Shown here piece after piece: positions 1-64,000 of a stretch of DNA of 64,000 nucleotides. The notes under the pieces were generated by a model. That model searched no databases, was not told where the DNA came from, and saw only the letters and a program-made list of their open reading frames with translations. A program made the translations under genes and the position numbers. Positions within the stretch are counted from its first letter, which is position 1, and each line of letters starts with the position of its first letter. This DNA is from Macrostomum lignano (lineage: Eukaryota), in assembly GCA_002269645.1 (NCBI GenBank), contig NIVC01001393.1:124001-188000 (forward strand). Direction: 5' to 3'.

Positions 1-1591
1 AACTACTCGCGGCGTACCTGGCAGTGTTGCACTTCCGCAGCCTCATTGAAGGACTGAGCATGACCTTGTTCACCGATCATAAACCACTAGCTCAGGCCTT
101 CCACGCCAATCGCACCACTACATCAGATTGCAATCAGCGCTACTTGACCGTCTTGTCCGAGTACGTGGCAGATGTCCAATACATTCGCGGTGCAGACAAC
201 GTAATAGCTGATGCTCTTTCTCGACTGCCTGACTTCCCAGTGAATGATCACGTGTCCAACATCGCAACAGCCACTGCAGTCGCTGCCCCATCAAGCCAAT
301 TCCCTGTTGACCTTCCCAGTATCGCTGAAGCACAACGACCGAAGTCGTTCTCACCTGCACCAAATATCCGATCGTATTCTCAGGACAAAGACGTCGTCGT
401 TTGGTGTGAGACGTCAACGCCGTATCCTCGTCCGATCATTCCGCCGTCTCTCCGCGACGCCGTGATTGCTTCCTTCCATCGACTTGGTCATTTCGGCTAC
501 CGTAAAACAGCAAAACTCATCACAGAACGCTACTTTTGGCCCGGAATGCGCAAGTCCATCAAGACCTACTGCTGGAACTGCCAGGACTGCCAACGGAGTA
601 AAGTCACTCGCCACACTGTCTCCCCGCAACAGGCCTTCGCACTACCATCAAATCGCTTTGAGGTGGTACACATCGATATTGAGGGACCACTTCCACCAGC
701 TAATGCCACCACCTTTTTTTTGGCCACCAGTCTGCCCGCTACCTTCTCACGATGGTCGACCGCTCGACTGGCTGGCTAGAAGCTACTCTACTGCAATCAA
801 TAACCGCGGAAGTAGTCGCCCATGCATTCGTCTCGTCCTGGGTCTCGTGCTACGGAGTGCCACTGTATGTAATCACTGATAGGGGACGCCAGTTCGAATC
901 AGAATTCTTTCTCTCGGTCTCGTCATCAATTGGTTTTCATCGATTACGCACAACGGCGTACCACCCTCAAACCAATGGCAAGGTCGAGCGAGCCCATCGC
1001 ACCCTGAAGACGATGCTACGCGCTCGAGGCAATGACTGGCTGACAGACCTACCTGTAGCTCTTCTCGCGATGCACGTTGCACCTGACGACCAAGGAGTAT
1101 CACCGTTCACCAGGGTTACAGGAGAGCTTCCGATGGTTCCGCGCGTTCTAACTTCCGAACCACTCGCCCCAACGGACATCCGGACACGGCTGCAGGAACT
1201 GCTGACAGAGCTACCGAATCCACACGCGACGACGCATGAACCACGGAGCTACATACCCAAGGACCTGAAAATGGCTGAATTCGTCTGGTTTCGAGTCGAT
1301 CGCGTGCGGTCGCCGCTCGAGGCGCCGTACTCAGGACCGTATCGCGTTAAACAGCGAACCGACAAGTTCTTCGTTATTTTCCTACCGTCAGGCAACACCG
1401 AGTCTGTCTCTATCGATCGCCTCAAGCCGGCGCGACTGTCGTCTCCAAAGCCTGCTGTTAAGCCGGCCGCGAACACGCTGCCGGAAAAAGCCGCCAAACC
1501 AGAGGAAACGGTGGACTCATCACCTCCTAGAGCGACCTATAGCGGGCGCCGAGTCCAGTTCCGACGCCATAATGATTACATTTATTATTAA
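1..1591 (+). mobile_element. Ty3/Gypsy LTR retrotransposon pol 3' part (RNase H end, integrase), frameshifted; runs off the window start
   Basis: ORF 24-779: RNase H FTDHKPL, HHCC zinc finger (FHRLGHFG...CWNCQDC), VHIDIEGPLP. ORF 752-1591: MVDR, ITDRGRQFES, TNGKVERAH (DDE) and GPY module PYSGPYRV. About 30 extra nt near 707-735 shift the frame between GPLPPAN and RYLLTMVDR. Confidence 0.95.
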
Positions 1592-1765
1592 CCTTCTAAT
1601 ATGTAATGTTTACTGACCATTCTTCGCACTATTCTCAATATTTCTAAATATTCGACCTCTCGTAAACCATTTTTTTATTGCATTCCCACCACTTCGTTTT
1701 GATCGTTGAGCCATCCCACCATCTTTGACTTCAGTTACAGTATCTTTTCCCCGTGCTCCGCATTT

Positions 1766-1945
1766 GGAGGGGGGAGTCATATAGATATTTTGTTGTACTT
1801 TTATTTGCGGCTTGGTTTGCCATGATTTTACCATAGATTAATTTCCTTTTACAGTTCTTTCTCGCAGTTAAGTTTCTCGCCCCAAACCTTTCATCTTTTA
1901 ACTCATAAAATATATTTTTTCAAGTTTACTTGTAGTTTCACTACA
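1766..1945 (+). repeat. Polypurine tract plus probable 3' LTR of the first Gypsy element
   Basis: GGAGGGGGGAG PPT at about 1766-1776, then TATAG at 1780 (probably a mutated TGTAG) through ...CACTACA at 1945. The 5' LTR is outside the window, so this cannot be confirmed. Confidence 0.55.
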
Positions 1946-3002
1946 GGGGATATGCAAGGCGCATATGTAAGCATAGAAATACATATTGAACAGCATTTAC
2001 GATAATAGTAAAGGCAGCTTTATTCGCTATCCAGAGCTTGTGGATTAAGTTAAGCAAATATCAATCTGACAGATAATTTGATATTCTCTCTTGGACTTTC
2101 CTGACTGACACCTACATGTGGAGGGCCACCGCCATCCTCCTGAGCCGCCACCACCCCCCAGAGAGGGCAATTACTTTCGAAGGACACCACTGCAGGCCAG
2201 AATATCTGAGCGAGATTGTCAGTACTGAGTCGGAGGTTTTTTTCAATAAATTGGCATGAGAGAAGCGCGGACCTCGCAGCACAGGTCTCCATCTAGCAGA
2301 GTTGACCGACTCCCACCTGTGCCATTAGCTTCAGCTAACTCGGTAATCCATTGGGGAAAACTGTAGCAAATAACAAAGCTTGCAAAAAATGACCAACAGT
2401 TTGCTGAGAATCGATGAGCTCAGCGCTTTCACTGTTAGGTAAATCAATCTGCCGCAGCTTCCCATGCAGCCCGACACACCCAAAAAATCATTTTTTTTCT
2501 CTGCAGATTCACCCAGATACAACAACTCGAGCCAGGGAACAGGGGACCAGGCACTCCCACTAATTGGCTAATAACTTTGCGAAAGCTTTGCGATATGAGT
2601 GATAGTTACTTTTCCACTGACTACGGACTCGGCCTCATTAATTCGGATTCAGCGCAGCCTCGCTGATCTGAGATTTTAGATTGAAAGTGTCCACTGTCTT
2701 CTACAGACGTTGTAGGTCTCTTCATTCAGTATTCACGGGTTCTTTGACTTTGTCTGCTTTCAGCTTTGACTGAGATCGCACCAAGGAGGCCTGACATGGT
2801 TCAGTAACTCTGTAGAATTTTCGCTTCTTTTAAAATAATGGAGTGAGTGACAGAGAATAGTGGTTTTTGAATCCTGCAATAGTCTTCCAAAAATACCAGC
2901 TCGTAGTTTTGTTCAGACACAGACTTGAATACATTGAGTGGGCGAAGTATTAGCTCTCATGATGCCGGTTTATGAGATTCTCACTCTGGACCTTTTCCTA
3001 TC

Positions 3003-3297
3003 GAGCCTTCCCCACCGAGCCTTCCCCACCGAGCCTTCCCCACCGAGCCTTCCCCACCGAGCCTTCCCCACCGAGCCTTCCCCACTGAGCCTTCCCCACC
3101 GAGCTTCCCCCCCGAGCCTTCCCCACTGAGCCTTCCCCACCGAGCCTTCCCCACCGAGCCTTCCCCACCGAGCCTTCCCACCGAGCCTTCCCCACCGAGC
3201 CTTCCCCACCGAGCCTTCCCCACCGAGCCTTCCCCACCGAGCCTTCCCCACCGAGCCTTCCCCACCGAGCCTTCCCCACCGAGCCTTCCCCACCGAA
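3003..3297. repeat. 14-bp minisatellite (GAGCCTTCCCCACC)n, about 21 copies
   Basis: Direct tandem repeat; the periodic ORFs here are artefacts. Confidence 0.95.
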
Positions 3298-3655
3298 TGC
3301 CTGCCAATTCCTAACGCTTTCATGCCGCTACCAGTATATGTATGAAGACTGCTTACATGAATCTGAATCTGAAGATGAATCTGAAGCTGTCCAAAACTTT
3401 GATTCTGTCAATAAGTTGCAGCATGGCTTCCCCGCAATCGCCGGATGAACGATCTAGTTTCATGATACATGCGAACTTTCACATGCTGAGTTCAATGCCA
3501 AGGCACAGAGTGTGTACACTGAAAGCTTGACTGGGAAGTCAGGGCGTGCAGCTCATCTCTGAGGGAAGAGTTATGGGGCTTGACTCCTCGCTTTAAACTA
3601 TGCCATAGCATTACAGCAGCTCAAGCAACAGCTAATCCTCACAAAACCCGGCCAG

Positions 3656-4323
3656 GCCTTCTGTTCGGCATCACAATGGTCATGGTGTCGCTAGCACTTG
3701 TGATGGGCGTCCTTGTCACCAACATCCACGTGCGCAAAGTGACGAGCAGCGGCCCGCCGCCCTGGCCGGTGCGCCTCTTCGTCAGCCTGCTTCACTGCCG
3801 CGAGTGTCGCCGCCGGCGCCGCCTCGAAGCCGAGCGTCATCGACATCGACACAGCCGATTTGCGGCGTTGAGCGGCGCCACCACCGCCGCTCGATTCCGT
3901 TTTCCGCACTCGACAACAGTCGACGGATGCGAGTCTGTCGGCAGCAACGGCGACGAGAGTTGCCAGCAGCTCAGGCAGAGGCCGCAGCAGCCATCCAACG
4001 GTAACGGAGCTGTGTCGTCAACTGAGCAGTCGAAGACCACGCACCTCATTCGCCTGCCAAGCCACCTGTCGCTACTGGACTACGAGGCCGGAGCAGCGGA
4101 CGAGGTGGTGTCCAACAAGAAGAAGCCACACTCGCCGAGGCAAGAGTCGCAAGCTCATCCGAGCGATGGCACCAAAGAATGCATCTGCAACGGGCCCGAT
4201 GCCTGGGTGGCGATGGCGAGGTCAACTGATCGGGCCATGTTCTGGCTGTTCCTGCTGGCCAGCGTTGCCGTGATGGGAGGCATCTACGGGCAGGTCCCGA
4301 GTTATGCCAGCGTGACCTCGTAG
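3656..4323 (+). CDS. Terminal exon of a Cys-loop ligand-gated ion channel subunit (nAChR-like): TM3, intracellular loop, TM4
   Basis: Acceptor CCAG at 3652-3655 (phase 1), then GLLFGITMVMVSLALVMGVLVTNIH (TM3), post-TM3 PPPWPVRLF, and W-x-x-MARSTDRAMFWLFLLASVAVMGGIY (TM4, W..A...DR..F signature); stop TAG at 4323. No upstream exons were recognised in the window. Confidence 0.85.
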
Positions 4324-5289
4324 CGACCTCGTTATGATAATTAACGGCGTAAAAATATCAAGGTGATCTACAATCAGTCGTTGCGTTGTGAGACTTTTTT
4401 TGAAGCAAATACTCTAAAAACACTTATCAGATAGCGTCTCTGTGAAGTCGCCGCGCCCTAATTTTAAACCCCGCAACCGTGTCTGCTCCGAGTACCTACC
4501 GGAAGTTCAAAAACACCGTTTGTAAATACAATAGATAAATACTGATTGTAACAGGTAGGCTAATCTCAATCAATCGAGATTCTTCTCCGCTCTTACTACC
4601 ACTCATATTATTACGCTCGTACTTTGCCACTTTCGCCTCATTCCAAAAGAAGCACTAGCGATAAAAAGATTTCGGAGCTCCGGTGCGACTGAGATGAAAT
4701 ACCGCATGTACGTTTTTTGTTAAGACCCATCATTGGCATTAACTATTTCGATTTTTGCTCTATTTTCTCCGCGTAGATTTTTTGCCCCGTCTTGTTAAAA
4801 CTGCAGAGCGTGACCAGACCTGCACTATCCACCCTGCATGCTATTTTCGTCCTTTGTCGCATAGCTTTTACCTGAAGACTAACGTAACACTGTTTTACTA
4901 TAATATTCGCCACTATATATAAGTTAAAGTAAACTTACTACAACGCAAGACTCTTCAATATAGTCGTTCCGTAATACTGATCGGTTGACTGAAAGCCAAC
5001 AGCCAGACCTCAGCTCAAGCGTCATGTCCTTCCCTGTCATTTGAAATCCAGTCACATTTTGAAATCGCGTGCGCCTTCAAATTTTGAAAGCAGGAAGTTG
5101 GGTGAAAAACCCAACACGACACGCCTCACTCAGGCGAGCCCTAAAAGGCTGCCAATATTGATTTTCTATTGAATTTTTTCACTCATCACCTTAAACAAGC
5201 GCCGCGACACCGGAACTCCCACTTCAGCACACTTTCCAGCCCAGACTCTTATCCCCCTCTCTACTCTCCACCTACCAATAGAAACTTCA

Positions 5290-5940
5290 CCCTCGGAGCT
5301 GGCAAAAATTATACCTGGCTGTCTTATTCGACGTCCTAGCGATGGCCGTTAAGTATAGTCGCCTGCAGCGCCTCCTGCTCTGTCTGTGGGGGCAGTGCGA
5401 CTCGGTGGCGGTTGATGTGGCCTGCCAGCTGGAGTCTCCGACAGCGCAAACTAACAGATCGTTTGGACCGACGCCGCGATACAATGTCGCGTTGGTGACT
5501 CGCTCGTCGACCGAGCTTGAAATTACGAGAACGAGTCACCAACCTGTAAAGCAGGACCGTGTTGACCACCGTCTAGAACAACGCCGCCCTCTGGCGGTCA
5601 GGCAGATCCTCGGACTACAGGAATGCTTTCGTTGAACGAAAAGATCCACCAACCGTCGGGAACCGTCGAAGATAGACGAACTGTTGACATCACGGTAGTT
5701 TCGTCGTTGCCCCTCAGCGCCTCGGCACAAAATCACAGCCTCGATGTGATTCGGCACGCAGAGCACAACGGTCTTATGCGTGTTGACAGTCTTTTGCTGT
5801 TGCTGGACGCCCTTGAGGACGACTTCGTAGCCAGATTGTCAGCGTAGCCAAGCACGCAGTTTCTGTTAACTGTTGTACCCGCGTCTCTCTCAGTCGTCCT
5901 TGGCGTACTTTACGAAGAGGACGTTGCACCGTTTGTCCAT
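5290..5940 (-). mobile_element. Decayed RTE-like non-LTR retrotransposon fragment (RT C-terminal half)
   Basis: Minus-strand translation across frameshifts and stops gives LGYADNLA (YADD motif), VNTHKTVVLCVPNHIEAVILCRGAEGQ, CQQFVYL, VNTVLLY and RRLQLAGH. Confidence 0.8.
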
Positions 5941-6323
5941 TTATTGACGTAATTCAAATGCCAATCTTAGTTCAACCCGAAATTATGAACTCATTGCCTG
6001 TTATTGTCTGCTTTTTCTTAACAAGGTTGCACACTTTGGATGTCTTTAAGTGTATTTTATTTGCTCAACCACAGAGTGGCACTGATTTGAGTTTACATTG
6101 GCCCAGACAAAAGATGTTTTTACTGGAAAATATGAGCGGAGATCACTGGATAAATAAAATGTTGGATGCGCTTTATATAAATATTATTCAAGTGTATTGC
6201 TTCTGAGTGTGTAGAAATAACACTGGCGTATATGCTACTAGCAAAGTAGTGCGCGGAGCGAATTGATAGTAAATAAAATGCGATTAATTCAAGCCGAACA
6301 GCAAAATAAATCGCTTTATCACT

Positions 6324-6766
6324 CAGGGGCGTAGCCAGGTAGAGGGTTAAGAGGGCCAAGACCCTTCGTTTGGCTGGCAAAAAGTATTGTATAAAGCGCC
6401 CCTGGTGCTGGCGCCCCTGGTGCTGGCGCCCCTGGTGCTGGCGCCCCTGGTGCTGGCGCCCCTGGTGCTGGCGCCCCTGGTGCTGGCGCCCCTGGTGCTG
6501 GCGCCCCTGGTGCTGGCGCCCCTGGTGCTGGCGCCCCTGGTGCTGGCGCCCCTGGTGCTGGCGCCCCTGGTGCTGGCGCCCCTGGTGCTGGCGCCCCTGG
6601 TGCTGGCGCCCCTGGTGCTGGCGCCCCTGGTGCTGGCGCCCCTGGTGCTGGCGCCCCTGGTGCTGGCGCCCCTGGTGCTGGCGCCCCTGGTGCTGGCGCT
6701 CAATCAAATGACATCAGATCCCCAAAAATGCGCTCCCCAACACAAGTTCCTGGCATTAAGCCCCTG
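6324..6766. mobile_element. Probable MITE with an internal 15-bp minisatellite expansion
   Basis: Left end CAGGGGCGTAGCCAGG (6324) and imperfect inverted right end CCTGGCATTAAGCCCCTG (to 6766). No clean TSD. Confidence 0.4.
6396..6699. repeat. 15-bp minisatellite (GCGCCCCTGGTGCTG)n, about 20 identical copies
   Basis: Perfect tandem array. Confidence 0.95.
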
Positions 6767-6832
6767 GCATCATGGCAGCGCTTACAATATGACCAGCAAA
6801 CTTCCAACAAGAATCCGCGCAGTCTCCCAACT

Positions 6833-8745
6833 CTACACGCGCCAGCCGTCGGTGAGCAATGTCGCATTTTTAGTCCACAAAATGTCGCCAGGCCAGGCGC
6901 GCCAGTGCGGCAGAGGCAGCGGCACCAGCGCATTGGCTTGATCCCCAGTCGGCCGCAGCTCGTACGGCTTGTAGCCCCGGCCAGTCAGGAACTGCAGCAT
7001 CCAGACGGCCAGGTTCGGCCGGTGCACTGCCGTGCCGCCCCATTCCATCAGCACCAGCGGCACCGTGTGGTTGCTGAACAGCTTCTGACCGGTGGCGAAG
7101 GCGCTCCACTCCTGACCTTCGATGTCCAGCTTGAGAAAGACGCCTCTCGCTCCGGCCAGATGGCCGCCAGACGATGCGATCAGCTGGTCGAGGCCGGCAG
7201 CGCGCGGTCGGACAGCTTCGTCGACAAAATCATCGTCGCGGCCTCTGTCGGCGCCCTCGAGCGGAGCGGCGCCGCCGACGTTGCAGCCAGCCGGCAGGCG
7301 CAGGCGGAGTTCGGAGCCGCCTGGCCGGTTGGACAGCGCGTTCCAGTAGACGTGGATCAGTCCCGAGAGGCCGTTGGCTTGCGCAGATTTTGCCAACCTC
7401 AGTGCGCTCTGCGGGCCAGAGCGGGGCGAGTGCTGAGAGCCTGACTCAAGTATTGATTTTAGCTGAGCTAAACAGCTAAACAGGTCACCGGGTGATGAAT
7501 TGGGCTGACTCATAACTCATGCATTCGTATGTACGCCTACACTAGCGAGATAGGAAGTTCTCCACTTTGACCACTAAATCCATAATACTCGTATTTTGGC
7601 TGGACCTAAGAATTTACAAATATACACGCTTGATATAGCATTTTCCAAGCCAGTAAAGTCAAGGAGCCAGATGGGAGCAGTCTGGGAGAATCAAGCTGTT
7701 GATATATACTGTGAAAAGGATTAATTTTTAGTTGCGCAACCGAACTCTTAAACTGGCTGCTCCACAGACCCCCTTTTTAGACCATAGACATAGTAAGTCT
7801 TCAATACGAGCGTAGCTGAGGATTGAACCAAAGATTCTATACTACATAGTTTGTCAACTCAAGCAGCGCGAGAACCCAGGGGTTAAGACCATAGACTGTA
7901 GCTTCTGTTGCTCTCAAGCATTATCAGCAGCAGCTGGTGTCTGTGGCCCTAACCCTGGGGTTTTGGGGGCCTCGGAGACGGCCGCTATATGCATTGGCGA
8001 ATGCTAGAGTGACACAACTAGGCTAGAGTGACACACCGAGGCTAGAGTGACACACCTAGGCTAGAGTGACACACCTAGGCTAGAGAGACACACCTAGGCT
8101 AGAGTGACACCTAGGCTAGAGTGACACACCGAGGCTAGAGTGACACATCTAGGCTAGAGTGAATGGCTTGGTTGGAAAATGCTATATCTTTAGAACTCAA
8201 AGTCATCGAGGCCAGCTTACCCGATAGTTGGCGTCTATGGCCAGAACCTTGCGGCCGACTCGAGCCGCGGTGAGGCTGTACACTCCGACGTTGCTACCGG
8301 CGTCAATGAGAACGGAGCGGGGCCAGGCGCGTAGCGCCATAGTCAGGAATCGAACCCGAGCCGCTTCCCAGCTGCCCCGCTGCCGAACACTGTCCGAGAT
8401 GAGGTCCCCAGGCGGGTATAGGAAGATTTTAATTGCCGCGCCGGACGACGGCAGGCGGAGGCGGGACTCGGCAAAGCCGGTCAGGTCCAGATGGTCGAGG
8501 CGGGCAATTCGACACGGCTCTGGCGGCGCTTCGGCGCAGGCGGCATCCAGCTGAGTTGGCGCAATTTGTCTGGCGCCGTCTCCTAGGCAACGGCGTAGCG
8601 CCGAAGGCAACGTGGCCGGATGGCGCGGCGCATCCGACGGTCGGGAGGTCCGCATTGTAAGAAGGATCGTCGGCAGGCCGACCGCCAGGACGACTGTCAG
8701 ACAGACGACAGGCCGTCGACCACAGCGACGCGGCAAGAGTCGCAT
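6833..8745 (-). CDS. FkbM-family (Methyltransf_21) SAM-dependent methyltransferase with N-terminal membrane anchor; 2 exons, about 366 aa
   Basis: Exon 1 is 8745-8221 (ATG; donor GTAAGC, phase 0) and exon 2 is 7408-6833 (acceptor CCCGCAG). Motifs: LIDAGSNVGVYSL (SAM binding), VLAIDAN and FLKLDIEGQE...LMEW (FkbM). A short basic N-tail precedes the hydrophobic VVCLTVVLAVGLPTILLTM. Confidence 0.88.
8006..8160. repeat. 19-21-bp minisatellite (CTAGGCTAGAGTGACACAC)n in the FkbM intron
   Basis: About 8 imperfect tandem copies. Confidence 0.85.
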
Positions 8746-9320
8746 TCTGGTGCTGGGGTTTCGTTTTTGCACAAAGCTTGTAATCTTTGTTCAGGCTTTG
8801 TGAAATGCTAAGAGGAAATTCGAAAGACGAAAAATCTGTGCGTTTTAGGCGTTTCAGATGAGCTCTCATGATTTTTTTATTTTTCTTATGGAAGCCTTTT
8901 TTATGTGTTTATTTTTCTGCCCCAGGACCCCCCGCCCCCCTACGCACAGTGTAAGACCTCAAATGCTTGTTTAGCCATTTGGAGACTGGGTCACAGAAAT
9001 TGGCAAGGCACAGATAGCATAGTCTCAAGAGTCTGCGAGCACGAACTCTCTAAATTGTAATCATGGAGAAGCCCAGTCTGTTCCAGCTAAGTGGCCTGAC
9101 AGCTGCATCGCTGTCTGCAGGCTCACCCACCCCACTCCTAGGGCACTTCATCGTTTGATGGTTTCAACTAGCTCAATTCTTAGATTGTAGTAGCTACGAC
9201 CGTAAACTTACAATTGTAGAAGTGCGAGCGAATGCTTGAGAGTGTTGTAACATCTTGTATCTTCTTTCCTGACCTGATCAGTGCATTTTCAAGAAGCTAT
9301 TGCGATTTTCTAATAAACTG

Positions 9321-10245
9321 AGAGGTATTGCTTGTCAGATGGAGGTATTGCTTGTCAGATAGAGGTATTGCTTGTCAGATGGAGGTATTGCTTGTCAGAT
9401 GGAGGTATTGCTTGTCAGATGGAGGTATTGCTTGTCAGATGGAGGTATTGCTTGTCAGATGGAAGTATTGCTTGTCAGATGGAGGTATTGCTTGTCAGAT
9501 GGAAGTATTGCTTGTCAGATGGAGGTATTGCTTGTCAGATAGAGGTATTGCTTGTCAGATGGAGGTATTGCTTGTCAGATGGAGGTATTGCTTGTCAGAT
9601 GGAGGTATTGTTTGTCAGATGGAGGTATTGCTTGTCAGATGGAGGTATTGCTTGTCAGATGGAGGTATTGCTTGTCAGATGGAGGTATTGCTTGTCAGAT
9701 GGAGGTATTGCTTGTCAGATGGAGGTATTGCTTGTCAGATGGAGATATTGCTTGTCAGATGGAGGTATTGCTTGTCAGATGGAGGTATTGCTTGTCAGAT
9801 GGAGGTATTGCTTGTCAGATGGAGGTATTGCTTGTCAGATGGAGGTATTGCTTGTCAGATGGAGGTATTGCTTGTCAGATAGAGGTATTGCTTGTCAGAT
9901 GGAGGTATTGCTTGTCAGATGGAGGTATTGCTTGTCAGATGGAGGTATTGCTTGTCAGATGGAGGTATTGCTTGTCAGATAGAGGTATTGCTTGTCAGAT
10001 GGAGGTATTGCTTGTCAGATGGAGGTATTGCTTGTCAGATGGAGGTATTGCTTGTCAGATGGAGGTATTGCTTGTCAGATGGAGGTATTGTTTGTCAGAT
10101 GGAGGTATTGCTTGTCAGATGGAGGTATTGCTTGTCAGATGGAGGTATTGTTTGTCAGATGGAGGTATTGCTTGTCAGATGGAGGTATTGCTTGTCAGAT
10201 GGAGGTATTGTTTGTCACATGGAGGTATTGCTTGTCAGATGGAGA
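9321..10245. repeat. 20-bp minisatellite (GAGGTATTGCTTGTCAGATG)n, about 46 copies
   Basis: Near-perfect tandem array; the overlapping periodic ORFs are artefacts. Confidence 0.95.
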
Positions 10246-10730
10246 TGCTGCTCATCAGACGGGGGTGTTACTTGTGACAAAATTATTGCCAAAGCAAATT
10301 TGTGCATCCGTCCAAAAGGACGCACAAGGAGCTACAGCTATGCAAGTTGAAATGCTGATCTGAAAGTGGAGAAAAACTGTGAAAATTATATGCCAATGCT
10401 ATAGTGCACACAGATACGAATTAGCTGCCACCACTGCGCACGTACCCGCCGCCCTGCTGTCCGTCAGCAGCCGGAGACCCCCCACAGGTGGTGCTGTTGC
10501 AATCGACGCAATTCCCCCCCCCCAAGACCAGTCTTGGTACTGCACAGCCCCCCACCAGCCTCTCTCACAGTTTGGCTTGGACTTCCAGAGCAAATGAAAG
10601 TTGAAATAAAATTTTGCAACACCAATTCGCTTACTGATGACCTGATTTGTGTAAATAAATTTGACTAGAAAAGTCTGGAACCCAGCCAGCTTAAAATACT
10701 TGCTGCGGCGCGAAACCAATTAGCTCGTAA

Positions 10731-11435
10731 TTCAATGACAACACATTCAGTGACAACACATTCAATGACAACACATTCAATGACGACACATTCAATGACA
10801 ACACATTCAGTGACAGCACATTCAATGACAACACATTCAATGACAACACATTCAGTGACAGCACATTCAATGACAACACATTCAATGACAACACATTCAG
10901 TGACAGCACATTCAATGACAACCCATTCAATGACAACACATTCAGTGACAACACATTCAGTGACAACACATTCAATGACAGCACATTCAGTGACAGCACA
11001 TTCAATGACAACACATTCAGTGACAGCACATTCAATGACAACACATTCAATGACAACACATTCAGTGACAACACATTCAGTGACAACACATTCAGTGACA
11101 GCACATTCAGTGACAGCACATTCAATGACAACACATTCAGTGACAGCACATTCAATGACAGCACATTCAGTGACAGCACATTAAATGACAACACATTCAG
11201 TGACAGCACATTCAATGACAGCACATTCAATGACAACACATTCAATGACAACACATTCAATGACAACACATTCAATGACAACACATTCAATGACAACACA
11301 TTCAATGACAGCACATTAAATGACAACACATTCAATGACAACACATTACTCGTATTCAATTGCCACACACATTCAATGACAACACGCATTAAATTACAAC
11401 ACAATCAATGACAACACATTCACTGACAACACACA
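10731..11435. repeat. 15-bp minisatellite (CAATGACAACACATT)n
   Basis: About 45 copies with A/G variants. Confidence 0.95.
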
Positions 11436-12496
11436 AATTCAAGTCAAGTAAATACTTACATAAAAGACTAGTAAAAATACAAGTATCATAACATCGCATT
11501 TATTATAGATGTATATAAAACGTTGAATAAACGAGAATAATGTAGTAAAAGAACACATAGAAGCAATGACATTGAAAATGTTCAATAGCTTTAAATTTAA
11601 ACTTAATTACTTAAATTTAAAATTTAAACAATCAGTTTACTTAATAGACTTCGGACTGAGCGTGTGAGGGAGCCCACCCGCTCTCTGATGGGGTCAAGCG
11701 ATTAGCTGTGAATCTGGCAATCAGCCCTGCTTGCAAGCTGGGAGCATGTGACTTGCTGCAACAAACGGCTTGAAAGCAACTATTATAAACAATCAGACGG
11801 CCCGAGAGACGGTCACTGGGCCAGAAGGACAAAAGTTAAACCGGTGTGACCGGAAAACTGAGATGGTACGCCAATTAACATTTGAAAGCTTTGAAGTCTT
11901 GCGTTGTTTAGTCAATTTCCGTCTCAGTAAGTCAAGTTATCAGTCAACACAAGCTCAGCTCTCAGGCTATTCTGCCTCTCGTTTCATCGATCTTAACCGA
12001 TCGTTAAATTTATTGTGACTAATAACATTGCGTAACATTTATGAAAACTGAAAATGCATCAATATCGATTGAAAAGGCCGTCTCAAGGCCTCAAACTGAG
12101 ACAGTCAACCGATGACTCAGAGACTGAAACAAACAAGACACCCCCGACCCCTTGCCCTGTACCCTCACTAGCGATGGCTTTGCGGGGAGACAGAGAGAGA
12201 CAGAGAGAGAGAGAAAGAGAGTGGGGAATATAATCCCAGCTTCCCTGCACGACGTTACTCGCTTTCCCATTCGATGGAGGACGAGAGATGGCAGATGTCT
12301 ATTTTTGTGCGTCCACCAACCGCCCCTGGGAAAAAACACCCGGTGACGCTATTACGCAATCCTGGAGAGGAAGCTCAGGACTAATAGAAAAGAAGCTGGC
12401 TCTGAATAATCCATACATTATTTGAACTGAGCAGGCCGGCTCAAGCAATAGAAGGAAACCTGTTTCTATAGCTGCCGCATCTTGTTGGCTTTTGCA

Positions 12497-12508
12497 GCTG
12501 ACGTCAGC
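12497..12508. promoter_or_regulatory. CRE-type palindrome GCTGACGTCAGC upstream of the innexin
   Basis: TGACGTCA core at 12499-12506, about 440 bp upstream of the ATG. Function untested. Confidence 0.3.
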
Positions 12509-12940
12509 ATTTCAGGTGCAGCTGCCAGGAGTTGGTAGTCTTGGCCAACCTCCCCCCTCCCTTGTTCTACCGTTGGCCCAGTGAGGCCACCGCATTTTGG
12601 CCTCGAATCTTTGCCTTTTCTGGGTTTGCTAAATAAGAAAAAAGCTGAACAGTAGCAGCACTCGCCGAGTTTCCGTTTCGGATTTACTTTTTAAAGCAAA
12701 TCAAGTCACTGAAAAGTGGTCCCTCCGTTCGTTTTGCGTGCGCAAGCCGCTCTTAATTCCATCTTCTTTTTCGGTAAGCAACTTTTCTCTGTGTTTCTTT
12801 CAACGATGTGTTGATATGCTAAGCCTGTGTAGCGAGTAACTGCTGACGAGACCTGCATTTTTGCATTATTCCTCCCTTCAACCATTTAGTAATTTACCAG
12901 CGCGCCCGCCAAGGCCCGCTGCTAGCAGCCAGCAGTCAAG

Positions 12941-14737
12941 ATGGTTGGCTCCGACCTCATCGACATGTTCAACAAGTTCAAGGTGACAACCTACGTCGGC
13001 CTTGAAGACTTTGTTGACAAGTTGAACTTTCTATTCACCTGCTCGTTTCTAATGATCTGCTGCACTGTGGTGACGGTGAAAACGTATTTCATGTCGCCAC
13101 TGTCGTGCTACATCGCCACTCCAGTCTCCGGCACTGGCAACATGGATTACGTGAACGCCTGGTGCTGGGCAGAGGGCACCTACGCCATCGACGTGCGTGA
13201 CATGGACGGCTTGAACGTGCACAATCTGGACAACATCTCCCACTTGAAGATCCACTACTACCAATGGGTGCCGTTCGTACTAGGTAAAACCTAAGTGCTC
13301 TTCATTGTTGCTGCAACTGGGCTGATAGAGGGTCATTTTTATTATTCAGAAAGTCCACAGATTGAGCATGGCCCCTCTCTGCAAACTAACTGAATTTGCC
13401 AAATATTTTACATCCGCATTGTAGGACTCCAGTGCTGCCTGTTCTACATGCCTCGGGTGATCTGGCAGTTTTTCAGCCACAACTGCTCCGGTACAGATCT
13501 GGAGTACATAGTGTCCCTTTCTAACGATGCCGTCCACGCGGAGCCAGAGAAGCGGAAGAAGCTGGTGGACTACATCAATCGGAACCTGGTGAACGTGTTT
13601 TATCAACACAGGGAGTACCGCACATCCGGACTGACTGTGCTCAAACGTCAGATGCACCGTGTCTTCAGCTTCCTAATTCCTAGCAAGCGACTGGGCACCA
13701 AACTGGTGAACTTCTACTTGGTGGTGAAGATTTTGTACGCCGTGAACTCAGTGGGCCAGCTGTACCTCATGCACACCTTCCTGCGCATGCCTGGCAGCTA
13801 TCCCTTCTTCGGCATCGACCTGTTGCGCAACCTCAGCCACGGCCAGGACTGGCAGAACACGAAGATTTTCCCGCGCATCGGCGGCTGCGGAATGATGCTG
13901 AAAATTGCCGGCGCCACCCACTGGCAGATCGCGCAGTGCGCCCTGCCAGTCAACATGCTGAATGAGAAGCTGTACATCTTTCTGTGGTTCTGGATCTTCC
14001 TGCTGAGCATACTCAACTGCCTCAGCATCCTGCGCTGGGCAATCCGCATCACTATGCTGCCGCGCCAGTACAAATTCATCAAGAAATTCCTCCGCTTGAA
14101 CGGCGTCTACAACCGCGATTCAGCCGACAGCCACGGCCTGAAGAAGGCCATCAGGCAGTTCTGCAAGGCCTTCCTGCGCCAGGACGGCGTCTTCATCCTC
14201 AAGATGATTTCTATTAACACTGGCGACGTCATCTGCTCAGACATTGTGCACCGACTGTGGGAAACCTACAAGAAAAAGTACATCGAGCGGGACTTCCGCG
14301 ACGATACTGAGTACGAGCACAGTCAGGCGGCTGCGGCCGCGGCTGCCGCTGCTGCTGCGGCTGTCAGCGGGGCACCTGGCAGCGGCGGTGGCGAGGCTCC
14401 CAGCCAGGCGTTGAAGCTGCAGCCGGGCGAGATCGTCCCGGACACCATGCGGCCCATCGGCTTCACGACTGGCGGCAGCGACGACGGCAAGCGGCCGCTG
14501 CTCCACTCAGGCTCGCCAACTCCGCCGCCGCAGCCGATGCAGCCGCTGTCGGCAACTTCGTCGCCCCATAAGTCGACAATGAAGCTGAAGACTTCCAGTC
14601 AGCTGCAGCCGCCGGCTCTGCCCGACCGCTTCTATCAGCAGCAGGCGGCGCCGCCGAATCACGCGCTGTCGAATGGGGGCAAGTTGCTGCCGAGATTCGA
14701 CTCGCCGAACGTGTACACCGAGGACATGAGGAAGTGA
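12941..14737 (+). CDS. Innexin (invertebrate gap-junction protein); 2 coding exons, about 551 aa
   Basis: Exon 1 is 12941-13283 (LEDFVDKLN, CY...NAWCW, YYQWVP) with a phase-1 intron GTAAAA...TGTAG. Exon 2 is 13425-14737 (GLQCCLFYMP, FPR...C, CALPVNMLNEKLYIFLWFW, DGVFILKMI). A probable 5'-UTR intron runs from about 12775 to 12900. Confidence 0.95.
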
Positions 14738-15369
14738 TGGAGACGCCGAGAGAGAGAGGAAGTTTGCCGACCGGCATGGATAAACATTTTCAAGGGGTGC
14801 CCACTACGACTGTTGTTTGAAGCTAGATACTACTGAGAGTATAAATTGTTTATGCAATAAGTCATCGATAATATCGATTATTTATGTGTACAATATCTTC
14901 GGCTAATCAGTTTTCTCAAAAATGATTTTGAATCAGAATGGAAAAATTTACCGTAGTTTTGTAAAGAAGAAGCTTCTGCATTAGAAATCTTTATTTAATT
15001 GCTGTTATTTAATCGAATTTATAAATTAAAAAAGCATTCACTTGTTATTCAGATTATGTCAAGCAAAAGTTTTTCTCGAATTTGTTTTAACAGTTTGTTT
15101 TACAATTAATGAAGTTTTAAGTTTATACATTACATTTTATTGATTGAGACTTTCTTAGTACTAGCGTATTAAGCCGGCAAAAAAATTTCCCATCAATATT
15201 TCTTGCCTCAGTGAAATCAGTTTTTACCCGAAAGAAAAATACACTTTTTTGATCAAAAATTGTCTTGCAATGCAAATTCTTGACTTGTATTTGAATATGC
15301 GTCAGCTGCTGTGGTTACTACTAGTAGCTAGTGGACATTTTTAACGCAAATTTAAGGTCTCAATGATGA

Positions 15370-15745
15370 CTAATTGGGCTTTGATGATACTAATTGAGCC
15401 TAAATGGCGTTTAATAAAGGTTTGATAGCACTTTATTGAGCCTCCAAAAGCGCATAATTGAGCCTCGATAGCGCCTAATTTAATCTTGATAGCACTTAAT
15501 CGAGCCTTCATAGCACCTAATCGAGCTTTGATAGCACCTAATTGAGCCTTGATAGCGCCTAATTGAGCCTTGATAGCGCCTAATTGAGCTCTGATAGCGC
15601 CTAATTGAGCCTCGATAGCGCCTAATTGAGTCTCGATAGCGTCTAATTGATCAATTGAGCCCTGATAGCGCCTAATTGATCAATTGAGCCCTGATAGCGC
15701 CTAATTGATCAATTGAGCCCTGATAGCGCCTAATTGAGCCTCTAG
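15370..15745. repeat. Degenerate 20-bp minisatellite (CTAATTGAGCCTTGATAGCGC-like); one further unit near 16282-16312
   Basis: Tandem copies become more homogeneous toward the right. Confidence 0.85.
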
Positions 15746-16309
15746 AGCGCCAAAAACAGTTCCGGTACGCTCGTATGCAATCAACCACGTGATGAGTAGG
15801 CAATCAAAAATCTCTGCAGTAAACAGCAGCAGACACAACCTGGAGTGACAGGGCAGCAGGTTCAGTTCGAGCACAACTGCCATACGAATCCACTCTGCGT
15901 ATCGGAATCGAAAGACGAAATCAATACGACATATGCTGGTCAGCAAAGGCAGAGGATTAGCGAAGACGGGATTAAAGTATTACATAAGCCCTGTCGGTGC
16001 ATAGCTACTATGCGAATATCGCTGACAGCTGGCGTGTGGCTGCTGTCGAATAGCTCGGAACCAACCCCGTCCCCACATGCGATGACGCCTGTCTGCTCCG
16101 CATCCGCGCTTAGAGTGCTTTTATCAGTTCGAATCTCAGCCTTTCGTCTCAGCCTCATGAAAAATATTCATATTGGGATTCCATTTTGATAGCTAAATTT
16201 CCAACCACACCCGTGCAAGAACGACAGCTTTATCTTCAAAATGAATACTTACACACGAGCGTAATTTAGTCTTGTGGCATTTAATCGAGCCTTGATAGCG
16301 CCTAATTGA

Positions 16310-17035
16310 GCCTAACTCACCCTGCCCTCTTCTCACCCTTCCCTCTTCTCACCCTTCCCTCTTCTCACCCTTCCCTCTTCTCACCCTTCCCTCTTCTCAC
16401 CCTTCCCTCTTCTCACCCTTCACTCTTCTCCCCTTCCCTCTTCTCCCCCTTCCCTCTTTTCACCTGCCCTCTTCTCCCCTTCCCACTTCTCACCCTTCCC
16501 TCTTCTCACCCTGCCGTCTTCTCCCCTTCTCTCTTCTCACCCTTCCCTCTTCTCACCCTGCCCTCTTCTCCCCTTCCCTCTTCTCACCCTTCCCTCTTCT
16601 CACCCTTCACTCTTCTCCCCTTCCCTCTTCTCCCCCTTCCCTCTTTTCACCTGCCCTCTTCTCCCCTTCCCACTTCTCACCCTTCCCTCTTCTCACCCTT
16701 CCCTCTTCTCACCCTGCCCTCTTCTCCCCTTCCCTCTTCTCACCCTTCCCTCTTCTCACCCTGCCGTCTTCTCCCCTTCTCTTTTCTCACCCTTTCCTCT
16801 TCTCACCCTGCCCTCTTCTCACCCTGCCGTCTTCTCACCCTGCCCTCTTCTCACCCTGCCCTCTTCTCACCCTGCCCTCTTCTCACCCTGCCGTCTTCTC
16901 ACCCTGCCGTCTTCTCACCCTGCCCTCTTCTCACCCTGCCCTCTTCTCACCCTGCCCTCTTCTCACCCTGCCCTCTTCTCACCCTTCCCTCTTCTCACCC
17001 TGCCCTCTTCTCACCCTCCCCTCTTCTCCCCTCCC
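16310..17035. repeat. Pyrimidine-rich minisatellite of about 15 bp (CCCTCTTCTCACCCT)n
   Basis: Tandem imperfect units; the 264-aa ORF is an artefact. Confidence 0.9.
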
Positions 17036-17125
17036 CCGGGTACAGCACCGATTTGGTGACTCGCTCGTCACCGCTCTTGAAAGTGGGCCTCAGCTGTTAG
17101 AGCAAGCCTGCTGGACTGTCCGAAG
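17036..17125 (-). mobile_element. Short fragment of the same RTE-like LINE
   Basis: Reverse strand reads AGLL*..TFKSGDERVTKSVLY and shares GGTGACTCGCTCGTC with the 5.5-kb copy. Confidence 0.55.
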
Positions 17126-17304
17126 TGCATAAATGCAAAATGCAGCTACAACAGGTAATTTAATTCTAATACGAGTATGACTTGATTCTCTGACAAGGAC
17201 ATGCCATGAGTATACGACAAGTATATGTTTACGTTCGGTCCTCAATAAGCCTCAAATTCTTACGAATATTTTTAATAAGTATGGTTGAATAAGCGCGCAT
17301 AACT

Positions 17305-17732
17305 TAAGCGCCACTTAATTTGTGTCTGAATGAAATAAGCGCGCAGTTTGAATTGTGTCTCAATGAAATAAGCGCGCAGTTTGATTTTTGTCTGAATGAA
17401 ATAAGCGAGCGGTTTGATTTGTGTCTGAATGAAATAAGCGAGCGGTTTGATTTGTGTCTCAATGAAATAAGCGCGCAGTTTGATTTGTGTCTGAATGAAA
17501 TAAGCGAGCGGTTTGATTTGTGTCTCAATGAAATAAGCGAGCGGTTTGATTTGTGTCTCAATGAAATAAGCGAGCGGTTTGATTTGTGTCTGAATGAAAT
17601 AAGCGAGCGGTTTGATTTGTGTCTCAATGAAATAAGCGAGCGGTTTGATTTGTGTCTCAACGAAATAAGCGAGCGGTTTGATTTGTGTCTCAATGAAATA
17701 AGCGCGCAGTTTGATTTGTGTCTCAATGAAAT
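17305..17732. repeat. 33-bp minisatellite (AATGAAATAAGCGAGCGGTTTGATTTGTGTCTC)n, about 13 copies
   Basis: Tandem array with 11-aa ORF periodicity. Confidence 0.95.
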
Positions 17733-18255
17733 GGGTCGCCATCATAAACCCGAAATATCATAACTCCGAAATTGCTAGCAACGCACATCATAAACCCGTA
17801 AAATCACAACCCGAAATATCATATCTCCGAAAACCAAACTAGTGTTGGACATTGCTAGAATGCTCGTATGATATTTCGGGTTGTGATTTTTCGGGTTTAT
17901 CATGTGCGTTGCTAGCAATTTCGGAGTTATGATATTTCGTGTTTATGATGTGTGTTGCTATCAATTTCGGAGTTATGATATTTAGGGTTTGTGATATTTC
18001 GGGTTTATGATATATCGGGTTTGTGATATTTCGGGTTTATGATATTTCGGGTTTATGATATTTCGGGTTTGTGATATTTCGGGTTTGTGATATTTCGGGT
18101 TTGTGATATTTCGGGTTTATGATATTTCGGGTTTGTGATATTTCGGGTTTGTGATATTTCGGGTTTATGATATTTCGGGTTTATGATATTTCGGGTTTAT
18201 GATGGAAAGCGCTTTTCGGAGTTCATATTTTTCGGGTTTGTGATGCCCCCCCCCC
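17733..18255. mobile_element. Foldback/Mutator-like non-autonomous element with an internal 82-bp hairpin and tandem subrepeats of about 16 bp
   Basis: Imperfect TIRs GGG..CATCATAAACCCGAAA / TTTCGGGTTTGTGATG..CCC. TSD (C)AATGAAAT at 17725-17732 and 18256-18263. Inverted arms at 17741-17822 and 17868-17949. Confidence 0.7.
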
Positions 18256-19069
18256 AATGAAATAAGTGATGTAATGTGAGTAAAATGTCTTATCTGCATT
18301 GGTTCTGGCATGGCGCGCCAGTGCTGCCAGTGCTCACTTAATCAATCATCCCCGTAAGCAGATCTCAAGTCTCAAGCGTTCGCCATATTTGTCATTACCC
18401 GGCTTTGTTTAGATTGAAGTTAAAAGCAGAAAATTTCCGTCTGATTAAATCACAGTGCTAGGCAAGCTAAGATGAAGAATGCTTCTGCTCAGGCTGCTAC
18501 TTCCGACCGTGCGCGAAGCCATGCGGCTTCCTTTTCAGATTAAGCCCGCCCCATCCCTCCCCTCTTCCCGACTCGGCCCCATCCCTCATCCTCATTACGC
18601 CCCCTCCTATTCGAGTCTCGCAGGAGCACTAAAACTGACTCTAAAAATAGACTCTCGCCTATTCAGCCCCGGCGTCAGCTGAAACATCTGCGGATAGCAG
18701 AGAAAGAACGAAGCCATATAGAATTCGGGATCGCTTCTTTTGTTCGATTTTCTTCCCATCGGCAAGCGTCCTACCCGCGGGCAGCAAACTAGCGAAAACG
18801 TTACTATGCCATGGCGGAGCCAAGCAAGCGGTAGACATTGCGATGAAGCATGGACGACTGTATTTAAGCACCTAGGAGAATCTAGGAGTCCTTGGATGAA
18901 GCTAAAACCTTTAAAATATCTACCCCTAACGTCTGCTTCAAGCTAGGAGTGCCAGTCTCCGTTTTAGAACTATGAAACTGTGCGGGATTTATGCTAACAG
19001 TATTCTGAATAACATCAGTAAAATACCGAAATTCTTAGACAGAACTAAAACGAATCCTGTGCTGGAAGT

Positions 19070-19112
19070 CCTTTCTCTCTTTCTTTCCCTTCTCTCCCCT
19101 AACTCTCTCCTC

Positions 19113-19154
<42 letters not shown>

Positions 19155-19620
19155 CTTCTCTCCTTGTCTCTCCACTCTCCTCTCTCCTCCCCTCTACTTC
19201 TCTCCTCCTCTCTCCTTCTCTCTCCCTCTCCCTCTCTCTCCTATCTCCTCCTCTCTCCCTCTCTCCTATCTCCTCCTCTCTCCCTCTCTCCTATCTCCTC
19301 CTCTCTCCCTCTCTCCTATCTCCTCCTCTCTCCCTCTCTCCTCTCTCCTCCTCTCTCCCTCTCTCCTATCTCCTCCTCTCTCCCTCTCTCCTATCTCCTC
19401 CTCTCTCCCTCTCTCCTATCTCCTCCTCTCTCCCTCTCTCCTATCTCCTCCTCTCTCCCTCTCTCCTATTTCCTCCTCTCTCCCTCTCTCCTATCTCCTC
19501 CTCTCTCCTTCTCTCCTATCTCCTCCTCTCTCCCTCTCTCCTATCTCCTCCTCTCTCCTTCTCTCCTATCTCCTCCTCTCTCCCTCTCTCCTATCTCCTC
19601 CTCTCTCCTTCTCTCTCTCC
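19070..19620. repeat. CT-rich microsatellite/minisatellite
   Basis: (CT)n followed by CTCTCCTATCTCCTCCTCTCTCC-type units. Confidence 0.9.
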
Positions 19621-20723
19621 CCTTGTCTATTATGTTTTAATAAATTTGTTAACTGATGAAGCATTTAGTTGAGAGTTCGAAGCGGCATGAATCATCTGTT
19701 AGTCTCCAACTGCACAACGAGTTACTCTGCTCATCCTTTGCCTCTTTGACATTTCTTTCTCACCGACATGCCCTCCAGAATCGAGGACGGGAAACGGGAA
19801 CTATCCGCCTTCTTTTCAAAAAATTCCCGGTAGCAAGCTGAATCAGCTTTCGAACCCCCTTACCCCCCCCCCCCGGTCTGATAATCCCCTCCCCCGTAGC
19901 GTCTCGTCTCTGTAGCAGCCAGCATGAAGCAGCGACAGTCGAGAGAGAAATTGAGAGGCAATTCCCTAAAAATAGGATATAAATGTACAAATGGAGGCAT
20001 AACATTTGTGCAACAAAATACAATCAGACATTAATAATAGAAGCCGATTAATTATTATTTAACATATTGTATTTGCAACTTTGACTGTGTAAAAATTGGT
20101 CAGGCCAAAGAAAAATACTTCAGAGAAGGGAGTGCCGACTATTGGCTCAGCTTCAAGGCTTCATCGCCTGCAACGAGGCGCAGGACATCCCTATTTTTAA
20201 TGGGAAGGGCTGATTTATGACTTGATATGGGAACAGGTCGCGTGAGGACAGATTTGAGTAGCGAGCGAGTCAGGGAGAGAGAGAGAAGCAGTAATGACCT
20301 TGGAACATTCGTCAGAGAAAAATGCGGAAAGCAAATGACAATGACGAGGCAAGCGGCTGATGGCTGTCGCCCACTGAGACGGCAACAGAGCGCACAAAGC
20401 ACTATTTTTAGTATGTAATTCTGATGAGCCGACAGATAGAATCAACAGTAACAAAGTGATCCGCCATTAGCAACACACAGCCGAAAATGCAGTTTTGTTT
20501 TGCGAGGCAAGGGGCGGTCATTGGCCTTTAGTTACCGCCGCGATCTGAATTATCTGCACAGCGGCTGTTGGACGCAATAGCGGAAGCCTCGCATCTCATC
20601 TGGTGCTCCCAGAGGCTGCGCAGAATGTCTGAAAAAAACAAATGCCACATCGAAATATAATAGAGAATATCTTCAGCTGAAATTACGCTCGTAGAGCACT
20701 TATTCTGCAGGCATTTACTCTAG

Positions 20724-21034
20724 AGGGGGTTCTAGCCTAAGTGGTTTGAGCGTCGGACTCACGACTTGAAGGTCGGGGTTCGATTCCCAATCCCACTGGA
20801 ACAAGTTGTGTCCTTGAGCAAGATACTTAACTCTGCATTGCTTCAGTTCACCCAGCTGTAAAATGGGTGCCAGCATTAGCTGGGGTAATTGAGGGTGTGT
20901 GTGGCGACCCCCCAGTCCTTGGACTGAACAGCCGTACGCAGCCTTCAGATGCGCCGCGCAATAGCTGCGGCTGAGCTGTCGGTTGCTCATCTGACCCAAT
21001 TGGGGCAGGTGTAATCAATTATTATTATTATTAT
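20724..21034 (+). mobile_element. tRNA-derived SINE with a CORE-like central domain
   Basis: A box TAGCCTAAGTGG, B box GGTTCGATTCCC (20777), central GTGTCCTTGAGCAAGATACTTAAC...CTGTAAAATGGG and a (TTA)n tail. A second, highly similar copy lies at about 33540-33880. Confidence 0.85.
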
Positions 21035-21622
21035 CGACAGGCTTGGTGCAGGCACGCATTCATACACACGCGCACACAGGGTGTACAGCGGCCTACACAT
21101 GTACACCTGTGCTTTGGGGGTTGGCCCTCATGGCTGTGAATCGCACGACAACTTTCCGCCAATGTACGGCGTACACAAGGCCCAAATGAATTTGGCCGCG
21201 CATGCAATCGAACCAAGGGGTCGCCGGTCGTCGTGACGCGAGAGTCACCTACCATTTTATCACTGACCCCAGCGTGGTGTTGCATCAAAGTTCCCTGGGT
21301 TCGATTCTCTGGCAAAGTTACAATTCAGAGTCAGGCCTGAGTTACTCTGAACAGTCAGGAGTCATTATATTTCACTGGCTCACAATGAGTCGGTTCAGCA
21401 GTAAACATATCCTTGTACGCGAGGTGTCTTCAAAAGGTCGCATAAACGGATATTTTTAACTTCCTATCTCGCCCGATCCTGTGGCCCAACGCACGCTATA
21501 TTATAACAACAGTGCGGATCTAACCTATCGGGAAACTTAGAATTGTAACTAACCAAATTAGCTAGTTTTTTAAACCAAGTTGCATGACAAGTTTGCGCAA
21601 CATTTTTTATAAATGATCTCAC

Positions 21623-21908
21623 CGGAAGAGCCGGCCAGGTGCTGCCGCATCAGCTCCTCGGGATCCGTTGCCGACTCCTCTGTGTCCATCGCTGGCGACG
21701 CCGACTGTCTCTTGTCGTTGTCGTCGTCGCAGTCGTTGTTGGCGACGGCAGCGTCTGGAAATTCGAACTGACGACCAAGTTCCACTGGAGACGGGCTGTC
21801 CAGGAATCTCCTGTTGGATTTGTTGTAGATCCGGTAGGTCGTGGCGTGCTGACGCGGTTCAGAATCGCCGCTGACGGACAGGCAGGACTCGGCCTCCTCA
21901 TCTACCAT
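21623..21908 (-). CDS. Probable first coding exon of an uncharacterised acidic/low-complexity protein
   Basis: Acceptor CCAG at 21924, CCACCATGG start context, GC-rich open frame MVDEEAESCLSVSGDSEPR...GSSG, and donor GTGAGA at 21622. A candidate next exon is 20628-20536 (phase 1-1). No family recognised. Confidence 0.5.
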
Positions 21909-22589
21909 GGTGGACAAAGCGCCTGGTCGGAGTGGGTGCAGGCACTCTTTAGATAAATTAATAAAGTCCCGTATGGTTTTGGGGATTGTCGGCTCGAATA
22001 GGGATTATCAAACACAAAGGGACAGGAAATAGGATATTAGATCCCCGCGTTTCGACTAATCCCCAACACGGGATTAATTAGGAAACAGCCTTCGAGTAGC
22101 GCGTTAGTTTCTGCCCACGATCATAAATTTAGCACTTGAGTCTTTGCTTTGAACAGATCAGAATCGCACGCACTTACTAATTAAGCATCCAAAAACGTTT
22201 CTTGCCGGCTTTCGATGGGACGATTTTTCTTGCTGTTGAGGTGCTTTGGCTGGCAACCTGCAGTAAGGCAGTTAGGAGTGCTTTCGATTGTAATCAAATT
22301 AGGCATAAAATATAGTATAAACAACCCACACTTGGTCAATGCACACTTAAAAGTCATGAAAGCTACTCGTATGCGAGCGTAGAAGGCACGACTGAATTAA
22401 CAGGGTAAATCATTTGTATCAACTTCTAATTAACTAGATTGTTGAATTGAATAATAACTATCTAAAGATTGTTCTTGCACCCAGAACAAACATAATAAAG
22501 AACTAAAAAAAGAAAAAAACTCATACAATAAAAAACACGAATCAAAAAACAATTACAGTAAAGAAAGAAAAAAATAAGATAAAATTCAT

Positions 22590-22728
22590 TGGTCTCAACT
22601 CAGGGACGGGTACTTCAGGACGGGTAATCCAGGGACGGGTGCTTCAGGGAAGGGGTACATCAGAAACGGGTACTTCAGGGACGGGGTACTTCAGGGACAG
22701 GTACTTCAGGGACGGGGCCTTCAGGGAC
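22590..22728. repeat. 14-15-bp repeat (CAGGGACGGGTACTT)n, continued at 26080-26097 beyond an inserted element
   Basis: The same unit resumes directly after the 3.35-kb TIR element. Confidence 0.8.
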
Positions 22729-25700
22729 CCCAAGACGCCCAAAATTGTGATAATTGCGCATTAATTACAATTGAATTTGCAAAATTTGGCAATTATTGCA
22801 AATTAATTGGCAATTGATTGTCAATCTTGATAAGCAAATTATAATTAAATTGCAATCTCGACAAGCAGATTACAATTAGATTGCAATTGTGACAATTAAA
22901 TTGTAATTAGCGCAAGAGGATTGGCAATCAAATTACAATTTGCTTAAGCAATTCTGATTGTAACTTCGCTTTTTATCTTGCTACTACTAGTAATACATAC
23001 AATTAATATACTGCATTGATTTTTGTTTCATAGGAGAGTAGAATATTCAGTTAATTGATTCCCTCATACACATAAATACACACTTGCCCATTAGAAAATA
23101 ACAAACAAGTTCAGAAAACAAAACCAACTTATGCCAATTGCAACCAACCACTTCAACAAAACATTAAATTGACAACATTTTTAGCAAGACTCAAGATACT
23201 ATTTATATTTTAATGAATTAATTAGAGCTAATGCATTTTAGGATTATGGTGAGGAAATACGTTTTTGCAGCAATAAATAAATCAGTCTGTTGAGCTGGTC
23301 TGTTTTTGTAGCAATAAATTGGGCCATTGGTTCTTCCTTCCTTAGGACCCTGGATGGGCTGCTGCTCCTTTGCTGGTCTGTTGAGCTGGAAAAATAGTTT
23401 TGTTATTAGAGATAGGTAAAAGAAAAGAACGACATATTAATCATATGCCTATTTAAAACTCATTCTAAAATAAGGCTACATAGTAAATGACTTAGCAATG
23501 ACATTGCCTTTTGGCCTTGGCTATATATTAAAGTCATCTCATCAAGCATATAATTCCTAACTAGGTCTAGGCTGATCTATTTACTAATAGTATTACAAAA
23601 TTTATACAATAACCAAGATAACTTACCATTATCATTAGACTTATTTTATAGTATAGATTAGGGGCCTATGATCAAATTTACTTCTAGTTTGGCTCTATTA
23701 GGCTTTGTAATTAGTTAAACTTAATTTAATGATTCTTATTTGAGTATAGTTAAAATCCAATTTTATAACTCAAAACTAAAATATAGAAATAGGCTAAGGA
23801 CTTTTATCTTTAGACTAACTTACTTAGTGAAGGTCATGTAACCAGCATAAAAATTCTTAGTTTAGACTATAATATATACTATATAAGACAATATTTGGTT
23901 ATTACACCTTTTCACATTCAATTTTGATCAAAGTCCAGTTCTAAAAAAACTAGTAGAAATTTAACTAGACAATTTTATTTATGGCTAAACCTTGCTTTGG
24001 TGCAGAATTTTTTGAACTAGATTTTGTTTTATTGATTTTTCACAAGTATTGCCCTAGGCCTAGTCTGAATTGTCTAAATTGAATTTCTGTTAGTTTTTTA
24101 GAATTGGCTTTTAATCAAAATTGATCATGAAAAGGTGTATTATGCCTACTAAAGACACTAAATAAATTATGATTTAGGCTATATTATGGTTTTAAATAAT
24201 ATAGTCCTAAATAATATTTGAATAGAATATAATATTAGAATAAAAAGACATTTAGAATAGTTGGATAAGATAGCCTAGGTGGCAAGTCCATTATAGCCAT
24301 AATATAAGTCTTGGACACTAAAGTTAAGAAAGCTAAGCTAATGAAAAGCTTTGCTAGGTAGGCTATATTATACCTATAACTATACTTGGGTTTATGAGCT
24401 ATGAGTAAAATTTAAAGGCCAATTGGGCAAAGCAAATTATAAATATAAAAAGCAATTACTTTTTTAAATATTAGGCTTCACATAGCCAAGGCCTGCTCCT
24501 CAAAATTTCAATTAATAATTGCTCATATTGTCTAAATAAATTAGCTAATTGCTAATAATAATATTAGTAATATTCTAATAATAATAATAATAATAATAAT
24601 ATTTTTGCACTTTTTGCAGCATTATTATTATTAGGCCTATACAATAAAGTCAATTTAGACCTACTCTACCCACTTGGCTACTATCACAAAGCAATAGGCC
24701 TTTGCCACAGCCAGGAAGACGGTAGAATCCTCGGAATTTTCCGGCGCAAATCAGCAATTTGCCGGCGCACGGCGCACACTTCACTGCGCCGCGCGCATGG
24801 GCTCGGCGCATCGGCGCATGGCTCGGTGCATCGGTGCATGGCTCGGCGCATGGCGCACAAGGTACGTCAGTGTACGTGACAATATAATAATGAATAATAA
24901 AAAAACGTATATTAAATGTCAATCAATCAATAAAATAAACGATAGTCGATACGATAGTCGTTATTTCCAATGTTGTTTCTATTTCAAATTTCATTAATCG
25001 ACTTAACAAACTTAACAAATTTGCGCCTTTCGCGGCTTTTGTTGCGTCTTTTTGCTTATATTTTGCAAATAGAAGCCATGATTGAACTGCTTGAACTTCC
25101 ATTGATATTGATTCAATTTAGATACTTAATACTTGATGGTGCTTTTTCAAGTGTATTTTTCTCGGCGCATGGCGCACAACAAAAATTTTGATGGATGTTA
25201 TTCCGGCGCACACGCTGCACCTTCCTGACCATGGGGCCTTTGCTAGTTTTTTTAGAAGAAAACACAACAGAACACAAAGACACAACACAAGCCTGCTACC
25301 ATAGCCAACTAGGTTACATTAAATTTACAGGTAATATCTTATAGGGCCACCTCTCTATCCAATCTATAGTCTATATATAATAGGCCAACTCTATGATGTA
25401 GATTATGCTTATAATATAATGTCATCACATCACACAACAGAGGCACAAGCACAACACAAGACTAGGCTTAGGCCTACAATAAAATAGGGGCTAGGCTACT
25501 GAAACTGAAATTAAAAGCACTAAATTAATATTATTAGAATAATTATTTGGTTAGCTTTTACAGGCTTAGCCTTTTAATTAATGCTGATTATAATTATGAC
25601 GTGTTCATAACTATTACAACAAGTCAAGTAGCCGTAGGGAGAGCTATACTTCAGGCTGTATGGCTAACTTATGATTATAGAAAACATGGCGGACATTTTG

Positions 25701-26079
25701 CAGCATTTTTGCTCAAAGCAAATCCTAATACATCGCATAAAACAAATTATAAACATTTTCCTTAAAAATGCTGCTAAAACAAATCTTTACAAAATATGGC
25801 TATCCAAACTGTAGTTATTGGCTCATTTCCTTTATCGCTAACACAAAATTATAAAACAGTTAAAGTTCACAATCAAATTGCAATTCGTCCAATTTAATAT
25901 TCTAAGTATTCTACTGTAAGTAGAGAGTAAAGCATTTTAGTAGAATTGCAATAATTACAAGTGAATTGCACAAGTGAATTGCAATTTAACTAATTTTAGG
26001 GAAATAAAATTGCAATTACGGCAATTATTTCAATTTTATTGCAATATTCCCAATTTCATCGCAATCCGGGTGTCTTGGG
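22729..26079. mobile_element. 3.35-kb non-autonomous TIR element with CCC termini (EnSpm/CACTA-like or unclassified)
   Basis: Left end CCCAAGACGCCCAAAATTGTGATAATTG; right end reverse-complemented CCCAAGACACCCGGATTGCGATGAAATTG. Both subterminal regions are rich in (A)ATTGCAAT motifs. No coding remnant found. Confidence 0.7.
24705..25234. mobile_element. 530-bp hAT-type MITE nested in the 3.35-kb element
   Basis: TIRs CCACAGCCAGGAAG / CTTCCTGACCATGG, 8-bp TSD GGCCTTTG (24697-24704 and 25235-25242), and subterminal GGCGCA repeats. Confidence 0.8.
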
Positions 26080-26968
26080 CGGGTACTTCAGGGACGGACA
26101 AGAACACTGGAAATAAAAGCACCATTTACAAACCTTTGCGACTGCTCTTTCTCTGCTACTTTAGAATTTTCATTTCGTTGCACAACTTCAACGATGATTT
26201 CTTTGGAACGATCGGACAAAAAATGTACCTTTATGATCTTCGTTTTTCCTGGTACAGTCACCTCTGACTTCTCAACCATGTGACGTTAATTCGGCAGTTT
26301 CGTAGCAGAGCAAAGATGCAGAGAGTAAATGAACAAGAAAACCACTGTTTAAAAAACTGAGAAAGTAATATTAGTCCTCTTCGCTCTACATAGTAAAGGT
26401 AATCGGTAAACTGTTATTAATCGAAAACACTAATTTTGAACTGTATTTGCTAGTAGAATGCGAATCACTCTGGCCAAGAAAATTTCTGTCCGCTTATTTG
26501 AAGCTAGTACAGTCTAGGATAAAAATATCCAGTATTGGAGGAAGTAGCGAATGATCTATAATAACTATTAAGACCTCGGCGTGTTACCGATTCTATCGCT
26601 TTTTGAACAGTCGCATAGATTTATATTTGCGATTAAATATCAGTAAAACAAAACGTTCTAAACTTACTAAGACAGAAAAATATATATTAAAAACATGACC
26701 AACTAGCTAAGCTTCACTGTTAATTTTTTGTTTTTTGCAGATAAGCATAAGTTTCTAGGCATCAAAAAGAATAACTCCGCAAATGCTAATTTAAGTTTAC
26801 GCGAAATCAATCCCATTCGAACTTCCGACCACTGTCGTTCGTTTCCAATTACGTACATGTTGTCTGTCAAGAAAATTTGCCAATAATTTACGGAAACAAA
26901 GTAACTTTTCTCTGTTCGCTAGGCACACTCGTAATCATATCCTCGTCAGATTCCATCTATAATCTACA

Positions 26969-29900
26969 ATGGCTGGGATGAAGTTTGAATATGACGAGTC
27001 AGGATCAACTTTCTATTATTTTCTTCTGGCTTTTTATGCACTTGTATTGTTGCCTATGACTTACTACTTTTGGCCGACATCTCAATCTGGTATGTAGAAA
27101 ATAAAGTTTGCAAGTTTTACAATCATTCCTTAGACTACTTTTGAGTCTTGCAAATTTTTTTTTAACTTTTAGCTTTTAAACAAGCATTAGGGTTAGGGAA
27201 ATAAGTAACAAGTCACATTTTGGCTACTTTAACTCAAGAGTTTTATTTTATAGGCCTATTTATATTTTTTCATCTTAGACATAAGACAAAAATGAAAGTT
27301 ACATGTTCTAGACTAGACTAGTATAGTGGTCTTAGTCTTAGACTAGCAATCGGTGCTCCCCTACTGGGGAACCAACAAAAAATAAATACAAGTTTTTAAT
27401 AAACTACATTTAGGCCTAGCTTCTTAATATCTTAGCAATTCTTCCCAAGTGTCACAGCATTATGATGTTTCCCCTAAGCATATAGTATTATTTTTTATTA
27501 TAATTATACTATTTCATTTTGGAATACTTATAAAAATAGCAACTGCATGTCTAAAAAAATTGAGCTTATATATAGGCATGTTTGCCATGTAAGCACACAT
27601 GGTATTGTTGGTTTAAATCTTGGCAATAAAAGATTGCTATCATCTCTAGTGTTAAATGGATTCTATATTAGAAACATAGCCACTATATTTTAAAGTGTGA
27701 ACTCATTAATGACATGGCCACTAGCATTTTGTAGACTTCATTAACATGGCCACTGTAAGACACCACTGTAAGAGAAGTAAGAGACATATTCTATACTATA
27801 TGGACATGGCTGCCATGTCCATAAGCTTTAATATTATAGATATAGCTAGTATGTTTCTAAAATGATCGGACATTTTGTCAACCAGCATTTTGTCAACTAG
27901 ACATTATGGCAGCTCAGAAAGTTGTAGCTAATTATTATAGCTGCACCAGCTAGAGAATTTAGAAATGGTAATGCAATTTCAAGTTTGTTTAAAATGTATA
28001 TATTTCTTAGAAGTAAATTTTTATAAAAACGTTTAGTCTTCAATGGTGTTGCAATACTTGAACCATAGTACCTGAATGCTATGTACATGGTTTCAATATT
28101 TTCTATGATAAAACTTAAAATTTAAACTTAAATATGTTAATGTTAACAACCAACATAACGGACAAATAATTTTGGCCTAAACCAAATGTCTAGTTGCCAT
28201 AATGTCTAATTGAGAAAATACTAATTGACAAAATTCCAGTTGACAAAATGCTGGTTGATAAAATTCTAGTTGAAAAAATGTCCTAGAACCATTTCTAAAT
28301 GTAATGATTTCTTTTTCTATTATGGAAACAAATTTAGGCTTATGCTATGGTATAGCTATGTTATAAAGAATCTAGGGGATCTTCTAGTTTGTTTTGCAAT
28401 TTTTTTTACAGTTTTAATTGGTGCCACAACATAGTGCCAAATCAGAAAATGTCTATGGCCAAATAAGTTGGCCAAATAAGTAAAAGTCTTGCATAAGGCA
28501 AATCAATAGTCTATAGGTTAAATCTTAGTATAGTAGTCTAATAAAAATATGAATAGCATCATATAGCTTTTTATTTTTAGCTTTGGAAGAAATCAGCTCT
28601 GCTTTATATATATATCTGCTAAGTAAATCTACAAACCTATATGTATGTTACAAGTTCAGGTCTACAAGCTTGACAAGTTTTAATAAAGTCTGCTATAGCT
28701 ATAGATATAGTTACAGAAAGTTAAAGATATGGAGGTTTTTAGACAAAGTATATAGATATAAATATGGTTATAGGAACATAGATTATAAGATAATAAAATG
28801 TTACCTTAAGTCCAAAATGTTCCATTATATATTTTAAGCAATTTTATATATAGGTAAAAAATAATCATTTTTTGTTTTAGCCTTTATATTAGAAAATTTT
28901 TAAGTCTAACATTGGCATACATAATTGGCATACTAAAAATTGCCAATTTCAGGTTTGGTATATATGCTAAATTTTGTTCAAAAAAGCTCTTGCATGTAGT
29001 TAAGACCAGCAATTAGCTCCCCTATTATTAAGCCAATAGAAAATGGAATAGTTCTTAGAATAAATTATATTTAGCTTCTTGCAGTAATCTCAGCAATTTT
29101 CCCTATAAGCAGTGTTGGGCACCATTAATGAAAATCTTAACTTCCATTAAAGGCAAAAGCATTAGTGTTCAAACAAAAAATCTTAACTTTTTAACTCTTA
29201 ATATCATTAAGTTAACTGAAAATTAACTGATAATCATTAATTAGGGTTAATCCGTTAAAGTTAACACAGAAAATACAGAAATCTTGCACTGCTTTTGCTT
29301 TTCCATCTTTTTAGCTAAACACAGGTCATCCAACCAATTTACAAGCTAAAAAAATAACAAAAAATTATAATAGTAAAAACTTGTAAGTATAATACTACTA
29401 AAAGTAAGCATACAGTAAACAAATTAACTTATTTATTTGAAACTTAAAAAGCTAATTAGTTAATAATAAAATACAAATAGGAAGGTTTTTTCAGTAGCAT
29501 TAGCAGGCACAGCAGAAAGTTACAAAAGATTGGCAAAGAAGTGAATCAAAGCAATCAATGCTCACACACAAGCAATAAAGTTCACAATTTTAATTCATTA
29601 TTAAAGTTCATTAGTAAGAAGTTGTTACATCTGCATGATCATTGTCATAATCAAAGAGATTAATTAGACATTTAGGTAAATTCAAATACATTTGTAATGT
29701 TGTAACTTCTTGCCAGACTTGTATTTTTGTTTTTTCTTTGCATCGTTTGTCTTGACACTGTCTTTGATGTTAACAATGAATTTTTTGTTAACTCACAAAA
29801 TAATTAACACAAATTCGTTAATCTGTTAGTTCAAAAAATCTTAATGGCAGTCCGTTAACATTAATGAGAAATATTAATGCTTATTAATGGATTAACACTT

Positions 29901-32900
29901 ATTAACGGACCAGTGCCCAGCACTGCCTATAAGCCTTGACATTTCAACAATCCCCAATGTGCCTTAACATCTCAGAAATGCCACCAATAAGCCTTGAAAT
30001 CTCAACAACTCCCCTGTCAGCCTTGAAATGTCAACAAATCCTTTGTCAGCTTTGAAATATCCCCATTCCCCTAACTCTCCTATTTAGCAATTCCCCCTAA
30101 TCCTAATTGTAACCCTAACCCCAACCCTAACCCTAAAGCCTTGACTTCTTAGAAGTTCTTCCCCTATAAACCTTGAAATTTCAGTAATTCTCCCCAAAAG
30201 TCACATTATAGCAATTTCCTTCAAGCTTTGACGTCGTAGCATTTCCCAAATAAATTTTCTATGTTCGACATGTCACTTCTATATGTCTTACAGATGCTTA
30301 TTTATGTTTTACATGACTCTTATTTTTGACCTGACACTTTTCATGTCTATGACACTTCTATCAGCGCCCCATAAGCCTTGACATCTAAGCAATTCCCCAT
30401 AAGCCTTGACATCTAAGCAATTCCCCCATAAGCCTTGACATCTAAGCAATTCCCCCATAAGCCTTGACATCTAAGCAATTCCCCCATAAGCCTTGACATC
30501 TAAGCAATTCCCCCATAAGCCTTGACATCTAAGCAATTCCCCCATAAGCCTTGACATCTAAGCAATTCCCCATAAGCCTTGACATCTAAGCAATTCCCCC
30601 ATAAGCCTTGACATCTAAGCAATTCCCCCATAAGCCTTGACATCTAAGCAATTCCCCCATAAGCCTTGACATCTAAGCAATTCCCCCATAAGCCTTGACA
30701 TCTAAGCAATTCCCCCATAAGCCTTGACATCTAAGCAATTCCCCCATAAGCCTTGACATCTAAGCAATTCCCCCCCATAAGCCTTGACATATAAGCGATC
30801 CCCCATTAGCCTTAACCCGTGTGACAGATTACAATTTTCACTGGCCTGAAATTCGTAGATCGCATCGAGCAAGGCAAGCGGAAATGTCACTGCGACGGCT
30901 GCCAGATGAAGCGGCATCTGTTGAAATCTTTTTCGCCATGGAAAGAGCGAAAGAAAAAGTTATTGTAAGTTTCTATTCTTGGCCTCGGAAATAATGTAAT
31001 TTAAGCTGACATGAGTTACTTATGTACTTTTCAATTACAGGAAGCTTTTGTTCTTTGTCTTATGGATAATACTGGCAGTGCTGTTGTACAAGGTGAACAC
31101 AATTAAGGTCGAATGGATGGACTTCGATCCCTACAATGTTCTGGGCATTGATCGGGTAGGTAATTGTAAATTGTTGATTTATTACAGTATGTTTGATTTC
31201 CTACCTTCGTATTTATACATTATTCGCGTGATTCGCTACTTTTATAAGTAGTGCTAAAAGCATACTACAATTTTTTATGAAATGTTTAATGACTTAAAAA
31301 TATCGCTAGATTTTTTCTTGCATTTCTACTACTAGTAGTAAAATTAGAAGCGCGCGTATAAATTATATTGTTTCTACCCCCGTCAATCTGTTCAGGGCGC
31401 CAGTCCGATGGACATTCGCAGAGCCTATCGCCAGCTGTCACTGACGCATCACCCAGACAAAGGCGGCGATCCGCAGGTATTCCAGCAGATCTCCAAGGCC
31501 TACCGGGCTCTCACTAACGAACAGGACAGAAAGAATTGGGAAATCCACGGCAGTCCTGACGGCCCTACGGCTATTAATTTCGGCATCGCTCTGCCTAAAT
31601 GGCTGGTCCGCCAAGAGAACAGCATGCTAGTGCTTGGCGTCTACGGCCTCGTATTCATGGTGCTGCTGCCTGTGGTGGTTGGAACCTGGTGGTACAGAAC
31701 TATCAAGTTCACTGGCGAGTCGATATTGCTGCAGACTACGGAAATATTTCGCTATTTCCTTATGCGCACGCCTAATATGTCGTTTAGGCGCATCTTAATG
31801 ATTCTGGCCAGCGCCTGCGAGTTCAATCGGCTGCAGAATCCCGAAGTGGTTGAACGACCGTCAGACAACGAAGAGGTCAGTCAGAGCGGTTTGATGTCTG
31901 ATTTAGAGCATGACATTGTCTGAAGTCTATAATCTCCTGTTCTCCCCATCACTAACCTTGTCGCTCACCATCATTCCTCATCCCCTCTCCCTTAACCCGT
32001 CTCCCTCTCACCCTCTCCCTTAACCTTGTCTCCCTCTCACCCTCTCCCTTAACCTTGTCTCCCTCTCACCCTTCTCCTCTTAACCTTGTCTCCCTCTCAC
32101 CCTCTCCCTTAACCTTGTCTCCCTCTCACCCTCTCCCTTAACCTTGTCTCCCTCTCACCCTTCTCCCCTTAACTTTGTCTCCCTCTCACCCTTCTCCCCT
32201 TAACTTTGTCTCCCTCTCACCCTCTCCCTTAACCTTGTCTCCCTCTCACCCTTCTCCCCTTAACCTTGTCTCCATCTCATCTCCCCCTTAACATTGTCTC
32301 CCTCTCACCCTCCCCCTTAACCTTGTCTCCCTCTCGCCCTTCTCCCTTAACTTTGTCTCCCTCTCACCCTTCTCCCCTTAACTTTGTCTCCCTCTCACCC
32401 TTCTCCCCTCAACTTTGTCTCCCTCTCACCCTTCTCACCGTAACCCTGTCTCCATCTCATCTCCCCCTTAACATTGTCTCCCTCTCACCCTCCCCCTTAA
32501 CCTTGTCTCCCTCTCGCCCTTCTCCCCTTAACCTTGTCTCCCTCTCACCCTTCTCCCCTTAACTTTGTCTCCCTCTCACCCTTCTCCCCTCAACTTTGTC
32601 TCCCTCTCACCCTTCTCACCGTAACCCTGTCTCCATCTCATCTCCCCCTTAACATTGTCTCCCTCTCACCCTCCCCCTTAACCTTGTCTCCCTCTCGCCC
32701 TTCTCCCCTTAACCTTGTCTCCCTCTCACCCTTCTCCTCTTAACCTTGTCTCCCTCTCACCCTTCTCCTCTTAACCTTGTCTCCTCACTGTCTTCCCTTA
32801 ACCTACTCCCCTTAACTTTGTCTCCCTCTCGTCTCATCCCCTATTACCTTTTTCAGCCTCAATCTTGACTCAGCTTTAATAACCTGAAAGAATAATTTTT

Positions 32901-34465
32901 AGTTTTGCCTCGCCTATTCCCTGTCCAGGTTCCAATGGTGATGAAGCAGCTGCCTCAGGTAAACGAAAAGAACAAGGAGCCACCGTTCTGTCTGCCATAC
33001 GCTTTGAAGGCTCGCGTGTTGCTGCACGCGCATCTCAGCCGGCTGGACCTGAACCCCAATACGCTGGAGGTCGATAGGCGGACAGTTGTATGCAAGTGCC
33101 CGGCCCTGCTGCAGGAGATGGTGTCACTTAGCATGCAGCTTGTGGCCTGCGCCCAGTACTACGGTAGCCGCTGTGGCCACCCCCGCTTAGAGACTATCGA
33201 GTGCATCATGAAGCTGAGCCCCATGATTGTCCAGGGCCTATGGGAGAACAAGAGTCCAATATTGCAGCTGCCGCACATATCCGAAGATTCGTTGCGTCAT
33301 TTTGTTACTAGGAAGCGAAATATTCGAACTATTCGACAATTGGCCCTGATGCCGGATAGCGAGCGGCGGGCGCTGCTTAGGAGCCTGACCGAGGACCAGT
33401 ACCGCGATGTTATGACCGTGTGCGCCGGCATGCCGCAGGTCGACGTGCAGAGCAAAATTGAGGTCATCGACGATGACAAACCGGAGCAGGTGAGCGGCTG
33501 GGCGAATGGGATCAGGGATATTCTGGGGAGATCTGAGATTTGTAGTAGTAATAGTAGTAGTAGTAATAGCAGTAGTAGCAGTAGTTAGTACTTACAGTAT
33601 TACACCTGCCCAGAAACCGACAGCTCAGCCGCAGCTACTGCGCGGCGCAGCTGAAGGCAGCGTACGGCTGTTCAGTCCAAGGACTGGGGGGTCGCCACAC
33701 GCCCTCAATTACCCCAGCTAATGCTGGCACCCATTTTACAGCTGGGTGAACTGAAGCAATGCAGAGTTAAGTATCTTGCTCAAGGACACAAATTGTTCCA
33801 GTGGGATTGGGAATCGAACCCCCGCCCCGACCTTTCAGTTTTGAGTCGAGCGCCCTAACAAGTAGACTAAAAACCCTCCGAGTCTAGTAATAGTAGTAGT
33901 AAAAGTAGTCAATATTAAATTTGGGATCTGGGATATTTGGGGAGATTTTATATATTTGGCTCCATCTGCGGTGTTAATAACTTAAGATCTGGGATAGATA
34001 TCCAAAGGATAGCGGCAGTCCCGAATTTAGAAAACCTTATAGCAGTTTTTATACGGTTCGAAGTTTTATGCGCCACCCACACCGCCCCGGTAACTATGCA
34101 GGTGACCGCCAGCAGCCTGGTCACGGTGACGGTGACCCTGACGCGGCGCGACCTGGCCGAGCTGATGTCGGCCACCTCCGCAGTCGGTGACGATGCCTCC
34201 GCCAACCAATTCGACGAAGCAGGAGACGATGAGTCGCAGCGGCAGCACACTCTGCTTCAAAATGGCTGCCAAGACGATTTGCTGACGGCGGCATCGCCGA
34301 CGTCAAACGGCGGCTCGACGGTCGGCACCGACGGCTCCCCGGCAAAGAATTCGTCGCAGCAGCCTCAACAGTCGCATCATCATCAGCAGCAGCAGAAGAA
34401 GAAGCGCGGCAAGGACAGTTGGCTGAACAAGGGTAAGGGAAAGAGTAAACCGAAGCAGCAGGCCA

Positions 34466-34500
<35 letters not shown>

Positions 34501-36895
34501 AAGCAATCCGCCGCTGCTTCGGCAAACGATGAAGCCGGACGGAACACCGAGAACGACGAAGACGACGATTTGCCGCCGCTGGTCGAAATGTCCGTCGACG
34601 GCGACGCCCAGCAGCAGCCGGCCGCCGAGGCGCCCGACGAAGATGCCGACGAGGCGGACGGTGCAGGCGCCAGTCGGGACGGCGACGAGTCCGACGGCGA
34701 GAGCGGCTGGGACCGGGTGCAGGAGCAGCTGCGCAGGGACAACTCGCTGGATACGCGGAGTCGGACAACTCGAGTCGTGCACTGCCCGATGTTCCCGGGC
34801 GAGAAGCTCGAGTTCTGGTGGCTGTACATCTGCGACAAGCGCGTGTCCAAGCTGCTCACCCAGCCCGTGTTCATCACCTCGCTCGATGACACAGAGCAGG
34901 TGAGCTCGATTCTCCCGAGTTTCTCCCATCGAGTTTCTCCCACCGAGTTTCTCCCACCGAGTTTCTCCCATCGAGTTTCTCCCACCGAGTTTCTCCCATC
35001 GAGTTTCTTCTGCTTGAGTTTCTCCCATCGAGTTTCTTCTGCTTGAGTTTCTCCCATCGAGTTTCTTCTGCTTGAGTTTCTCCCATCGAGTTTCTGCCAT
35101 CGATTTTCTCCCATCGAGTTTCTTCTGCTTGAGTTTCTCCCATCGAGTTTCTTCTGCTTGAGTTTCTCCCGCCGAGGTTCTTCCACCGATGGTTCTATAC
35201 TAAATCAGAATTTTTCATATGCTTGTACAACTGCCTTCTATCTTTCTGATATCCATGTTGATGGGAAAAACAACTCATAAACAATTCAAAAGCAATAATC
35301 TATGAATGCAATTGCGTGCTAGCTAATCTCACGTGAATGCCGTCTTTCTGGCCGTCTGTCGGTGACATGGTAGACTTTTTTTCTGCATGTTTTAATTAAA
35401 TTTAATTGATAATTCTAAAAATGGCCACTTTTTGTCACGCTTCAAGCAGAATTCCCAATTGATCTTGTGTAGTGCGTGCATCTTTCCTTTTTAATTTAAA
35501 AGCTGGCTTAGTGACGCCTAATGCCAGGCAAAAATTAGCTCTCCGGCTTGTGATTTTGCAAAATCTGAATTTTGTGCTCAATTGTAATACGAAAATACTG
35601 CAATCCCAATTCTGCAAGACTGCAATCCTGCAATCCCAATACTGTAATCCTGCAATCTTGCAATCCCAATACTGCAAGACTGCAATCCTGCAATCCCAAT
35701 ACTGCAAGACTGCAATCCTGCAATCCCAATACTGTAATCCTGCAATCTTGCAATCCTATACTGCAATCCTGCAATCCCAATACTGCAAGACTGCAATCCT
35801 GCAATCCCAATACTGCAAGACTGCAATCCTGCAATCCCAATACTGTAATCCTGCAATCTTGCAATCCTATACTGCAATCCTGCAATCCCAATACTGCAAG
35901 ACTGCAATCCTGCAATCCCAATACTGCAAGACTGCAATCCTGCAATCCCAATACTGTAATCCTGCAATCTTGCAATCCTATACTGCAATCCTGCAATCCC
36001 AATACTGCAAGACTGCAATCCTGCAATCCCAATACTGCAAGACTGCAATCCTGCAATCCCAATACTGTAATCCTGCAATCTTGCAATCCTATACTGCAAT
36101 CCTGCAATCCCAATACTGCAAGACTGCAATCCTGCAATCCCAATACTGCAAGACTGCAATCCTGCAATCCCAATACTGTAATCCTGCAATCTTGCAATCC
36201 TATACTGCAATCCTGCAATCCCAATACTGCAAGACTGCAATCCTGCAATCCCAATACTGCAAGACTGCAATCCTGCAATCCCAATACTGTAATCCTGCAA
36301 TCTTGCAATCCTATACTGCAATCCTGCAATCCCAATACTGCAAGACTGCAATCCTGCAATCCCAATACTGTAATCCTGCAATCTTGCAGTCCTATACTGC
36401 AATCCTGCAATCCCAATACTGTAATCCTGCAATCTTGCAATCCTATACTGCAATCCTGCAATCCCAATGCTGCAATGCTGCAATCTCAATCTGTCATACT
36501 GCAATGCTGGAAACTCAATCTATTGTACCACAATCCCAAGTTGCAATACTCTGTCTAAATCTCTGAAATCCCAATTGGCGCGGCAGGTTCCGCTTCGCTT
36601 CCAAGCGCCGGACAAGCCGGGCAGCTACACCTACACCCTGTGTCTGCGCTCCGACTCCTACCTTGACCTCGAGCTGAACCTGCCAATCCGGCTGGATGTA
36701 CTGCCGGCCGCCGAGGTGCCAGTGAAGAAGCCGGTGTACGACTCCAGCGACCAGGACGACGCCGACTCCGACTACGACGACGAGTCGGATATTGACGCCG
36801 GCGGCGGCGCCAGGCAGCGGCGCGGCGGCGGTGGCGCCAGACCTGGCGCAGACGACTCTGACGGCGGCTCAACCGAATACGACTATTCGGAGTGA
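26969..36895 (+). CDS. SEC63: Translocation protein SEC63 (J-domain, Sec63/Brl domain); 7 exons, about 829 aa
   Basis: Exons 26969-27089, 30859-30964, 31041-31155, 31396-31875, 32929-33489, 34102-34899 and 36587-36895; all introns are GT-AG with consistent phases (2490 nt). Motifs: MAGMKFEYDESGSTFYYF, DPYNVLGID, HPDKGGD, GSPDGP..FGIALPKW, CLPYALKARVLL, EFWWLYICD, YTLCLRSDSY and an acidic C-tail. Confidence 0.96.
27862..28290. mobile_element. MITE in SEC63 intron 1 (Mutator-like)
   Basis: Inverted ends GGACATTTTGTCAACCAGCATTTTGTCAACTAG / CAGTTGACAAAATGCTGGTTGATAAAATTCTAGTTGAAAAAATGTCC; flanks (G/A)TTTCTAAA on both sides. Confidence 0.55.
29110..29925. mobile_element. 816-bp hAT-type non-autonomous element in SEC63 intron 1
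   Basis: TIRs CAGTGTTGGGCAC / GTGCCCAGCACTG and a perfect 8-bp TSD CCTATAAG (29102-29109 and 29926-29933). Confidence 0.85.
30365..30800. repeat. 29-bp minisatellite (TAAGCCTTGACATCTAAGCAATTCCCCCA)n
   Basis: About 15 near-identical copies, preceded by degenerate related units from about 29930. Confidence 0.95.
31985..32830. repeat. 29-30-bp pyrimidine-rich minisatellite in SEC63 intron 4
   Basis: CCTTAACCTTGTCTCCCTCTCACCCTCTC units, with a superperiod of about 180 bp in the right half. Confidence 0.9.
33540..33880 (-). mobile_element. Second copy of the tRNA-derived CORE-like SINE, in SEC63 intron 5
   Basis: The reverse complement is nearly identical to 20770-21015; (TAC)n-type tail. Confidence 0.85.
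34915..35175. repeat. 14/15-bp minisatellite (GAGTTTCTCCCATC / GAGTTTCTTCTGCTT) next to the SEC63 exon 6 donor
   Basis: Tandem alternating units. Confidence 0.85.
35595..36470. repeat. Higher-order minisatellite (30+30+30+21 = 111-bp period) in SEC63 intron 6
   Basis: 37-aa periodicity ILQSQYCKTA-ILQSQYCKTA-ILQSQYCNPA-ILQSYTA in the ORF track. Confidence 0.92.
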
Positions 36896-38035
36896 GGCGG
36901 GCTTTGAAGGCTTTTCCAATTGGACTTTTGTGCTTGTTTTTGTTCAGAAAGTTCACTTCTAGCTTAGCTGAATCCTGCTGGTTGCTTTTTTAGACTAACT
37001 TGATAAGCAATTCCTTGTGCTGTGTCACGCGTGAAGGTGTCCATTATATAATAATTTCACTCTTAAGTCGGCCATTGCTCTGTCTGTCGGGTGCAAAGGA
37101 CTGCATCAGATTCTGCTTCTACACCTAGGCGTACCTAGTCCATGCAAATATTTACTTTCAAGAGTTGATCTTGAACACATAATTAAATCGTTCATAAACA
37201 TGAAGGCTCTTCTTTTCTCCCTGCATGAAATAAAATTCCTTTAGTCTAATTTTTCTTTGTTTGTGTTTAAAAAAATTTTGCTGGACACTGTCGACTCATC
37301 ACTAGGCGGTTAAAGTTTCTGCTTCATCCTATTTTCAATCAGTTTAGGGCTGGTTTGTAGAGTTCAAATGATTTGATTAATTTGCTTTAATATTTCCATC
37401 AGTTCGCCAGTGTTCTAATATTCTATTTGTCTTTTTTTCTTGCTGTCTTCTCTAATTCTATTGTTTATTTCTAACTTTTGCTTTCTAGTGCGTGTCATTT
37501 GAAAGTGCGCAAACCGCTCGCTATGTGCAAATTTTGAGCCATAAGGAGAATATTTACTTGATATGATACACATCGTGCCCGCTTGTGACACTCCTGGTTG
37601 TGTTGTGCAGCACTAATTCCCTTATGTCAAGTTTTTCTCATTGTCTACTTGATTATTTCTTATTTCTTGATTAAAGCTGCTTGAGTCGGATAAGCACTAT
37701 AGCTTCTGCAACAGAAGTATCGACATTCCTAACGGATGCTACAGAGTAGCTCAGGCCCCGTTGTGATCTTTGCGTCACGACTCGCGATCCCTGGTTCGAT
37801 TCAAAAGGAAAACGTGCTGTAAGAGGCGTGAATGTTTTCGCTGTTGTGTGGTTGTTATTGGGTCGGAGTTATTCATCTGCAAATAATCGCGATGTACATT
37901 GATTGATGTACATTGCAAATATATAAATCGTTGCGCGTGGCTTTAGCCACTTCGTGTGTTTTTGGTCTCGCTTAACTCTCGCCTTCTCTCAGTTTACATT
38001 GGTGGCAGCGGCCTCAGTTGCAAACCGGCTCACTC

Positions 38036-38941
38036 ATGGCGCACGCAAATGCACTTTTACCGCCAAAGTTTTCTGGCTCAGACGATACCGATATCAACAT
38101 GTGGCTGCAGATGTTTGAGGACTTTGCAGCAGATTCTGAGTGGAACGACACCAAGATGGCATCCAAGATCAAGCTGCTTCTATCAGGTGAAGCCCTCGTG
38201 TTCGTCTGGGACCTGCCAGCGGCCAAACAGAGCAGCCACAAGATCTTAAAGGACGAACTCGTCAAGTTCTACAGAGGCAAGGATAACACTTTTCGCGCTA
38301 TGTCTGAGTTCGAGAGCCGGAAGCGACGCCAAGGAGAGTCGCTGAGGGAGCTGTGCTACGCACTCAAGCTTCTGTATCGAAAGGCACGCCCGGAGCACGC
38401 TCAAACGGTGAGAGATTGCGAAGTGCGACACCGACTGCTAGCTCTGCTGCCGACAGAGATCCGTGAGGCTCTGTTGAAAGCTTCGAATTATGACAGCAGC
38501 AGTCCTGAACAGCTGGCAGACCGCGCCACAGCGCTGGAGAGCATCGGCAGCAAAAGAGCCCCGGTAAGCGTCGCAGTGACATCGGTGAGCAGCCAAGTGA
38601 CTGACCGGCTGGAGCAAATGCAAGAGCAGTTGGCGGATCTGGCTGCGACAGTCGCCACCATTGGCAGCCGCGGAGGACAGCGCGGTGGGAGAAGGAATGC
38701 AGCTCGTGGAAGAGGCAGCACCCGTGGAAAATGCTTTAACTGCGCTCAGCCTGGTCATTTCGCTGCTCAGTGTCCAGGCAAGCAAGTCGCTCCAGCTGTG
38801 CCGTCTGTGTGCAGCCGCTGCTCAGGCAGAGGACACTCGTTCCGCACTTCGCCAGCATCGCTAATCCGCTTCATCAGGCGACTCAGAAGAGTCGACAGTT
38901 TCAATGGACAACTCAGTGCGATGACGCTCTGCGGAAGCTGA
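38036..38941 (+). CDS. gag: Gag with CCHC zinc knuckle, truncated by the deletion and running out of frame after about 38845
   Basis: PPKFSGSDDTDINMWLQMFE, RKRRQGESL, CFNCAQPGHFAAQC; the second knuckle CSRCSGRGH is cut. Confidence 0.9.
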   Translation: MAHANALLPPKFSGSDDTDINMWLQMFEDFAADSEWNDTKMASKIKLLLSGEALVFVWDLPAAKQSSHKILKDELVKFYRGKDNTFRAMSEFESRKRRQGESLRELCYALKLLYRKARPEHAQTVRDCEVRHRLLALLPTEIREALLKASNYDSSSPEQLADRATALESIGSKRAPVSVAVTSVSSQVTDRLEQMQEQLADLAATVATIGSRGGQRGGRRNAARGRGSTRGKCFNCAQPGHFAAQCPGKQVAPAVPSVCSRCSGRGHSFRTSPASLIRFIRRLRRVDSFNGQLSAMTLCGS

Positions 38942-40803
38942 AGTCAGCTCTGTCGACACCACCCGTACTGAAGCTGCCTGACTACTCCAAGGGATTCCGG
39001 TTGTGCTGTGACAGCAGCGGAGTGGCCGTCGCTGGCGTCCTGAGCCAGCTCCACGAAGATGCCGAGTGTCCGGTAGCCTACGCGTCGAGAGTCCTGAACA
39101 AAGCGGAGCGCAATTATTCGACTACCCACAGAGAGCTTCTTGCGGTGGTCTGGGCGATGAAGCATTTCCGGAACTACTTGGCGTCCGCTGGCGAAATTCT
39201 CGTCTTCACCGACCACAAGCCGTTGCAAGGACTGCTCAACACGAAGGAGCCAGAAGGCCGGCTAGCCAGATGGATTACGTTTCTGCAGGAGATCAACTTC
39301 AAGCTGCTCTTCAGACCTGGTCGCGAAAACGTGTTTGCGGACGCACTGAGCCGAGCAGCGGCGACCCGGCTGCACCCTGCCTGGTCGGACAACGACATCC
39401 GTGTAGCGCAGGCTGACGACCCAGTGCTAGCGGCGGCTCGACAAGTGCTCCTCGGACAAAGGCCAAGACGTGGCAAGGCTGCAGATGACGCAGAACACCT
39501 GGTGAGGACAGAGAAGCTGGACCTTGGTGAAGATGGCGTCCTCAAGAAGAGTGGCCAACCCGTCATCCCGCGGCAGCTTCGCCAGGACCTGCTGCAGCTG
39601 CTGCACGACGATCCTGCAAGCGGGCACCTCGGAACCGAAAGGACGCTGGCCAGAGTCGTCAGCAGAGCTTGGTGGCCCGGCCTAAAGGACGACGTCCAGC
39701 ACTGGGTGAGCAGCTGCGAAGTGTGTCAGCGTCGCAAGGTACCGCATCAGCACCAGAGGGCACCGCTGCAGATCAACACCGTGCCATCAGCTCCTTGGGA
39801 GATGGTGCAGGTGGACATCAAAGGGCCCCTCCCAGAGACTGAAGCCGGCCTCAGGTACATCATCTGCTTCACGGACGTGTTTTCCAAGTGGGTTGAGGCG
39901 ACCGCGGTGTCCAACATTGAGGCCCGGACGGTTGCGGATGCGCTGCTAAGGAGTGTCGTTCTTCGCCACGGAGCGCCCGAAGTCATCCACTCCGATCAGG
40001 GTCATCAGTTTGAAAGTGACATCTTCCAAGAGCTGTGCCGCCTGCTGGATATTCGCAAGACAAGAACGACACCCTTCCATCCCAGCGGCAACCCTGCAGT
40101 CGAGCGGTTCAACCGAACATTAGGCGACATGCTGGCGGCGTACTGCATGGAACAGCAGAACAAATGGGCGGACTTCCTGCCGTACGTCATCTGTGCGTAC
40201 AACTCTTCAGCACTCTTCACCAAGAGGTCGCCCTACGCAGTGCTTCACGGATGTGACCCCAGGATCCCGGCAGAGCTCAGTTTACCTGCAGGCGGCGAAA
40301 GGAGGCTCGTCACGGACACGCTGGCAGACGCTCGCACCGGCTTGCAGCTCGTGCGGCAGCGCCTGCAGTCGACACAGCGGTCACGGAAGCAGTACGACAA
40401 GCGCCAGCACTTCACGCCGATCCAAGTCGGGCAGCTGGTGATGCTCAGCAACCCGGCGGTGTTGAAGGGCCAGTCCAAGGCTCTCCGTCGGCGGTGGCTG
40501 GGACCGTACCGCGTGCTCGAGAGGCTGGGCCCCATCACCTACCGGATCTCAAAACCCGCCGGCCGGAGACGAAGCACGGTGGTGCATCACAACCGGCTCA
40601 AGCTGTTCGTGCGCAGGCGGCCGCAGCCCGCTTCCTGGCAGTCCGCCCCGACTCCGCCCGCTGCAGAGGCCGGCCGACCGCCCAGCCCGGCTGTCGATCC
40701 GCGGCTGACCTGGACGGACTTGCTGGATGAGCCGACCGCAGTCAGCCCTCGGCGTTTTGCAAGGACTCGAAGACCGCCTGATTTTTATGCTGCGCAAAAC
40801 TAG
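38846..40803 (+). CDS. pol: Pol remnant: RT thumb/connection, RNase H and an intact integrase
   Basis: HFASIANPLHQ..QWT, LCCDSS..AGVL, NYSTTHRELLA, FTDHKPL, HHCC (HDDPASGH...CEVC), VQVDIKGP, HSDQG, VERFNRTL and GPY. Confidence 0.92.
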
Positions 40804-43152
40804 TTTACTGGTTCATTTTTGCTATTCGTGCATTTTTAATTCTCATGGTTTTACTGCCTCTTTTGTCTTTTCGCAGTTTTTTTTATTATCCTCAATTTAG
40901 GGAAGGAGTGATTTAAGAGGCGTGAATGTTTTCGCTGTTGTGTGGTTGTTATTGGGTCGGAGTTATTCATCTGCAAATAATCGCGATGTACATTGATTGA
41001 TGTACATTGCAAATATATAAATCGTTGCGCGTGGCTTTAGCCACTTCGTGTGTTTTTGGTCTCGCTTAACTCTCGCCTTCTCTCAGTTTACAGTGCAATG
41101 CCAGCTTGTGTCAATCAACAGTGAGATTGGGTGACAATGCACTTCCGCAAATCTTGCATAAAATTGACTTCCAGAAAATTGACTTTCGATAAATTCCCTG
41201 CCAGGCTGTTTGACTGCTGTGTTGCAAGCTGTTGTAAGCCTGCTGGCAGCCAATGTTATTGTAGACCTATTTAGAGGGTTAATCTCTAATCCAAGTTTGC
41301 CGAGTGGCGCGAGTGACCACGTGTTTACCGCTTTGTTATTGTTCAAAGCTGTTTTTGGTTGTGCTGCGAAATTGGTCTGGCGCTGTGTTTTCCGATGTCT
41401 GAACGACGGTTCTTGAGTGGAAAAGATATTTTCCGGCCAATTTCGTACGAAATCGCTATTGATGATTTTTTCAAAGTCTACGTAGCCAAATCATCGCCAG
41501 ATGCATCATGTAGGTGGCACGGCTGCGCTAAAATTTCTATAACGTCAGCCGGATGGCGAAATCACGATCGGCATCACAATAGGCCTTTGAGCAGTCTCAA
41601 AGAACTGCGGCATAAATGCGATGTTTCTGGGGCCACCTTAGCCGCCTCTGCGCAGATCATGATAGTGCCGGTGCACTCGCCACGTGGCTGATTGCTCGGC
41701 AGTTATTTCTGAAATTTTCTCCAAAAGAAGACGGCATTCTGTGCCCCCAAAAGTGGTCAAATATGGCTGAGCCCATCTGCGTTTCATTCGCAGCTCAGCT
41801 ATACAAGCATAGCGGTCCGATTATGTCTTCTAGCATTCCCTTTCAAGCAAGCTCTAACTATCTTCTTTGCCGCCTTCGATGCCGGCTTTCCTGGCGTCGA
41901 GGGCTTCTTTGTGCGCCCGCATAATTGGCCATTGCGCCGCCAATTTTCCTTTAGCCATTCGATTTGCAGATACGGCTCTGCACCTGCGTTCGTACACGGT
42001 TATCAAGCGCTAAAACTGGACGCTAGTCGGGGCCAAAATTGTGCTCAAAGCAAACACCTGAACATATTTTTATACCTGAAAATGAGAACAAGGAGTGAAA
42101 AGGCAAAATTTAGCAAATAGCTCTCATGCATGATCTGCGCGGGCCCCAATGATCATTATAGGTGAAAGTTAAATAGTTCGGAAAAAGTACTCGAGCAGGC
42201 GGAAATAGCTGCTCAACCCGCGGGCCATCATCTAATCTCTTCGTGACGCACGCCATGGCTGGTGCCCTCCCGAGCGTATCCCGCCATATCAGACCCATCA
42301 AATGCAGTTCCATCCAACCTACCAGCCAGTCTTTAAATCTCTTGCAAAGTACAATTTCTGCTGATGCTGTTCTGAAATAGCTAAAATCCTTTTTTGGACT
42401 TTTGAGTAGAAGTTGTCAGTCTCTCATTTCTAACTTGAATAGACTGTTCATCGCTTTGATTGATGCAGAAAAATTTATCGACTGGTTTTCATTGCCTTAG
42501 TTAAAGATTTAATACGTTGGTGATCCATGGCGTGCTCGAGCTCGTGACCCGAGTACTAGGGAAGCGTGATAAAAACTTGTCTTCTAAGCAACCTCAGTAT
42601 TGAGCTGGTATGTACCCCCCACTTGCCCCGAGCAGTTGTCTATGTTTTTAAGCTTTTAATTTATTTGCACTAGTGCTATAAATTTTTTATTTCACTTTGC
42701 ATCAATGCAAATAAATTATGCCCGTTTCAAGTTAGGGATACATCATATTCCCAACTCATTTTGTTGTCTAGGGCCAAAAGCACTCGGTATCTCGCTTATT
42801 GACCGAGGCGAACGAGACACCTCGTGCTTTTGCCCGCTAGACAACAAAATAAATGGGGAATATTATACATTTATGCCAACAGTTTATTGAGCAGATGCTT
42901 TATTAGAGACAGGCTGTGTGCACCCTGGCGCACTTTAAGTCACACAACCGGCGAGAGGCATTACTGCTGATTCCGCCGACTCCCCTGAGCAGGCACACAA
43001 GCGCCCGGATACGCACGCAGTCACACGCACAGGCACACACTCAGAAGTGCACAGCGGCCCTGACTTTATTTATCATTCGGCCTTGGGAGTGCCAAGGGCG
43101 TTAATTGCACGAGCAGAGCCAAGCCGAGATTCCAATTTAGACCCAGATTAAT

Positions 43153-43228
43153 GAGACTGCACTTGGAATCGAACCTGGGCCGCTGGCACATCTGAGCACC
43201 GTGCTGGACCACTAGGCTACGCCCCCCC
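43153..43228 (-). mobile_element. tRNA-like Pol III head (SINE 5' region or tRNA pseudogene)
   Basis: Reverse strand GGGGCGTAGCCTAGTGG (A box) ... GGTTCGATTCC (B box); a canonical cloverleaf is not evident. Confidence 0.55.
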
Positions 43229-43599
43229 CCCCTGAGCAGACGCTACTCGCGAAGCAGCTTACTTGTCATGTGCTCCCAGCGAACCAGTTTTTTTGCCGGA
43301 GAATGCCAGCATTAGGGTTGTCACATCTTGATTATTTTTTTCTGTACGTGTCGCCGTGTCGACTTCTCGTAAAACAATTTAGTTGGGGCGGAAGATGTAC
43401 GAGATTTTGAGAACCGTGGGCAGTCAACTTGTAGTTGTAGTAATATTTGCGCGACATGATGTGGGACCAGAATTTAGCTACTCCCATTGCCAAACCACAT
43501 AGTCCACAACAATGATGAAGAGCTGGCGATGCGGAACCACTCCTCCTCAATTCCTTTGTGGAGAGTCATCTTTCAACTGAACAAATGCTCTGGAGAGAC

Positions 43600-43960
43600 T
43601 CACTGCAGCTGATTTCAGAACAGCTGTGCAAGCAGTTTCCGTTCTGCACGCTGAGTCGAAGGCTGCAGTTTTGTTGGGCGGTCCTGCAGTCTGAGACCCT
43701 ACCAGACCGCCGCAGGAACGGAGTTGATGCTTTGGACGGTGAGACCTCTTGCTGTACTAAGACAACGCTGAGACCTGAGCTTTCGGCACTCCAAATTGTC
43801 TGCGCCGAGTTGTACTGCCTCCAGCCGGTTCAAGATGTGCCATTGCTGACGCTGCAGGCACCCTACTGGCGAAGTCAGGCACGCACTCGGCGCTACACCG
43901 ATTACCTGCGTCCGTGTCTGGTAACTACTGAGGGTGCCAATGCAAACTCCAGCCCATTTT
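43600..43960 (+). mobile_element. Decayed RTE-like LINE 3' fragment
   Basis: AVLQSETLPDRRR and LLTLQAPYWRSQARTRRYTDYL match the same family as the 5.3-5.9 kb copy. Confidence 0.7.
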
Positions 43961-44642
43961 GTATGACGAAGTGCACAATCAAAAAACGCCAGGCACACGC
44001 CGTCCAGCACAAAAGTACTTGGTCTGAGAGCGCTCCTGTTCAGCATTTTGTTCAAAAACGGGAAATTTGGTAACAATGAGCAAAACTTGGACTGTTAAGT
44101 CATTTTACATCCTGAATTACCAACACTTTTTCCTTTATCTTTGGCAACGGTTCTAAGTTCCAGGTAGCTGATGCAGTTGTTGCAGCACGGCCTGCTCCTG
44201 CGCTCTCAGGATACCAATAACTATTTACATGTACGAATTAGTTTAAAAAAGTGACCAACTCCCCAGTTTCAATGATTATGTGACCAACTTAAAGTTTGAA
44301 TCGTTACCGAAAAAATGAAAAAAATACTGAATTGCTTTCAGACAATACTCAAAGCTAAGTTAAATAAGTTTGTCTGCCTAATTTTGAAAAAGAAATTACA
44401 GAGATTCCCCACTTCGAATTCCGGCTCCCTGCTCCCTTTTGCACCAATCGAACCGTTAAAGCTAATTGACCGCAGCGATAATCCCCAACTTCAAGGCGTT
44501 TGGGCCCATCCGATTGGCTGTAGATGTCTATAAAAGTTGCTAAAGTCTCTGATCGGAACTTCCAGCCTGGAACAGCGCTCGATTCTTGGACAAGCCAGCC
44601 TCGTCAATCTCTTCCGCTGGAGTCATTATTCGGATAGTGATA

Positions 44643-45188
44643 ATGGCCGTCTCCGCTGGAACCCTGAGTGCAGGTGAGAGCGAATGCTTCATGTCGCAGG
44701 TCGTTGTTCATTCTTTATATTTTTCGATGAAAATGTGAACTCACTATCAACACCACAACAAACTCGTTGCAGCCCTGCTCGTTCTGACGCTTCTGTTGCT
44801 GTGCAGTTGCTCGAATAGCCAAGCCAATCCGCCAAAGATCGGCATCAATGGTAAAGTGTTTCTACCCAAGGAGAAGTTCAGAACTTGCAACGCCAGGAAG
44901 CTGTTCGAAGTGCTCGGGACCGCCTGCGCTGGCGTCGGCCTGAACACCAGTGTGCAGCTGCGGTTTCTCGCCAGACGGCGGCGCAGCTCCGATATTGCCG
45001 GTGGGTTTTATATTCCATTTTAGTATGCATTGCGCTGTTCAAATTTCTAACTGTAATCAAAACTGAGACGTATATTGCGCAACCTTGTTGCAGAGATCCT
45101 GAAACCAGTTCTACAGAGATGCTGCAAAAACGAGACGGGCTGTTCACTTTGCGAGCTTCAAAGGTTCTGCAAATCGCAGCCGGCGTAA
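44643..45188 (+). CDS. Insulin-like peptide precursor 1; 3 exons, about 117 aa
   Basis: Exons 44643-44673, 44773-45000 and 45094-45188 (phase-1 GT-AG introns). Signal peptide MAVSAGTLSAALLVLTLLLLCSCSNSQA, B chain RTCNARKLFEVLGTACAG, RRRR processing site, A chain RCCKNETGCSLCELQRFC. Confidence 0.85.
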
Positions 45189-46799
45189 GACAAATGTTGT
45201 TCGTGTTTGGTAACAACTGGAACTCGCGACTTCACCGGTTTTTCATCACATTTTCCCCTCCCTGACACTATTCCAGCTGGGTTGAAAACTGGTGTTAAGC
45301 CTTCTCGGAGGTCGCTGGACAACAGTGGATTCACGAATGATTACGAATGGCAATTTCTGACCTTACTTTGTTTAACAAGTATTGAGCCCAGATATGCTTG
45401 GGTTGAACCGTGCATATTTGTAGTGCTCACAGTTGCTCATTTCAAACTCAACTGCCGGTGAAAATTTACAAATAAACCTGAAGTCGGGGACTCAGGTCCC
45501 AGAAAACTTCGCTTGCTCCTAATTCTGCACTCAAAAGGCAATTTAACTGTGTTTTTTATTCTCTTTTTCTAGAGCGAATAGTAGTGTGTTTTACTGCATA
45601 TTTCCAATATTCAATGCTGACGATAGAACACATCGACAATTTGCAACTTGTAACAGCTTAAGGCATACTTATGTCGTACTAACGACTGGAGCATCAGAAA
45701 CTAGCAGCGTACGCTTGAAGACAGGCATCATTTAAAGTTACGGTTGAACGTTACTCCAGTTTTATGGACAATGGCTTAAATTCAGAAAAACTGCTCCAAG
45801 AGTCCGAACAAACGCTGAAAACTTAGCAAAATCACCGTTCTTCCTGGCCTCTGCAATGAATTTTTTCTAATTGGGGATTTTTCTTATCCCGAGATTGTCT
45901 ATGGTAAAACGTCATTCGATGCAATACAATATCCAAAAACTCATTTAGGGAGAACACACTGTACTTCAAGTTTTTCCCGCTTCTAGCAGTTTAAAAAGTA
46001 AAAAAAATATCGGGCCTTCAACCGTAATTACAACCTGATTACAGCCGTAACTTCTAGAGGTCCTTGAGTTTAAGCCGATAGGTTGTCCATTTCATTAATT
46101 TGTTTTGCTTCGGGGATAAACTAACACAGTTTCTAACCCTTTGAAATTGGGTTCACGGAAGTTGGTTTACAGATGATTTCAAATATGCGTGTTTGGATGG
46201 CTCTCCTGGAAGTCGCATATCTGAGTGTACTTACTCGTCTGTCGTCCATTAGGTCCAGCCTCCCGAGGCACGGCACGTCAATTGGTAAGGATAACTCGCG
46301 TTGGATCATTAAAACTGTTTCACAAGCGTCTTAAAATCCGCTTAAGTCGTGCAATCATTTCCTAGGGCCTTGATTTGATCTGCGCCATTTTAAATGAGCA
46401 GCTCCGTTAAAAGTCTTTGTACCATTTTACAAAGGGCTTAAAAATTAATTAGAAGGCCTCATTCAATAAAATTAAAAACGATTTAATCCGATTGAATTCT
46501 TTTTAATTAGCTCATAAGTCTCATTAATTCTTAAATTGAACGCAATTCAGTGTCGAACAGTAACGTCTTTTCTCAAAGGCAAAAAATAGCCTATCCAAAC
46601 ACAGTTGCATCTGTTTGTAGCAACTGTGCCTGCTCCAGGCATTGCCCATCCACTCTGTGGGTATTGAGGTCACCAGAGTGATGAACCGCGCGTGCTCGTC
46701 GGTGAGAGGAGGCACCCAACGAAATGACCACGGCACACGTCGTCGCAATTCATAAGAAGCCGGGCACCACAGGACTTAAAGAGAGTGGAGCATCTGCCT

Positions 46800-47270
46800 T
46801 CAGTGCTGAGCTGCGAAGCTGATCAACCGGATGCTGCTATCGCGGTTGCAGCCCACGCTGGATCTGCGACCTGCGCAGAACGGGTTCCGGCCCCATTGTG
46901 GCACAAGTGGCCTACGGATCTGCAGCATCGCTGCTGGCTTGATTTAGCTGCCTTTCGTTCTTTGATGGCGGTCCTGCAGTCGGAGGCCCTACCAAACCAG
47001 GCTGTAGTTGTTACTTGAGTGGTTAAGTCTACAGCGCCCAAAACTTGGGCTCTGACAGATTTGCAAGTTGCAAGTCGACAATCGTCTGTCGTTACTTTGT
47101 TGCTTTACAGAATGGGCGACGATTGAGTCACAAACATAGCCTACTTTATCGCCGCGCCGGCATGGCCCGTCCAAAAGACGTGTAACGTCATTTGAACGAG
47201 TCCTACAGGCATCGTACCATAGGCCAGGGCAGGAATCTGTCGTTATTCGGCAGCGCTGCTTATGTTCAAA
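46800..47270 (+). mobile_element. Decayed RTE-like LINE fragment between the two ILP genes
   Basis: LAAFRSLMAVLQSEALP and GDD*VTN..LYRRAGMARP. Confidence 0.65.
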
Positions 47271-48087
47271 CCCGAGCGCTGGGGTGCGCCCTGTGACTCC
47301 ACTTTTATAACCTTGAAGTGAATCATGGTGTTTTTGTACATGTGCGTATGCTCAACTTGGTTTGAGTCTGAGTGTCTTCAACTTGAAGCCTCCGTTGTTT
47401 GAACTAATGAACTGAACTTTCCTGTTAGTTAGTTCTTAGGGAGCTTTGGTCACTACGGCAAATCAAGCCCTTCCACTGATCCCTGAGCATGCCCACGCAT
47501 GCACATTACGTTCGGCAGAACCGCCCTCACACACGTAATTAGTCAGTATTATATATCTATTCTTCATAAAGTAGCTACTCTACACGTGCAAGTATGCTTT
47601 CCCTTATAAATACTTCTTTGCTTAGAAATCGGATTTCCTGAAAGTTGGATTCCCAGATTTCAAGCCTCGCCCCTTCGATGCAATATTTGCTGACCGCCCA
47701 CCTGGCGTCTTCCTGTTTCCGCGCCAATCAAACCGAGTCGAGCAGAATTTCAATCATTGGCTTATGCAGCTGCATCAGCGCGCACTGATTGGCCACTGAA
47801 GCCAATAAATTGCTGCTACTCCCGGCCCTCAAAACTGATTTATCTGCCACTCGTCCAAGGCTCGACTAAAAAAGGCGTCTTTCAGGAGTGCACTTATAGT
47901 TTTCCCGTCTAAACTGTGTGGGCGTTTCCTTTACCTGCTCTTTTTTGAAGGCAGCTAGCACTACCTGTAGCTTCAATGGCTAGCGGAGCCGCGTTTTCGG
48001 CGGAAGGTCTTCGAGTAAGTCTAACAGTCTCTCGCTCAGCCACTTCCTATGTCTAATTTATCAATGCCTCACCTGTCTGCAGGGTGC

Positions 48088-48615
48088 ATGCCGCTTCTCC
48101 TAATGCCCCTGCTGCTGCTGCCTTTGCTGCTGCTGCCAATGGCTTCAGCTTCATCAAAGATGACTCTGGAGGAGGCCAACCGGCTGAACGAGTACGCGCA
48201 CAAGCGCATCCGGTCCTGCAACTTGCGCAGACTGCTCAGCACCATCATGGTGCTGTGCAAAGAGGTGGGCCTGTACAACTCCAGCAACGCGGCGTGCAAA
48301 AAAGCTTCCGGCGAAGCTCCATCCAAGCGAGACGTCGACTTCTCCAAACTGCAGGTGCTGCCGGACGACAGACAGACAGGCGGCGGCTCACTGCCTTGGA
48401 GCACAATGCACCCTGGTGAGCGCAACAGTGTAGTTGGTGAGCTCGTGACGCAGCAACTGCTTGATGCTGTGTACAGAGTTCGTCTGACTAAATAGATTTA
48501 TTTTTGTTTCTTATTAAAATTGATTTCAGACGAGAGTGCTGTGCTGGATGCCTGCTGCTACCGGCACTGCAACTACTGCATGCTGCAGAGGTACTGCTGC
48601 ACTGCGCCAACGTAA
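48088..48615 (+). CDS. Insulin-like peptide precursor 2; 2 coding exons, about 137 aa
   Basis: Exons 48088-48415 and 48530-48615 (phase 1). Leu-rich signal peptide, B chain RSCNLRRLLSTIMVLCKE, KK/KR sites, A chain ACCYRHCNYCMLQRYCC. A 5'-UTR intron runs 48015-48082. Confidence 0.87.
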
Positions 48616-49260
48616 GTTCACACTGCGTAGCACTGCGCTTCATTAAGCATAAGTGTAATCTCATCGCAACTGCAACCGATTTCCAGTTGGGCCAAGAAGT
48701 TCTGCTACTATACCATGCCCTACGACGCGAAATAAGGACCTAAACTGGGCCGCGAACCTGCTTAAAACTAAAACCATTGATGAGCAACCCCTACCCTATG
48801 AGTTGATCCCAACCAACTCATGCCGCAGTGGTCTGCAAACGCATAGCCAATGGCTTTGACTGTTAAGCTCCCACAAGAAGCTACTTATTCAGCAAATATA
48901 TCTAGCGGCCAACAGCGCCACCCAAATCGCAAGTGGTTATATTTGCGCGTCTAAGTTTTTGCATTAAAAATGAAAAAAAATCACGCCTTTAAGGCAAGCA
49001 TTCCACATTTCAATCGGTTGAAACTTTGTGGACTTTTTTAATTTGATAAAAATTAAAATCAAACTATAAGTAAATAACTTTTGAGGCTTTGTATCTGAGT
49101 AATTACAAACTATTGAAATTATTTTTAATTAATTTTAATTGGTTTTGATACATGAATTGAAATAAGGCAATTTTAAGGACTTTGAAATATCTCAGTCAAA
49201 CTGATCATAAGGCATCAATACGTTATAGAGCAATATTGACAGGCTGCAGAGGGTTAAAAC

Positions 49261-49320
49261 CAAGGAGTTCTATACTTAGCAAGGTGCTAATTAGCAAGGT
49301 GCTAATTATAGAGCTCCTTG
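49261..49320. mobile_element. 60-bp P-like mini element
   Basis: TIR CAAGGAGTTCTATA / TATAGAGCTCCTTG; flanks GTTAAAAC / GTTGAAAC (8-bp TSD with 1 mismatch). Confidence 0.55.
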
Positions 49321-49407
49321 GTTGAAACGAGCCAAAACCTCGAGGAGAGTAAGCGTCGGAACGTGAAAATGTCTATGGAAAAAACTGGAAAATCCATACA
49401 GCTGGGT

Positions 49408-49598
49408 CAAGGAGTTCTATAATTAGCAACCTGGAGTGGAAGCGAGCTTTACCTCATGAGGCCATGCCAATTGTAAAGATAAGGAGCCAGCACTGAATGT
49501 CTATGGCTCTGTCTGACTCTGTCTATGCTAGTCTGGCCTAATGAGGCAAAACTGAAAAACTCGTTTCCACACCAGGTTGCTGGTTGTAGAACTCCTTG
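49408..49598. mobile_element. 191-bp P-like MITE of the same TIR family
   Basis: Imperfect TIRs of about 39 bp, CAAGGAGTTCTATAATTAGCAACCTGGAGTGGAAGCGAG; 7-bp TSD GCTGGGT. Confidence 0.7.
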
Positions 49599-49720
49599 GC
49601 TGGGTCAAGGAAGTCTGTGGTCTGAAGGCAGAGCTGCCCCACGTAAACAATAATCTGTGTAGCTCAAAGAGTATTGAGGTCGCCTAGTATAGAGCACAGA
49701 ATATACACAGAATAGTACAT

Positions 49721-49840
49721 TAATACCCATGCTTTAAGGGCGTTAATGGGAAAATCAGAGGGCGCCATTAGGCGTTAGGCGTTAGGCTACCGTTAGGCGC
49801 CCGAGGATTTCTCATTAACGCCCTTAAAGCATGGGTATTA
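49721..49840. repeat. Palindromic mini element (arms of about 35 bp)
   Basis: TAATACCCATGCTTTAAGGGCGTTAATGGGAAAATC ... GATTTCTCATTAACGCCCTTAAAGCATGGGTATTA. Confidence 0.8.
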
Positions 49841-50470
49841 CTATCATTGTGCCATAGACATTTGTGTCCTTGACAAAGTGGGACAAAATTAGCGGGCAGC
49901 TAATGATATTAACTGCCCGCTAATTGCATTAGAGTAAGTTTGAAATAGACAATCGGGCGTTAAATGTCAATAATCCATAGAAATAAAGACTTTCCGTGAC
50001 AATATTTGCGTTCTCCGGGATTTTATTTGGTAATATTCAATAATATCCCGTAAAGTCTTTATGTCTATGGTTTATACGAGATTACACATGCCTTTTTCGG
50101 GAGTTATTTTCATAAATCCCTCGGGCCTCAGGCCCTCGTGATAACTCCCTCAAAAGGCATGTTTGCCCGCTAATGCCCGCTAATTTGCATTAAAGTAAGT
50201 GTGACTCCTGCAAGCGGGCTTAAATGTAGTTTATGGCATTAGAAGGCAAGAATAAGTGCCCAGCGGGCACAAAGGTCATCGTACGATGCCGATTCGAGCA
50301 TTTTTGTTTAAAAAATCGGTGCAAGAATTGAAATCACACCAGCCTACTCTTGTTGTGAAGCTTTGATAAGTAGGTAGTAGTTGAGTTTTTGCCATAGACT
50401 ATTCAAAGAGCGACTTTTATTCTTTGCTTTCAAATGAAAATTAAGTTCAGTCTGAGCGTTTCTGCGCAGC

Positions 50471-51117
50471 ATGGCTGGAAAATCCAGACTCCAGTGCGCA
50501 GCCTATGGATGCCCAAACTATGCCTACAAGTGCCCTCCGGACACCCGATTTCATCGATTTCCGTCAAGCCGCGAGAGGTGAGTAAACTTATTATATGAGG
50601 GGTCTTTCAAAAGTTCGTAGAAAAGCCATCTCCCCTTAAACATATGCCCTTGAAAATTTTCCATTCTCCAAGCTTTCTCCTCCATTCTCCAGGAGGCTGG
50701 CTGCTTTTCAAGCTATTCAAATCTGAGGAAAAGTGCGAGGAGTGCCAGCAGTCGTTAAAAGGCGATGGCTCGGGAGAGATGCGCTTCCTGCAGCTTAAGA
50801 ACGGACAGGGCGGGACTGGAAATCTGATCATTCCCAACAAGGCAGTCATATCTGCAGTCTGTCAGATGGAGCGCTCCTTCACGACAACGGACAAAGAGCT
50901 TCTGAAGGACGTGAGCAAACGGCTTCAGGAAAAGTTCTTTCCCATTGTTCTTGCAAATATTCAGACGCACAGCTCGGATCACGGCGAACGCTGTGCTAAG
51001 GCAATGGCCAAGTTGTTTGCCAGACTTCGCCTGCATCACTGGTGCAACAGTCAGAGGACGCTCGCTCAGCAGAGAAAGCGGGGGCGTGCGACAGGAATAA
51101 TGAGAGCTGAAGACTAA
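50471..51117 (+). pseudogene. Internally deleted THAP / P-element-type (THAP9-like) transposase
   Basis: Exon 50471-50577 MAGKSRLQCAAYGCPN...RFHRFP (THAP start, donor GTGAGT). Exon from 50693 GGWLLFKL...KCEEC...LKNGQGG..LIIP...RLRLHH resembles the P-transposase C-terminus. The phases are incompatible and the catalytic core is absent. Confidence 0.75.
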
Positions 51118-51422
51118 AGAGAGGAAGAAGCTGATGCGATTAAATGCTGTTTAACTGTAGTTTAACTCTGATGCGAATGAATTCTGCTTAACTGGAGTTC
51201 TTCAGAGTGTTTGGTTTGTTTAGATGATAAAATACGAAAAAATGATAAAATTTTACATTTGGTCCTCCAAGTGGGATCTCTGACTACCTGCGAGACTTTG
51301 CTAAATTATTCTTCGCTAATTTTATACTACTGGCCATAGACTTCACAACAAGAGTAGTGCACACGAATTTTAATTCGGCTTCATGGAAATCGCTCGATTT
51401 GGCATTCTGTGTATATTCTGTG

Positions 51423-51886
51423 AGTATAGAGTGCCAATAAGGATGAAAATCTGAAGCCAATTTTTAGAATCCACCCACCCCCTCCGGTCACCAAGCTTTT
51501 TAGTCTATGGCACAAGTTGTGGCTAGAATGGTGTACAAAGCCGATGCTTAAGATTAATACAGATGCATCAGAAACACAGTTATTGCAATTAGCTACCGCG
51601 CACTTTAGTGGCATGGCTTTTGTTGTTCAGACGTAAGGGCTATGGCATGGCTGTTACGGAGTTGTGTATCGATGACGGCAACTGAGTCTGGTGACTGAGC
51701 GATGTTGTCTTGCTTATTTGATACATGCATTTTCTAAGTGTGAAATGTCTTATATTTCTGAGCATCGGCTTTGTACACCATTCTAGCCACAACTTGTGCC
51801 ATAGACTAAAAAGCTTGGTGACCGGAGGGGGTGGGTGGATTCTAAAAATCAGCTTCAGATTTTCGTCCTTATTGGCACTCTATACT
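51423..51886. repeat. 126-bp inverted repeat with a 212-bp spacer containing a THAP-like start (-)
   Basis: Arms at 51423-51548 and 51761-51886 with about 3 mismatches; the spacer reads MPLKCAVANCNN on the minus strand from 51614. Confidence 0.85.
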
Positions 51887-52430
51887 AGGCGACCTCAATA
51901 CTCTTTGGTGTAGCTATATGTAAATATGCATCCGTGAATTTGACTTGACTTACTTGACTTAGCTGCAGGAGGCATCGTCCGGCGGATGCAGCGAGGAGGC
52001 GGAGGAGACCGTCCATTTTGCTAGGCCCTGGCGACCAATGACTTCCATCGAAGTGATGTCGCTTAGGGGGACCCGTCGGTCTCGCCTGCAACACGGTCCT
52101 CCTCACCGGCAGTGGGGAAGAACTCAGCTCGTCCCGTGTCCTTAAGGTACCGAGAGCGGTATGCTCTCAGGCCTTCAAACGTTCCTGCATCTGTGAATTT
52201 AGTCTGTGACAGAAACTGACGATCATTTTTTGCATGATTAAAACAGTTTCCTTAGCCATCTAAGAGACAAAAATATGAGTAGTTCCTTAGTTTCTTAATC
52301 ATTTAAATAATGGTATATTCTTCTGCAGTCGGCACTGCAGATGAGTGCATTGACTAGCGTTTCCCTATAGGCTAGCAGTCTATGGTAAAAGAAAGACAAT
52401 AACACGCAGTCTCGTAAGAAGTCTCTTTGG

Positions 52431-53385
52431 CCATAGACAATTTGAACAGAACAGTCATTTAAGCGAGCATCAGTAAGAACTGTTTGCTGCGAGATATAAA
52501 GCTTGGGCAAATGCTACTTGAGTATGCAGAACTAAATTAATTAAAAGCGAGACATGTCTACATCTTCTAAACTTCTACCGCCGTTACTTAACTACAACGC
52601 TCTGCCGACGGATGAGATTAGTGGCGTCAGTGGCGCCAAAGCCCCTTAAAGGACTGCCTGGTCAACAGTTCCGGTTCTCTGAGAAATGTGCACGGGGATT
52701 TCGATTCCTAAAAGATTTCATGAAGACCCTGAGTGCTAAAGCTGGATTGAGTAAAAATTACACTAATCACTGTATCCGGTAAGTGTTGACCTCTGTTCAA
52801 GAATGATAAATGTTTTACAATATTCGTTCAATAATTATTTATTCTATAACTTTCAGTGTCACTAGAGTATGCGACCTTGAAAGCCGTGGCCATTCGTTGC
52901 CAAGCATTATGATGGTAACGGGACACAAATGCGAAAAGACCGTGAAGCGATACTTAAGCACGCGCCGCGATCGGAGTTTGTTTAAGAGTTCCGAGGTCGT
53001 ACACGATGCATTGCATCGTGACATTCCAAGCGCTGGTGAACAGGCCTCTGGTTCCGGCTTGTGTGCTGCTGAAAAATTTGATAAACCTACCGCCTGCACA
53101 TCCGTGTTGACTGTCGCCAGCAGCAGTGTCGCTACGGTATCGCACAACAAACCTGTTCAAATCCAAGCTAGCCCGGCAAAAAAAATGCGTGTCAATATCG
53201 ATGGCGGTAATAATTTGATAAGTATTGAATTTGAGTAACGACTTTTTTGACAAGAATTTTAAACAATTTGTTGCTCGAAAAGGCTATTAACAAAAAACGT
53301 TTAATTGTGTCAAATACGTTTTTTTTACTCCGTATCGTTTGCACGTTTGTCAGTTTTTCGTTATTATGAAATAAAAACCATAGAC
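52431..53385 (+). mobile_element. Crypton-type (DUF3504-like) tyrosine recombinase remnant A, bounded by direct CCATAGAC
   Basis: LLNFYRRYL...FMKTLSAKAGLSKNYTNHCIR | intron 52779-52856 | VTRVCDLESRGHS...VTGHKCEKTVKRYL, giving HxxR, GH and the catalytic Y. Confidence 0.82.
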
Positions 53386-53482
53386 TATAACTTGCATACA
53401 TGTTGACTTTTTATCTATGGACAAAAACACGCAAGTGTGGACAATAACACGCATCCCAAATGCGTGTTAATGGGTAGCGAAA

Positions 53483-53616
53483 TGCTTGTCAATGGTAAGT
53501 TGTGTATGCGGTTGCCGAGATAGACAATAAGAAATTGTCACGAGTGGCGAAGCCACGAGTGACAATTCTTATTGTCTATGAGGCAACCGCATACACAACA
53601 ACATTGACAAACGCAC
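53483..53616. repeat. Long hairpin with a central GTGGC-GGAA-GCCAC loop
   Basis: Near-perfect arms of about 48 bp from 53499 to 53599, with an imperfect extension. Confidence 0.85.
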
Positions 53617-53729
53617 CCGACAAGATTTCCTCCGTTGCACAAACCGTCATTGAGCAACGTTGCTCAATGACGGTATAAAAATAGCTCTACTTGTTCGTGA
53701 GGATTGGCTGGGCAGAGGAGAAGGATGGA

Positions 53730-54662
53730 CCATAGACAAAAAAACATTGGCTAAAGCTGACGGAAGGATGGAAGGAAGGAAGGAAGGCAAGAGTAGAAGC
53801 CCCAAGCCTGAACAGTCTGAACCACCAGTGAGCGCCTTAAACTTGCAAATGATAAATTGGGCTAATCTACCTGTTGACGCCTTAAACGGTGTCACCGCAC
53901 CAGAGTTGCGACTCTTGACGCATCTAAGTTCGGCCGATCATAGGATCATGGCAAACAGCTGGAGCTGCTACAGCTATACGGCGCAACCCTGCCAGCTGAG
54001 ACGAAGGATGACACCTTCTTTCCCCGGCCAATGCCCAACAAGAACGGTCAGGTCGTGTATTCGGCGAAGCAGACGCGCGGGATCAACTGGCTGGGCTCCC
54101 TGATGCAGCGCCTCAGTCAGGTCTGCACATTGTCTAAGCGGTACACCAATCATTGCATCCGCGTGACGCGGATCGCAGATCTGCGGGACGCCGGATTCAC
54201 CATCAATGACATCATGAGCATCACGGGCCAGCAGAGTGAGGCGACCGTGCGACGGTACCTGTCACGCAAGCGAGATCGCACGATGAGGGATCTGGCAACG
54301 TCTGTGAGCGACGCACTGGTCCGGCATGTGGAGGGCGAATCGGAGCCCGCCCCACGGGTGGTGTCAAGTGCGACTAGCAACGTGAGCAACAGAGCCGTCA
54401 GCGTTACGGGCCGCAACTACGCTGCGGTATTTGGTGACTGCAGTTTCACCAACTGCACTTTCACGATCGGACCGCCCCAGGAGCCCCACTGAGCATCTGC
54501 ATCTGTATTTTGACAATGGACAGAGGGAGTGCAGCACATGCTGCTGTCAGTTGCGTTACTGTTTCAATTGCGCTAATTGTTTCAAATCGTTTCAATTCGT
54601 TTTTGCCTAAAATAAAGTCAAAAAGGCCAATCTGTTTGGCGTGGCCTGGCGTGGCCATAGAC
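53730..54662 (+). mobile_element. Crypton-type tyrosine recombinase remnant B, bounded by direct CCATAGAC
   Basis: N-terminal MINWANLPVDALNG (53849), then TFFPRP...YTNHCIRVTRIADLRDAGF...ITGQQSEATVRRYL...FTNCTF (ORF 54031-54492). Confidence 0.85.
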
Positions 54663-55342
54663 ATCCGTCTACCGTTGAACAATCATGATTATTGGGTCTG
54701 AGTGGGGAAGTTGGTCAATGCCCACTAATTTTAAACCATATAGTGTGCTGGACAAAAGTTGCAGCAGCATGCTTGAGAGAAAATATCTGGCTATAAAAAA
54801 ATACGAAATACCCTACCGCAGAACTTTATAGAAGCAAATTTAAAGCAGTCAACTACAGTTTATGAGAGAGCTATTCAGACTTCATGGACTCTGCTTAAAC
54901 TTCAGAGGTCCAATCAGCCTTGGACTAAAGTTCCGCAACACGCATCAGCAGCTAGAAGAGTGTAGAAGAGTCTGAACTAGAAGAGCCAGTTCAACAGCGC
55001 CTCCCACATGTTTGTACCACCTTCAACTGGTTGCCTCCTTTTGGCTGCGTTTCAACTCAGCACGCCTCCTGAAATCTCTTAATGATGTTGTCGGCTGCTA
55101 TATTCCCAGCTGATTGGCCAACAAAATCCAGTCCTCGGCGGCGCGATTAAAAGCATTGATCAATCTCTGACAATCGAGTCGAGAAATTTGCGCATAGTTG
55201 CCACGCTGCGCCATTGCGCCCTCGAAATTCCACATTGACAACTAGCAAAATTCTATGTTAATAAGATTGTCATTAACTTTTCTTAGCTCAAGTGTCCCTT
55301 TTCAGGATATCAATGAATGAAATTTCGTCTCGAATTTTCGTA

Positions 55343-56095
55343 GTCTATGGTAAAACAAGTTCCAACCAAGTATGCTTTTATATTTGAAAAGAAATTATAC
55401 TTTTATAGGATTATTATGATTTTGTTTTCTTTTACGCTTTCGTACTTTTATAATTTCGTAACAGTAACGCAACAATTTTCGGCTTGTTAGTTTATTTCAT
55501 TCAATCAAACGACGTTTTACTTTTTCCAAGCTACTGCTTACCAACGATCCAGTTAGATTAAACGTGCAATTCTGGAAGGTCCCGTTGAAGTTCACGACGA
55601 TTGCAGCCGGCTCTGATTGCCGTTCTCCATACTTGGTTTCAATAGCCATTGTCTCACTGATCGCCACTTCACCATCCTGACCAACACGACGGATAGAGAC
55701 CTGGGAGGCGCTTGTCTCGACGCTCAGCGCTGATGACATCGCACGGAAGTCGGCATCGCGCCTCACTCGCGTATAGCGCTCTACGCTCGCTGAATTCTTG
55801 TGGCCGGTGTTAACTGCGATGGTCCTGATCTTCGCTTAGGTCCTTAATCTCTTCAGCGTCTAGTTGTCGAGCGAACACGCCACTCAATTCTTCCAAATAG
55901 CGGGTTGCTGACTCTGACGACACCCAATTCAACTCCTCTGTTGACAGACCACTAATAAGTTGGTCGGGCAGATTCGCATAGTTCAACATTCTTAGTCAGT
56001 AGTTGATTAGACAGACAGAACTTTCTAGAATCGTTGCTTCAAAACGCGGCTCCCTAGCCCTGTCCTCTCGATCAATCAAAGTGTTTAGTCTATGG
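55343..56095 (-). mobile_element. Crypton-type tyrosine recombinase remnant C (minus), bounded by direct GTCTATGG
   Basis: N-terminal MLNYANLPDQLISG (from 55989) is homologous to remnant B; the 3' part reads NTGHKNSASVERY...FQNCTFN. Confidence 0.75.
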
Positions 56096-56317
56096 CACAA
56101 AGATTTGCCCATCCACCGAAAAAAATAGCCTTCGACCATAGACTTTCTCAACTTCCTGCCTATCTCTAACATAGTGCCCGCAAATTTCCACGTTGTTACC
56201 CGCAAATTTCTTGCATTGATTAAGTTAATGACAATAATTTTTTGTCGCTCGGAAGTACCATAGACAAAATATTTGGTTGAAATTGTATGGCCATAGGCTG
56301 CTTATCATAGTTTTTGG

Positions 56318-57737
56318 CCATAGACTATGTTTTCAAAGAAGAAAGGCACAGAGGTGAGAGAGAGGATTGAGAAAATGAAAGCTCTCTAATAACCCTACTA
56401 CGAGCTAGCTAGAAAAGCATCATGGAGCAGGACGAGGTGGCGTTTCCATGGATGAAGAATATAATTGGATCGCCAAAAGCTCGATTTTTTGGTCCTAGCC
56501 ATAGACAAGCACCAGCATCACAAGAAGCTCAAAATGGGATCACAACTCGTACGGCATTCGGCTGCTGTACGGACTGGGAGAACGGGGCAGAGAGCACCTG
56601 TCGAGCTTGGAAATAAAGGATTGGTTGGAGAAGAAAAGCGACTCTGAAGGAAGGATGTAACTTGGAAGGACAAAGAACAGGGCAGCTGATCAGGCGAAAG
56701 CCAAAAGTGACGTCGAAATCAAGCAGGCCAGGATATGACACAGCAATTATAGACGAGTATTTTCTATACAAACCAGTGAAATCCTGCCTGGTGAAACGAA
56801 GGACACTTCCCTGTTCCCAAGACCGCTAAGAAATTCGCCGACTGGAGCACGGCGGTTTTGTGCTGAGCAGAAGAGAGGCGTAAACTACCTCATCAACTTC
56901 ATGAAGACTCTGAGTGGAAAGGCCAAGCTATCCAAAGTGTACACCAACCATGCACTGCATCAGGTAAACCCCTTTGCCCAAACGTATAGCCTCATGATGC
57001 TTACAATTGTGCGATACCTTCTGCCCATTATGTTAGAGTCAGCAGGGTGAGCGACTTAGAAGCAGCTGGACATTCCATGACCGACATCATGGCGATAACC
57101 GGCCGGAAGTGCGAAAAGACCGTTCGCCGATATCTCTCAATCAGACGTGACAAGCTGCTAAAGAAGTGCAGCGACGCCGAAAGCAAAGTACTGGACATGG
57201 AGAAAAACCTACACCGGATTCAGATGGCCATGTTATTACGAGCGAGCGCCCATCAGCCAGTACAACAGATGGCCCAGCAGTCAACACAAGCGTCTGCCCA
57301 GTCAACATCCAGAGCTCAACGGTCCAGTGGGCGGTCAACTTCGCAAACGTTCATCCAAATGGCAAGAACATCTTCGTCATTCAAAACAGCACGTTCAACC
57401 AATGCAGTCTGTGAGAATTCATGAGCAACTGACTCTACAAGCCAAAATATTTCAAGAGACTTTAGCCCTCTTGAAATTTGAAATTTGATTGTATTTCTTA
57501 TTGTTTCTTGTCACCTTTTTGTTACTGTGCATTGTTGTATTGTATTGTATTGTTACTGTGGTATACTATTTTTCTAAATAAATTGTGGACATTATCCACA
57601 AGTCATGGACATTATCCAGAACTGTGACGCTAGAACCACAGGCTATAGAGTGAAATCAAAGTTGCGATAGTTTTTACCATAGAATATTATCTAAAAGCAC
57701 TGACTAGCGACAATGTCTGATTCATTTTGCCATAGAC
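56318..57737 (+). pseudogene. Crypton-type tyrosine recombinase remnant D (longest, with stops and frameshifts), bounded by direct CCATAGAC
   Basis: LLYGLGERGREHL (box I Arg), GRTKN (Lys), SLFPRP, FMKTLSGKAKLSKVYTNH[+4 nt]CIR | intron 56964-57036 | VSRVSDLEAAGHS...ITGRKCEKTVRRYL. Confidence 0.85.
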
Positions 57738-59137
57738 TATGAAACCCAGAAAATTCTTTTCCCTCATTCGCTTGCTTGCGTCTGGCAAAATCAATTGCAA
57801 ATAGGAAGAATTCTATTGAGGCATATACGAGTATTGTGCTACGCTCGTAAAAATGGTTGCATTTTCTGACCATAACGAGCGTCATTCAAGTAATCACAAT
57901 CTGAGCAATAAAAGGTCATCAAGGACCAAGCATTCAACCATCCCATAGGAACAAATTTTCTGTTTGAAATTTTTCTTTATTAAGAAATGAACACTTGCAT
58001 TAGTGCAAGGGTACTTCTCCACAAAAAGAAAGTTTAGTTGCTGAGCTATTATTAATTACTAATAGACTCATTGCTCTAATTGAAAGCATTTCTCCGTTTG
58101 TGTTTGTGGACGATCAACGCTTCCTAAGCTGGCCCCCGCGAAGTCTCTGGATCCCACGGCAATCGTGCAGAAGCAGACGTGCTTAAAGAGATTTTTAATT
58201 AGGTACTTGTAATTAGCTCTAGGCTACATGTAGCTGTTCCGCCTTAATTAGCAGCTTAAGGGCGGGGCTAGAGCTTTTTTGAGGTGATCAAGTTTGTTTC
58301 AAATCAGACATCTCTGAATTGGATTGTGAAAATTATAAAAAAAATTAATCCATTTTTCTGGCAAAAATGGAACAAAATAAATGCATTTACCAGTTGGAGG
58401 TTGCTGTGAAACCAAAGCTGAATTTTGCGAACTGACATCTCTTCGTTGATGGTTACCTGAGCTGCTTGCTTTTCAAACGTACGACCAGCAATGCATCTAG
58501 GATGTCAACCATTGAGCATATGCATTTGGAAATAGAAGCACTTTTAAACAGAATTCTGTAATTCTGTAATGACACCTGTTTTGTTTGAATTTCATGAAAC
58601 TTTTCAATAGTTTTCATCTCTGCAGCTGTGAACATTTTTAATCAGATTTATGTAAGATGGCAACACAAATAGTCTGAAATGCTTGCGAATAAAAGCAGAT
58701 TGTGCTCAATAGGCAAGCCCACGCTTTTAGACTGACAATTTGGCTTTCACATTTGCCTTGCTCTAGTGGTGGAAGCATTCACCATTACTCTTCAACTTCC
58801 ATTGTCCTGTGCTCAATGCTCTGTTTTCGAGTTATACCTTCAACCTGCTGGCTGAAAAGCAATTTTTAGCGCAGTTTTTTTATCTTTCTGTAGGCTTTGG
58901 GCCTCGAGGCAGACGGCAGCAGGGCAAACTCTCTCTGGGGCAGTGAAGATTCCATTCTTTTAATTTAGCATGCGCAACATGTTACTCTAGTGTTTTATAA
59001 TAGCTGTGTAGCTAGCATTTCATTTTTCTTTGTTTTCTTTGTACTCCATAAGCCCAAAGTTGTATGCACTAACTGTGTATGTATGTAGAAACTAATATGC
59101 ATTGAGATTGAATTACATTTAAAACAATGGCTTAGGA

Positions 59138-60590
59138 GTCCTCAGACTCAGTCTCCTTACCGCTGGTGGTCCTCAGACTCAGAGTCTCCTTACCGCTGGT
59201 GTTCCTCAGACTCAGTCTCCATACCACTGGTGTTCCTCAGACTCAGTCTCCTTACCGCTGGTGGTCCTCAGACTCAGTCTCCTTACCGCTGGTGGTCCTC
59301 AGACTCAGTCTCCTTACCGCTGGTGGTCCTCAGACTCAGAGTCTCCTTACCGCTGGTGGTCCTCAGACTCAGAGTCTCCTTACCACTGGTGGTCCTCAGA
59401 CTCAGAGTCTCCTTACCGCTGGTGGTCCTCAGACTCAGTCTCCTTACCGCTGGTGGTCCTCAGACTCAGTCTCCTTACCGCTGGTGGTCCTCAGACTCAG
59501 TCTCCTTACCGCTGGTGGTCCTCAGACTCAGTCTCCTTACCACTGGTGGTCCTCAGACTCAGAGTCTTCTTACCGCTGGTGGTCCTCAGACTCAGTCTCC
59601 TTACCACTGGTGTTACTCAGACTCAGTCTTCTTACCGCTGGTGTCCTCAGACTCAGAGTCTTCTTACCACTGGTGGTCCTCAGACTCAGAGTCTCCTTAC
59701 CACTAGTGGTCCTCAGACTCAGTCTCCTTACCGCTGGTGGTCCTCAGACTCAGTCTCCTTACCACTGGTGGTCCGCAGACTCAGTCTCCTTACCACTAGT
59801 GGTCCTCAGACTCAGTCTCCTCACCACTAGTGGTCCTCAGACTCAGTCTCCTCACCACTAGTGGTCCCCAGACTCAGTCTCCTTACCACTAGTGGTCCTC
59901 AGACTCAGTCTTCTTACCGCTGGTGGTCCTCAGACTCAGTCTCCTTACCACTAGTGGTCCTCAGACTCAGTCTCCTTACCGCTGGTGGTCCTCAGACTCA
60001 GTCTCCTTACCACTGGTGGTCCTCAGACTCAGTCTCCTTACCGCTGGTGGTCCTCAGACTCAGTCTCCTTACCACTGGTGGTCCGCAGACTCAGTCTCCT
60101 TACCACTAGTGGTCCTCAGACTCAGTCTCCTTACCGCTGGTGGTCCTCAGACTCAGTCTCCTTACCACTGGTGGTCCGCAGACTCAGTCTCCTTACCACT
60201 AGTGGTCCTCAGACTCAGTCTCCTCACCACTAGTGGTCCTCAGACTCAGTCTCCTCACCACTAGTGGTCCTCAGACTCAGTCTCCTCACCACTAGTGGTC
60301 CGGTCCTCAGACTCAGTCTCCTCACCACTAGTGGTCCGGTCCTCAGACTCAGTCTCCTCACCACTAGTGGTCCCCAGACTCAGTCTCCTTACCACTAGTG
60401 GTCCTCAGACTCAGTCTCCTCACCACTGGTGGTCCTCAGACTCAGTCTCCTTACCACTGGTGGTCCTCAGACTCAGTCTTCTTACCGCTGGTGGTCCTCA
60501 GACTCAGTCTCCTTACCACTGGTGGTCCTCAGACTCAGTCTCCTTACCACTGGTGGTCCTCAGACTCAGTCTCCTTACCGCTGGTGGTCC
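59138..60590. repeat. 31/33-bp minisatellite (CCTCAGACTCAGTCTCCTTACCGCTGGTGGT)n, about 45 copies
   Basis: Tandem array with AG-insertion variants; the ORFs are artefacts. Confidence 0.95.
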
Positions 60591-60989
60591 TCCGTCTACT
60601 TCTAGCGAATGCTGCGGACCAAGCAAAAGAAAACGGCCCTTAAAATCAAAGATTGCGAAGGCACAGAAGCAGCTGAGCCTAGCAGGTTTATTTAAAGAAA
60701 TTTTCCAAAATTTCCCTTTCCTTTTCTTTTTTCCACGCTATCAGCTGGTTGGAATCTGAAAAGCTTTTTATGTCAATAAAATCTCAAAAAATATGGGGAA
60801 AATCAGTTTTAATTATGCTTCTGATGTACTCGTAAATGCAAAACATATTTGTCCACACTGTGTTGACACCTGCGACATGCCGCTTTATTAGCAGCCCGGT
60901 ACCACCTGAGCTGTCGCTTTGTGCGACAGAAATCCGAATTTGCAGGTAAACACAGCTACCTGGAATTCCTGTCTGAAAAACTGCAAGAA

Positions 60990-63900
60990 TTGAGGATCTG
61001 GGATCTAAACTAAAGATCTGCAGGGATCTAAACTCAGGATCTGGGATCTAAACTGAGGATCTGCAGGGATCTAAACTAAAGATCTGCAGGGATCTAAACT
61101 CAGGATCTGCAGGGATCTAAACTCAGGATCTGCAGGGATCTAAACTCAGGATCTGCAGGGATCTAAACTCAGGATCTGCAGGGATCTAAACTCAGGATCT
61201 GCAGGGATCTAAAATGAGGATCTGCAGGGATCTAAAATGAGGATCTGCAGGGATCTAAACTAAAGATCTGCAGGTATCTAAACTCAGGATCTGCAGGTAT
61301 CTAAACTCAGGATCTGCAGGGATCTAAACTCAGGATCTGCAGGGATCTAAACTCAGGATCTGCAGGGATCTAAACTCAGGATCTGCAGGGATCTAAACTC
61401 AGGATCTGCAGGGATCTAAAATTAGGATCTGCAGGGATCTAAAATGAGGATCTGCAGGGATCTAAACTAAAGATCTGCAGGGATCTAAACTCAGGATCTG
61501 CAGGTATCTAAACTCAGGATCTGCAGGGATCTAAACTCAGGATCTGCAGGGATCTAAACTCAGGATCTGCAGGGATCTAAACTCAGGATCTGCAGGGATC
61601 TAAACTAAAGATCTGCAGGGATCTAAACTCAGGATCTGCAGGTATCTAAACTCAGGATCTGCAGGGATCTAAAATGAGGATCTGCAGGGATCTAAAATGA
61701 GGATCTGCAGGGATCTAAACTAAAGATCTGCAGGTATCTAAACTCAGGATCTGCAGGTATCTAAACTCAGGATCTGCAGGGATCTAAACTCAGGATCTGC
61801 AGGGATCTAAACTCAGGATCTGCAGGGATCTAAACTCAGGATCTGCAGGGATCTAAACTAAAGATCTGCAGGGATCTAAACTCAGGATCTGCAGGTATCT
61901 AAACTCAGGATCTGCAGGGATCTAAACTCAGGATCTGCAGGGATCTAAACTCAGGATCTGCAGGGATCTAAACTCAGGATCTGCAGGGATCTAAACTAAA
62001 GATCTGCAGGTATCTAAACTCAGGATCTGCAGGTATCTAAACTCAGGATCTGCAGGGATCTAAACTCAGGATCTGCAGGGATCTAAACTCAGGATCTGCA
62101 GGGATCTAAACTCAGGATCTGCAGGGATCTAAACTAAAGATCTGCAGGGATCTAAACTCAGGATCTGCAGGTATCTAAACTCAGGATCTGCAGGGATCTA
62201 AACTCAAGATCTGCAGGGATCTAAACTCAGGATCTGCAGGGATCTAAACTCAGGATCTGCAGGAATCTAAACTAAAGATCTGCAGGTATCTAAACTCAGG
62301 ATCTGCGGGTATCTAAACTCAGGATCTGCAGGGATCTAAACTCAGGATCTGCAGGGATCTAAACTCAGGATCTGCAGGGATCTAAACTCAGGATCTGCAG
62401 GGATCTAAACTCAGGATCTGCAGGTATCTAAACTCAGGATCTGCAGGGATCTAAACTCAGGATCTGCAGGGATCTAAACTCAGGATCTGCAGGGATCTAA
62501 ACTCAGGATCTGCAGGGATCTAAACTCAGGATCTGCAGGGATCTAAACTAAAGATCTGCAGGTATCTAAACTCAGGATCTGCAGGGATCTAAACTCAGGA
62601 TCTGCAGGGATCTAAACTCAGGATCTGCAGGGATCTAAACTCAGGATCTGCAGGGATCTAAACTCAGGATCTGCAGGGATCTAAACTCAGGATCTGCAGG
62701 GATCTAAACTCAGGATCTGCAGGGATCTAAACTCAGGATCTGCAGGGATCTAAACTCAAGATCTGCAGGGATCTAAACTCAAGATCTGCAGGTATCTAAA
62801 CTCAGGATCTGCAGGTATCTAAACTCAAGATCTGCAGGGATCTAAACTCAGGATCTGCAGGTATCTAAACTCAAGATCTGCAGGTATCTAAACTCAGGAT
62901 CTGCAGGGATCTAAACTCAGGATCTGCAGGGATCTAAACTCAGGATCTGCAGGGATCTAAACTCAGGATCTGCAGGGATCTAAACTCAAGATCTGCAGGT
63001 ATCTAAACTCAGGATCTGCAGGGATCTAAACTCAGGATCTGCAGGGATCTAAACTCAGGATCTGCAGGGATCTAAACTGAGGATCTGCAGGGATCTAAAC
63101 TCAGGATCTGCAGGTATCTAAACTCAGGATCTGCAGGGATCTAAACTCAGGATCTGCAGGTATCTAAACTCAGGATCTGCAGGGATCTAAACTCAGGATC
63201 TGCAGGTATCTAAACTCAGGATCTGCAGGTATCTAAACTCAGGATCTGCAGGGATCTAAACTCAGGATCTGCAGGTATCTAAACTCAGGATCTGCAGGGA
63301 TCTAAACTCAGGATCTGCAGGGATCTAAACTCAGGATCTGCAGGGATCTAAACTGAGGATCTGCAGGTATCTAAACTCAGGATCTGCAGGGATCTAAACT
63401 CAGGATCTGCAGGGATCTAAACTGAGGATCTGCAGGGATCTAAACTCAGGATCTGCAGGGATCTAAACTCAGGATCTGCAGGGATCTAAAATGAGGATCT
63501 GCAGGGATCTAAACTCAGGATCTGCAGGGATCTAAACTCAGGATCTGCAGGGATCTAAACTCAGGATCTGCAGGGATCTAAACTGAGGATCTGCAGGGAT
63601 CTAAACTCAGGATCTGCAGGTATCTAAACTCAGGATCTGCAGGTATCTAAACTCAGGATCTGCAGGGATCTAAACTCAGGATCTGCAGGGATCTAAACTC
63701 AGGATCTGCAGGGATCTAAACTCAGGATCTGCAGGGATCTAAACTCAGGATCTGCAGGGATCTAAACTCAGGATCTGCAGGGATCTAAACTCAGGATCTG
63801 CAGGGATCTAAACTCAGGATCTGCAGGTATCTAAACTCAGGATCTGCAGGGATCTAAACTCAGGATCTGCAGGGATCTAAACTCAGGATCTGCAGGGATC

Positions 63901-64000
63901 TAAACTCAGGATCTGCAGGTATCTAAACTCAGGATCTGCAGGTATCTAAACTCAGGATCTGCAGGTATCTAAACTCAGGATCTGCAGGGATCTAAACTCA
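60990..64000. repeat. 23-bp satellite (GATCTGCAGGGATCTAAACTCAG)n, about 130 copies, continuing past the window end
   Basis: Highly homogeneous tandem array with recurrent variants (CTAAA, GGTATCT, AAATGAG). Confidence 0.97.

What the first reader, a model, noticed from the sequence alone, without database searches (positions are those of the whole stretch)
49371..57737. Cassette-like nest of ~1-kb units bounded by direct CCATAGAC repeats, enriched in tyrosine-recombinase genes
Seen: I count 20 exact CCATAGAC/GTCTATGG copies in 8.4 kb, against about 0.2 expected for this 8-mer at ~40% GC; I found only about 4 elsewhere in the window. Same-orientation pairs bracket six units: 50392-51341 (+, THAP/P-transposase), 51503-52385 (-, THAP start), 52431-53385 (+, YR), 53730-54662 (+, YR), 55343-56095 (-, YR) and 56318-57737 (+, YR). 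Motif orientation flips exactly when the enclosed gene flips. Known: Cryptons are YR transposons with short terminal direct repeats instead of TIRs, thought to move as circles. From memory, TATGG termini were described for CryptonS, and GTCTATGG contains TATGG. Inference: CCATAGAC is the crossover/target site. Units keep integrating into each other's ends and build an integron- or shufflon-like array that can also carry non-YR cargo.
Basis: partly seen in the sequence, partly recalled or inferred. Interest (0 to 1): 0.85.

Follow-up and report, generated by a model that had tools for sequence, protein, structure and literature searches.

The report
Transposon nest sharing an internal 8-mer

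Summary
The count is right. CCATAGAC occurs 25 times in the window (1.1 expected), 20 of them in 49371-57737. One-mismatch variants are only at chance level. The window is Macrostomum lignano contig NIVC01001393.1.

The "units" are internally deleted or frameshifted Crypton-like tyrosine-recombinase genes (C, D, E, F), THAP/P-like remnants (A, B) and MITE/foldback derivatives.

The same 8-mer recurs elsewhere in this genome: 19 copies in 111 kb of other contigs, about 2 expected. It lies 93-115 bp upstream of the recombinase ATG in six diverged elements, and in either orientation once other species are included. It is often found again just past the poly(A) signal.

Where copy boundaries can be read, they ignore the motif:
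- Unit E has a 96% identical paralogue whose homology runs 77 and 140 bp beyond the motifs and stops at 14-bp terminal inverted repeats.
- Unit A lies inside 16-bp inverted repeats.
- An intact element has 22-bp inverted repeats 171 bp outside its 5' motif.
- None of these has a target-site duplication.

So the motif is an internal protein-binding element, not the crossover site. The most likely role is a promoter-proximal site; a subterminal recombinase-binding site is the main alternative. The integron-like cassette model remains possible only for units C, D and F.

The parts
49253..49328 (.). 76-bp palindrome made of two TIR-like arms of the MITE family seen at 49406-49598
   Evidence: Inverted repeats I4, I7 and I11.
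49371..49378 (-). Motif copy 1, between the two MITE copies, 28 nt left of MITE 49406-49598
49406..49598 (.). Foldback MITE with 43-nt arms (49408-49450 / 49556-49598); motif copy 2 (49499-49506, minus) lies in its central loop
   Evidence: I2. It is 81% identical to L010 3748-3917 of the same genome, and the homology ends at the arms, not at the motif.
49721..49859 (.). 33-nt-armed hairpin (49721-49753 / 49808-49840) followed 12 nt later by motif copy 3 (49852-49859, plus)
   Evidence: (I3).
49970..50075 (.). 37-nt-armed hairpin; the right arm holds motif copy 4 (50063-50070, minus) and the left arm holds CCATAGAA (49975)
   Evidence: (I5).
50344..51357 (+). Element A*. It has 16-bp perfect TIRs, CTACTCTTGTTGTGAA (50344-50359) and TTCACAACAAGAGTAG (51342-51357). 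Inside are motif copies 5 (50392, plus) and 6 (51334, plus) and an internally deleted THAP/P-like gene: ATG at 50471, exon 1 ending at a GTGAGT donor, then ORF 50599-51117. No TSD.
   Evidence: THAP similarity is weak: Pfam E = 0.078 and THAP1 in the PDB E = 0.04.
51423..51886 (.). Inverted-repeat element with 126-bp arms that are 98% complementary. Motif copies 7 (51503, minus) and 8 (51799, plus) lie 80 nt from each outer end and point outward. The centre carries a THAP-like start (MPLKCAVANCNN, 51614 reading leftward).
   Evidence: (I1).
51887..52385 (-). Fragment B: remnant resembling the C-terminus of the unit-A protein (..FCHRLNSQMQERLKA), headed by motif copy 9 (52378, minus) and cut off on its 3' side by the inverted-repeat element
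   Evidence: Reading. The similarity is by eye only.
52378..52438 (.). Divergent motif pair (copies 9 and 10) with a 45-nt spacer, heading B (minus) and C (plus)
   Evidence: Similar divergent pairs are at 56088/56136, L002 6807/6880, L002 9623/9707 and L005 9849/9895.
52431..53385 (+). Unit C, an internally deleted Crypton-like YR gene between motif copies 10 (52431) and 11 (53378). N-terminal ATG at 52554, 115 nt after the motif. It matches full-length residues about 2-21 and about 290-440, with an intron at 52771-52857. AATAAA at 53370, 2 nt before the 3' motif. No TIR found.
53499..53599 (.). Hairpin element. Its 27-nt core is identical to L002 9655-9681. The arms contain ATAGAC / GTCTAT (motif lacking CC) pointing inward.
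53730..54662 (+). Unit D, an internally deleted and frameshifted YR gene between motif copies 12 (53730) and 13 (54655). ATG at 53849, 111 nt after the motif. Residues 1-34 are fused to about 278-end at a GATCAT microhomology with a frameshift. No intron. AATAAA at 54611.
55226..55265 (+). 40-nt segment X, which abuts element E* here and also abuts its paralogue in L005 (9717-9756), but with E* in the opposite orientation relative to X
55266..56235 (-). Element E*, a TIR-bounded non-autonomous Crypton-like element. TIRs are ATTGTCATTAACTT (55266-55279) and its complement (56222-56235). It contains motif copies 14 (55343, minus; 77 nt from the left end), 15 (56088, minus; 98 nt upstream of the ATG at 55989) and 16 (56136, plus; 92 nt from the right end). 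The YR remnant covers residues 4-52 plus about 381-end. No TSD.
   Evidence: It is 96% identical to L005 10590-9757, with homology ending exactly at the TIRs and unrelated flanks beyond. See also tblastn.
56258..56506 (+). Three closely spaced plus-strand motif copies (17: 56258; 18: 56318; 19: 56499) upstream of the F remnant
56499..57737 (+). Unit F, a 5'-truncated YR gene (full-length residues about 178-405) whose homology starts 10-30 nt after motif 56499. It has an intron at the same position as in C. AATAAA at 57577. Motif copy 20 is at 57730.

Best explanation
The region is a nest of decayed DNA transposons in the Macrostomum lignano genome. It holds four internally deleted or truncated copies of a Crypton-like tyrosine-recombinase (YR) element family (C, D, E, F), two THAP/P-like remnants (A, B) and several ORF-less MITE/foldback derivatives, inserted next to and into one another.

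CCATAGAC is a short, exactly conserved protein-binding cis-element that these elements carry internally. One copy sits about 100 bp upstream of the ORF start. Often a second sits just downstream of the poly(A) signal, and sometimes an extra divergent copy lies 40-85 bp further upstream. The enrichment of 20 copies in 8.4 kb arises because many ~1-kb elements, each with 2-3 copies, are packed together.

The mobile units are larger than the motif-to-motif intervals. Where they can be delimited, they end in short terminal inverted repeats of 14-22 bp and have no target-site duplication. That fits conservative, recombinase-type integration at the element tips, not at the motif.

Shown: the motif statistics, its positions, its conservation across contigs and species, the copy boundaries and TIRs for E, A and the intact element, and the degenerate state of all the genes.

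Inferred: the role of the motif. I commit to a promoter-proximal binding site for a sequence-specific factor, probably a host factor. It would be used by several transposon families to define their small transcription units, with the 3' copies acting on termination or on the next unit. I put about 45% on this role, about 25% on a subterminal ('arm-type') binding site for the element's own recombinase, and about 10% on the crossover site. The confidence given (0.6) is for the structural reading: a transposon nest with an internal motif that is not the element terminus.
For: (1) Source of the window. It is M. lignano GCA_002269645.1 contig NIVC01001393.1; L011 is 100% identical over 18.2 kb.

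(2) The motif elsewhere in the genome. Other contigs of the same genome carry it: L002 has 6, L005 has 7, L004 has 2, L010 has 4 and L008 has 0. That is 19 in 111 kb against about 2 expected.

(3) Position relative to the ORF start. The gap from the motif to the YR start codon is 115 (C), 111 (D), 98 (E), 99 (intact L002 element), 95 (L006) and 93 (L007) nt. There is no DNA similarity in the intervening sequence. In L006 and L007, from other flatworm samples, the motif is inverted. The gap is 71 nt for the THAP gene of A and 142 nt for an unrelated 546-aa ORF in L010. The motif is also about 90 nt upstream of a piggyBac-like pseudogene in L004.

(4) 3' copies. They follow AATAAA by 2 nt (C), 38 nt (D), 17 nt (L006) and 22 nt (L002, one mismatch, inverted).

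(5) Copy boundaries.
- Window 55266-56235 is 96% identical to L005 10590-9757. Homology stops exactly at 14-bp TIRs and the flanks are unrelated.
- Unit A lies within perfect 16-bp TIRs.
- The intact element in L002 has 22-bp TIRs at 9723 and 11569.
- MITE 49406-49598 matches L010 3748-3917 with the motif in its centre.
- The inverted-repeat element 51423-51886 has the motif 80 nt inside each arm.
- No TSD is seen at any of these.

(6) Gene state. Full-length relatives are 450-495 aa. The M. lignano paralogue P0195 keeps GERGQEH, NHCIR and RRY, which are the R, H, R and Y of the tetrad. Every window copy lacks large parts or is frameshifted.

(7) Site architecture. The flanks of the 8-mer show no dyad symmetry and no conserved arms, which a YR core site would have.
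Against: - The flanking pair is a direct repeat in A, C, D, E, F and L006. In L006 it is anti-oriented to the gene. That is what integration of a one-site circle would give.
- F's homology begins within about 10-30 nt of a motif, so a rearrangement breakpoint sits next to a site.
- Short motif-to-motif intervals without genes exist: 56136-56258-56318-56499, and 7782-7889.
- No TIRs could be found for C, D or F, so their boundaries are unknown.
- For the promoter role specifically: the motif is inverted in L006 and L007, it is kept in ORF-less MITEs, and it occurs near both ends of elements. Those features fit a transposition-related binding site at least as well.
- The TIR of the L002 element contains ATAGACTA.
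- No transcript-end data were available, and only about 175 kb of the genome was examined.
Confidence: 0.6

Rival explanations
1. Subterminal recombinase-binding site. CCATAGAC would be bound by the element-encoded YR (for example its N-terminal domain) or a partner protein, and would help assemble the ends for excision and integration. It would work like lambda Int arm-type sites or the subterminal motifs of P, Ac/Ds and En/Spm elements. Crossover itself would occur at the TIR tips.
For: - Copies lie within 16-205 bp of both ends of delimitable elements, in either orientation and sometimes in multiples: E* at 77, 92 and 140 nt; A* at 48 and 16 nt; the inverted-repeat element at 80 and 80 nt; the L005 foldback at 205 and 205 nt.
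- The motif is retained in ORF-less MITEs.
- Its orientation relative to the ORF is not fixed across species.
- The L002 TIR contains ATAGACTA.
- The motif is conserved across YR lineages that are only 30-50% identical.
Against: - The same exact 8-mer lies upstream of a piggyBac-like pseudogene, a THAP/P-like gene and an unrelated 546-aa ORF.
- The TIR sequences of A*, E* and the L002 element are unrelated to each other, yet the motif is invariant. That is easier to explain by one host factor.
- In M. lignano all 8 gene-proximal 5' copies are co-oriented with the gene, which suggests a directional, transcription-related role.
Confidence: 0.25
2. CCATAGAC would be the crossover/attachment site of circular ~1-kb cassettes moved by a Crypton-type YR, and repeated integration into existing sites would build an integron- or shufflon-like array. 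A version compatible with my data is that cassettes integrate into an internal site of TIR-bounded carrier elements, much as integrons sit inside Tn402-type transposons.
For: - Direct-repeat pairs flank the transcription unit in A, C, D, E, F and L006.
- The site lies between the poly(A) signal and the 5' leader, where a one-gene circle could be opened without harm.
- Divergent pairs have cassettes on both sides: B/C at 52378/52431, and E on one side of 56088/56136.
- F is truncated next to a motif.
- There are gene-less mini-intervals between direct copies.
- Cryptons are thought to move as circles and to recombine at short repeats (PMC3212892).
Against: - The E copy pair shares 77 and 140 bp beyond the motifs and ends at TIRs.
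- A lies inside TIRs.
- The intact L002 element has an inverted, imperfect 3' copy, and TIRs 171 bp outside its 5' copy.
- L007 has two 5' copies and no 3' copy.
- Two MITEs carry the motif centrally.
- The motif occurs next to non-YR genes.
- There are no conserved inverted arms around the 8-mer as in known YR core sites.
- No intact recombinase is present in the array.
- Animal Cryptons are reported to lack terminal repeats.
Confidence: 0.1
3. An ordinary tandem family of host genes (KIAA1958/DUF3504-like) with a shared promoter motif, and no mobile elements involved.
For: - The units are paralogues at 43-63% amino-acid identity with a conserved motif about 100 nt upstream of the ATG.
- DUF3504 genes are domesticated Crypton recombinases in animals (PMC3212892).
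Against: - Every copy is internally deleted, truncated or frameshifted.
- Copies are bounded by TIRs, and one has a 96% identical paralogue in unrelated flanks on another contig.
- Intact relatives keep the catalytic R-H-R-Y residues, unlike domesticated DUF3504 (PMC3212892 abstract).
- About 1.8-kb contigs that each carry a single full-length ORF recur in several sequencing runs.
Confidence: 0.03
4. A chance or compositional effect, or the motif is just part of one longer repeat that was copied many times.
For: The copy at 8233 is explained by a coding sequence. Copies 51503 and 51799 are the two arms of one inverted repeat.
Against: - 0 of 100 shuffles reach 25 copies.
- 19 distinct flanks show no similarity beyond about 5 nt on either side.
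- The same 8-mer is enriched on other contigs and in other species' elements.
Confidence: 0.01

Closest known systems
Crypton DNA transposons (CryptonA group of animals; Goodwin 2003, Kojima & Jurka 2011, PMC3212892)
   Same: - A single ORF encodes a tyrosine recombinase of the DUF3504/QRICH1-N/Phage_integrase type with R-H-R-Y retained.
- There is no reverse transcriptase and no target-site duplication.
- Non-autonomous derivatives are made by internal deletion.
   Different: - The delimitable Macrostomum copies end in 14-22-bp terminal inverted repeats. Animal Cryptons were reported to have no terminal repeats, and fungal and oomycete ones to have 4-6-bp direct repeats.
- A conserved internal 8-mer has not been described for Cryptons in the papers I could search.
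CryptonS of oomycetes and diatoms, with TATGG termini
   Same: GTCTATGG contains TATGG, and both are associated with YR elements.
   Different: - CryptonS is a stramenopile group with its own conserved C-terminal region.
- There TATGG is the 5-6-bp terminal direct repeat. Here the 8-mer lies 16-205 bp inside the element ends.
- The resemblance is most likely a coincidence.
Subterminal binding motifs of TIR transposons (P-element THAP sites and 11-bp internal repeats, Ac/Ds AAACGG, En/Spm 12-mers) and lambda Int arm-type sites
   Same: Short motifs, repeated in either orientation within about 200 bp of both ends. They are kept in non-autonomous derivatives and are distinct from the cleavage/crossover point.
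   Different: Binding by an element-encoded protein is untested here. The motif is also shared by elements with unrelated TIRs and unrelated genes, which is unusual for transposase-specific sites. (The properties of the known systems are stated from my own knowledge.)
Integron cassette arrays / shufflons
   Same: An array of small units separated by a repeated short site, with recombinase homologues present and some units inverted together with their sites.
   Different: - The unit boundaries that could be tested do not coincide with the site.
- The site has no attC- or sfx-like inverted-arm structure.
- There is no intact recombinase or common promoter at the array.
- The units are decayed copies of the recombinase gene itself, not cargo.
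Transposon promoters that reuse a host transcription-factor site (for example heat-shock elements in M. lignano LTR retrotransposons, PMC12801592, title and abstract only)
   Same: One exact host-type motif shared by unrelated transposon families of one genome, at a fixed distance upstream of the ORF.
   Different: No factor is known for CCATAGAC and no expression data were examined. The motif also occurs at 3' ends and in MITEs.

Membership tests
Crypton (YR DNA transposon) | Encodes a tyrosine recombinase with the catalytic R-H-R-Y residues and no reverse transcriptase | tested here: met
   Met at family level. Full-length relatives, including the M. lignano paralogue P0195, keep GERGQEH, NHCIR and RRY. 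Pfam gives DUF3504, QRICH1 and Phage_integrase for P0050. The window copies themselves are truncated: C, D and E lack the first Arg region, and F starts at it. No RT domain lies in the cluster.
Crypton (YR DNA transposon) | Integration without target-site duplication | tested here: met
   No TSD at E* in either copy, at A*, or at the intact L002 element.
Crypton (YR DNA transposon) | Termini are short direct repeats (fungi, oomycetes) or no repeats (animals), and no TIRs | tested here: not met
   14-, 16- and 22-bp TIRs bound E*, A* and the L002 element. TIR-like ends are also seen in L007.
Crypton (YR DNA transposon) | Excision as a circle and reintegration by conservative recombination | not testable with these tools
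   This needs eccDNA, inverse PCR or in vitro recombination.
CryptonS | TATGG forms the terminal direct repeat of the element | tested here: not met
   The 8-mer containing TATGG lies 16-205 bp inside the delimited ends.
CryptonS | Stramenopile host and the CryptonS-specific conserved C-terminal region | tested here: not met
   The host is a flatworm. The C-terminal tail motif here (NF.G.F.NC.F) is shared with animal-sample homologues. No phylogeny was made.
Integron-/shufflon-like site-specific cassette array | Unit boundaries coincide with the recombination site (homology between copies ends at the site) | tested here: not met
   Not met for E, for A and for the MITE at 49406-49598. Undetermined for C, D and F, which have no second copy and no TIR.
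Integron-/shufflon-like site-specific cassette array | The site has the architecture of a YR core site: inverted binding arms around a 6-8-bp spacer | tested here: not met
   Information content is confined to about TTKKR-CCATAGAC-WW, with no dyad.
Integron-/shufflon-like site-specific cassette array | A functional recombinase gene is associated with the array | tested here: not met
   All four YR copies in the window are deleted or truncated. Intact copies exist elsewhere in the genome (L002), so action in trans is possible.
Integron-/shufflon-like site-specific cassette array | Free circular cassettes, and empty sites with a single copy of the site | not testable with these tools
   This needs the whole genome, population data or eccDNA sequencing.
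P element / THAP9 superfamily (unit A) | N-terminal THAP zinc finger | tested here: inconclusive
   Only the first ~35 residues (C-x2-C .. FHRFP) are present. Pfam THAP E = 0.078; PDB THAP1 E = 0.04.
P element / THAP9 superfamily (unit A) | RNase-H-like catalytic core and 8-bp target-site duplication | tested here: not met
   No catalytic region is present, since the gene model is only 183 aa and has no Pfam hit. The flanks ACACCAGC and TGCACACG are not a duplication.
Promoter-proximal transcription-factor site | Constrained distance to the gene start across diverged copies and across unrelated genes | tested here: met
   Gaps of 93-115 nt in six YR elements, then 71 nt (THAP), 142 nt (546-aa ORF) and about 90 nt (piggyBac-like pseudogene).
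Promoter-proximal transcription-factor site | Transcription starts near the site and depends on it | not testable with these tools
   No RAMPAGE/CAGE or reporter data are available here. The promoter sequences in the supplement of PMC5730564 were not held or contained no match.

The most novel reading that the evidence does not exclude
CCATAGAC is a recognition or crossover site for the Macrostomum Crypton-type recombinases. Gene-sized segments would be integrated, excised or inverted at it inside TIR-bounded carrier elements. That would be a eukaryotic analogue of an integron carried by a transposon, and this locus would be an array built by repeated site-specific events. The direct-repeat pairs around A, C, D, E, F and L006, the breakpoint of F next to a motif, and the gene-less motif-to-motif mini-intervals all remain compatible with this.
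Probability: 0.1. Interest if true: 0.85.

Novelty: new variant of a known kind. Interest (0 to 1): 0.4.

Why it matters
How eukaryotic Cryptons recognise their ends is essentially unknown, and animal Cryptons have been described as having no terminal structures.

If this reading holds, Macrostomum offers compact (~1.85 kb) Crypton-like elements with three useful properties. They have clear terminal inverted repeats. They make no target-site duplication. They carry an invariant internal 8-mer at fixed positions. An intact copy (BOX15_Mlig009749g2) sits in a transgenesis-capable model animal, which makes the mechanism directly testable.

The practical point is smaller. The 8-mer is a convenient marker for this transposon population, and possibly a strong small promoter element for M. 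lignano constructs.

For the scan itself, the lesson is that a striking array of direct 8-mers around recombinase genes can be an internal cis-element of nested elements rather than their junction.

Tried and rejected
- **Trans-splice acceptor (TTTTGCCATAG|AC).** Rejected. The M. lignano acceptor motif is YTNCAG (PMC8629364). An 8-mer is too exact for a splice site, and the motif is inverted in L006 and L007.
- **8-bp target-site duplication of a hAT or P element.** Rejected. The sequence is the same at every site, no TIR lies directly inside the repeats, and orientation is coupled to the gene.
- **Spliced-leader or retrocopy remnant.** Rejected. The SL sequence is unrelated, and C and F keep an intron.
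- **General host core-promoter motif.** Not supported by the small sample. Most annotated host genes in 111 kb lack the motif, and L008 (24 kb) has none.
- **Known RNA family.** No Rfam hit in the window.
- **Literature search for the 8-mer.** Only primer sequences turned up. Nothing came up for Macrostomum with the motif or with Crypton.
- **Single-sequence homologue search with unit D.** It gave one hit because of the word filter. The profile search was needed.
- **Pfam on the window fragments.** Nearly blank.
- **Exact-protein look-ups of two window ORFs.** Both failed. A third identified the contig.
- **TIR searches around C, D, F and B.** Nothing convincing.
- **The E* TIR sequence elsewhere.** It occurs nowhere else in the window.
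- **All-against-all comparison of the ~175 kb of M. lignano sequence in hand.** It gave no further copy pairs.
- **Supplement of PMC5730564.** It held no promoter sequence with the motif.

Full report
**1. The observation**

CCATAGAC/GTCTATGG occurs 25 times in the 64-kb window. Dinucleotide-preserving shuffles expect 1.14, with a maximum of 8, and 0 of 100 reach 25.

The element is remarkably exact. Only 29 further sites differ by one base, and the total with up to one mismatch is 54 against 38.7 expected, so degenerate copies are at background level.

Nineteen distinct flanks share nothing beyond a weak T-rich/R context on the 5' side and W-W on the 3' side, roughly TTKKR-CCATAGAC-WW. There is no dyad symmetry. 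Apart from one inverted repeat, blastn finds no DNA similarity between the units. So the enrichment is not one long repeat copied many times.

Of the five copies outside the cluster, 8233 lies in a coding exon (LAID) of an FkbM-like methyltransferase gene. Copies 7782 and 7889 form a direct pair 107 bp apart in that gene's intron.

**2. The source**

The window carries an innexin exon whose named relatives are all flatworm proteins. A 59-aa ORF of unit E is annotated in Macrostomum lignano assembly GCA_002269645.1, contig NIVC01001393.1. The fetched locus is 100% identical to window 45810-64000. The other M. lignano loci I fetched (L002, L004, L005, L008, L010) are therefore other parts of the same genome.

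**3. What the units encode**

C, D and F share 43-63% amino-acid identity over the C-terminal half of a tyrosine recombinase (..YTNHCIRVT..ITGH/Q..RRYL..). E keeps only the last part.

A profile search finds 4,510 relatives. Full-length ones are 450-495 aa and hit DUF3504, QRICH1 and Phage_integrase in Pfam. That places them in the Crypton / KIAA1958-like clade.

Unlike domesticated DUF3504 proteins, the full-length relatives keep the catalytic Arg (GERGQEH), His-x-x-Arg (NHCIR) and Tyr (RRY). This includes the M. lignano protein BOX15_Mlig009749g2 (P0195).

Against these, every window copy is defective:
- C matches residues about 2-21 plus about 290-440.
- D matches 1-34 fused to about 278-end, across a GATCAT microhomology with a frameshift.
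- E matches 4-52 plus about 381-end.
- F matches about 178-405 only.

Unit A joins the first ~35 residues of a THAP finger (weak: E = 0.04-0.08) to a C-terminal region that, by eye, resembles the tail of P/THAP9 transposases. B is a smaller remnant of the same tail.

These are dead, internally deleted transposon copies. They are not a gene family and not cargo cassettes.

**4. The motif elsewhere**

The same 8-mer is enriched on other contigs. L002 has 6, L005 has 7, L004 has 2, L010 has 4 and L008 has 0, which is 19 in 111 kb against about 2 expected. The three loci chosen only for holding innexin genes have 6 in 69.5 kb. The cluster density of 2.4 per kb is about 28 times that.

The position is conserved. 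The gap between the motif and the recombinase ATG is:

| Element | Gap (nt) | Orientation relative to the gene |
|---|---|---|
| C | 115 | co-oriented |
| D | 111 | co-oriented |
| E | 98 | co-oriented |
| Intact L002 element | 99 | co-oriented |
| L006 (another sample) | 95 | opposite |
| L007 (another sample) | 93 | opposite |

The motif also lies 71 nt before the THAP ATG of A and 142 nt before an intronless 546-aa ORF of unknown family (L010). It is about 90 nt before the start of homology of a piggyBac-like pseudogene in L004.

A second copy follows the poly(A) signal by 2 nt (C), 38 nt (D), 17 nt (L006) and 22 nt (L002; one mismatch, inverted). L007 has none. Divergent pairs 40-76 bp apart recur at window 52378/52431 and 56088/56136, L002 6807/6880 and 9623/9707, and L005 9849/9895.

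**5. Where mobile copies end**

- **E.** Window 55266-56235 is 96% identical to L005 10590-9757. The homology runs 77 bp beyond the left motif of unit E and 140 bp beyond its right motif. It takes in a third, divergent motif and stops exactly at a perfect 14-bp inverted repeat, ATTGTCATTAACTT. Beyond that the flanks are unrelated, apart from a 40-nt segment discussed below.
- **A.** Unit A sits inside perfect 16-bp inverted repeats at 50344-50359 and 51342-51357. The chance expectation in that search space is about 4e-5 by my arithmetic.
- **Intact element.** The element in L002 (1,847 bp) has 22-bp inverted repeats at 9723 and 11569, which is 171 bp outside its 5' motif.
- **MITE.** The MITE at 49406-49598 matches L010 3748-3917 from arm to arm, with the motif in the middle.
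- **Inverted-repeat element.** The element at 51423-51886 has the motif 80 nt inside each 126-bp arm.
- None of these shows a target-site duplication.

For C, D and F I found neither a second copy nor TIRs, so their boundaries remain unknown.

**6. Interpretation**

The structure is a transposon nest. The motif is an internal, strongly constrained cis-element.

Several observations point to a factor-binding site with a promoter-type role, most simply for a host factor:
- It is identical in elements with unrelated TIRs.
- It is identical in recombinase lineages only 30-50% identical to each other.
- It lies next to YR, THAP/P-like, piggyBac-like and unknown ORFs.
- It lies at a fixed distance from the start codon.
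- It is co-oriented with the gene in all eight M. lignano cases.

Other observations fit a subterminal ('arm-type') binding site for the recombinase about as well:
- It is present near both ends of elements.
- It is retained in ORF-less MITEs.
- It is inverted in L006 and L007.
- The L002 TIR contains ATAGACTA.

I cannot separate these two roles without transcript-end or binding data. I rank them about 45% and 25%.

The lack of TSDs together with short TIRs suggests conservative recombination at the element tips. A circle junction would form a perfect palindrome, for example AAGTTAATGACAAT|ATTGTCATTAACTT. This step is inference.

**7.

- The flanking pair is a direct repeat in A, C, D, E, F and L006.
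- F's homology starts within about 10-30 nt of motif 56499.
- There are gene-less motif-to-motif intervals of 60-181 bp.
- E* is inverted relative to the shared 40-nt segment X in its two copies. That could be a site-specific inversion, though between the TIRs and not between motifs.

A carrier-plus-cassette version of the model is therefore not excluded. I give it about 10%.

**8. Comparison with known systems**

The same paper found no terminal repeats in animal Cryptons (PMC3212892).

The Macrostomum elements fit Crypton in three ways: the recombinase type, the absence of RT and the absence of TSD. They differ in having TIRs and the conserved internal 8-mer. I found no description of either feature in the searchable literature, which is not proof that none exists.

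I rate this a new variant of a known kind. It is of moderate interest to transposon specialists and of low general surprise.

Noticed in passing
window 55226-55265 and L005 9717-9756: A 40-nt segment abuts the TIR element E* in both genomic copies, but E* is in opposite orientation relative to it, and the other flank differs. Either the same short target was hit twice in both orientations, or the TIR-bounded segment inverted by site-specific recombination between its 14-bp inverted repeats.
   Followed up: partly
window 53537-53563 and L002 9655-9681: A 27-nt hairpin core (TCACGAGTGGCGAAGCCACGAGTGAC) is identical at two loci. In L002 it is the centre of a 92-bp palindrome whose tips are exact motif copies pointing outward. 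In the window, the arms carry ATAGAC/GTCTAT pointing inward.
   Followed up: partly
window 7782-7896: Two plus-strand motif copies lie 107 bp apart, each preceded by TTAGA/TAAGA. They sit in the intron of a minus-strand FkbM-like methyltransferase gene (exons about 8203-8772 and 6833-7513). This is a gene-less motif-to-motif mini-unit outside the cluster.
   Followed up: no
L010 4339-6129: An intronless 546-aa ORF with no Pfam match has the motif 142 nt upstream of its ATG. It is possibly another transposon-borne gene.
   Followed up: partly
L005 4014-5390: A large near-perfect foldback, with outer arms 98% and inner arms 100% complementary. Motif copies lie near the inner ends of the outer arms, pointing inward, and there is a local 153-bp duplication that doubles the motif (5020, 5033, 5173).
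   Followed up: no
window 38018-40803: Gypsy-type LTR retrotransposon gag/pol ORFs (zf-CCHC, RNase H, integrase zinc-binding and core domains). They are unrelated to the motif cluster.
   Followed up: no
window 3002-36534 and 59138-64000: Very many minisatellite arrays with 14-33-bp units and up to 130 copies, for example 9322-10244, 16316-17036, 31977-32784, 35594-36521, 59138-60592 and 61000-64000. The 29-bp array at 30367-30813 has a 76% similar array in L004. There is also a low-GC block (28-34% GC) at 22-30 kb.
   Followed up: no
window 13448-14737 and 3580-4323: Host gene exons: an innexin (Pfam E = 9e-50) and the transmembrane region of a Cys-loop ligand-gated channel.
   Followed up: no
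L003, L006, L007 and other ~1.8-2.1-kb Logan/ENA contigs: Full-length relatives of the recombinase repeatedly sit on contigs of about 1.8-2.1 kb in unrelated sequencing runs. That is about the size of the TIR-bounded element in L002 (1,847 bp). This would be expected if assemblies break at the ends of a multicopy element.
   Followed up: partly
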